Assembly (NCBI RefSeq): GCF_964204645.1
Contig: NC_134030.1
Span: 11,057,947 to 11,121,946 of the forward strand
Length of the DNA stretch: 64,000 nucleotides
Direction: 5' to 3'
From: Tubulanus polymorphus
Lineage: Eukaryota > Animalia > Nemertea
Positions 1 through 64,000 of the stretch are shown one piece after another. The position numbers and the translations under genes are program-made. The notes under the pieces are model-generated. The model was not told where the DNA came from, ran no database searches, and was given only the letters and a program-made list of their open reading frames with translations. How positions within the stretch are numbered: position 1 is the stretch's first letter; every line of letters starts with the position of its first letter.

Positions 1-67
1 TGGAAACGTGAATGAATGGTAAAAACTCTACGTACATTGTATTTTATGATGTTTTTATTTTGCACAG

Positions 68-3000
68 ATGGATGGTTTTTTTAACCATGTGTGTCCTAGG
101 GAGCCACCCCTCCTCAGCAGATTACCATGCAATTGTACCTTGATTGAAGAAAAAATTATTACAGTCTTCGATTCTTATGGTATGTATAATTTGCTCAAGA
201 TTTAACTCTTGTTTTATAAATGACATTATCTGTCAGTAGGTTAAAATGCATGCCAGTATCTGGATTTAGATCTAAAAAAGTAAATTTCTTTAACCAAACA
301 GCAAGAATTCACCAGGACGGTTAAAATCAAAATCAACCATAATTTACTTAAGATTTATTCACTGCTATGTTTGATATTGATTAATAGGTCGATGTGATGC
401 GAAAAAAGTTCAGCACTGCGAATGTCAAAGTCTACCTATTGCTTTAACCAATCATCGTTTGTGGCCTGCATCTCCTTCCCAGCCAACATACGCTGCATCA
501 TTTGATTTTCTCAAACTTTTTACGACTCTCCAAATAGAAGGTCAGCTGTCAGCAAGAGCATTTGCAGACACGTATGCTGTGATGAACGCTTATTCGCTTG
601 ACCAGGTAAAGTAATACACCCCAAGTGCACATCTCCTGTCTATATTTCATTGTTAACTAAAATTTGATGTGCTTTGATGTTACGTAGGTCTCACAGTTGT
701 ATAGACTGCTGACAAGTGAGAGTCTGAGTAGATTTAGATTGATAACTTGTGAGGAATATCTGTTGTCGAAATCTTACACTTATAAGCGGTGCTTGGCTTG
801 TCCTGAGGTATGGCTTCTGGCTGCATTTCTGACACTGGTTTGCCATATAAAATAGACCCCGCCTTAACCGGTACCATTTGGACCTTCATTTAGATTGAAT
901 GGATTACCGGATAGGCAGAGTCTTCTGTATTCTGAAATATTTTTTGAAAATCAATTTTCATCTTCCTAGGATAATGGTAAACTTTTTGTGTCAGCTGATG
1001 CTAATTTTGGATTGGTTCGGAAAAAGAATGCAGGAAGGAGTTACTCTACCCCACAAATCTTAAGACCAATATTTTTAGACCAAGGCAATGTAGATTCGTA
1101 TGTTTTGAGATGTTGTGATACATCCAAACTTGATGATGGTGTAAATATTTTGGTTTTGAAAAAAATGGTTTTGATTGTATACAATATATATTAATATATT
1201 TAATTGAAATTGCCATTTGATTAATTTTTCCAGGAATGTAATAATTTCCAGGCAGGAACAGACATCCGTGCCAAAAACAAAGCTGTCAATTTGGATTATA
1301 CTGGTGTGATGGGTTTGGCATGTTCACGACATGAGATTCCACTAGCGATGCTAAATCTAAGGCACGGTGAAAGGTAATCTAGTTCTGTATCTTACATGTG
1401 CATATTTTGGAACCACAATCAATTGCAAATATGTAGCTCATGAAATCTTCTCTGATGAGTGCCAAGATCATTGGTTTCTGTGTATGTTCATTAGAGGCCA
1501 TTGAATATTAAAATAGTCAATGATTTCATGGAGTCCTTGGATCCCTAGTTTTGATGTGTGAGAATGTGTTTGATTCATATTCCAGGCTCAGTTACGTTGT
1601 TTCGCTGTTGAATCATATGGTTGCAGAGCTGCAAGTTGAGCATAATCAATTAGAATTGGTAGTTATGTATGACATAGCTTGTGTATTGCAAAAATATCTA
1701 AAGGTAGATGCCATTTCTTAGTTATTGCCCATAGACCATGTTATTGAAACAATATCCCTAGTTCCCAAATGAGAATGGTTTCCCTGAACCCATTCTAACT
1801 ACCACGTGCATTTGATATTTTTTCAGAAACCAGATATTTCAAGAATGTTGCCGGGTAATCTCCAATTTGCCATTCCATTATTTCACTGCTATGGTCATCA
1901 AGCCAATTGTCAAGTATGGATCTAACCTAGGTTTAAGTTTTCTTCTGACTGGATCATTATATTTATTTGAAAAAAAAAATGTTTTTTTATCTTTTATTAT
2001 CGCTCAGACAAACTTAAGTCCACGTCGCTTGGAAAATTTTGGTTTGACGGATGGAGAAACTATGGAACGATTTTGGTCTTATATCCGACGATTTGCTCTA
2101 ATCACAAAGGAACAGACTCCAAATCGTAGGTTAGAGTTACTTACATTAGCAGCCCAGCATTATACATGGAAGAAAATGAATAAAATTGGTAAGTAAATCC
2201 AGGATGGTATGGTTATCACATATTGATAATTTTGACATCATTTTTGTTTGTGGTTTCAGAATTCGCATTGTTTGAGCGGTTTAAGAGAGCAGATGTAGCT
2301 ATAGAACAAGCAGAAAAGGAACTTGCCGATATATCATTGATAATTCCAGGTCTCGATTTGTCACCATGTATCTTATTTGCTAGAGGAATAAAGCTGAATT
2401 TACATGTATCTTTTCATTATTTTTAGAAATAGCTACTGGGAGAGATGATATCTTTGAACAGTGGAATTTCCAGGAAAAGGTATCAGTGACTCATAAAAGA
2501 GATAAAGGTAAAAGTTATGGCATGGTGTTAACAAGTTTAACTCTTTCCATGTTGATCATCATTAATGAAATTCCACTCAGCTGTGCTGGACCTTTTCGGG
2601 GTTGTGAACACGTGGCATTGAACTAAGTCAACACCCCAAAACCAATAATTTTCTGAAAGCTCATGAATGGTTATATGATACACTCTAGGGTTTGGGTCCA
2701 TTGAGGGTCACGCTGACTTATTGACCTTTGAATTAGAAATCTGGGAAAAAATGGAGGTCACCTGCCATAAGTTACTAACAGCTTATTCGCTTGACTAGGT
2801 AAAGTAGGCACAGCAGTGGGCACAGCTTCGCCATCTAATAGTTCTATACTATAGTATACCAGATACATGACTGAGATCTCATCCACTTGACAAACCAATA
2901 AAAATTGCCCTATAAACTTTTTTTCAATGAAATTATTTTAGATATATCCCTGGCAAATGAGTTTGCCCACGACATCAGCTATAGTCATCTCATGAGGCGA

Positions 3001-4274
3001 AATATTTAACCCACGGTGTGGAAAGAGTTTTAAGGCCTGTTGTATTGATTATTTTTCTTTTTCAATATTAAGGAAACCCATCCTCATGGCAAGAAAAATA
3101 CGTCAAGCTCTTGTCTACATACTACAGTGTCTGGTAAGTTATAGTAATTATGAGATAAATCATCAGAGGTGCACTTATTAAGTACTTAAATGAAATATGA
3201 ATGTAAATATATTTTTTTTCTCAGTACAATGATAAAGAGCTCTAATGATGGTGCCACATGTATGACCCTTGTTAAAGAGAGAGATGAGTAAGTTGGAGTA
3301 ACTACGTACATTGGTATTAGTTTTCAGCTTGTTTTCTGTCAGTTTTCATTATGGTGGCATTGTGATGATACTGATACTGTTGTCTCGTTTAGACTGGATG
3401 CAAGACTTCAATCAATTGAAAATATTCGGAATCTCACTCGATGGTCCAGTTCTCAATACGAATACATCAATCTAATGGAAGCAATGAATGACAGGAAACG
3501 TTGTGCATATCTTCGACAAATGCGAACCTTAGCATGTGAGATGAAGGTTCTTGATAAAGCTTCAAAAAAACATGCAGGTGAAACTGCCATCCCATGTGAC
3601 ATAATTGCTACATTGTCATTCCTCCCTTGTAAATCCCTTCAGAACAGACATAACTCATGTATATACCCCACTAAATTTTAGGTGGCCAGAAAATTGCAAG
3701 TCGTCTGATCAAGCAGCGGAAGCGGGTTGTGAAAAGTATAAAAAAGGCCATTAACTTGTACAATTGTCTGACTGCGGATATCAACAGAATTAGTTCTAAA
3801 GATGCTCTGAATCTCGAAAGCACAATTTACCAGCCATTGTCTAACGAGGTTGGTCTTTATTCTTCTCGGTGGAGCTTGCTACAAAATTTTTCTCGTATTT
3901 GATTTCCTGTCTTGTTCTTCCTTTAGATGTCAGCTTTAACTACAATGCAACGTAAAGCCTTAGGCAGTTGGTTTACTCTGAAAAGGTCGATAGAAGAAAA
4001 GCAAATGGTTCAGGTTGAACTTTCTCATGTGATACAGAATTTAGAGATTCAACGAGCTGATCTTCTTGCTGCCAGGGAAGATGACGATGCAGATCAGGGA
4101 CTTAAGAGTTTGATATATGAAAAACTGAAGTTCCTTCATAAACGCATTTCCTCGTGTCAAGAAATATACTCAAATTTAGTGGAAAAACAAACTGCTGAAC
4201 CGGAAGATTCCAATTCCGCACTGTATACTTTTGATTCTGATGATCAAGAGTCTGACACAGAAGTAGTTGTTTAA
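68..4274 (+). CDS. KDZ-superfamily transposase with N-terminal CxC (CxC1-like) cysteine cluster; 15 coding exons, ~710 aa, reading frame intact
   Basis: Manually spliced GT-AG exons (68-179, 388-605, 688-807, 970-1140, 1234-1373, 1586-1703, 1827-1913, 2008-2188, 2260-2349, 2427-2507, ~3073-3133, ~3225-3287, ~3393-3577, 3682-3848, 3927-4274) join in phase. Motifs: CEC..LWPASPSQP (CxC), CLACP, SADANF, GLACSRHE..GER, YDIAC, IPLFHCYGHQANCQ, GLTDGETMERFWS, GQKIA..YN. The true start may lie upstream. Confidence 0.9.
1395..1552 (+). mobile_element. Diverged fragment of the HINE family (one core unit plus 3' end) inside KDZ intron 5
   Basis: Resembles the 154-bp unit (accacaatcaattgcaaa..tagctcatga..cattggtt) and ends gtccttggatccctagtt, like 6254-6270. 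Confidence 0.65.
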
Positions 4275-4789
4275 TTTTGAATTTAGGCCACACAAATTTG
4301 GAATTTAGGCCACAGAAAAGAAAACTCGCGCCCGACTGACCCGATATTTCGTCGTTTCAAATAATCATTTTCAGAATAAGATATAATTGCCTATCGACCC
4401 TTTTTCAAAATTTTGGGTGAAATAACTTTTTTCAAAAATATATTTGGCCGACCGACTACCAAACTCCTTTCTCGTAATTTTTTTTTTTTTAAATCAAATC
4501 ATTATATCGGCACAGATCATTATCAAAAAATATTTTATTACATCGGATGTTACAAATTTGATTGGAAATGGTGCAGCCATGGAAATGGTGCAGCCATGGA
4601 AATGGTGCAGCCATGCTCAGACAACTTTGCTAATCGGACATTGATGGCGACCTTGGATTGTAAAATTAAAATTCCCGGAATTCCGTGAAATATGTTCAAA
4701 ATATAATTTTTTATAGGTAATTATACAAACACCTCAATTTCCTTTTATTATTGTGGTCTACTAGCTGTTGATCATATTCCTGACTAAAA

Positions 4790-6270
4790 ATTTGAACTTT
4801 TTGAGGGAAATTTTTAAGACGCTTTGATCAATTACCTTGATCTTTCGGATGTATGTGTATCTTCCCAGGGCCCATCAGCATAACAAAAATTGGGTCGATC
4901 GGACTCAAGATGGCCGTCCTATGACCTTTTTAGTGCCCAAAAATGTAAATTTTGGCCCAAATTCTGAGCCCTGTAGCTTCCTACTGGTTTGCCATTTCTC
5001 AATTTGCAATTTGTGATGGGTATTCTTTGGAAAGGGATGTTTTAAGACCTGAGACAGTTATTTTTCATCAGCCAATTATGACGCAATTGGCAGCCATCTT
5101 GGTGTCGCCAGTACTCATTTGTAAGTGGGAAAAAGTTTTTCCACATTATATTGATACCTAAGCGTATTTTGATACCACAATCAATTAGAAAGTTGTAGCT
5201 CATAACGTGTTCTATGATTGTGGTGAGTTTCAAGGTCATTGGATTTTGTCAATGACCACCAGGGGGCGTTGAATAATACAATATCTTAGCATTTCTTTAT
5301 TATATTCGTACCTATGCATATTTTGTAACCACAATCAATTGGAAAGTTATAGCTCATGACATCATCTATTATTGTTGAGAGTTTTAAGGACATTAGTTAT
5401 TCTATATGGTCACCAGGGGGCGTTGAATAGTAGAATAACTTAGTATTTCCTTATTATATTGGTACTTAGGCGTATTTTGTTATCATGATCACTTGCAAAG
5501 TTGTAGTTCATGACATGTTCTATGATTGTGGTGAGTTTCGAGGTCATTGGGTTTTGAATATAGTCACCAGGGGGCGTTGAATAGTAGAATAACTTAGTAT
5601 TTCCATATTAGATTGGTAACAAGGCATATTTAGTTATCACAATCAATTACAAAATTGTAGCTGCTGACATGTTCTATGATTGTGATGAGTTTCAAGGTCA
5701 TTGGTTTTTGTATATGGTCACCAGGGGGCGTTGAATAGTAGAATAACTTAGTATTTCCATATTAGATTGGTAACAAGGCATATTTAGTTATCACAATCAA
5801 TTACAAAATTGTAGCTGCTGACATGTTCTATGATTGTGATGAGTTTCAAGGTCATTGGTTTTTGTATATGGTCACCAGGGGGCGTTGAATAGTAGAATAA
5901 CTTAGTATTTCCATATTAGATTGGTAACAAGGCATATTTAGTTATCACAATCAATTACAAAATTGTAGCTGCTGACATGTTCTATGATTGTGATGAGTTT
6001 CAAGGTCATTGGTTTTTGTATATGGTCACCAGGGGGCGTTGAATAGTAGAATAACTTAGTATTTCCATATTAGATTGGTAACAAGGCATATTTAGTTATC
6101 ACAATCAATTACAAAATTGTAGCTGCTGACATGTTCTATGATTGTGATGAGTTTCAAGGTCATTGGTTTTTGTATATGGTCACCAGGGGGCGTTGAATAT
6201 TGAAATTGTTAGATTGTTGAGCATTTGGAACCACTTCCCAAGTGGGCATGGTGTCCCTGGACCCCTAGTT
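4790..6270 (+). mobile_element. Helentron-associated non-autonomous element (HINE/DINE-1-like), 5'-truncated, with ~7 x 154-bp internal tandem repeats
   Basis: Reverse complement of 18126-19135. The 3' end is sub-terminal IR TCCCAAGTGGGC, a hairpin (ggtgtccctggacccc), then CTAGTT. ccagggggcg recurs at 5259, 5413, 5567, 5721, 5875, 6029 and 6183. Confidence 0.8.
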
Positions 6271-6815
6271 TTCAATCTCTGTTCATCCACTACTGTTCCC
6301 CTGTGAATTTGGAACAATATTTTTGCAAATATGTCCTGGCCAGCTTCAGTATTGATTTCTTTTCAATGGAAATTATAAATTATATCAAATGTGTTTTTAA
6401 GTATTTTTCTGAATTTTTGCATCAAATTATTGAATAAAAAACTCATGTACATCAGATTTTATTAACATAGAGTAAAATTTATAATAATTTATATTGTGAT
6501 ATATTTTGGCTAGAAATGCGATGTTTGTTTTTATTAGTCTATGCCTGTATGCGTGGTATGCTAGTGTAATGATATATGAATATTTATATAATATGTGTAT
6601 GTGTGTAATTATCGTGTTCATGAATAAATAGATATGTGACGCTAAACGTTCATTTGTCATTCACAATACATTGAAGATGATTTCGTTGTTCGTTATTTCT
6701 TTGAATATAATACGTGGATGAGCCGGCTAGATCTATTTTGTGGTATTTTGGATTGAAAATGATCTTCAAAAACCAGGAGGCCCGTAGAGTCGAACAACAA
6801 CAACAACAGCAACAA

Positions 6816-9806
6816 CGAAACTTCTATTTCACGCTTAAAATAGTCGAAAAATGTGGATATTGATGATTGTTTAATGTTTTCTGCCTGCTTGGTCGTTCTT
6901 GTCTCAGTATGTTTCTGGTGAATTGCGAATATGGTTATATATTAGCAGTTGCGCGTTTCTGATATCGTCGTTCAAACAAGAACGACCAACAATGAGAAAT
7001 TGATCGAAACTTCTATTTCACGCTAAATATAGTCGAAAAATGTGGATATTGATGATTGTTTAATGTTTGCTGTCTGCTTGGTCGTTCTTGTCTCAGTATG
7101 TTTCTGGTGAATTGCGAATATGGTTATATATTAGCAGTTGCGCGTTTCTGATATCGTCGTTCAAACAAGAACGACCAACAATGAGAAATTGATCGAAACT
7201 TCTATTTCACGCTAAATATAGTCGAAAAATGTGGATATCGATGATTGTTTAATGTTTTCTGCCTGCTTGGTCGTTCTTGTCTCAGTATGTTTCTGGTGAA
7301 TTGCGAATATGGTTATATATTAGCAGTTGCGCGTTTCTGATATCGTCGTTCAAACAAGAACGACCAACAATGAGAAATTGATCGAAACTTCTATTTCACG
7401 CTAAATATAGTCGAAAAATGTGGATATTGATGATTGTTTAATGTTTTCTGCCTGCTTGGTCGTTCTTGTCTCAGTATGTTTCTGGTGAATTGCGAATATG
7501 GTTATATATTAGCATTTGCGCGTTTCTGATATCGTCGTTCAAACAAGAACGACCAACAATGAAAAATTGATCGAAACTTCTATTTCACGCTAAATATAGT
7601 CGAAAAATGTGGATATCGATGATTGTTTAATGTTTGCTGTCTGCTTGGTCGTTCTTGTCTCAGTATGTTTCTGGTGAATTGCGAATATGGTTATATATTA
7701 GCAGTTGCGCGTTTCTGATATCGTCGTTCAAACAAGAACGACCAACAATGAGAAATTGATCGAAACTTCTATTTCACGCTAAATATAGTCGAAAAATGTG
7801 GATATCGATGATTGTTTAATGTTTTCTGCCTGCTTGGTCGTTCTTGTCTCAGTATGTTTCTGGTGAATTGCGAATATGGTTATATATTAGCATTTGCGCG
7901 TTTCTGATATCGTCGTTCAAACAAGAACGACCAACAATGAGAAATTGATCGAAACTTCTATTTCACGCTAAATATAGTCGAAAAATGTGGATATCGATGA
8001 TTGTTTAATGTTTTCTGCCTGCTTGGTCGTTCTTGTCTCAGTATGTTTCTGGTGAATTGCGAATATGGTTATATATTAGCATTTGCGCGTTTCTGATATC
8101 GTCGTTCAAACAAGAACGACCAACAATGAGAAATTGATCGCAACTTCTATTTCACGCTAAATATAGTCGAAAAATGTGGATATTGATGATTGTTTAATGT
8201 TTTCTGCCTGCTTGGTCGTTCTTGTCTCAGTATGTTTCTGGTGAATTGCGAATATGGTTATATATTAGCATTTGCGCGTTTCTGATATCGTCGTTCAAAC
8301 AAGAACGACCAACAATGAAAAATTGATCGAAACTTCTATTTCACGCTAAATATAGTCGAAAAATGTGGATATCGATGATTGTTTAATGTTTGCTGTCTGC
8401 TTGGTCGTTCTTGTCTCAGTATGTTTCTGGTGAATTGCGAATATGGTTATATATTAGCAGTTGCGCGTTTCTGATATCGTCGTTCAAACAAGAACGACCA
8501 ACAATGAGAAATTTATCGAAACTTCTATTTCACGCTAAATATAGTCGAAAAATGTGGATATTGATGATTGTTTAATGTTTTCTGCCTGCTTGGTCGTTCT
8601 TGTCTCAGTATGTTTCTGGTGAATTGCGAATATGGTTATATATTAGCAGTTGCGCGTTTCTCACGCCAACAATGAGAAATTGATCGAAACTTCTATTTCA
8701 CGCTAAATATAGTCGAAAAATGTGGATATTGATGATTGTTTAATGTTTTCTGCCTGCTTGGTCGTTCTTGTCTCAGTATGTTTCTGGTGAATTGCGAATA
8801 TGGTTATATATTAGCATTTGCGCGTTTCTGATATCGTCGTTCAAACAAGAACGACCAACAATGAGAAATTGATCGAAACTTCTATTTCACGCTAAATATA
8901 GTCGAAAAATGTGGATATTGATGATTGTTTAATGTTTTCTGCCTGCTTGGTCGTTCTTGTCTCAGTATGTTTCTGGTGAATTGCGAATATGGTTATATAT
9001 TAGCAGTTGCGCGTTTCTGATATCGTCGTTCAAACAAGAACGGTGGACCAACAATGAGAAATTGATCGAAACTTCTATTTCACGCTAAATATAGTCGAAA
9101 AATGTGGATATCGATGATTGTTTAATGTTTTCTGCCTGCTTGGTCGTTCTTGTCTCAGTATGTTTCTGGTGAATTGCGAATATGGTTATATATTAGCATT
9201 TGCGCGTTTCTGATATCGTCGTTCAAACAAGAACGACCAACAATGAAAAATTGATCGAAACTTCTATTTCACGCTAAATATAGTCGAAAAATGTGGATAT
9301 CGATGATTGTTTAATGTTTGCTGTCTGCTTGGTCGTTCTTGTCTCAGTATGTTTCTGGTGAATTGCGAATATGGTTATATATTAGCAGTTGCGCGTTTCT
9401 GATATCGTCGTTCAAACAAGAACGACCAACAATGAGAAATTTATCGAAACTTCTATTTCACGCTAAATATAGTCGAAAAATGTGGATATTGATGATTGTT
9501 TAATGTTTTCTGCCTGCTTGGTCGTTCTTGTCTCAGTATGTTTCTGGTGAATTGCGAATATGGTTATATATTAGCAGTTGCGCGTTTCTGATATCGTCGT
9601 TCAAACAAGAACGACCAACAATGAAAAATTGATCGAAACTTCTATTTCACGCTAAATATAGTCGAAAAATGTGGATATTGATGATTGTTTAATGTTTTCT
9701 GCCTGCTTGGTCGTTCTTGTCTCAGTATGTTTCTGGTGAATTGCGAATATGGTTATATATTAGCAGTTGCGCGTTTCTGATATCGTCGTTCAAATAAGAA
9801 CGACCA
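6816..9806. repeat. Satellite array, 189-bp unit, ~16 near-identical copies
   Basis: cgaaacttctatttcacgc recurs at 6816, 7005, 7194, 7383 and onward. One unit has an internal deletion (~8660) and one a 4-bp insertion (~9042). Confidence 0.97.
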
Positions 9807-9940
9807 CTATAATTACTATAATAATCGTGGTGACGTACTTGCTTCGTATTTTGTTTTAAACTTCATCGAGTGTTTGAAGCGATGACGTTTGTGAAATACA
9901 ATGATTTTGATTATAATCTAAAATCGTACGGTCCAGGCAA

Positions 9941-9952
9941 TGCGCATGCGCA
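9941..9952. promoter_or_regulatory. NRF1-type palindrome TGCGCATGCGCA upstream of the zinc-finger gene
   Basis: Exact consensus about 135 bp before the ATG at 10087. Confidence 0.5.
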
Positions 9953-10086
9953 TGCACAACACGGGTGCGTCAAGAGTAACATCTAACATCAGCTCTCTTT
10001 TATCATACTCGAAGCGACGATACGATCCAATTCTTTTCTTTCTATAAATTATATCAATTATATCAACTGAACGCATCTGCATCGTG

Positions 10087-11768
10087 ATGGCTGAATGTCT
10101 AGGCGTGGATCTGGATGCAAGTAGCGATATTAGTGGAATAGAACCATTCGATGTAAGTGATGAAGACGATAGTGACAAAGAACAAGGCCGGCAGAAGAAA
10201 GTCGGCAGTGAAACCCCGATCCTCGGTACGCCCGTTGAAACAGATGGGCTCCGACTCAACAACCAGTACCCGGCCAACAAGCTTACTGGAGCTGCTGTAA
10301 AAGGTCGTAATTGTTTAAATTTATATACTGTCAAGGCATAGCTGTAGGACTTGGTATTAGCTGATCTGATGTCAATGATAAGTAAGAAACCTCTTTATTT
10401 ACTTCGCACAGAGTCAGAGAGAATACGAGTGGGATTTGCGTATGTTCGTAAGTTTCCTCCCAGATGTATGGGTGTGATAAATGTAGCGGAAAATACACAG
10501 GCCCAAAAACAGATCTGTGGACTACATGATATTCCACCAACATGCCCCTATGGAAGTGGGGATCTGGTCGTTGAAATACACGGAAATGGCTATGGTTATT
10601 TGTAAGTATGGACAATAAATCCTCTTATCAACCAAAATTCTTATCTTACCTGTACTAAACTATCTTCTAATTGAATATCTTTCTTTTCAGCTTTTATACT
10701 CATGAATTTCAAGAATTTCTTCCCTCCTGCCCAATTATTGGCGAAATTGATACGATTAGACGCGTGGAAGCTCTGCGGTTAAAGTATGGTGGAGCATTGC
10801 CAATTGGGCCATGGCCAATGGAGGAAGTTAAAGAACATGCAAAATCGATTATACCATTGTTTATGGAAAAAAAAGCAATTGGACTTAAGCCCTCCCTAAA
10901 TATTGGACTTCATTTCCTCGCATGGAAGTATGATTCGATTAGTTTCGAAGAACAGTGGAATATTCATGTCGACCAATTAAAAAAGCTCAAGCAGCAACAG
11001 GACATCGAAGAAAATGTATCTGTAAAACGTGTTGATGTTACGACAACTTTGTCCAGGCGTAAAAGTAATAGACGTCGTGTTGTTTCCGTTCTAAAAAGTG
11101 ACGTTAGCGAAAAGAACCAGGACTCGTCATCAGTTATTGCGCCCGATACAGCTACAGTATTATGTAAAAAAGTAGACAGTGGATATGAATGTTCGGTGTG
11201 CGGCAGAATTTTTGGCAATAAATCAAATTTTAATCGTCATTCAAGAATACATTGCAAAGAACTGAAATTTTCATGCGAGATATGCGGTAAAAGCTTTACC
11301 GATAAGAGCAATTTGAACGTTCATGTTAAAAGACATGTGCCAAAAGGACAATATGCTTGCAATATTTGTGGATTAAGATTTATGTCTAGAGGCAACCTGA
11401 CTGACCATAAAAAGCGTCACACTTCTGAAAAAGTTGTTATTGCTGATCGATGTATTTTGCCTTACTGCAAAAAGTATGGTGAAAAATTTAAAGATCTCCT
11501 TCAGCATGCTCGACAAATGCATAAACTAGATACGATATGTGCCTATAACGAAGCGGTTAAAAAAAGTATTGACAAAAAATTAGGTAGTTCGAGTACCACC
11601 ACAAATTGCCATTGTCCGAACCATGATATCTGGATATACCGTTGGGTTGGCAGCAATCATAATTGTTATCTATGTGAGTGTCCTATGAAATTTACTCGCA
11701 TATTCCACGAGGAGAAGAAAGCACATATTTGGACACGTACTTGTCGCTATTCTTCTCATTTGTTTTGA
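10087..11768 (+). CDS. C2H2 zinc-finger protein with unrecognised N-terminal domain; 3 exons, ~494 aa
   Basis: Exons 10087-10303, 10412-10601 and 10691-11768 join in phase. Three canonical fingers (CSVC..H..IH, CEIC..H..RH, CNIC..H..RH), a fourth atypical CILPYC..H..MH finger and a C-terminal Cys/His cluster. AATAAA at ~12204. Confidence 0.85.
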
Positions 11769-12944
11769 AAATCTTGGCTTTTAATCATAAGTAGCAGGGT
11801 CAATCGGTTATACTCATGGCCTGTAGTTACTTTCAAAGTTAGTTTTCTTTTTTGAAGTTTGATGCTTTTTAAAAGTTGTATTTTATTATATTGTGTCTGT
11901 GTACTATCATATCAACTGTAATAACTACAGGATTATTATCCATATAGATATCAAATGATAGAATTTATTTGTTATAATAACTTAATGATGATTTTTAGAA
12001 GGGTGATGCTGTTTAAAAGTTGTTTTTTATTATATGTACTATTGACTGTAATAACTACGTACAGACTTATGATCCATAAATATCTTAAATAATAGAATTA
12101 ATTAGGCCTGTAAAAACTTTGCGAGGATTAATTGCAATTGTATTATTATGATCTAAGTTGCACAGCATTTCATTATATTTTTTCTCTGCAAAAGGTTATT
12201 TCAATAAAAACTGTTTTTAAATGTACAGGAAACTGAATTTAATTTTTTTAGTTTTGGAATGTGGCAGGTAGATGAAATCTAGTGAATGACTATCCTTATC
12301 AGCCAAACTTCGTGTACTGTTAAATGTTGGTTGTTGACTGGGTTGAATTTTTTTCTCGGGATCATTTTGGTTTACATTATCGTAAAAAGAAATATAACTC
12401 ATGTACCGGTAGAGCGAGTTTCAAATCAGAAGTTGACTCGTGAAAATGTTTCGATCCATCATGCATTTAATGCGTGCAACATTGCGATTCATCCATCATC
12501 CAAACTACCGGTACCAGTACCACCCGGCATTGCACACCGCAGCAGCCGTGCGACTGATAAGAGTTCAACTCACGACATAAGATCTCTCAGATCCTATTTC
12601 TTCCAGTTCAAAAAAAAAATCTTAAAGGTAAGAATTAAGTTGGTCACGTTGCCTTTAAACAGCTAGCCTAAACGACTCATTTCGTAACTACTGGGCAAAA
12701 ATAGGGGATTCGAGAGCCTAAGTCTGGAGGAGCGAGAGAGAACAGGTCCTATTCATCTGCTCATTGACTCTCACTGAAAAGGCTTGTTGCTATAAGTGTG
12801 GCGGGCTTGGTGTATGGCATTGTGTATTGTCTGTTAACTCCTACAATGATGAATAGACGCATTGTTAGTACCTCAGGCTCAGACTCAGTGAGGAATGAGT
12901 ATTGAATTATTAAGTCAGTAGGCCTACTAAAAAGCAAACTAATC

Positions 12945-13113
12945 CAGGGGCGGTGGAAGCAATTTTTTATTGCTGCAGCCAAATGCCGATTTTGGACAGA
13001 TTCTAAATATTGCCACAGCGAATTTACTTAATTTCTTCAAAAACTTGGTATTAAAAATAAAACGTCATCAGTAAATTATTGTCGCTGCAGTCGCTGCACT
13101 TCCAACGCCACTG
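12945..13113. mobile_element. Small MITE
   Basis: TIRs CAGGGGCGGTGGAAG / CTTCCAACGCCACTG; TAATC on both flanks. Confidence 0.6.
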
Positions 13114-13313
13114 TAATCAATTTATCTACCTTTATTATGCATCACTTTGTTTAGGGTTTAGCTTCGAAAGGGTGAAATGATCAAATATCCACTACCATTT
13201 TTGATCTACCAATTGGCCATTTTGAAGTAGGACTAGACTATAGGCCTAGCAGCCACATCATTTTTCATTGAGTGAATGAAAAGATGTCAACAATTATTCT
13301 TTTTTATTTTTAG

Positions 13314-16300
13314 ATGGACAAAGAATTTGAAAATACCCATTGGCCATTATTAAACACCAAGGAAAGGTAAGCATGCACTTGGGCAGGTCTCTACTATCAA
13401 ACCATTCAGACCTAGTTCTTATAATTAACTGATACATGCACTATCATTACGTTGTTGACTTAGCCTAATGTCGTTCCAAGATCAGAGATAACTTATGACA
13501 ACCTCTCTGATGAACTTTGGCGAGTTTGACTATGAAAGATCTTTTAAGCTACTTACATTTAACAGTCGTTAACTGCTTTAGTTTCAATTTGAATTCAGAC
13601 AGTCTACTTTGGTGTCCTATTATGAGAAAGGGATGACTCATTGTGGAAATGAATTTACCAAAGGAATGGTACGAGAAGCCAGTGTTGCTACAGGCATGCC
13701 AGAGAAATCAGTTAAGGTAGGCCTATATAACTTTTTCTTATGATCTAGGGCCTACGGTGTTTTCTCCAGACTTTGTGATGAAGCACTTTTACTAAAATGA
13801 TAAATTGATAAACTGTATTTTAAAAGTTTTAGTTTATTCTGTTTAAGAAATGGATAGAGAACCACAAGGTACAATGTCGAAAGAAAGCTGGGATTTACAA
13901 CTATGAAAATCTGAGTAAGAAGCAGCGCATTCGATCATGCAGACCGTACGATGTTTATCTCTCTGATAAAAAAAAAGGAAAATGTAAGCTAGATACATGT
14001 TGATTTTAGTCAACCTCTATGTAGTTGCTGAGCCTGTTTAAAGTGAGGTGTGTGTAATTTGTATATCATTTTAGGCCAGGGAAATTGGAATGACCAAACA
14101 GAGGAAGCAATGGCTTCATACGCACAGAGGGCTGCAAGCCACAGCCAGCCTATCGGCCCAGAAAATAAAGAAAATAACATTGAATTTCTGGTGCATGAAC
14201 TAGAAAAAAAGGTAGGCCGTTTCATTTAACCATTAATGTTTATGTTATTTGCAGTCATCTAAATAACATAATTATACTTCAGGTAAATAAATTTACTTCG
14301 ACAACAGAAAAGTTGGATGTTGTGGCTATTGCTATTACTAAGGATGGGAATAGAATGTTTATATGTGGATCACCAATTCCAACAAAGTGGTTTGAAAAAC
14401 AGAGAGAGGTTCAGCAAAGTCTGAAGTCACTTTATCAGCCAGGTAAAGATAATTCAAACATACACACTTTCACTATCATTAACTAAGATAATTCAGGCAG
14501 TCTCAGTTTCTATACGTTTGTTGCTACATTCAGATGATGACAATCAATTAGAAGATGTCAACGTACTGCGATCGAAAGTCACAGATATGTTCAATCGTAA
14601 ATACAGTAAGCATATATTTTAGCTACTTGATTTGATTATACATTCAAATAGTCGAAAAATTCAGCATTTGACAATCGTAATCATTTCATATGCGCCATTA
14701 TATAGCTTCAGCAATAAAGGGTATCTCCGGGACGAGATGCAGCTACAAAGCGGTTGATGCTGGTCAAGTCAGGGCATTTAATTTGCCAACTGGAATAATT
14801 TTGAAAAGACCATCATCTTATGCAAAAAACTCGCTGAAAGCACTTTTGAAAAAGGAAGATAAAATATACTTCGAAGGTACACTGTTTCAACTTACCGGTA
14901 ATAGATATTTAACACACTAAGTTAGACACACTATTACATAATATATCAACATTTATCTTGATGTTGATATATTGAATGTCATTATTAGGCCACACAAAGA
15001 AATACCGTAGTTTCTCAGGTTTTTTCTGGAAAGTGACGCTGGTGAGCAAATTATATTTTCATAGCTCCTTTGAAAAAGAGTTGAAATAAATAGCTCGAAA
15101 CCAGAGACTTATATAAGAGATGCGGGAAGTAAGTAAATAACAAATACAGCGGTGCGGGCGAGCAGGATTTAATTTTTATAATAAAAAAAGACGATTCAGA
15201 TTGATGGTTTGCCAATGCGGGTTAGCGCATTTGAATTTTCGATTTTAATTTAATTAATTTCGATTTTTACTTTTTTTATGATGCGGGTGGCATTTGACCT
15301 TGAAGAACTAGGGTATTTCTTTGTGTGGGCTTAATGAATTGAAATACAATGTACTGGTACTGGTATATGTCTTAATGGAATATGGAAGGATAACATCAGA
15401 ATTATTTCTTATTAGTTGATACTATGAGCCACGAAGAAGCAGCGTCACCAACTGAAGAACTTCAGTTTCCAGAAGCCACTGAAGGTACAACTAAGTCTTT
15501 TTGTCTTATAAACTTACAAGCTATGGTAATATTGGGGTAAATTATCTTGTTTCTCATTGTAGATTCAGATGCTACAGAGATCATCAGAGGTACGTATTCT
15601 TATGTTATTCTTACGTTTAAGCAAAAAAGATATTGTTGTATCGCTAGGCTGAATTATTCTTTCTTTTTTTCATCAGAACCTAATATGGCAAAAAGAAAAG
15701 CCGAAGTCCTCACAAAGAAAACAGGGAAATCAGGTACGTTTTTAACACTAAGCTATGCAGTCTTTGATGAAAATATAATTGCACAAAATCAATTAAAAAA
15801 TTGTTCTCTTTCAGTAATCAAAACTGGCATCAAGAAAAGGAAAATAAATAATGGTAGGGTATGCACGTTTAAAGAAATATTTCAAAGCAGCCAGATCAGC
15901 ATTATTGTGTTTTATAAGGTAAAAAATTGATACCTTGTTTGTCCTCGGCAATAAATTTTCTAATCAGTTTATTTCTGTAACTGCCAGGTCTGTTATTGTT
16001 AGCTTGATCATGGTTTCAAAAAAAGTAAATAAACAGAGTAGATACATGGCCACCTGCGTCAATTTTTAAGCTCAGAAATAAGAAACATGGTATCAATTCT
16101 TTTTTCCTTATATCACAAATACAATATGCTTTTTTCCAAGTAATGCATTGGTCTGTTATTTCAAAATCAATTGATATGTTTTAATGGAAATGAAATGGAA
16201 ATGAAACTGATGGATAATATTAGAATTATTTCTTATTAGTTGATACTATGAGCCACGGAGAAGCAGCGTCACCAACTGAAGAACTTCTGTTTCCAGAAGC

Positions 16301-17501
16301 CACTGAAGGTACAACTAAGTCTTTTTGTCTTATAAACTTACAAGCTATGGTAATATTGGGGTAAATTATCTTGTTTCTCATTGTAGATTCAGATAGTGCA
16401 GAGATCATCAGAGGTACGTATTGTTCTTTATATTTAGAAAATAAATAAAATGAGATATTATTGAATAGCTAGGCTGAATTATCCTTTCTTTTTTTCAACA
16501 GAACCTATGACAAAAAGAAAAACCGAAGTTGTCACAAAGAAAAAGGAGAAATCAGGTATGCAGCCTTCAATTCAGTTAATACCAATCGAATACAGCATAA
16601 CCTTTCTAGTGAACACTTCGCTTCCTAAGAAATTGTTCACTATAGAGAGGTGTTCACTAATTGGAGGTAGCACATATTTTTCCGCAAAACCCAGGTTTTA
16701 GAAACCCTTCTTGAAGAACACTCCACATTGAAACCCCCTGTCACGTAAAACTCTGCATTTTTTGCTAGTCTAGACAGTGAACCCGCGTTCAATGCAGAGT
16801 TCAGGCGCCACAATTGACCTTGAACTTGCACTAAAGATGTTGTTCCTTACTACCGAAACTGTGTTAAGTGTAGACGCTGCTCACCGTGAACGCGGGTTTT
16901 CATTGAACCCAGGTACGTTGAAACCTGGGTACAACACGCTAGTGAGGACAAGGTTATTTTGGGATGGGACCACTGTTCACTATAAATACTCATTTGGTAA
17001 AGTTCACTAAATGGTGGTTCTGTTTAATTGAAAATGAGTAGGGAAAATTTGGTTCCCGGGTAAAAGTGTTCTCTAAGGGAGGCGTTCACTAAATAGAGGA
17101 GTTCACTAAGGGAGGTGTTCACTGTAGTTTCGTTTAAAAAAAAAATGATTGAGTTTTTTTTCATTTTAGCAAATAAATCCAGAAAGAAACCAAATGATGG
17201 TATGTATTTATGCAGAAACAGCATCTTAAAGCGCAAAATTTCAATTGTAATATGTAGCCTGTGGTAGTATATTTGATATCAATCTTTAATTCCAGACATA
17301 TTCTTGGTGGAAAAAATTGTTGGTCATCAATCGAAAGGAGGTCAACAATATTACAAAATTAAGTGGTTGGACTTCTCTTCAAAACACAACACATGGGAGC
17401 CGATTGAAAACCTGACATCCGTTATGGATATGGTGATCTCGTATGATAAAAAGATACAAAGTATTGTAGAAAAACATCAACCAATTGAATTGAAAGAATA
17501 A
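13314..17501 (+). CDS. Multidomain nuclear protein: HDX-like homeodomain + HMG-box-like segment + GTF2I-like repeat + C-terminal chromodomain; 16 coding exons, ~470 aa
   Basis: In-phase exons start at 13314, 13599, 13848, 14075, 14283, 14534, 14706, ~15416, ~15563, ~15677, ~15815, ~16239, ~16387, ~16502, ~17170 and 17296. Segments: QSTLVSYYEKGMT..ATGMPEKSVKKWIENHK; RPYDVYL..WNDQTEEAMASYAQRA; LRSKVTDMFNRKY..NLPTGIILKRPSSY..IYF; FLVEKIVGH..YKIKWLDFSSKHNTWEPIENL. A probable 5'UTR exon ends at 12627. Confidence 0.82.
14988..15330. mobile_element. MITE in intron; related ends at ~4285 and ~38540-38573
   Basis: TIRs GGCCACACAAAGAAATACC / GGTATTTCTTTGTGTGGGC. Confidence 0.75.
16593..17124. mobile_element. 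Tc1/mariner-type MITE with a nested inverted-repeat insert (~16685-16935)
   Basis: TA|CAG ... CTG|TA ends; repeated gttcacta motifs. Confidence 0.6.
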
Positions 17502-18125
17502 AAGAATTTATTATAGTACAAGAAACCAATTCATTTACATTTTTCATTCATTGAGATCGGAGTAGAGCTGTTGAGGAAACTTCACTTGCTTTGGTGAATT
17601 TAACAATTAAATTATAGTTTAGTCTACATCAGTCTTTCTGGAAAAGAAAATATTAGAAATGCTGAAATCAATACATATATTGTGATTGGAACAGAGCCCA
17701 AATGGATTACTGAACGAAATGGAATACTGAGCAAATCCCCAAGTTCCTTGAGTGCCATAATTCAGGTACCGGTAATTTGTTGGGGGCTATTACAACTTGC
17801 CTGTTATTTGATTGTATGAATCGCACATAGGTTATCGCACATAGGTTATGTGAGAAACTTGATATCGAAGGGTCCATTCATCTTGTTGATTCTGTCCAAA
17901 TGAAATCGAATATAAATGTAATTACAAATGTGATACTCATGTATAAAAGACGATTTTTAAGTTTAACACATCTACTCTATTTAGTCGTATTACAAAATCT
18001 TTACAATGCAATCAAATATCAACTAGGGGTTAGGGGACGCAATCGATGAGCATGCCCCCATTTGGATCCGAGCAGCCTGCAGACGGTCTCTGTGGCAGTA
18101 CCCAAGAAGTTTTTATTGTGATCGA

Positions 18126-19392
18126 AACTAGGGGTCCAGGGACACCATGCCCACTTGGGAAGTGGTTTCAAATGCTCAACAATCTAACAATTTCAATATT
18201 CAACGCCCTCTGGTGACCATATACAAAAACCAATGACCTTCAACCCAATACAATCATAAAACATGTCAGCAGCTACGATTTTGTAATTGATTGTGATAAC
18301 AAAAAATGCCACGTTACTAATTTAATATGGAAATACTAAGTTAATCTACTATTCAACGCCCCCTGGTGACCATATTCAAAACCCAATAACCTTGTAACTC
18401 ACCATATTCATAGAACATGTCATGAACTACAACTTCGCAATTGATCATGGTAACAAAATATGCCTAGGTACCAATATAATAAGGAAATACCAGGTTATTC
18501 TACTATTCAACGCCCCCTGGTGACTATGTAGAATTACTGATTTCCTTAAAACTCACCACAATCATAGATGATGTCATGAGCTACAACTTTGCAATTGATT
18601 GCGGTAACAAAATATGTATTGGTACAAATATAATATAGAAATACTAAGATATTGTATTATTCAACGCCCCCTGGTGGCCATATACAAAAAACAATGAACT
18701 TGAAACTCACCCCAATCATAGAACACATTATACTCTAAAACTTTCTAATTCATTGTTGTAACAAAATATGCTTAGGTACCAATATAATGTCGAAAAACTT
18801 TTTCCCACCTACGAATGAGTACTAATGACACCAAGATGGCTGCCAATTGCGTCATAATTGGCGGATCAAAAATACCTATCTCGGGTATAAAACATCCCTT
18901 TACAAAGAATACCCATCACAAATTGCAATGAGAAATGGCAAACCAGTAGGAAGCTACAGGACCTAGAATTCTGGCCAAAATTGACATTTTTGGGCACTAA
19001 AAAGGTCATAGGACGGCCATCTTGAGTCAGATGGACCCAATTTTTCTTATGCTGATGGGCCCTTGGTAGATTCAAATATATTCGAAAGATCAAGGTAATT
19101 GATCATATCGTCTTCAAAATTTCCCTCGTAAACTTCGAAAATGTGTAAAAAGTGCTGATTTTGGCAAACAACAATGGCTGCCAGTCGGCCATGTTGATTC
19201 TGATAGGGCCAGTTTTTGGGCTGAAGATGTGTCTAGGGTAGATACATGTATAAACCAAATATCAAGACATTACCTTGAAGCGTCTTCAAAACTTCCCAAA
19301 ATAACTGGATTCCGTCTACGGACAGACGAACAGATGGACGGACGAAAAGTGAACGCAATAGCCCGCTGGGACTTAAGTCCCAAGTGGGCTAA
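18126..19392 (-). mobile_element. Full-length HINE (Helentron-associated element) with 4 x 154-bp core repeats
   Basis: Minus strand reads: T-run, AGCCCACTTGGGA sub-TIR within a hairpin, (GTCY)n microsatellite, tandem cores, TCCCAAGTGGGC, hairpin, CTAGTT. Confidence 0.85.
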
Positions 19393-19837
19393 AAAAGTTT
19401 CATTTTTAAGTCATAAAAATTCACCCTATGTGGAAAATATGTTCGTCAGTCATGGTGACAATGTTCAAATTCAAGAAATCTCACAAAATGGAGGATTTTC
19501 TCTCCTATTCAACTGGACTAAAGGAGTCTTTTTGCCAATCCATCTAATTGGTGCAGAACTGGAATAATATTGGATTTCGGTTGTTGTCCACGATTTTTGG
19601 GAATCTGTTAAGACCTAAATGAGGTACGTTCCCCAAAAAGTAAGCGAGATATCCCAACATAGTACGGAAGCCCTGAGACGAATCTTTATGTCGCGTAATT
19701 TCATAATGTCGTGCATGGCCAAATAAACTCGAAATCTCATTAACTTGGGAAGTTATGAACTGGGGAACTCGTGAACCCAAGATGTCGTCTCAGGGCTTCC
19801 ATACAACAGAGAAACAGGCGTGAAGCTAACACTAACA

Positions 19838-20008
19838 GGGGTCATTCATTTATTACACGCTAGAGCCAGGAGGGGGGAAGGGATAAGTGCAATAGCGTAC
19901 TGTAATGCTTAATGTAGATGCAAAAATGGCCGATTTTGCATACTGAGGGGAGGGGGGTTGAAAAATTCAAATACTATGCGTACTGTACGTAATAAATGAA
20001 TGATCCCC
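19838..20008. mobile_element. Short MITE
   Basis: TIRs GGGGTCATTCATTTATTAC / GTAATAAATGAATGATCCCC. Confidence 0.7.
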
Positions 20009-20061
20009 GAAGTAGGCCTGCTAATAATGTCAAGCATGAGGCGTGGAAAACCCAAACTACT

Positions 20062-21010
20062 ACGTCTATTTCAACTTGACTTGAGAGCACATCAGGTGGC
20101 CTAGCTCGCTCATTTTTGGTAGTACATACCTGGTCTTATTAGACCAGAAAGCACTGGCAGTGGATCTAAAACATCATTTTTTAATCCATTTGAAACTGTA
20201 TTAAAAGATATCCAAAACGTCTGCATTGAAAGGGGATTAGGCCGCCTAAAGCCGGGTGCACACCTTTGCGATCATCGCGACATCGTATCATCGCATGCGA
20301 TGTAGCGATGACACGATGAAAATCGTATCATCGCCGCATACCTTTGCTATTTTTATGAGGGCCTCGAGTTGGATTCAATCACGTGACTGAGCCGCTGATT
20401 TTGAACATCATATGACTGCTTCATCCTTAATTCTGATTGGTTACTAAAAATTTTTATCCGGAACATCGGCAGCGTAGCCCGCAGACCTTTCTTATCTCAC
20501 GGAAAAATCGCATACGAAAATAAGAAACATGTTTGATTTGTTGCGATGTAATCGGCTCCGGATGCCACCGCATACCTTTACAATGATGCGATAAAACCAT
20601 GCGATGAAGCGATCATACGATCAATCGCAAAGGTGTGTGCCGGGCTTAAATAAAGAAATTTGACTCAATAATTTGAAAGTTTAACAATAGGTTTCCATGC
20701 CTACACACCAAACTTCAGTTGAGTTGGTAGGCATGGAAACATATTCAGATATTGATAAACATTTAAATCATAATCATGGAGTCTCTTTTCTCTCATGAAC
20801 CTCTTTCAATGCAGACTTTTTGGATGTCCTTTAAAGCAGTTTAAAATTGATTAAAACACGATGTTTTAGGTCAGCTGCCATTGCTTTCCGGTCGTAGTGA
20901 GACTTTTATCAGGACAGGTATACGTGTACCACCATAACTGACTGAGTAGGCCACCCGGTATGCTTCTCACGAAATGTCACAAGTCAGGTTGAAATTGAAA
21001 ATGAAATAGA
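20062..21010. mobile_element. Old foldback MITE with ~180-bp imperfect inverted arms
   Basis: 20065-20235 is an imperfect reverse complement of 20800-21010. Confidence 0.65.
20250..20646. mobile_element. PIF/Harbinger-type MITE nested in the previous element
   Basis: TIRs AGCCGGGTGCACACCTTTGCGAT / ATCGCAAAGGTGTGTGCCGGGCT; TAA target duplication. Confidence 0.8.
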
Positions 21011-21363
21011 CATTAGGCCACCTTACTTACCAGTGTACACGGGGATTGGATGCAGATTGTCGTCTTGATCGAATTCAGGCCTAAAATCCTTGTAAAACGC
21101 GATTGTTATGCCAGCCGGAGGAGTTTTGTATGGCCCAAATAGGCTTCGTCCTTGAGAAGATGGATCTGTCGATAACAACCGACAGTCATGCCGAACTAAG
21201 TACCAAAATATAAATTTGCGACCAACGCGCGCGCCCTTCTGGCAATGAGTATCTAAGAAGGGTTACCATAATATAGTATACTATAACACGAGGCGATAGA
21301 CTATCAAATGAAGGTTTACCCTTCTTTGATAAAGTATCGACGAAGGGGATGTGTATCGGGTGA

Positions 21364-22535
21364 CATATCTCACTCATCACTCGCAATAAACAATGCGGCG
21401 ATTGTAACGATTAGACTTACAATTTCAAATATTATTCGACAAACCATAGGAATCCATCTCACAGTGCCAAATGAGCGTACTCTACATATTTCCCTAGCTA
21501 AACATGAAACGAACATTTCAAACAACGGGAAACGTGGATTTTATTGTTTTCCAGTGCGGCGTTTTTCGAAAACTTACAGAAACTTCGAACGAACATTTAT
21601 TTCGATTTTAGTATCATCAACTGCAATTAATTTGGCCGTCATCGAAACTGCGTTGGATGTTTCGACACCAGCATTCGGACATGGAATTCATTCACCGACA
21701 AAATTTTCATTTGAATTTTAAAAATTGAACGCTTAGTTTCAAGTGTACGTACGCATTACTTTGAATGTTTTTAATGCAGCCTACGTTACCATGAATTTAT
21801 CAGTATTATAGGTGTGTGGGTTCGGAATTCGCTTCCTAAATCACTCGAATTACGAGATAATTAATACGCGTATTCAAATTCATTGACTATGGGAATAACG
21901 ATTAACCATAAGATAATCGCACAGTTTAACCTCAATTATGATAATCTATATATCAATAAATTAGTTTCATAGAATTATAATTTTTACATCAATACGTGTA
22001 TATTAACCATTGTTGCTGGTTAGTTTAATTAATAAGTAGACTGATTATTTTACATGAATGAAATCCATGAGATATGATTAATCACCTGCCAGCTAGCGGG
22101 ACCCGAACTGTTAGGGGTGAAGCTTTAGAACGTGGGAATTTTAATTTCGTACCTGTATTAGTACGAACAATGATTAAGGACCTTGAAATTCGATATGCGT
22201 AGCAAATATAGCAAATTATTCTAATAAGCCGATATAAAGGTAACGTAAATGAGACATTTCACACATCACGATTCGAATTTCTAAGAGCACACGTAGGCCA
22301 ACAAATCGGCTAATCTCTGTCTGACAGGTTAAAGCTAATCCGTTATAGTGCAGCAGCTGATATTGGCCGAATCCGTGAATTTTGGTGAAAGTTTTGCAAT
22401 TTTCAGTTACAACAAGTGGAAAATCAAAGATAGAGAAAATCGATAATCCAATGTGGTAATTTTCGATTTATTTATTTATCGATAAATCATTTGCAGATAT
22501 TCTGTAGAAACTTGGCTAAGATGGTGAACTTAAAC
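21364..22535 (+). repeat. ~1.17-kb direct repeat, copy 1
   Basis: Colinear and highly similar to 34850-36015. Confidence 0.9.
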
Positions 22536-24739
22536 TTAGATTACTACAGTGGTGATGTTAAGTGGGCTGACCTGTCATGGCAGCAATAAATCGTTAAAAA
22601 AAACGTTTGCTTTCTCGAACTCGCCAAAACAAACTTGATAGCGAGAAATCAAATATAAACGCGAAAAAACAAGATTTAACTCGAGAAAACAAAAATCAGG
22701 CGACGAAACAAAATAATTTGTCGAGGAAGCAAAATAATTTGTTTTCTCGCGCAAAATATTTGTTTTCTCACGTTAATGTGTTTGCTCGCCCCGCCAAAAC
22801 AAGAATTAACGCGAGAAAACAAATATTTTACACGAGAAAACAAAATAATTTGTTTTCTGTATTGAAGAATTTCCTCGATACATCTAATGGACAGCGTTGC
22901 GGTTGACTTGTACGATTAGCCATGGCATCCATTGTGAATCATTAGTAGATGGCAGCACCTTAAAATTAGATTAATAAACTAACCCATAAATACTCGATAT
23001 CTGCTCTTCAAACTCTACAAGCCATCATATCCCCGTGGAAGCATGGAATACCGAAGCCACCAGTCTTCTTCGATTTTCGATCAATCAATGTTAGTTTTTT
23101 CCAAAGAATGCAAAAGGATATAGACTTTTTAAACTTTCCCGGAATATACAAATCGTAAAAAAGTGACCTGGCACGGGTTTTTGTCGTATAAGCACAGACT
23201 ATGTTAGAGGGGTCTGAATCAACTGCCCTGGGAATCAGCCATGTAAATAAACAACAGATAGAAATCAGGGCTACACTAAGCGGAGAAAAAGAATAGCTAT
23301 TAGGACTTCTAAAAATGAAATTTGACTACGAAATAAAAAAAACTTTAAATCACTAAGTAAAATGGTAGAAATTAATCTCATGACAGCATCCTCATAAAAA
23401 AAGAACACTGAGAGGGCACCTTAAGTGCCTACCTCACGAGTACACTTAGTTTCAAAGCAAGAGGCTATCTTGTCATAGGCTTTTACAGGCCTTCAATTGA
23501 CGGTAAATGATGATATGATATTATATGATACGATATGTTCGAATGGGCGCAGATTTTTCAAAACCGTTCCGAATTCAAAGGAATCCCTACAATAGGTTAC
23601 GGTAGACTCCGTTTATTCCAAATTCGATTGCCTCGTGATGAGAACTTTCCCTGCTCCGATTGCCCCGGAATACATATATGCGTACCTCTGGGAGAATTAA
23701 TTGTTCTCGATAGATACGAGGCAAGTGGAGTCTGGCTGTATTTGTATTTCTTCAAGGTCCCGTGAATTTGGTGCCACGTGTTGCATAGTAATTGCGATTT
23801 GTTCTCTTTGCTTTTTGGAACGAACGATAATAGAAATAGGACGATATTCTTATGAAAGAGTTATTTTTATGTGCATAATAAATGAATAAACGCTTAGCAT
23901 ATTAATTGATAGTGAGACTTAAACTGATTTATCTTCTTATATACCGCAATATCAACAACGTTACCTTTGCAATTTCTAACAAATATCATTCCCTGATTTA
24001 AACAATTTTATGAAAATTAGGGCAAATACTTTCATTTATAATAATAATAATAAATTTATTTCCACAATAAAATTACAACATGTCATAAAGAGATATACAA
24101 ATATGAAATGTTTTAATATAAAGTGGAGGAGATAACTAATCTTATTTAAAAGATAAGATTCAAGATGTGAATTACAAGGTAAGACTGACTGTGCAGAACA
24201 CTCCACACTGCGGGCGTGTCTTCAAAAGCTACTACTACAGTAGTTGCTTATATCCTGAACTAGTTGGTGTATCTACCGTTAGGATCGGATCCAGGAAGAA
24301 AGACACACATAATCAGTTGAAATGCAAAGGATTTTTATGGAATATGTTAAGATGAACACGGGGATGACTCAATTCAAAATGACTTTTAGTTAATCTACTG
24401 GGGATAAGGTTAATACCATTCTATACAACACAGCCCAGAATATCAGTTATTACCTATGGTAGGGGGTCTGATTGCACACAGCAAATTATTAGAAAGATTT
24501 GAAATAATTCAGAAAGTTATTTCTCAAAAACAACTTTACCTTCCTTGTATATGTCCGGCAGTGCATACAAATTACCCGTTTCCAGTATTTCGAAGTAACC
24601 AAAATGTCTATGTAAGGCCACCAACGGAAGAGCATTGAAATGTTAACCAACGAGACTATTTTTACGTGGTGAAATTGTGATATGTGGCATGAAATGTTTT
24701 ATGTCTGCTAATATTTTGTCAACTGCGTTGATAAGTTCT

Positions 24740-38759: not shown

Positions 38760-39160
38760 GAAAAGAAATCCAAGATGGATGGCAACCCTGGTGGCCATAC
38801 TTGAACTCAATTTTCAACAAGGGGTAGATAGACACCCCACCTACCAAAATTCTTACACCTAGTATCATGAAAATGTATCAAGAATTGCAGGCCGTTTCGT
38901 GCTAGAAATTCAAGATGGCTGACCTGGGGGCCATTATTGAAAGCCGATGACCTCCAGAAACAAAAGGCATGGACAGCTTACCTAACTTGACCCTCGCACC
39001 GTTTTTCGCGGAAATCCATTAAGAATTCCGGGCTGCATCGTGCAAACAAGAAATTCAAGATGGCCACCCAAATGGCAGCCGTATTTGATCACCGATGACA
39101 TTTTTTTACAATAGGGGTGGAAATCGTGCCAGACCCAATCTTCAAGCGAAATTTCACACT
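38760..39160. repeat. Diverged ~140-bp tandem units, probable HINE-type remnant
   Basis: aaatt/ccaagatggc recurs at ~38767, 38907 and 39051. Confidence 0.5.
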
Positions 39161-41144
39161 ACATTGATAAGATTAAAGTATTTATTCGTTTGACAAATCT
39201 TCCTCTGAACTCCCACCATCAAGTTATCAGTGGTGATACGAAAATGACGTCGTCGACTCACTACCATCTTTAAGGTAAAAATGGTTTTAAGAATTTAGCG
39301 CGGATGTTTAGGCAAAAAGGGTATTTCGTAGACGAATTCTATCACGTCGCTGACATCTTCAGTGTGTCACATAGACTGCATAGTCCTTCCTCCCAGTGGG
39401 TTCGTATCTTCCGTTTTCGATTGGAAATTTTTAATTTTGAGCAATGAAAGCGGCAAAAATCGTTCCGAGGTGAGATATTTCTCAAAGCCCCATTCACTTT
39501 TGAAACGTTTATAACATATACGTATAGTAGATAAATAATGATCAGTAGCTCCGACGTGTAGGGCAAAACCTGTTCAGGAGGAATTCGTCCTACTTCGTTC
39601 TAGTTAAACAAAAAGTCTTGGTGTTGATCTTTTAATTTTGACAGTTACTTGAAAAGGGTTAGTCGAACTCTCTTAGACGGTTCAGGTTTAAAAGAAACCC
39701 CAATTTCACATGACGCTTTAGTTATTGTTGGTGGAAACAAATCCGATTTGAGCAGAAGATGGATCGCATTCTGGGAGATTTTGTAAGTCTGGTCACATCC
39801 TGTTAAGTGCATCCTTGGGAACCGGTTGTCACTAAGGTCTATGTAGGCCTGTGTACATTTTCGTCGCTAGTCCATTGCCACAGGTCTACTATGAAGGCTG
39901 CTGCCACAACTTTTGTCGCATCAGGAGTCGAGGCCGCTGAACCGAGGTTTTTACCTCATCTGGAGTCAACTCGTGTTTCTAAGTACCGATTCATCATACA
40001 TCATAGATTACGTTCGTTAGATACGTACGTCTGAGGAGCTTTCGGTTGCCTCACTCCCACGACATTTAGTATCTTATTCCTCAGACATACAAGAATTCAA
40101 TAAATATCAAGTACGCAGTAATTTTTGGGGTAGCAATTTCGTGGCTGGTGGGCCATTGTGACCCGTTTTACCTGCTGATGTTAGTGTGTTGAGACTAATT
40201 TTGAATGAATTTAAGATTCCACCCAAGTAGGATCCGATCCACTCGAATAACCGTTCCAAGGGGAAGGGGGATTTCTACCCAGGGGTTTTCCACCTTGTTG
40301 GATTATACTGATGATAGAGGGTTTCCTGTAGAGGGCTAGCTCTTAGGGTTTGCTTAAGGGTGGTCAGGATTAGGGTTTTCGGTATCCATTCAAAGTAAAG
40401 CAAACATCCAGAAAAAAACTGATGAATGCAGTAAAAACGAAAAAGAACGAATAGAGCAAATAGAATAATGATTTTACCATGAATGATTAATTCGTTATGT
40501 GTCGTATGTTCTACAAAACATAAATCTTAGGATGAAAACATTTCAAAACAATTTTTCAACGTTTCTAGAAGTAGAAATCTGCATTTCGCTATTGGCAAAC
40601 ATATCTTCAAAGCGATTTTAAATGGTTTGAATGATTAACGTATCATCTATCACTGACTAGATATCGTTCGAGAACGTCAGGTGGTGTGGTGGTGATAACG
40701 AAGAGCTTCAATGTAGTATTTAAATGGACATCAGTCGGCAATGACACGCTAACGGTCGACAGAGTAGAAAAGTGGGAATAATATTGACGGTAAGATATTC
40801 GAACGTTTATGTATATATTTGTAAATTGTACCGAAAACACAATAAAGAGGTTTTATTCTTTTGGTATTTTGTATCTACATGTATAACCAAATAACGAACA
40901 TTATTTGTGCGACTATTGGAGGTTTCTAGAAATGTCGTTGATTTTTTTTGCTAAACAGCAAAGATGAACAAAATCTTCATGATCATTGAAATGGGTATAA
41001 CATGTATGCTACAATGATTATTACAAAAAAGTAATATTTTCCCGCGACTATTGAAGATAAAACAATTTCATCAACATTCTCCCAAAAAGTTAGTCTTCGA
41101 CTTAACCACTGATTTCGATTTCAAATATTTCATTTCATGTTTAG

Positions 41145-42644
41145 ATGCAAATCATGCTATTAACCGCCTCAGTGTTCATTCTCAATTTCCTGAATCTGTT
41201 GAACGCGGAGTACGGTAAAGACTTCTATCCAATGCGTGTCACACTGAACGATCCTACAATAGAGGGTAAGTTGGGATTCTATCTTTCGAAGAACAAAATT
41301 TATTCATTTCAGTGAAGTTCAGTTGAAATAAAGATTAATACCAAAAGCGATTACTGAGTAGATGAAGGCCTGGCTGTTTTAAAATGGTAAATTGGTAAAA
41401 TTTGCGTTTTCTTTCATGTTTGCTTTAGACCTCAACAATTACAAAACGTGAAGAAAAGCTTTTGCAATTCTTCTATCTAACACCCAAGAGGACAACATCA
41501 CGCTATTATCAAATTGCTAAAGAGAGGCTAGAAACCAATGAAACGTCCTCAATCTGTTTATGAAGTCTAAAGAATTACAATCTTATTCTTTACAGTCTTA
41601 GTTGAATAGAAAGCTAACAACCGACCTTGTTAATCCGAAGAAAATGCTTTGAAAGGAATGCTTTGATATGATACTTGAATATGATACTAAAAAGACAGCT
41701 TAGAAAAGTCTTTCTTTGGGTGGAATTTGCTCTATTCGGGTTTTACCGAAAAAGACGATTGAAATGTAGTATTGAAATAATTGCTTGTATAAGCCTTGCT
41801 TTGGGTTGAATTTGCACTATTCATGTTCCCCAAAAATATGATGTTGTTGTTCCATAATGTTGATGTTCCATAAGAAATTTGGAATATTTTTAGTGAACTG
41901 TTCGGATAGCCATAAGAAATGTGAAGAATGGGCCAGCCTTGGAGAATGTAAGAAGAACCCAAAATATATGTTACTGAGTTGCAAAAAGGCCTGCGACGTC
42001 TGCAAACCAGGTTTGCTTCGAACTTCCCGTGATTGTATATATTACGTTTGAAACATGTAACTCTATCTCACTGCTATAATGATCATTTTCATAACCGATC
42101 TGAAAACTCGCGAGTAACAGAGTGCAAGGATGCGAACAAACTATGCACCGAATGGTCTTTAAAAGGCGATTGCCATAAGAATCCACAGTATATGTTCTAT
42201 CATTGCCAAAAAGCATGCAAAGTTTGCGAGGCGCCAGAAGGTGAGAAGTTCGATTCTTTCAATTTAATTGAATGGTACTGGGGTACTGTCATACGATAAT
42301 TGGCCAACGAACTATTTACAGTCTACTGTCAAGACGATAATGTCAATTGTCCGGAATGGATGCGTAATGGTGAATGTAAAAAGAACCCAAAATATATGTT
42401 ATGGGAATGCAAAGACTCGTGTCATGTCTGTAAACAAAGTAAATACTTCACTTGTTCGAGTGAGAAATTTCATTTCTATGAGCCTACAAACTCTTTTACG
42501 AAACTACTATCTTATTTAGAATGTGTAGATGAAAATGAGTCTTGTGCATCGTGGGCTCGTGACAACGAATGTAAAACAAACCCTATGTTCATGTTATACA
42601 ATTGCCAAAAGTCATGTGGAATTTGTGCTTCTACAAAGGAGTGA
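41145..42644 (+). CDS. Secreted ShKT-domain protein (signal peptide + 4 ShKT domains), paralogue of 31567-34405
   Basis: Signal exon MQIMLLTASVFILNFLNLLNA; ShKT exons at 41894, ~42121, 42322 and 42520; introns also homologous to gene 1. Confidence 0.9.
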
Positions 42645-43608
42645 ACAAGTAAGTGTAAGTAGTTATGGGTATCAGTCGATGACTTATCCAAATGACTTAT
42701 TCCTGGTAAATTGATACAACGTAAGTTGTTACATTAACTGATTTCATTCACCGCTGAATTTGGTCCGATGATCGAATATGCACACATGCATTATTTGTCA
42801 CATAGCAAACTTACTTGACAAACGTTACTGAAACATAACTGTTCCGTCAGAGGCCGGACTCAAAAAGAAAACATCCTTGATAAAATAATCGGACTCGGTC
42901 TCGGTCTTTGTACTGCATCAGCCAGGGGTGAATCGAAATATTTGAACAAGGGAGCATTCTCCCAGACATAAATGTCAATGAAAAACGCATTTTGCTGAAA
43001 TTCGAAACTTGAAACTTAAAAGATGTGTGTATTAGTTACAGTTATTTCTGGCAGACGCCGAAACAGTAATCAACAAAGATTTGAATCGCGGTTAGATTCA
43101 TCATTGATATGATTGATATCACTAACAGAACATTTTCGAACATGGAGCAAGGGGAGCGGTGGAGCGCATCAGTCAATTGAATATTCAAAACAATTACGTT
43201 ATAACAAAAACACATGCATCTTTGGTAATAGCTATGATTCTTGTCTCACTTTTCAGGTCAGAAGATGTAAGGAAGGGTGGAAGGGCGAAACCGTGTTTTG
43301 ATTTTGATTGGAACTTAACTTCATCCTCGAATACCCGAATAAACTAAATAAATGTATATATTCTCATTTTCATCAAGCTCGTACCGTACAATAAAGCTTA
43401 TCGAATTCTCTAAAGTCTTCAGTCCTTAAAAGAATTGAGAGATATATAACCAATAACCATACAATGACAATATACATGTTTAAATTACCAATGTTCACGA
43501 ATCATCTGAGTTAACAGTGTTACGGAACAAAACGTGGTTCCGAACGGACGCAATAAAATGTTTCATTGATCTTAACATGTTAGGCACAAAGAATGTTATA
43601 CATAGGCT

Positions 43609-46600
43609 TTATCGTGTCCTCATAAGCCGTTTATTTTTAGCTCGTATGGATTTTATATCGATGGTAAGTATAGTGTATAAAAGGGGATTTAAAGAGGAGT
43701 TAATTGGAAGGAAAAGAACTGCCAGCCAAGCTGCCAACTGTTTCGGGATTTCAACGAGGAGAACAACACAAAACTGAACTATTATGAGAGGCAACCAACA
43801 AGAAAGATTACAAAGATTGATCACTAATCCCCTTCGTGCCAAGATTAACTCCGTAGGATCCACCCTACCCGAACCAGATCTACTCCCAGATACAAGTTTA
43901 AACATTTGCCCATACGTCAGAACTATCGAGGCCAGTATAATCGTGTTTAATAAGGCGAAAATGGCAAAAGAATAGTGCCACGCATTGACATCTATAGAAA
44001 GAAGATTCATAGGAAGGCAAATGCCACTTGTTCCATAGAAGTTGTCCCCAAAGTATGTGGAAGTCGAAACCGGTACTATCGCAATGGTACATAAAATGAG
44101 CCAACATACGCAGCAAATGCCAGATATGTATTTCGGAGACGTAAGTAGTTTTCCAGAAAAGGGATCTACAATACTAGAATACCTATGACGCGTCAAAATT
44201 AGCAGAAAAGTTAAAGAGCCTTCACATGAAATAGTCGCTGAGATTCCAGCAAGAGAACACACCGCACTACTTGTCCACGTTTCAGCGTGCAGGAAGTAAT
44301 TACCCCTATAGATGTAATCGGCCCGAGCGATCGAAAACAAATAAATCGACATTAGAAAATCACATGCTGCTATATTCATTATGAGAATGTTAGAAGATGG
44401 GTTACGGGTTTCGGATGATGAGAGTTGTATTGATCGAAAACGAAGCAAAAAGACAACGGTATTACTGAAAAAACTGAAGGAAGCGATACACCAAACGATC
44501 GCTCTGAGAGCTACATTATTCATTAAGTCAGAGCACGATGAAAATGGGTCAGCTTTTGGTAGACATCGGTCTATATTCGGAACCATACAGCAAAATTTAT
44601 ATGCATTCGAAACCAGAAAATCCAATGATGTCAGATTGCTAAATACATTCCTTTCAACATTAATCAATTTAGCATTATTAGTTATGTCTAGTACTTTCAG
44701 CGTAACTAACCCTAAGAAAGCGTACCTTGAAATATGGCTAATCTTGTTACTACTAACATTTAATACTAACAATGTTCGTAATCCCTTGAAAATCTCATCA
44801 CCGAGAACCGAAATATTTAGCCCATGAATATCAAGGACATCAACAGAAATTAAACCTTGAAAACTACCCCCCTCGACGTAGGTTAGCGGATTCCCACTGA
44901 TTAAAAGCTCTTTCAGACTGTACAGACCGGCGAATGTGTTTTCAGATAATGACGTTATATGATTATACGTGAGGTCCAATGTATAAAGATTTTTCAAGTT
45001 TCTAAAACCATTTGCAACAATGAAAGGCAAACCATTACGCGAAATATCGAGGAAGCGAATATATACGAAGGACAAAAATGTCGACGCGTTAAGATGTAAT
45101 TGATTATTTGACAAAATCAACGCCCTAATAATGTGCGGAAAAATATGAGGAATTTCTTTCAAACTAGCATTACTGCAATCGACGAAATAGCCTTTGCATT
45201 CACAACGGATTGGACACGTAAAGTTACAGTAAGCCTCGTCGTCTGTAGTGTGTTTACAATTAACGATTCCGTTACAAACTTCAGACTGTGGGATACATCG
45301 ATTTTCGAAACCGCATTTAAACATACCAGGGCAGGATAGAGTGGAACAGTTATGTTCATCTTCGGAATTTGGGCAATCGGGCTGGTTATCACATACCTGT
45401 CTCATTGGTATACAGTAAGATGCCGGACATTTTACGGTACCGGATGGGCATTCAAAGTCAGTACATCTCAGTAAATGTTCAAGGTTTCTACATGCCGGAT
45501 AACCAAACTGATTTCTTTCTAAAATACACCTTTGACGTCTCGAATAACAATGAGGAAAATCTAAAATACATCTCTGTTCATCCATTTCGTGACAGAGATC
45601 CGTAAAATTAGTCGTACAGTGGTTTTCATTATCACATTGGATAAAGGGTGTCAGTTCATCTTTCAATGTTTCATCTTCTTCGTCGCTGCCAATACAATCT
45701 ACGACACCATCCTGATGCAACTGGGAATTTATACAATCGCCGTTGTTACAAACGAATCCGTTGCAAATTTTCGGACTGCATCCCACTTCATCGGATTTAT
45801 CTCGACAGTTGGCTATTCCGTCACATTGTTCAAATACAGATACGCATTGACCACTTTTACATTGAAATTGGCTAGAAACGCATGGAGGATGGTAGCACAA
45901 CTTCTCATCTGAGCCATCAAGGCAATCATCCACAAAGTCACAGATACCACTTATTGATATAATTTCTCCATCATTGCAATGAAAGAGGCTGCGTGAATCA
46001 GATTGTGTACAATTGACTTCATCTCCACCACGACGACAGTCTTCTTTGCTATCACACACGCGATGTTTGCTAATGCACTTCTGCTCTTTACATTTGAATT
46101 GCCACGATTTACAATCTCTTTTCGGTTCTAACCACACTTTGGTTGCGTTTGGGGAACATAACACAGAATGTACTTTGATTGTTGGTTTATCAAACCAATG
46201 TTGGACTGACCAATAAACTGAATTGATGTGAGTGATTTCATTCCTTTTAAGAAGTGGCATTACTATTCGGTTGTCATTGATCAATATAGCACCGTATAGG
46301 GGCTCGTAGAGAAATCTTGCAATTAATACTTCAATGTCTTCATCAGCTTGTATTACACCTATTTCACCTCCAATACCATGACACATATCTCTAGCACGTC
46401 TAGTGTCCAATCCCACTTGGTTGACCCAGTCTGTCAGTACTTGATAACACTGGCCAACAACGCTTAACCAACCTATTTCACACACTGACTTATTAGTTGA
46501 CATTGACTCAATATTTCTATTTCTAATATATCCAGTGGAAAATATACTGGTGTCAGTGAAGTTAAAATCAATTCTTGTCTCGTTATTTAGTGGTGAGAGA

Positions 46601-49600
46601 AGTGTCGAATTGTCAAATGCCCACGAGCGACTTCCTTTCGATTCACAAATGAAACTCGAATGCGATACGACGACAAAACAAGGGAAACGAACCCAGTTCG
46701 CAGATCCTCGTGGATTATTTATTACCATCGCCGTGCACGCCATATAATCGTCATTCATTGGTTGTCTGCCGCGTGGAGATATCAGATTTTGTAATACCTC
46801 TGGTATTGTTTCATTACGTGCTGGTTTATACCACTCAACGTAGCTCAATGGTTTTCCATCAGTCCATGCGTAGAAACCAGTATTTGTCTAGAAAAACATA
46901 TAAATGCAGGTGTAGTCGTTTTTGATCTCTAATAAATTATCGAACTAGACGTAACTATACCAACATGTAGGCAAGTATTAAGGCCTCTGACTCATTCAGC
47001 GAACTTTGCATTTTTTCATTGTTAAAAAATGAAAATACCCATACTTTTAGAAAAAGGCCAACTTTTAGCTGAAAAGGCTCAATTTTCCCAACTTTCAAAC
47101 ATCCTGCTCTGATTGACACATTCATATTTAATGTGGTACACTAGCATACAAAAAGCTTTTTAATCTGAGATCAACAAAACCTCCTTAGAAATCACAAAAA
47201 ACCTTGGGGAATGTGACTATTGAGGAATAGGCTCACAACGTTTGCCACATTAACGTAAGTCGTGGCATTTAAAAAACTATAAATGACCGGTAGAATTCCA
47301 AATTAATGCAATGGACAACCTCGGGAACGAATGATCATGACCGGTACGCTACCTGATATTTTAGTCCAATCATGATAATAACTTCTTCCATGGAAAATGC
47401 CTTGTTAAGATACTTCGTCCCGAGTAAGTTCTTTATGGAGGTCATCTCGTCTTCAGAGTTAACGCTGAGAAGATGTCCACCATATTTCTGTCTACAGTAT
47501 ATTTCAGCATTCTCCCAATTGAGACCATCACGTTTGGTATGTTTGACGCAAGAAAATCCTGTATCTAGAAAGTCCAATTGACAGGCTTTTTTAGACGATT
47601 CGACTGGTATTGCCCGATCTATAGTAAACTGCATTAGGAACTTTGGGATCCTCTTTGCAACTTCAAACCACAGATCTGTAACTTTCAGACTGTGGAACAC
47701 TATTCCAGAATGAGCACTAGCACCACATAGTTCATGTACATGTAGAGTAGAACTACTTGAGTATAATTCGACGATTTGTTTGAAAATAATAGAGTCATAT
47801 TCTGACGACGATGACTTAACGCACGGTGCCGTTGTAATATGCTTAAATAAGAATCTGTAGTAACGGAAACGCGTTAGACCAAATACAAGATTAGAGAAAC
47901 TATAAGAAATCGTTTCGGAAACCCAGCCTGCCGATCCTGGAAAGTTAGGTGAAAGTATAATACCGCATTCGAGTAATTTCGGACGATCTTTATTGTTAAT
48001 CTTGTGAGGACCTTTTACTGCTGTGCATTTACGTCGTAGTTTGACTATAAAATGATATCTCCAAAAAAGATCTGCACCCCGAAATCGTATTGTGTGAGAG
48101 GTGATACTGTTGTTGAGCGACTGTTTACTCAGATGTAACATTCTCCTACATCCCACGGCATAACGATCGTTCGAATAACATCTGTCGACTTCATATGCCT
48201 GCTTTGATATTACCTGAATGCTTATTTTTCTATATCGGCGATTTTGAGGCGCAATCGTAATGCAGCTTGATGATATGTTTATCACATTTTCTTCTTGAAG
48301 AACATATCCATCGCAGTCAGTCGGTCGAAATCTAATGTACGACGGGCTTCCTGTCCAATCACGCGATATTAGTTCATTATCCCAGTTATAAGCATATCCT
48401 ACTATAGTAGCTAGACCACTTGCTACGATTAAGCTGACGATATTACGGCCGTATTTGCCAATTCTAGGACAGTACGGCCCATAGGGTCTTGTCGAAATGT
48501 TGCCACCATCGTATATGTAAAATCCAGCTCGTTCGCAATTTTGTGAGCGCACCGTTAGTGCAAAACTCTCTTCATAAATATCGATTTTCTCCTCAAAACT
48601 TTTCTTATTTATACGATAACTTAATGTATTTTGCTGCGATTTTGGGAACAAATCTTTGGCATGCATGAACCACGATCCCTGACGATCAGAATACAGCTGT
48701 AAAAGATCATCATTTTAAGTACATAGATTTGAATGTTCATTTGTATGAAACTAATTCAATAATTCATGACGAGGTACTTACGTAGGCATAGGGAACGTTG
48801 ACTTTTATTTCTGACATCGAAAAAGATTTCACTTTGAAGGTAAGATCTATTTTGGTCAATCGAACATTAGGCCTAATAAGCGTGCACAGAATGATAACAA
48901 AGCCACTGGAGTTAACAGTAAGTGATTCGACATAGTTTTTGCCGATTAAGATATCAGTTCCCACAACGTGTACGCCTTCAATTTTATAGACACCAATGAC
49001 GCCATATTCAGAGGGATCCCGCGTCCAGTTGAAGACAGAGTAGTGTAAAACATCCAGAGTGAAAGACCAGCAATGTAACTGCCTTGATCGTGTAATCACG
49101 TGTAGAGTTTTTTCATTGGGAATCAAGATTCCAGATTCCTTATGACTTATATGAAACAACGGATTAGAGACGTTCCAATCGGATATTTTATACATTTGAA
49201 CTGATAGATATGACTTGAAGTCTATGTTAATTCCATGCGAAACTGTAATGATGGCTTTGTTAGTTCTAGTATAAAACGATGCTGGTGGATGTCCGGTTTG
49301 TTCATTTATCAGAGCAATTGGTTCACTAGCGTTCCATCCGTCATAAATTAGAACAGTCGACTCGAGATTTGCGCCGGGATTCAATTCGAATGTTAATTGT
49401 ATAAATGTTATGTTTAAAGCGAAGCCATTCGGTATTCCGGGCCATTCCAAAAATAATTCACATCGCCCGAAACGTATATAGAACTTGTACCCGGTTATCG
49501 ATTGTAATTCATTCAATCTATGCGTGCCTAATCTGCAGCCAGAAATTAATTTCAAGCGTCGTCGTTCCAAGTGATAGATAATATAAGCTCGGCTGCCCAG

Positions 49601-49996
49601 TCTGCTATCGACGTGACTTCTAAACCGCAACGAGAACGAATCTTTACGATGTATTTCGCGCTTTCCTTTGCCGCAGAATACGCTATCTGACTCGACCATA
49701 TGTATATAGTTATCCTTACAGAATATTGACGGTGAAATATCGTAGTACAGTTCGACACGGAAAATTCCGGACGAAGAGCTGTTTATGAACCAGTCGCATT
49801 CAATACCGCGCACGAAGGATGGGTAATCCGGCGAAACGATGTACCCAGACGTAGAGTCGATGGCATGCCATGTGTTGTTGCAAGACGAGGCCACCGAAAC
49901 AGACGATTCATCGGCGTATGCGAGGTTTATTCGACAGACGGTCAGCCACACTACCGAAAACAACAGCGTTTCGAGTCGCTCAATCGAGGAAATCAT
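43609..49996 (-). CDS. GRL101-like LDLa/LRR rhodopsin-family GPCR with extra CUB and C-type lectin domains; 3 exons, ~1945 aa
   Basis: Exons 49996-48782, 48696-47353 and 46887-43609 join in phase 0. Signal peptide, CUB (SGYIVSPDYP..CDWFI), C-type lectin (WENAEIYC..HLLSV..IGL / WTDGKPLSYVEW), ~8 LDLa repeats (CD..DC.D.SDE), LRRs, hinge FCC, 7TM ending PINSSLNPLLY. Confidence 0.92.
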
Positions 49997-51618
49997 CACA
50001 ACGCAATGAATAGATCTACTATGGACCAAAACGTACGTAAGTATAAAGAAATCCCATTCATCCAATCAAAATATTCGCTGGTTGTTTTGAGATTATATAT
50101 AATTATATATAATTTCATTTTCGATATAATTTATTCGGGAAGGTCAATCGATTTGTTATTTCAAATAATCATCATAGTTAATGAACAGATACGAACTTTT
50201 CAAAAACCATTATGATACTTTCAACCATCTTTTTCTTTTCTCATCTGGTTAGAAATACAAGCAATGGTTATAGTAAGAGAACCAAATCTGTTTGACGTAT
50301 ACTGCAACAGTTATTTTCTATTGCTAGGGTATCCGAGGATTTCAAAAAATATCATTGCCAACCCGCAATTTTAGTACCTCACCACCAGCATCCCCTAGTG
50401 GTCACTATAGGGAAGATATTGTTATAATAGCAATTTTTTAATCATAGCTTGTTTTCAGTAGGAATTTACGTGGAACCTGCCAATGTAGTTTTATTTTTAT
50501 TAGATTGTGCATATTAGGAGACCTAATTTGGAAAAAAACTCAGCAAGTTTTATTGGAGTAATAAAAGAATTTCTCAGTTTTTTTCTCTTCCAAATTGAAC
50601 GTTTCTCCAGCGCAAAAGTAGGGTCCTTATGAGTAGTCGTTTTTCCAAAACCATTTATGAAGTAAAAACTGCAATTCAACATGCCTTACTTTCAGTACTC
50701 CTTTAAATAGCTACTTTTGGAAGTGTTTCAGTGTTGTGTTTTCTACATATATAGAATAATGTGATATATTATTGATAAAGTAATTTTCACTCCATTGAAA
50801 GAATGAAAAAAAACATACATTGAACGACAATTTGATATAACTTTTAAGATATTCTAGAGTAAATTCCTTGTTTTAAGACGTTTAGTATGTTCTTGATTTT
50901 AAATACGAATAATATCAACGGAGATTAAATTAGTTTCGATCTAGTATTAGCATTGACCACGCCCATGTTCATGGCATACTAGTATATATATTTCCATCAT
51001 ATTGATATTTTGCAGCGTCTTGCTGTGTATGGAAAATTCTCATATCTACGGCATCAATATCACGTCGATATGAAAACGTTAATGAAAAAAATCTCCCAGT
51101 ATTATACATGTATTTATATATTAAATTGATAATGAGATGAGCGTTTGTCAATAATATTCTAAAAGAAAAAAAAATCAAGTCGATTTAGATGTAATTTTTC
51201 CCCGAATAAATCTAAAATAAGCTTCGGGTGAACTATAAATCGGTAATTACAAGGACAGTATTGTTTTCTCTATACTACATATCATATAACATATATTATA
51301 TCTACTCATCACATACAAACTTGTAGGATGAGGATACTTTACAGATTTTAACTGATATCAATCTACTGTCTACCTGTCGTCGGAAGAACCGATTACAAAA
51401 ATCCTAAAAATTAAAAAGCTTCTTTAACCCTGCTGGGAAAAAATCTTTCTGCGGTTGAATTATTTCATCGTTAAGGCACCCTCATTTATTATTGATATCA
51501 TGAGCTGTTCGCAAAGAGATGTAATGTATTTGGAAATGCAAGGGTTGTTATTATTTTCATGACTTATACAATTCCTTCTTAGTCATTCCTAATGATTTGT
51601 AATAGTAACACAAGATCT

Positions 51619-51938
51619 AAGCAACTCGAATCAACACGGATCGAATCGTCCATTTATTTAAGCAACGCGCCTACAACGATTTGCCTACAACGTCCTTTTA
51701 TTTGACCAAATCGCCAAGGCGAGTACCCAATGCGACCAAATCGCCCATCGAAGCGCTTTGATTCGATTTGCTACGACAGTGTGGCGTTCGGCGATAGATC
51801 AAACACAAAATGGCGGCTTTTTCAATCTTAGAAAATTCCGGTTCTGGCGAGTAGGGTCATTATTATTTATTTAAGGCGATTCGATTTGTACCACGTTACA
51901 GTAATCGACGGAGCTAAGCGATTTGATACGAGTTGCTT
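51619..51938. mobile_element. MITE
   Basis: TIRs AAGCAACTCGAATCAA / TTGATACGAGTTGCTT. Confidence 0.55.
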
Positions 51939-52604
51939 GAATAAAAACGCCTTAGGTCTTCTATATCCCGTGCTGCCATGTTAAAGAATCGACCTTTTAG
52001 TATTTAGTTAAAATACACTGTCTGCGTGTGGGGTGTGAATTCTACCGATAGGATCGGGTGCAGGAGCAAGGAATTTGGTCAATAAATTGCATATGGGACA
52101 ATGCAGAAATTTCTTTGCTGATTTTAATGCCCCATCCTTAGTTTATTTTAGGGTTGGATATGCGGATTGGAAAGATAAATGCCTCCCCAATAACTGACTG
52201 CATCAAATTCATTGAAATGTACGTTTTGTTGTAGAAATATATCGGATTTTGTATTTTATTAACGTACAGACATTTTACTGTTTATCAAAAAAGAAAACAG
52301 GTTTTTCTATCACATTCAAATATTTAACATTCTACACTTTATGATGTAATCTCGATTGTGTGTACCAATATCACCAGTATTTCAAGACATCAGGATATCT
52401 CCAAAAAGTACATTCTTTCATCTCGATCTCATTTTCAATTGGTATATAAGATCGATATTTTATCGAGGAGTAATCTTTGTCGTTATATGCAGAGTCGTCG
52501 CCACTGTGCCATTATGCTTGTCAAAGGAGAGGCGTTTGCATAGTAGTACGCAAAGCATTTTCGACTTTTACAGAATCGATGTCGAAATTATTTTTGGCAA
52601 GTAA

Positions 52605-52820
52605 GTTTTTCTCGTCCTCGCTTGCCAGGGTTTGATTACCGCCCGCTGGAGCTCACCCTATTACCCTGACTGCAAACCCTTTTATTGGTCTATTAACATC
52701 GCCCTCGATTTCTTGGGTGGACTGGTTCCCGCTATGCGCCCACCAATCTATATATCTAGCCAATCAAATGCGCGGTATTTATAGAGCAAACGTCGTGCCA
52801 GTAAAAACGCATCTGATATC
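52605..52820. mobile_element. Half copy of a foldback element also present at 55450-55770
   Basis: Shares acatcgccctcgatttcttgg..actggttcccgct..aaaacgcatctgat and the terminal cctcgcttgccagg. Confidence 0.6.
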
Positions 52821-52944
52821 TCCAAAAAGTATATTCTTTCATTTCGATTTCATTTTCAATTAGTATATAAGATCGATATTTTATCGAGGAGTAATCTTTG
52901 TTGCTGTTGTTATATGCAGAGTCATCGCAGCTGTGCCATTAAGT

Positions 52945-53800
52945 GTATACGTGACGAAATTGAAAAAGCAAAAAGTACAATGATAAGATCTAAAATTGAG
53001 TGGAAAGAGGTCGGAGAGAAAACAAGTACTTTCTTTGCAAATTATGAATTACAACGCGCTAAGAATCACATCAGGACTCTCAAAAATAATCTAGGTAAAA
53101 TTAAAACTGGTCAAAGAGACATTGGAAAAATTCAACTCAAATTCTTTAAAGACTTATATAGAAAAGAAGAAACGGATTTAGAAACCCAAAATCTATTCCT
53201 GACTAATTTACCTCAAATATCTAATCAAAAGAAACTTCAGCGTAACTCCAAAATAGATATCGACGAATTAACAAATGCAGTCACATCTTTCCAAAATGAT
53301 AAATCCCCCGGTATAGACGGACTACCGATTGAATTTTGTAGAATATTTTGGCATATATGCGTGTATACAGGAAAGTAGACTTTCTAAATCAATGCAAACT
53401 CTGGTATTATTATATCATTGATTCATAAGAAAAATGACAAGATAGACTTGAAAAATTGGAGACCAATCTCGTTACTATGTCCAGATTACAAAATATTCAC
53501 ATAAGTTCTCGCTAACAGATTGATTAACTGTTTAACAGACATAATACACCTAGATCAAACATGTAGCGTAAAGGGACGTCGAATCCAAGACAATGGTCAT
53601 ATTTAATTGATTGAGACTTAATTGATGACGTTAATAATGATAATTTCAGAAGCATTTTTAGTGACCATCGATCAAATGAAAGCTTTTGATCGCGTTGACT
53701 GGCAATATTTGTTTAAAACTTTAGAATCTTTCGGTTTTTGGAGAAAATCTAATTCGATACATCAAAACTTGCTATTCAAATCCAAAATCCAGAATTTGCT
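52945..53800 (+). mobile_element. L1/Tx1-clade non-LTR retrotransposon ORF2 (reverse transcriptase) fragment, degenerate
   Basis: GEKTSTFF, KSPGIDGLPIEF, KNWRPISLLCPDYKIF, DQMKAFDRVDW; contains stops and frameshifts. Confidence 0.9.
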
Positions 53801-53968
53801 TTAATATGTCCTACATACTCTTGCTTAAGACTAAGTTATATGCCTCGAAATTACTGGACAAATCCGAAGAAAGAAAAATTAATCCAGGTAATTAGTTACT
53901 CACTCACCAATTTACTCAATTAACCTGTTCTCCTCTGTATATATACCCCTGATTTTAGTCAATATCTC

Positions 53969-54010
53969 ACACCTGACGATGATCTCTAGTGTGAGATCGA
54001 AACGTCGTGT
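53969..54010 (+). ncRNA. Minimal type-I hammerhead ribozyme (Penelope-like element type)
   Basis: ACAC-CTGACGA-T-GATCTC(tagtgt)GAGATC-GAAA-CG-TC-GTGT. Confidence 0.7.
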
Positions 54011-55449
54011 TCTTATATTTTAGATTATTTCAATTAATAGATTCTCGATTTGAGATTTCTTTTAATTTGTAAATAGTGGGTTTTTATCTTATCAAAAATC
54101 ATTACAATCTAGAACAAGGCTCTGGCCGCATCAACACTATAGTTTATTTCAAAAACTCACTAATAGATCGCCTAAACCAAGAAATCATGCTTCAACAAAA
54201 CCTTCATATTTGGAGTCTTAACAATATACTTATACATCCGGACACAAGCGGACTGAATGCAGTAAACAGATTCACAATCGACACCATTAGCGTAGTCTAT
54301 TAATTAAACCCAACGCCATACACCTACATACCCGACTTTGAGACTTGAGGTATGTTCTGATTTAGATCGAACCGGGATGACGGCCTATCAATACGCATAG
54401 AACTGTCTGACCACTTTTGTTTTATATCACCACATACGCATTAGTTTACTGTTTCTGACGTTTTGACTGTAAACTCAGTCTCATTGCCGCGATAGCTGGA
54501 AAGCTGCCTCCTTTTTTTGGCTTCAGGATAGTTAGCTCAGTCTATCTACGCGCAATGATGACTGGAAAGTTGCCTCTTGACGTCGGTCTCATTAAAAACT
54601 ACCAAAAACATAATTGTGACAGTGTAAACAAAACCCGATCAAGACTCTATATACGTTAGTGTACAAATATGAATTCAATATTCACGTGCCTGCGCCGCTT
54701 TCTTACTGACGGTCTATCAATGTGCATAGTACTGTCCCTTCGATTGCGACGCACCCACAGACCTAACTATGCACTTTATATTAGAAACACAAAACTGCTC
54801 ACCGAGTATAAACTTTTACTTTTAGGAAGCTCAGCACCAGATGTGAAGTACCGATCGCGCACCCCTTGACGGAGAAACCCATCCTCATCGGAGCTGCACC
54901 GTCGATGTCATAAACTACACTTCGGATAGCCAAGGACCATACTCTGGGAAAGTTGCGTTTTGAAATGTGCTTCCTTTCTATCTAGTCAACACGCGGAACA
55001 ATCAACTTAGAGGACTTTCTATATCAACATCTACCAGAAAAAAACTTAATTATCGGACTATTTACACGCAGAAAACGACCGAAATTATAAAAATGGACAA
55101 ATGATCTTCAACCTTGTAATGTAACTATTTCCAAAATTTCGATGTATTAAATAAGCCAGCCAGAGAAATTCACCCCAATCAGTCGCTTGCCGGTTCAGAC
55201 TGGTTGGAAGATTGTTTGAATGAACCGGAACCGAATTTCCCAATTATGTACTTCGATTTAAACAAAAAAAAAAATATGTAAACTCGACCGCCGATCACAC
55301 AACTATACCTGTACTTCGATTTCCGATTACAAAATCAATACCCCTGTTTCGCTCCCGGCAGGTGTGGTGGGTCTGTAAGGGACACTCAATCAGAAAATCA
55401 AACGAAATTAGCCAACCAGAACAGGGATAATCCCTATTTTAAGATCAAT

Positions 55450-55770
55450 TCAAACCCTGGCCGCAAAAACTTCATAGGTATATTACATCGCCCTCGATTT
55501 CTTGGACGGACTGGTTCCCGCTCAGCGCAAACCAGTCTACATGGATGCGCGGTATTTATGCCGGTGAAAACGCATCTGATTGGCTAGATATATAGACTGG
55601 TGGGCGCTGAGTAGGAACCTGTCTGCCCAAGGAATCTTGGGCGTTGTAATAGACCAATGAAGGGTTTATAACCAGGGTTGTAATAGACAAATGAAGGGTT
55701 GGCAGCCAGGGTTTGTGTTGGCATAAGTTTCAGCGGACGGCAATCAAGACCTGGCAAGCGAGGATGGTTT
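55450..55770. mobile_element. Palindromic foldback MITE remnant
   Basis: 55480-55545 is inverted relative to 55590-55650; homologous to 52605-52820. Confidence 0.6.
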
Positions 55771-58700
55771 TTCTGGGAAGGGGCTAAACGCTCCCTGTTC
55801 CTACGGGCCTACTTTGCACAAATAATCGGCACATTTTTTATCTTTCTATGGCGTCTTCGATCGATATCACCATGCACTATTGGCACAGTTTGTTCTATCA
55901 CCTGTTCGTATCGTGTTTATATACTATAATGCTAATAACAATACGTTATCACAATTATATGACTATCGTTCATATGAACGTGTACATAATGAATATTGTA
56001 TGTTTTAGATTCTTTTACAGAATAGCGTAATGCGTTGTGTCATATGAAAAATTGCCGCATTCTCTGGAATTGGTGAGTAAACTTAGCATCATTGTAAGAT
56101 CAAATCAAATAGATGTTCTTTGTCTCAATTCGATCGAATATACAAACAAGAGATGTTCACAACATAGACTGACGACATGGGATAAATACACAATTGCAAG
56201 AGGCAAGTTCCTTAGACTTTTTCAACCCCATAGCTAGTCCCGAATCTTCACGACGCGTCGTCAGGACCTGCCAAGATGGCGCTTGTCGTTGCTGTGACCA
56301 CACTGTCCCGTTACCTTGTGCATATATGCGTGAAACTACTTGAGGGAACTGATGACATTTCCTTGATTATCGTAAACCGATGACCATGTATTTTCGAAAT
56401 AACCACTCATCGCTTCACTCGATAGGGTGTCGTGGGACGAGACCTTCCTGAACATGATCTTCTTCTGCAGTTGCTTGCTTTATTCGATAAGTAAATATTA
56501 AATGTCTTCCATACAGAGATGAGTTTTAAAGAAAACTCGTGCGGTACTAGAATTTAACGAGCGCTTCGTTCATAAAACATAGGTGCGAAGCCTATTGTAG
56601 GATTGTACAAAATAGCCTGTTCTGTATTGTACCCGGGTTCGGTCATGCACTTCAGAGATAATTTTAAATTGAGAGTTACGCAATTGCTTACATTACAAGT
56701 TTTTTTTTATTACTTACCGATCTGATAATTTACCATATGCAAATAATATATTCAAGGCGTATTGTTGTTAAGGTATGGGGTTGCTCTGGAGTCGGTGTGC
56801 GGATAACATATCGCGTTCAGTACTTAAGAAGTGTCCATCACTTTCGTCAGAAAATCAAGAAGCTGCGCCTATTGTTCATAAGGTAAAATGATAATCAAGT
56901 TAAAGTTTTTAGCTCGCGTTTAGTGACCTTATATAGTTGTTAATTTGATGGCGTCATCAACCGCATGCTTAAGCGTAAGCAGTGTCATAATACAATTTTA
57001 AGCGTCTCCATATTTAAACCCGGTTGCCGAATTAAGCTGATTTTCCCTAGGAGAACGGTTCTGCCTACTCCCCAGAATTCAGTAAATATCAACAAATTAA
57101 AAAGTCATGTTATAGTCCCCTTCGTGTTTTCATCGCAAATTTTTCAACACCAAAAAAGTGTTAGTTATCCCTTTTGATTTCCAATGTAATAACCTGAAAA
57201 AGTCATGTTCATCGTGATTTTCAATCTCGTGATTTACGAAAGACATCTTTCATTTAGCATTCAGCAAATTAATCACAATTTCCACTCCTTTTTTATTTTG
57301 TTTGCAGCCCTTCCGAGGTTCTATAGCTTTCATCTAAAAAAAATCATTCTTATTTTCGTCCCTGTTTAATTATTCATTAACTATAATTGAAATATATATT
57401 TCTAGGGGTAAGGTTGGTAGACCTGGATGTTTACTCAAGGGTCGAATGTTTAAATGCAAGAAATAAGTAATGCTTGTTTGAGCATACCATGTTTTTGAAT
57501 GGTCCTTAATATGTAGTTGAATACAAAAAATAAGGATCATTGCATAATATACGTTTATTGATGAATGTTCCGCTTCACTTCACATAATTTGAGACCAGAC
57601 AATTAAATTAACTGAAGCAGATTTCTACTTGATAAAATTGTTGGTACTCATGACTAATTAAGCTTCTCAGGGACTTATTCAATATCATCACCATTTTACC
57701 AATGCACAGTTAAGCTCAACGTTGAATTTTGATACATCAGATTCAGAATTTCTAAAAATCTTTTACTTTTCGGACACTAAGTCCTTGATTCCTGCTGATG
57801 CTCTTTTGAATTACTTGGTTTTTACATTACCCGACAGGCAAAAGGCACAAGGAGTGAAATTCAATGATTTTGTGATTTTAAATCAATTTTCCATTCATAA
57901 ACATGCTAGTGCGCAGCCATGTATCATTGATTTTTGCATTTCAACATTTCATTCTCAAGTTAACAACCAGTTCTACCAACTTAACCCCCGAAATAATGAT
58001 TAAAATCATAGTTAATGAATTAGTCACCTTAAGGCAAAGGGTAACACATTTTCTGAGACACCCTGTAGAGTATTGACGTGACATTGCTTTCTGATTAAAT
58101 TGACGTACGTAGTTAGATTAGATTTTAGTTCAACGATGATGGCAATTTTACAGCCTTATAGATAATACATTATAATATGTCATCGGATCCCTATCGACTG
58201 ATCACATGAAAAGTGAAAAAATGAGTTCATAATCAAGTGTTATTCATATCGTATCTGAATTTCTAATGAGATCTAAGTGTCTGTAAAATGACTGATAATT
58301 CAAACTTTGCAATGATAAAACTATGATAAAATCTGAGAAGGAAGTCGATTTGCCGAATAAGAATTTACCATAAACTACCTTAAGATGCTCACACAGTGTT
58401 TCTGTCCAGCTGAATTCCAAAATCGTTCAGTTATGATTTTTCTTTGTTCCAAGATTTGCACTTTCCGTAATGGTCCCCTTACCAGGAACCTCATAACGAT
58501 AGAAAGCAGTTCCGTCATCATTATGCATAATTCGGTCGTACAACGAAAATTTCATTTGGCCTGATTGTGAAAAACGTTGCTTTGAAGCCATTTAAGCCAA
58601 CAATGAATAAAAGAAGATAAATGCAAAAATGAAACATGATTTGATAGTAACTCAAAGAGCACGATATTTTCAGAATACAGTCTGAAAGATTCACTCGTGG

Positions 58701-59114
58701 AACGAGTATGGTCGAATACAAAGCTTTGATGTAGTTCAATATGTTTCCTTCTATATCGGGCATTTGTAGACATAATCATTGAGGATCGTCTTAATATATC
58801 AATCAATTATTGACAATTTTGTGCGCGTATTGCAGTTTTTATTACTTTCGAAATACTATTGACATCATCTAAAAATTCTGCGTACTCAACTGATTTACTT
58901 ACTTATCACTTGTTCAGTTCACAGTTAGGTCATAAATTGATTAGAGGCGGCGGGTATCGATTCATTACAGTTCAGATATAGAGACAAGCCAGCTGTGTAT
59001 TGATATACGGATAAATTAAACAATAGCTGTGGACAAACATAAATTTCTTACATTATTGTTGTTCATCATCAAATTGTGTGCGAACATTGAGCGATTGTTT
59101 TCGAAGATATAAGG

Positions 59115-62100
59115 ATGACCGAACTTATTTCAAAATCTATGAATCCTTCCAAACAGGTGGAGCTTCTCGTTGAGGCGGACAATAATCCCGATGAAGTAAC
59201 ATGTCGCCGAAAGTGCGTGCACAAATTGAAAGAGAACGTGCTGCTGATTCTTTTGGTCATCGGTATCGTGTTAGGCGTAGGTGTCGGTGCCGCGTTAAGA
59301 CTCAATGCTGACTGGGACGAACGACAGAAAGCGTACTTTAACTTTCCCGGAGAACTGCTCATGCGTATGCTGAAAATGCTTATTCTACCTCTGATCGTTT
59401 CGACGTTGATAAGTGGCATGGCGTCGCTTGACGCCCGGTCGTCAGGACGAATGGGAGCGTTGGCCGTCGCTTATTACTTTTTGACCACGTTAATCGCTGT
59501 TATTCTCGGTATCGTACTGGTGGTGGCGATTAAACCAGGCGCAGGCGCACAAGTCGATAACGGCTCGACTTCGAAACAGATGGTGTCAGCTGCTGATACA
59601 TTCATGGACCTGATCAGGTAAAAATCAGTGCTGGCACAGATAAGACGAAGCGCACTGATATCAATCGTTATCAACATAATATCGTAAGTGTATCGTATTT
59701 TTAGAAATATGTTCGCAGAGAATTTGGTGGCTGCCGCGTTCGAACAAACAAAAACAACTGAGGTACCGGTGAACGTAACCAAAGGCAACACAACCGAAAT
59801 ACGTAAGGGTTACTAATTATCTTAAAAATCCGAAAACGTATGTTGTGTGATTCGGGTAGACCTCGGCTAACTCACTGATAGGAGGCTCCACCCAATAACG
59901 AGAGAAATCCCACAATAAATTCAGCCAAAAATGAAAAGCTCTAAAGTAAAAGGATGTAGATATTTCGAGCAACGCTTCGGCTAATACTATTAGCCATCAT
60001 CAGACTACTGACTACTGATTCATCATGCGCGGATATTCTGTATCTTCTCGTCTCCCCTCCCAATATTTTGGTTCCGCAAAAATTTGAAATATAAGAAATG
60101 CCTACAATTTGATGCGTTTACCGCCAATTCCCCGTAATAGCACTCATTGGACCCCTTTCATCGATTAGCGCCCCCCCCCCCCAATCTCGAGGCTGCCTCA
60201 CGGCCCCTGATACGTCCATCTATCCATGATATGATATAATTTTAGATCGGTAACTGCCATTTGTACGGTCAATTCGAAAGATTCTATACTTTGAGGCTAG
60301 CTTACAATACACTTATAGTTGTTATAACTAAAATGGCAAGATATTTTCATGAACGAATGGAGCAGGATTTTGAGCATCAATAGGTACCGTACCTAACGGT
60401 ATTTCTATGTCTCAAATCGGAAAAGGCTGTTTTATTCTAAACATTTCAGAAATGAAGCCACAATCCGGGACACAAGATGGCATGAACGTAATTGGCCTCG
60501 TCGTATTTTCTGTGGCACTCGGAATCGTTATCAGTCGCATGCGTGAACAAGGACGTCCTTTGGCCATATTCTTCGACACCCTGGCTGAAGCTACAATGCA
60601 ACTGGTTACCCTGGTGATTTGGTAAACCATCTTTTACTTACTATGTTTCTAGTTCTTGGTATATGCGTATTTTGTTCTCAAAAATGTCTTATATTCCATT
60701 GTTCGTTTAGGTACTCACCAATCGGTATTATGTTCCTTGTTGCATCGCAGATCATCGACATGGAGGACCCGATCAAAACCATGCAACAATTAGGCTTGTA
60801 TATGGTTACCGTATTAGTGGGTTTAGCCATACATGGATTTGTCGTATTACCCGTATTGTATTTCATATTCGTTCGCAAAAACCCGTTTAGTTTCATAGGG
60901 GGTGTTCTACAGGCGTTATTAACAGCGTTCGGAACTGCATCCAGGCAAGTAATCGTCATTTCATAGTTGAACACTTTGTACAGCTATTCATAATTTTTAC
61001 ATTAGTTATCGATGAAGTATGGTGGTTGATAAGGGCCATCAAAATATTTCCAGACAAAAAATAATTTTGTCATGAAAAATAATTTTTCCATCGAAAAATA
61101 TTTTGTGAGTGAAAAATATTTCGTGAGTGAAAATAATTTTCCATCGAAAAATATTTCGTGAGTTAAAATAATTTCGTCATGAAAAATAAATTTCCATCGA
61201 AAAAAATCGCCTTCAAAATATTTTTTGTGAGTAAAATATTTCCATTAGAAATATTTTCCTATGTCAAAAAATATCTTTGCTGTAAAAATAATTTCGGGTT
61301 TTCCCGTTTTCACGCAGCAGTGTTTGTACCGTCAAGTATGTAGTGTGTATGTAGTGTGTTGAACGGGACATCAAGTAAAATATGTCTTAGTTTTCGATCC
61401 TACGGCTACAGCAACTTGTATCCGTTATTTTTGCCCTTTTTGTTGATATGAGTCCATTACATTGACAAAAATGGTTATTTCTAGATGGACCGGAGGAATC
61501 AAAATCAAAAGCCCTAATTTAATTTGATTTTGACTGTACAAATTTTTGGCCCTAATTTGTGTTCACATGGACCCGATGACGGCACCACCATCCCATCCTT
61601 CCTAACGTTAGGTCAAAAGGATTCGTCACGACATTTTCGAATCAAAACCAATGCTCTACCCAAGTACTCTGATTTTACATGAGAGCTGTGCGGTATACCC
61701 TGTGTAGTTCATGCACGCAGTGAAACTATACTTAGGGCTAGTAGCATGGATGAAATAAGTTCAAGTGAGACAGTTCAATCGACAAGCGCTCGCGCACGCG
61801 CGCATTAGCGGAAAAACCCACAATCATTTCTTACACTGCAAAAATATTTTAGTATCGGAATATATTTTGAAGGACGGCGATTAATTTTTCATAGCAGAAC
61901 TATTTTTGCTCAGCATGTATTTTGAAGGTACGGATACGGAAGCCCCAAGGTGACATATGAGATAATTTTTTTCATAATTTCGACTTATTAAGTCGAATTT
62001 CGACATAATAAGTCGAAATTCGACTTATTTTGTCGAAATTCGACTTATTAGGTCGAAATTCGACTTATTAAGTCACTTACGAAATATTTTTCGATAGAAA

Positions 62101-63833
62101 TCTATTTTTCATGAAATTATTTTCATTCACGAATATTTTTCGATGGAAAATAATTTTTTATGACGAAATTATTTTCACTCACGAAATATTTTTCGATGGA
62201 AATTTATTTTTCATGACGAAATTATTTTTATGTCAGAATATATTTTCATGGCCCTTATCAGCCACCATAATGAAGGTATAAACATTTAAAAAAATGAACG
62301 AAGCAAATACCAAGCAAACTTTGGGGCATTTTCGAATTACTTGGAGTAAGGATATTTTCAGGGAAAATGGGATAGCGATTGGGAAGAATAATTGGTAAAA
62401 GATATACTTGATCAAAGATGTCTTAAAATGGAAGGGCACAGGAAAAAAAAACAATATGAATCATCTATTTTATCACTCCAGTATTTCCGACATTGAATTG
62501 GAAACAATAATCAAAAATGAATAGGTGAACAAAAAAAATTGAATTCGAATTATTGGAGAACGGACGGAGAAAACTAGCTGTTGCAAATGATAAGATCGAA
62601 GATTGGGTCGGAATATAGGAAGAAAATGTTTATTCATGATCAACACGTATTGGGATTTGTAGATATTTCTTTTCGTATGACGTATCTTCGGCGGAACACT
62701 CCATATTCCTAGTAATCTAAATGTCCTTGCGTACGTTGTTTTCACGCGTTTACATTTTTTAATCGAGTAAATGTATCATTGGAGAATTTCACAAATATAT
62801 ATTTCAGTTCGGCTACATTACCAGTGACATACCGGTGCCTTGAAGAGAACAACCACGTGGATCGTCGGGTGACGCGGTTTGTATTACCAGTCGGCGCCAC
62901 TATCAACATGGATGGAACCGCCCTCTATGAAGCTGTCGCCGCAATTTTCATCGCCCAACTAAACGGCATAGATCTGACTATAGGACAAATAATTACAATA
63001 AGGTACGTAGAAACCAAGCCTGAGGTTGTGGCTACAGTATCAACTGCTCCCTACTCCACCCACTAAATTTCATGTAAAAGAATATTGGCACTATTCCTAG
63101 TTTCATATACCGCCATGCGTTAGATTTACATCAGATGATAATCATTAGGAGCGCGCATGTTGATATCGTTTACAATAATGTTTTTAAACAACGATAACAA
63201 AAACAACAACAAAACCCTTTGGTAAAAATGCACAATCATGTATCAACACATTACATGATAGGAAACCTGCGACCTTCTGTGGCGATCGAGAATTTCACTC
63301 ACGGCCGGCGATGGTCCAACAGGTATGCTTGTAGTTACTCGGTCTTCCGCATATTGTATATTTGGTAGTTCGTGTGATGATGTATGAACTCGGAGGCATA
63401 GAAATTCAGTTTAAAGTTCACAGAAAATATAACTAATTTTGATAACGGAAGACTGAGCGCTCGTCACACCATCTGGTGGCATAGCTGGTGCTGTGGTCCC
63501 CCATTATACCTAATGTAATTTATCACCATCAAATTTAGCATATCATACATTATATGATGTATGGTATCATATGATATACATATTTGATTTATTTTCGACA
63601 CAATGAAATACGTTAAGAACGTAAAACAAAACTGAATACCCCAACATGATTTCACGTATGTCCGCTGTGTAAAATTGTCATTGTCATGGATATTTCAGCA
63701 TTACATCTACTGCAGCCTCTATCGGCGCTGCTGGTGTTCCTCAAGCTGGATTTGTAACCATGATTATCGTTCTTACTGCGGTTGGCTTGCCGACAGAGGA
63801 CGCAACTAAAGTCATAGCAGTCGATTGGCTTCT
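59115..63833 (+). CDS. SLC1-family excitatory amino acid transporter (EAAT); 3' end lies beyond the window
   Basis: Exons 59115-59617, ~59705-59800, 60450-60621, 60711-60944, 62808-63002 and 63699-63833. Motifs [59 protein letters not shown]. Confidence 0.96.
61018..62269. mobile_element. 1.25-kb TA-flanked non-autonomous DNA transposon in an EAAT intron, with subterminal repeats and a palindromic 21-bp minisatellite (61975-62075)
   Basis: TATGGTGGTTGATAAGGGCCAT / ATGGCCCTTATCAGCCACCATA; repeats of aattcgacttattaagtcga. Confidence 0.85.
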
Positions 63834-64000
63834 GTATGTATCGACACAATCTCGTAAAGGCGTACTCTTTTATGATCTCCGAAGTCTTCATCCGAAATCT
63901 CCGATTGGCTCCACACAAAATCCAAATCACACCTCCTCGACAGAAAGGAGGACTCTCCAAAAAGTCATCTGACCAATAAAAGAGTACGATTGGAGGCAAA

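Follow-up and report, generated by a model that had tools for sequence, protein, structure and literature searches.

Within the first 17.5 kb of the window, a 64,000-nucleotide stretch of contig NC_134030.1 from the nemertean Tubulanus polymorphus (assembly GCF_964204645.1), a KDZ (Kyakuja-Dileera-Zisupton) transposase gene is followed by a C2H2 zinc-finger gene and by a third gene (gene 3) encoding a GTF2I-like repeat and a chromodomain. Do these genes travel as one transposon, and what would such partners do for it? An earlier note on this DNA had proposed a single mobile unit at positions 68–17501. That the three genes form one mobile unit is now almost certain from their linkage, shared boundaries, TIRs and TSDs and from a paralogous empty site. 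The locus as a whole is very probably a 25.9-kb autonomous, recently active cut-and-paste KDZ transposon; a chromatin-tethering role for the accessory proteins is a tentative proposal.

Extent and genomic distribution of the element

The T. polymorphus KDZ transposon is a 25,934-bp DNA transposon with three co-oriented, intron-bearing genes. It begins 4,572 bp to the left of the window and ends at window position 21362, so that positions 1–21362 (+ strand) correspond to element bases 4573–25934 of 25,934, with boundaries common to six copies. The first 4,572 bp (L033:5429-10000) hold the left TIR and transposase exons 1 and 2. The element is therefore larger than the stretch originally noted, and 68–17501 represents about two thirds of one copy.

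Six near-full copies, 96–100% identical and with the same gene order, were found on five contigs of the 268-Mb genome. They are named by contig as C6, C8, C12, C2, C4a and C4b, C4 holding two. Their flanks are unrelated, their ends match to the base and their internal junctions are alike, as expected of the dispersed linkage and sharp common boundaries that had been predicted. C6 and C8 differ at 3 positions in about 16.6 kb. An additional relic, C10, is an old 11-kb deletion derivative, 9–17% diverged, that has kept both TIRs and remnants of the transposase and gene 3.

In a whole-genome search, with the accessory genes represented by the GTF2I exon and by the N-terminal region of the zinc-finger gene, the zinc-finger gene, gene 3 and the 189-bp satellite were confined to the six copies. 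The accessory genes are thus not the single-copy host genes that the earlier note had named as the contrary outcome, and no host paralogue of either was found in the genome. The transposase part and the accessory part were always found together in this genome, never singly, and the other KDZ loci detected there carry no detectable homologues of the two accessory genes. The evidence for three-gene linkage comes from one species, T. polymorphus.

Termini and target sites

The element is bounded by imperfect 139-bp TIRs, CACCCGATAC...GTATCGGGTG, with outermost bases 5'-CAC...GTG-3' (CACCCG...CGGGTG) and the same boundaries in every copy. The right TIR (21224–21362, − strand) and the left TIR (L033:5429-5567) show about 94% complementarity. 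The left end had been placed outside the window, which is correct; the right terminus, thought not to be visible either, lies within it. Apart from the six copies and the C10 relic, these termini were not found in the genome.

Perfect 7-bp TSDs flank five of the six copies (ACATATC, ATGAATG, GCAACGT, AGTAAAT and GCTACGC), and extension of these five to 8 bp fails. The TIRs with TSDs that had been anticipated are thus present, except that the TIRs are not short. For the copy in the window, the right ACATATC is at 21363–21369 and the left at L033:5422-5428. At 34848–34854, both flanks recur as a 93%-identical duplicate and meet at a single ACATATC, providing the expected empty site in paralogous rather than allelic form; neither an allelic counterpart nor an insertion polymorphism came up. 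C8 has no TSD, and the sequence to its right is not the continuation of its left flank that is seen in the five paralogues of that flank, indicating that one C8 flank was rearranged.

The transposase gene

Exons 3–15 of the KDZ transposase gene were located at 68–4274 (+ strand) from Pfam CxC2 and KDZ matches, motifs and phase-compatible GT-AG junctions; exons 1 and 2 precede the window. The approximate exons are 68–179, 388–605 (CxC2), 697–807, 970–1140 (DANF), 1234–1373, 1586–1703 (YDIAC), 1827–1913 (FHxxxHxxxCQ), 2008–2188 (DGE..ER.WS), 2260–2349, 2427–2479, 3343–3577, 3682–3848 and 3927–4274. The complete model of 15 exons and about 851 codons, with short GT-AG introns, is a phase-compatible chain rather than a transcript; its junctions 1-2 and 12-13 are weakly supported, and within the window the greatest uncertainty attaches to 12-13 and 13-14.

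Single-exon Pfam searches gave CxC2 at 36.1 bits and CxC1 at 27.4 bits (window 381–611), and KDZ (PF18758; cut-off 26.6) at 31.0 bits at 1225–1374 and 38.6 bits at 1816–2193, with a weak match of 15.6 bits at 1524–1718. All four motifs reported earlier, D(A)NF, YDIAC, FH..H..CQ and DGE..ER.WS, are present in open frames, as VSADANFGL, VMYDIAC, FHCYGHQANCQ and DGETMERFWS. The KDZ domain with its motifs, the N-terminal CxC module, and the termini with their TSD place the element in the KDZ superfamily.

The accessory genes

The three genes are all on the + strand with short GT-AG introns, as first described, and their spliced frames are open in the phase-compatible chains of the transposase (15 exons) and of gene 3 exons 1–7. 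The zinc-finger gene (RefSeq LOC141907197; 9940–11768, + strand; 494–497 aa) was identified from its RefSeq protein and Pfam. Its structure is fixed by RefSeq proteins, with alternative first exons at ~9940 and 10087, an exon 2 ending at 10602, and an exon 3 at 10674–11768. The 365-aa exon 3 (searched as 10671–11765) encodes three C2H2 fingers (61.6 bits), in agreement with the original description, and a conserved C-terminal Cys/His motif. A marine-metagenome homologue has the same exon split, and its C-terminal motif is strongly conserved.

Gene 3 (13316–17501, + strand) was delimited by Pfam, PDB-sequence matches, a RefSeq protein and exon phases. Exons 1–7, from a phase-compatible chain, are 13316–13366, 13582–13716, 13848–13983, 14075–14211, 14283–14442, 14534–14605 and 14706–14866, the last two encoding the GTF2I repeat. 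The 3' exons, fixed by RefSeq proteins, comprise duplicated linker exons (~15406–15760 and ~16230–16557), a small basic exon near 17169 and a chromodomain exon at 17295–17501. The GTF2I-like repeat (PF02946; cut-off 27) is marginal on one exon at 25.9 bits and reaches 41.3 bits over model positions 1–73 of 75 in the RefSeq-spliced protein of the C2 copy (P0010); its PDB-sequence matches are GTF2IRD1 and GTF2I repeats. The gene 3 protein has one such repeat, whereas vertebrate TFII-I proteins have several.

Chromo (PF00385) scored 55.6 bits on exon 17277–17498 and 52.9 bits on the C2-copy RefSeq protein, with CBX5, MPP8 and Rhino as top PDB matches. Aligned with the CBX5 (human HP1-alpha) chain, the chromodomain places F, W and F opposite Y, W and F, which we take to be the aromatic-cage positions Tyr20, Trp41 and Phe44. 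In contrast to the HP1 family proper, which has a C-terminal chromoshadow domain, the gene 3 protein gave no chromoshadow hit and ends 15 residues past the Chromo match. Gene 3 had been described as a homeodomain/GTF2I/chromodomain fusion; the latter two domains stand, and no single exon matched a homeodomain in Pfam (E<=10) or PDB sequences, the candidate region being split by an intron.

Satellite array and nested repeats

The 3-kb satellite noticed between the first two genes is real: an element-specific tandem array of about 16 units of 189 bp (378-bp dimer) at 6816–9806. Each unit contains a 14-nt inverted pair, 73 nt apart. Array length ranges from 0.54 to 4.3 kb across the six copies, C6 and C8 having arrays of unequal length. 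TIR motifs were not found again within the array.

Two copies of a dispersed repeat are nested in the element. One, an old copy of ~1.3 kb at 4791–6271 (− strand), is inverted relative to the second and present in all six element copies; a 154-bp tandem array at 5134–6199, considered as a separate satellite, proved to be an internal part of it. The second, a 1.27-kb copy of this high-copy repeat at 18124–19390 (+ strand), is common to five element copies and precisely absent from the oldest, C4b, indicating that the element kept moving after gaining it. No internal TIR pair or TSD was found around the accessory genes.

Gene state and selection

All exon cores are open in C6, C8 and C4a, and these three copies may therefore be intact; frameshifts or stops affect two genes in C12 and C2 and all three in C4b. 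Substitution density in C4a, C12 and C2 was 0.16–0.25% in exons versus 0.39–0.63% in non-coding DNA (Fisher p 1e-4 to 0.011), and in C4b 1.45% versus 2.0% (p 0.016), contrasts that rest on few substitutions and to which mutation or alignment bias could contribute. Given this deficit in exons, selection on the element appears to maintain the accessory genes.

Comparison with known systems

Chromodomains are found fused to the retroelement integrase in Ty3/gypsy chromoviruses, and PIF/Harbinger elements are established two-protein DNA transposons with a transposase and a Myb-like partner. The T. polymorphus element resembles the former in supplying a histone-mark reader and the latter in having a separate DNA-binding partner protein. 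Unlike the chromoviral integrase, its chromodomain is on a separate DNA-transposon protein, fused to a TFII-I-type repeat, and its targeting role is putative. Nuwa families, related to Harbinger, likewise combine a transposase with a Myb/SANT protein (PMC12730594).

Among KDZ elements, fungal Kyakuja (e.g. Kyakuja-1_LB of Laccaria bicolor) has 7-bp TSDs and 5'-CA...TG-3' termini, and its families are reported without TIRs and with a TET/JBP dioxygenase (PMC12730594). The T. polymorphus element shares with Kyakuja a KDZ domain with an N-terminal CxC module, 7-bp TSDs, CA...TG termini and a chromatin-related accessory gene. It differs in its 139-bp TIRs (~94% identity), animal host, 26-kb length and multi-exon genes, and in carrying C2H2 and GTF2I/chromodomain genes instead of the dioxygenase. 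With Zisupton, known from fish, nematodes and fungi (PMC9297572, PMC12730594), it has in common a KDZ-domain transposase, TIRs and a multi-exon gene in animals, but its TSD is 7 bp and not the 8 bp of Zisupton (PMC12730594). Animal Zisupton encodes one large protein of up to ~1400 aa, and an accessory gene set is not reported (PMC9297572, PMC12730594).

The 'gigantic' KDZ1-KDZ3 elements of Cryptococcus neoformans, demonstrably mobile members of the Dileera clade, are 9-11 kb long with 236 bp TIRs and 8-bp TSDs (PMC11343200). They are likewise large and multi-gene, with long TIRs and a CxC+KDZ transposase; they are fungal, however, shorter than the 26-kb animal element with its 7-bp TSDs, and their additional genes, still uncharacterised, are not reported to encode zinc-finger or chromodomain proteins (PMC11343200). 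In the literature searched, multi-gene KDZ elements were found only in fungi, none with the zinc-finger and GTF2I/chromodomain set, and good characterisation of KDZ transposons is limited to fungi and a few animals (single-gene Zisupton). The T. polymorphus element adds an animal KDZ family that is complete, has exactly defined ends and carries a three-gene set confined to it.

Possible roles of the accessory proteins

That the locus is no transposon, but a host gene cluster multiplied by segmental duplication or by an assembly artefact, is hardly credible. The near-identity of C6 and C8 and the missing TSD of C8 would fit such an origin, yet the satellite array differs in length between these two copies, and the unrelated flanks on five contigs, base-exact ends, 139-bp TIRs, five perfect 7-bp TSDs and paralogous empty site argue against it. 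A composite, with the accessory genes belonging to a second, unrelated transposon nested in the KDZ element, is very unlikely: nested repeats do exist in the element, but the accessory genes are not flanked by an internal TIR pair or TSD, the two parts never occur alone in the genome and the internal junctions are the same in all six copies.

For a genuine transposon, the two extra genes could be passive cargo, captured from the host and useless to the element. The other KDZ loci, which have no detectable accessory homologues, and the similar decay of all three genes in decayed copies are consistent with this. We nevertheless judge it quite unlikely, as neither gene has a host paralogue, exons of both are less substituted than non-coding element DNA, the older C10 derivative retains gene 3 remnants, and the marine-metagenome zinc-finger homologue conserves both exon split and C-terminal motif. 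It is possible, if doubtful, that the accessory proteins serve the transposase as cofactors in end recognition or nuclear import, comparable to the PIF/Harbinger Myb-like protein, with an incidental chromodomain. Both contain sequence-specific DNA-binding modules (C2H2 fingers; GTF2I repeat), and PIF/Harbinger and Nuwa offer precedents for two-protein DNA transposons. On the other side, the strong chromodomain score and the F, W and F at presumed cage positions argue that the chromodomain is used, and with TIR motifs absent from the internal array no shared binding site is evident.

In the proposed mechanism, the transposase would bind the TIRs via its zinc module, excise the element and reinsert it through a staggered cut of 7 bp. 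Element DNA, either the TIRs or the 189-bp array, would be the target of the zinc-finger protein and of the GTF2I repeat, and the chromodomain would tie the DNA-bound complex to H3K9-methylated chromatin, so that insertion might be steered to safe sites or the element's own chromatin state managed. The fullest version of this model, which we regard as rather unlikely, is a self-supplied chromatin-addressing module in which a fusion of an HP1-like H3K9me reader and a TFII-I repeat would act with a zinc-finger protein and a 189-bp binding-site array, both exclusive to the element, to steer integration into heterochromatin or else to keep the element in a chromatin state in which it can persist. 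Were it true, chromoviral integrase targeting would have a parallel in a cut-and-paste element, and the TFII-I repeat of vertebrate transcription factors might have come from this kind of source.

The element raises the questions of whether large DNA transposons of eukaryotes rely on DNA-binding and histone-reading partners of their own, how a 26-kb element transposes, and whether TFII-I-type repeats and chromodomains are exchanged between transposons and host regulators. Divergence between copies is very low (0.02–0.6%), from which the element may still be active at present; if so, it would be a candidate large-cargo transposition system.

Copies, termini, and target sites of the element

We searched the genome assembly of the palaeonemertean ribbon worm Tubulanus polymorphus (268 Mb, 77 contigs) with each third of the region as a DNA query, and each returned the same six loci in a common order and orientation with 96–100% identity. 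The copies are located on C6 (the copy in the window), C8 (2.54 Mb), C12 (8.54 Mb), C2 (16.34 Mb), and C4 (6.64 Mb and 13.75 Mb; copies C4a and C4b), and their comparisons were built on loci L001–L058, with small gaps within the satellite. All copies share a sharp right boundary at window 21362 and a left boundary at L033:5429, 4,572 bp left of the window, giving a length of 25,934 bp for the C6 copy. The window itself covers C6:11057947–11121946. Junction reading indicated that the termini are identical among copies (CACCCGATAC...GTATCGGGTG). The ends form inverted repeats of 139 bp, the arms of which are ~94% alike and carry CCGATAC twice each, and these motifs did not recur in the internal arrays of the element. 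Terminal inverted repeats (TIRs) had been expected in the earlier note to be short; they are present and long. The expected target-site duplication (TSD) was found in five of the six copies, each bounded by a perfect direct repeat of 7 bp, and the repeats are unrelated in sequence: ACATATC (C6), ATGAATG (C12), GCAACGT (C4a), AGTAAAT (C2), and GCTACGC (C4b).

The C6 insertion is surrounded by a tandem segmental duplication of host DNA, in which L032:911 to L033:5428 and window 21363–22520 correspond to window ~23942–36001 with 87–94% identity. In the second duplicate, the left and right flanks are contiguous at window 34848–34854 (93% identity) with a single ACATATC, and this position is the paralogous empty site of the C6 insertion. 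The earlier note had proposed, from the sequence alone, that the three genes travel as one mobile unit. The six linked copies, common ends, TIRs, TSDs, and empty site support this reading, and the underlying observation was largely right.

The C8 copy lacks a TSD. To its left, the flanking sequence L034:1800–3003 (C8:2537322–2538525) is a low-copy repeat confined to C8:2.5–3.65 Mb with six copies of 94–97% identity. Since the other five copies of this repeat continue with sequence not found right of the C8 element, one flank of the C8 copy was rearranged after or during insertion. The possibility that the C8 copy is a haplotig of the C6 copy was ruled out by the unrelated flanks and the satellite arrays of unequal length. 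A search of window 1–36000 against Rfam yielded no RNA family.

Gene content

The three genes are encoded on the plus strand. Protein-level searches were performed with single exons or database proteins as queries, and exon chains were checked per junction; the introns of the element's genes were canonical and short in this exon-chain analysis. The first gene (exons 3–15 at window 68–4274) encodes a KDZ transposase, as had been claimed, with exon-by-exon Pfam matches to CxC2 (36.1 bits) and KDZ (31.0 and 38.6 bits). The four motifs quoted for it (VSADANFGL, VMYDIAC, FHCYGHQANCQ, and DGETMERFWS) are all located in open frames. Its 15 exons can be linked by phase-compatible GT–AG junctions, verified junction by junction, with a sum of 2,556 nt or ~851 codons.

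The second gene (window 9940–11768), whose structure is fixed by RefSeq proteins, encodes the predicted C2H2 protein, with three Pfam-supported fingers within one 365-aa exon. This large exon as a protein query matched the Tubulanus polymorphus RefSeq proteins LOC141907197 and LOC141909803, encoded on C6 (the contig of the window) and C8, respectively. One full-length homologue (379 aa, 36% identity) was found on a marine metagenome contig, JAAUYH010106536.1 (L046 = L059); it has the same exon split and upstream exon, and its C-terminal Cys/His motif is nearly invariant. Proteins identical to this homologue are also encoded by further marine metagenome contigs, including ones from TARA. A metagenome scan with the zinc-finger alignment returned the already known contig and generic C2H2 genes, none of which adjoined KDZ, GTF2I, or chromo sequences. 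The N-terminal half of the protein matched nothing in our searches, and its AlphaFold model had a pLDDT of 34.

The third gene (window 13316–17501) had been described as a fusion of homeodomain, GTF2I repeat, and chromodomain; the latter two were confirmed, and the homeodomain was without statistical support in single-exon searches. Exons 1–7 form a phase-compatible junction chain, and the 3' exons are fixed by RefSeq proteins. The GTF2I-like repeat scored only 25.9 bits on a single exon because the repeat is split by an intron, and was clear at 41.3 bits (model positions 1–73 of 75) on P0010, the RefSeq-spliced third-gene protein of the C2 copy (97–100% identical). In the PDB comparison it matches the GTF2I and GTF2IRD1 repeats of known structure; those repeats bind DNA. 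A library-wide protein search with the GTF2I exon retrieved 19 proteins; eight were looked up, and the five named among them include vertebrate GTF2IRD1 and the Tubulanus protein itself. A Capitella protein among these matches has three repeats, and a crinoid (Anneissia) protein has GTF2I-type repeats fused to C2H2 fingers; no KDZ sequence was found within 10 kb of either gene. As a protein query, P0010 had no match except itself.

The chromodomain (Pfam Chromo, 55.6 bits) is encoded by the final exon of this gene; its closest solved structures are those of HP1-alpha (CBX5), MPP8, and Rhino, all known as H3K9me readers. In the CBX5 alignment, the Y, W, and F of CBX5 face F, W, and F in the element's chromodomain; we take these CBX5 residues (Tyr20, Trp41, and Phe44) to form the aromatic cage. 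A domain search of P0010 revealed no chromoshadow domain. The accessory proteins may provide the DNA recognition and methyl-histone-guided targeting or anti-silencing suggested in the earlier note, a mechanism that we infer. The linker exons of the third gene, at window 15406–15760 and 16230–16557, are tandem duplicates in five copies, and a ~470-bp deletion in the C2 copy left a single hybrid set.

Comparison with known KDZ elements

The Tubulanus element shares its enzyme with the KDZ superfamily; what sets it apart from the known KDZ elements compared is its host, its size, its long TIRs, and its cargo. Zisupton and Dileera have 8-bp TSDs (PMC12730594), unlike the 7-bp TSD of the Tubulanus element, and in animals, Zisupton elements code for one large protein in several exons (PMC9297572). 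The 7-bp TSD and the terminal dinucleotides resemble those of the fungal Kyakuja families, which combine 7-bp TSDs and CA...TG termini with TET/JBP genes and have no TIRs (PMC12730594). The TSD length hints at a placement of the Tubulanus element with Kyakuja. Cryptococcus KDZ1–3 measure 9–11 kb; their TIRs are 236 bp and their TSDs 8 bp long, and they hold additional genes of unknown function (PMC11343200). Full-text literature searches returned no KDZ transposon linked to a chromodomain or GTF2I gene, and no paper that treats Tubulanus transposons from this angle.

Integrity and relative age of the copies

The divergence of each copy was measured as non-coding mismatch density relative to the C6 copy, in which all exon cores are open. 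They are likewise open in C8 (0.02% divergence) and C4a (0.39%, with one 6-bp in-frame indel). The C2 copy (0.59%) has an ~18-kb insertion in place of transposase exon 1, a stop in exon 13, and a 7-bp indel in the third gene, because of which the RefSeq prediction for the latter is only 236 aa. C12 (0.63%) has 1-bp frameshifts in the transposase and the third gene and a 1.3-kb deletion, and C4b (2.0%) has many stops and frameshifts and an ~33-kb insertion within the zinc-finger exon. A nested 1.27-kb repeat (window 18124–19390) is missing, with a clean empty site, from C4b alone; the master lineage therefore gained this insertion and then gave rise to the other five copies. Elsewhere in the genome, the element termini were found only in an 11.3-kb relic on the minus strand of C10 (L044–L045, C10:5845514–5856832). 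This relic is old and arose by deletion from a related element. Both TIRs are present, with ends 73–93% identical, and pieces of transposase exons 1, 4, and 6 and of the third-gene linker exons survive in it; the zinc-finger gene is absent.

Accessory genes as part of the element

If the accessory genes were single-copy host genes, as considered in the earlier note, they would not belong to the transposon; intact forms were found only inside element copies. A six-frame genome search with the GTF2I exon matched the six copies only, and the first 200 residues of the zinc-finger exon matched the six copies and one 53%-identical fragment. Neither search thus revealed a host paralogue in this genome. 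The fragment (G000:C6:12217675–12217959) has four stops, is located 1.1 Mb from the window, and has no KDZ match nearby. Further KDZ loci without the zinc-finger and third genes are present in the genome.

Of the five pairwise comparisons with C6, four showed a lower substitution density in the exons of all three genes than in the element's unique non-coding DNA, at 0.16–0.25% versus 0.39–0.63% for C4a, C12, and C2 (Fisher p 1e-4 to 0.011) and 1.45% versus 2.0% for C4b (p 0.016); C8 differs from C6 at too few positions for this test. The broken copies show that the element, once inserted, decays neutrally. The excess exon conservation is therefore best explained by selection on the lineage that transposes, although few substitutions were counted and biases in mutation or alignment may add to the difference.

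Satellite and nested repeats

The satellite reported between the first two genes is a real 189-bp array (window 6816–9806), present only in the six copies and ranging from 0.54 kb (C4b) to 4.3 kb (C12). Each unit contains a perfect 14-nt inverted pair (TTGGTCGTTCTTGT / ACAAGAACGACCAA) at a spacing of 73 nt, which is a candidate protein-binding site. A 154-bp array at window 5134–6199 was rejected as a separate satellite, as it belongs to a dispersed repeat of ~1.3 kb with an internal 154-bp tandem array and at least 35 genomic copies (91–97% identity). This repeat is nested in the element twice, at window 18124–19390 (absent from the oldest copy) and, as an older inverted insertion common to all six copies, at window 4791–6271. 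Another repeat of ~410 bp, nested in the 5' region of the element (L033:5849–6258), looks MITE-like, with dozens of matching loci in the genome in either orientation (82–89% identity).

Follow-up and report, generated by a model that had tools for sequence, protein, structure and literature searches.

A multi-exon gene on a KDZ transposon of the nemertean Tubulanus polymorphus predicts a protein with an HDX-like homeodomain, one GTF2I-type repeat and a chromodomain

Introduction

What kind of gene joins, in one predicted protein of the nemertean Tubulanus polymorphus, a homeodomain-like module, a repeat of the TFII-I type and a chromodomain, and what might its product do for the transposon on which it lies? 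Two members of the TFII-I family, GTF2I and GTF2IRD1, are dosage-sensitive transcription factors encoded in the Williams-Beuren region; the genes of this family are usually regarded as a vertebrate invention. HDX (highly divergent homeobox) has two homeodomains, and we know of no I-repeat or chromodomain in it. An earlier note, made from the DNA alone, had proposed that 16 small exons at this locus code for an HDX-type homeodomain, an HMG-like module, a GTF2I repeat and a chromodomain in a transposon-borne protein. We have followed up that reading in a window of 64,000 nucleotides (contig NC_134030.1, positions 11,057,947 to 11,121,946, forward strand); positions below are those of the window, and all exons lie on its plus strand.

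Results

The gene occupies positions 13314-17501, where a single open frame of 474 codons runs across 16 exons, from an ATG at 13314 to a TAA stop ending at 17501, with AG acceptors and GT donors bordering every intron. The coordinates given in the earlier note are exact, the frame is open throughout, and all of the peptides that it quoted are found (in exons 2, 3, 6-7 and 16). Exon 1, placed by frame and splice reading, carries the start codon (13314-13366); an acceptor-like ‘ttag’ stands immediately 5' of it, so an upstream 5' UTR exon may exist. An AATAAA poly(A) signal at 17497-17502 overlaps the stop codon of exon 16. Sixteen canonical in-frame exons together with two above-threshold domain matches, described below, are far beyond chance expectation. 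The corresponding NCBI model, XP_074643312.1 (P0001; 236 residues), joins exons 5-16 of another copy of the element, C2, and shows 100% identity with exons 5-8 and 13-16 of the window; exon 5 of C2 has a 7-bp deletion, which explains why the model is short.

The gene lies within a 25.9-kb Kyakuja-like KDZ (Kyakuja-Dileera-Zisupton) element, which starts 4,572 bases to the left of window base 1 and whose in-window part, delimited by comparison of copies and ends, spans positions 1-21362 (+). A KDZ transposase exon is found at 1867-2193 (+; Pfam PF18758, 39 bits, E 9.1e-10), and a neighbouring cargo gene of the element is represented by a C2H2 zinc-finger open frame at 10671-11768 (+). The right terminal inverted repeat occupies 21281-21362 (about 82 bp, ending in ...CGGGTG), and the next 7 bp, at 21363-21369, are the target duplication ACATATC. 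Six copies of the element are present in the genome, 96-100% identical with introns included, and five of the six are flanked by perfect 7-bp target duplications. With its transposase, 82-bp inverted ends, target duplications and six copies, the element is a KDZ DNA transposon, which confirms the ‘transposon-borne’ of the earlier note; it appears to have been recently active by cut-and-paste. In its 7-bp duplication and CA..TG termini the Tubulanus element agrees with published descriptions of Kyakuja, whereas the Kyakuja families cited in the literature (PMC12730594) have no inverted ends and it has long ones.

Matches in the genome to the GTF2I repeat or to the homeodomain-like module are confined to these six copies. 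The 16-exon frame is intact in three of them and frameshifted in the other three (C2, C12 and C4b). Between copies the exons differ less than the introns; purifying selection was sought between them, and the count of 15 nonsynonymous to 4 synonymous substitutions makes the substitutions look neutral.

The predicted protein has a chromodomain at its C terminus. Exon 16 (17296-17501), which also carries the stop codon, matches Pfam Chromo (PF00385) with 56.1 bits and E 3.6e-15, against a cut-off of 25.1, and searches with P0001 or exon 16 returned 52.9-56 bits. In the alignment with HP1alpha (CBX5), the aromatic cage recognised earlier, F/W/F, falls on the Y/W/F cage of that protein, and the nearest solved structures are those of CBX5, Rhino and MPP8. 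The module is an HP1-class chromodomain whose methyl-lysine cage is intact.

The GTF2I repeat proposed by the earlier note is also directly supported. Its first helix (LRSKVTDMFNRKY) is encoded by exon 6 (14534-14605) and its remainder by exon 7 (14706-14876), both placed by Pfam and PDB matches. The joined NCBI model, identical to window exons 6-7, scores 41.3 bits against Pfam GTF2I (PF02946) over profile positions 1-73 of 75, where the curated cut-off is 27 bits; exon 7 by itself reaches 26.6 bits. The only PDB matches of the segment are eight GTF2I/GTF2IRD1 repeat entries, the best with E 2.1e-6. Gene structure agrees with profile and solved structures in identifying a GTF2I-like repeat: exon 6 is followed by a phase-1 intron right after KY, and a phase-1 intron after (K/R)Y of the first helix is common to three repeats of the GTF2IRD1 gene of the shark Callorhinchus. 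The likeness to the TFII-I family extends to an I-repeat above the PF02946 cut-off that matches all solved repeat structures. The family, however, has 5-6 repeats where the Tubulanus protein has one, and the latter differs further in its N-terminal homeodomain, its C-terminal chromodomain and its coding on an invertebrate mobile element. The stretch just before the repeat, encoded by exon 5 (14283-14442), bears a weak likeness to the N-terminal part of vertebrate TFII-I and GTF2IRD1 (hhalign P 0.05 and 0.016), a homology that is suggestive only. Orthology to GTF2I or GTF2IRD1 was considered and rejected, given the single repeat and an N-terminal resemblance of just P 0.016-0.05; the protein would work like an I-repeat protein and is no orthologue of the TFII-I family.

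Between repeat and chromodomain lies a linker, acidic and then K/R-rich, built of phase-1 mini-exons. Exons 8-11 (15416-15484, 15563-15589, 15677-15733 and 15815-15853) are followed by their tandem duplicate, exons 12-15 (16240-16308, 16387-16413, 16502-16555 and 17170-17199). Intron 14 contains fragments of a high-copy repeat at about 16678-17132.

The N-terminal module is more divergent, and its identification comes through relatives. Alignment to these places helices 1 and 2 and the start of helix 3 of a homeodomain in exon 2 (13599-13716; motif TL..YYEKGMT...ATGM), and the rest of the recognition helix in exon 3 (13848-13983), which opens with KWIENHK and continues into a basic stretch. 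A family profile that includes exon 2 (A7) matches PDB 2DA4, which we take to be human HDX, with E 3.5e-5 over residues 12-65 of the 80-residue chain; the next matches, 2DA1 (E 0.012) and 2DA7 (E 0.13), are also homeodomains. A fish relative (P0028) alone matches 2DA4 at E 4.7e-4, and window exons 2, 3, 6 and 7 align with it in order (Smith-Waterman z 7.1, 3.2, 9.9 and 8.6). Against a profile of the fish and crinoid sequences, exon 2 scores P 2e-4 in hhalign. The recognition-helix motif W-I-x-N-H/R-K/R is present, and HDX and the Tubulanus protein have in common the longer motif L..(Y/F)(Y/W)..GMT...(V/I)..WI.N(H/R)(K/R). When the Atlas was searched by structure with the crinoid relative, the ‘highly divergent homeobox’ (HDX) cluster ranked first, as the top structural neighbour, and the same cluster recurred in two Atlas searches.

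Other searches of this region were negative. Pfam Homeodomain (PF00046) gave no match on exons 2 and 3 searched separately or on residues 1-110 of the crinoid protein (P0003), and the fish protein scored 16.4 bits, below the cut-off of 22.9. With exon 2 alone, the PDB search found no match and the Atlas feature search no usable one. The module accordingly resembles a solved homeodomain and carries a recognition helix of the WFxNxR type, and it falls short of the Pfam Homeodomain cut-off. Of the proposal of an HDX-type homeodomain, the likeness to HDX stands by way of the relatives (2DA4 profile match, first-ranking HDX cluster), while an exon-wise Pfam match is lacking; the module is probably a divergent homeodomain that comes nearest to the HDX type.

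The HMG-like module did not survive. It had been placed across the second part of exon 3 and exon 4 (14075-14211). Neither exon has any Pfam match, HMG_box (PF00505) being without one at E up to 10; the fish protein, searched at E up to 1, likewise has no HMG_box match. The spacing, read from the sequence, is also too short, with only about 16 residues from the RP.D.Y motif to the W, compared with about 30 in an HMG box. Exon 4 is better described as a linker.

Proteins with the order homeodomain, spacer, I-repeat were found in the fish Alosa (LOC143133510) and the crinoid Anneissia (XP_033122800.1). Two intron positions are identical in the Tubulanus, crinoid and fish genes. The first, one residue ahead of the conserved W of the homeodomain, thereby recurs in three phyla; the second, within the GTF2I repeat, is found in shark GTF2IRD1 as well. 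The partner domains of these relatives differ: the fish protein has DUF4806, the crinoid protein 13 C2H2 fingers. Second in rank in the Atlas search with the crinoid relative was a cnidarian GTF2I+Homeodomain cluster of 166 members, in which Pfam annotates GTF2I in 52% and Homeodomain in 18%. The fish, crinoid and cnidarian relatives are all without a chromodomain, unlike the Tubulanus protein. Word-index protein searches with P0001 and with residues 1-90 of P0003 returned only the queries themselves, and the literature searched yielded no description of invertebrate proteins that combine a homeodomain with GTF2I. These comparisons place the Tubulanus gene in a homeodomain + I-repeat lineage of crinoid, fish and, by Atlas cluster annotation, cnidarians, which appears to be an old animal gene lineage sharing an intron position with the vertebrate TFII-I genes.

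Discussion

We consider it the best reading, with a probability of roughly 0.6, that the locus is an intact multi-exon cargo gene of a KDZ element whose product would be an accessory factor tying the element to chromatin. The 474-residue product would begin with the HDX-type homeodomain, followed by a conserved region of short length and a single I-repeat; the low-complexity acidic/basic linker encoded by the duplicated mini-exons would then lead to the HP1-class chromodomain. In this model, DNA would be bound through the homeodomain and the I-repeat, and the chromodomain would bind H3K9-methylated nucleosomes; the factor may tether the transposon, or the complex that mobilises it, to particular chromatin and serve in target choice or self-regulation.

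The function proposed here is pure inference and draws on analogy. Chromoviral (Ty3/gypsy) integrases have chromodomains, by which a mobile element codes its own chromatin reader, and Harbinger elements have a second DNA-binding protein. The Tubulanus element would resemble both in carrying a gene for a chromatin reader or DNA-binding helper of its own, the latter in the manner of the Myb-like second protein of the two-protein Harbinger layout (PMC12730594). It differs from the chromoviral case in that the chromodomain is unfused to integrase or transposase and belongs to a multi-exon gene of its own within a DNA transposon. Cargo genes are an established feature of KDZ elements, the fungal ones carrying TET/JBP genes (PMC12730594), and the Tubulanus element is like these in its KDZ transposase, large size and chromatin-related cargo. 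It is unlike them in its animal host, a nemertean, and in a cargo that comprises a transcription-factor-like chromodomain protein and a C2H2 zinc-finger gene; no paper describing KDZ elements with chromodomains was found in the literature searched.

The strongest alternative, which we regard as possible though rather unlikely, is that the transposon acquired a homeodomain + I-repeat gene of its host together with the introns, fused it to or placed it beside a chromodomain exon, and has no use for it. Such a passenger would account for intron positions that are the same as in apparently ordinary crinoid, fish and shark genes, and no KDZ sequence was found within 10 kb of the Capitella, Anneissia and Alosa genes. 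Neutral-looking substitutions between copies and the known carriage of cargo by KDZ elements point the same way. Against it, none of the exons has a host copy elsewhere in the genome; the six element copies are the only ones, and three of them keep the whole frame. A DNA-binding module paired with a chromatin reader is also the combination required of a transposon accessory factor.

A quite improbable alternative concerns the N-terminal module, which might be a generic helix-turn-helix, for example of transposase type, with a likeness to HDX that is convergent or due to chance. Besides the missing Pfam matches, the structural models give this some room. AlphaFold modelled P0001 as a single sequence uselessly (pLDDT 34) and the crinoid N terminus poorly (pLDDT 57), and when the crinoid model was compared by fold in Foldseek, VIA and the Atlas, generic helix-turn-helix matches came back, homeodomains being among them without significance. 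Structural matches were TetR, Rex and winged-helix proteins at Z < 7, and the Foldseek E-values were > 1. Against this reading, the three best profile matches are all homeodomains, the recognition-helix motif is present, the intron before the conserved W is kept in three phyla, and the HDX cluster came up twice. That the exons belong to no single gene, or to a decaying pseudogene with an accidental open frame, is very improbable, since 16 consecutive canonical splice sites hold one frame and single genes of the fish and the crinoid have their domains in this order; three copies are frameshifted, and the truncated NCBI annotation is accounted for by the deletion in C2.

The earlier note had suggested that transposon-borne proteins of this kind may have been the source of the HDX and TFII-I-family domains. 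How such a gene came to share its introns with host genes may be explained in two ways, and the shared positions would fit capture of a host gene and domestication from a transposon equally well. A wider scenario, which we put forward as speculative and doubtful, is that the HDX-type homeodomain and the I-repeat arose together in an ancient animal gene that was repeatedly moved or captured by DNA transposons. TFII-I/GTF2IRD1 and HDX would then be separated, domesticated descendants, and the nemertean KDZ element would keep a mobile form that gained an HP1-like chromodomain to read heterochromatin.

With this locus, giant KDZ elements that carry chromatin-related cargo have an example among animals. 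Together with its fish, crinoid and cnidarian relatives, it shows that the I-repeat is older than the vertebrates; the repeat shares a gene with an HDX-like homeodomain and retains an intron of the vertebrate repeats. Since a member of this lineage sits beside a chromodomain on an active-looking KDZ transposon, both the origin of these factors and any part that mobile elements had in their spread become testable.

Results

The gene at 13314-17501 on the forward strand, which combines a homeodomain-like N terminus, one GTF2I repeat and a chromodomain, has an architecture that is real, unusual and transposon-borne. Reading of the window from 13000 to 17800, with splice sites and phases tracked, places the exons at 13314-13366, 13599-13716, 13848-13983, 14075-14211, 14283-14442, 14534-14605, 14706-14876, 15416-15484, 15563-15589, 15677-15733, 15815-15853, 16240-16308, 16387-16413, 16502-16555, 17170-17199 and 17296-17501 (exons 1-16). 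All acceptors carry AG and all donors GT, and the chained phases give a single frame of 474 codons plus TAA, this stop codon being overlapped by AATAAA (17497-17502). The coordinates, exon count and peptide strings of the earlier note are correct. Exons 8-11 (15416-15853) are repeated in tandem as exons 12-15 (16240-17199), each unit comprising four phase-1 mini-exons. Pieces of two short repeats, both of high copy number and matching the genome many times at 75-92% identity, lie at 16678-17132 in intron 14, the longest of the gene.

A full-library search with exon 7 returned, at 100% identity, the NCBI model XP_074643312.1, an ‘uncharacterized protein’ of Tubulanus polymorphus. Starting at an internal Met of exon 5, this model is identical to window exons 5-8 and 13-16, with an exon 13 acceptor that lies 6 nt further downstream. 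Its source is the C2 copy of the gene, which lacks one unit of the exon duplication, and its truncated start is explained by a 7-bp deletion in exon 5 of that copy. The single unit of C2 is chimeric, starting as exon 8 and ending as exon 13/14, a structure that recombination of exons 8-11 with exons 12-15 would be expected to give.

Domain searches were run on each exon separately. For the chromodomain, exon 16 scores 56.1 bits against Pfam Chromo (E = 3.6e-15). Among solved structures it comes closest to HP1alpha/CBX5, Drosophila Rhino and MPP8 (E about 1e-8), all readers of H3K9 methylation, and its F, W and F align with the aromatic-cage residues Y, W and F in CBX5.

The GTF2I repeat is also borne out. 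Exon 7 alone reaches 26.6 bits, just below the Pfam cut-off of 27. Exons 6 and 7 as joined in the NCBI model cover positions 1-73 of the 75-position profile with 41.3 bits (E = 1.9e-10). Searched against all PDB sequences, this segment matched only the eight solved GTF2I/GTF2IRD1 repeats, the best at E = 2.1e-6. Upstream of it, exon 5 aligns in consistent register with the region preceding repeat 1 of vertebrate GTF2IRD1/GTF2I and of a Capitella protein (P = 0.016-0.05), a possible kinship that we regard as a lead rather than a finding. About a dozen open frames of 60-98 residues from public assemblies (P0006-P0020) encode the latter half of an I-repeat of invertebrate type (..RCSYK..GLP.G..LKRPS.YG..) and start and stop near the borders of window exon 7; judged by these borders, the same exon structure of the I-repeat may occur in many other animals.

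For the N terminus, neither exon 2 nor exon 3 alone matched Pfam, and exon 2 had no PDB match. Since an intron splits the homeodomain, we turned to unsplit relatives: a crinoid protein (Anneissia japonica XP_033122800.1), with an N-terminal helix-turn-helix domain, four GTF2I repeats and 13 C2H2 fingers, and a fish protein (Alosa pseudoharengus LOC143133510), with DUF4806, a homeodomain-like segment and one GTF2I repeat. DUF4806 occupies residues 106-195 of the latter, ahead of the homeodomain. In shuffle tests against the fish protein, exons 2, 3, 6 and 7 gave Smith-Waterman z-scores of 7.1, 3.2, 9.9 and 8.6, and they follow one another along it in the order of the window. Against a fish and crinoid profile, hhalign placed exon 2 at P = 2e-4 and exon 3, at the columns immediately after, at P = 0.014. 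On Pfam Homeodomain the fish protein reaches 16.4 bits (E = 0.0079), under the cut-off of 22.9, and by itself it finds PDB entry 2DA4 (E = 4.7e-4). A three-row profile of fish, crinoid and window exon 2 recovered 2DA4, ‘Hypothetical protein DKFZp686K21156’, at E = 3.5e-5 (residues 12-65 of 80), followed by the homeodomains of ATBF1 (2DA1, E = 0.012) and ZEB2 (2DA7, E = 0.13). 2DA4 is probably a homeodomain of human HDX.

Structural comparison points the same way. The model that the Atlas provides for the crinoid N terminus has the chordate ‘highly divergent homeobox’ cluster as its nearest neighbour (TM 0.61), followed by a cnidarian cluster with 166 members (GTF2I annotated in 52%, Homeodomain in 18%). 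A separate AlphaFold model of the crinoid segment forms three helices, at low confidence (pLDDT 57); it placed the HDX cluster at row 5 among the matches listed by Atlas (TM 0.46), and its matches in PDB fold searches were not specific. The best reading of the N terminus is thus a divergent, HDX-type homeodomain, as is shown at the level of the family and inferred for the window protein.

The HMG-like module also proposed in the earlier note is unsupported: HMG_box had no Pfam match on exons 3 or 4 (E up to 10) or on the fish protein (E up to 1), and the two paired motifs invoked for it are separated by about 16 residues, a shorter spacing than an HMG box requires.

Two introns are shared across phyla. 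That of the homeodomain is in phase 0, one residue ahead of the conserved W, at the same position (slash) in the window (SVK/KWI), Anneissia (MVK/NWI) and Alosa (VIE/NWI). That of the GTF2I repeat, a phase-1 intron immediately following KY in the first helix, is common to these three and to three I-repeats of Callorhinchus GTF2IRD1.

The gene lies within a repeated unit of 25,934 bp, which starts 4,572 bases before the window and stops at position 21362. Its ends are imperfect inverted repeats of about 82 bp starting CACCCGATAC, and positions 1867-2193 hold an exon of a KDZ transposase (PF18758, 39 bits). The 268-Mb genome contains six copies of the 4.4-kb locus, introns included, that are 96-100% identical; five of the six have perfect 7-bp duplications on either side, which differ from copy to copy. 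The remaining copy, C8 (C8:2538523-2563932), has no matching 7-bp target duplications (CTAGATG left, GAAAAAT right), although it matched the window copy at 100% wherever the two were compared; it may have recombined with another copy, lost flanking sequence or been misassembled. A 7-bp duplication and CA..TG termini, as in this element, are reported for Kyakuja elements (PMC12730594).

Nested within the element at 18125-19396 is a repeat of high copy number, about 1.27 kb long (dozens of copies, 91-97% identity); C4b does not have it, so it either entered after C4b split off or was lost there. The sequence directly left of the element (L018:1-3375) is 86-93% similar to 31106-34854, about 10 kb to its right, indicating insertion into or beside another repeated sequence. 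In three phyla the GTF2I-repeat gene is associated with C2H2 zinc fingers, encoded by a neighbouring frame within the Tubulanus element (10671-11768), by a neighbouring gene in Capitella (L019:4030-4569) and by the crinoid gene itself, as a fusion (residues 600-993); since C2H2 genes are abundant, this may be coincidence.

The gene is identical, with an intact frame, in the window copy (C6) and C8, and intact with two substitutions in C4a. C12 has a 1-base deletion in an A9 run of exon 3, C4b has 17 substitutions and two 1-base deletions, and C2 has its exon 5 deletion. Nonsynonymous and synonymous differences between copies stand at 15:4, which looks neutral, as expected of recently inserted copies.

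Discussion

A genome search found no exon of the gene and no GTF2I repeat outside the six copies, and the examined flanks of the Capitella, Anneissia and Alosa genes held no KDZ sequence. The shared intron positions indicate that the nemertean gene belongs to one old gene lineage and tie its repeat by descent to the vertebrate family. As to the direction of transfer, the element may have captured a host gene, or host genes may be descendants of transposon genes. The product would be a putative accessory factor, in which the homeodomain and I-repeat are predicted to bind DNA and the chromodomain is predicted to bind H3K9-methylated chromatin.
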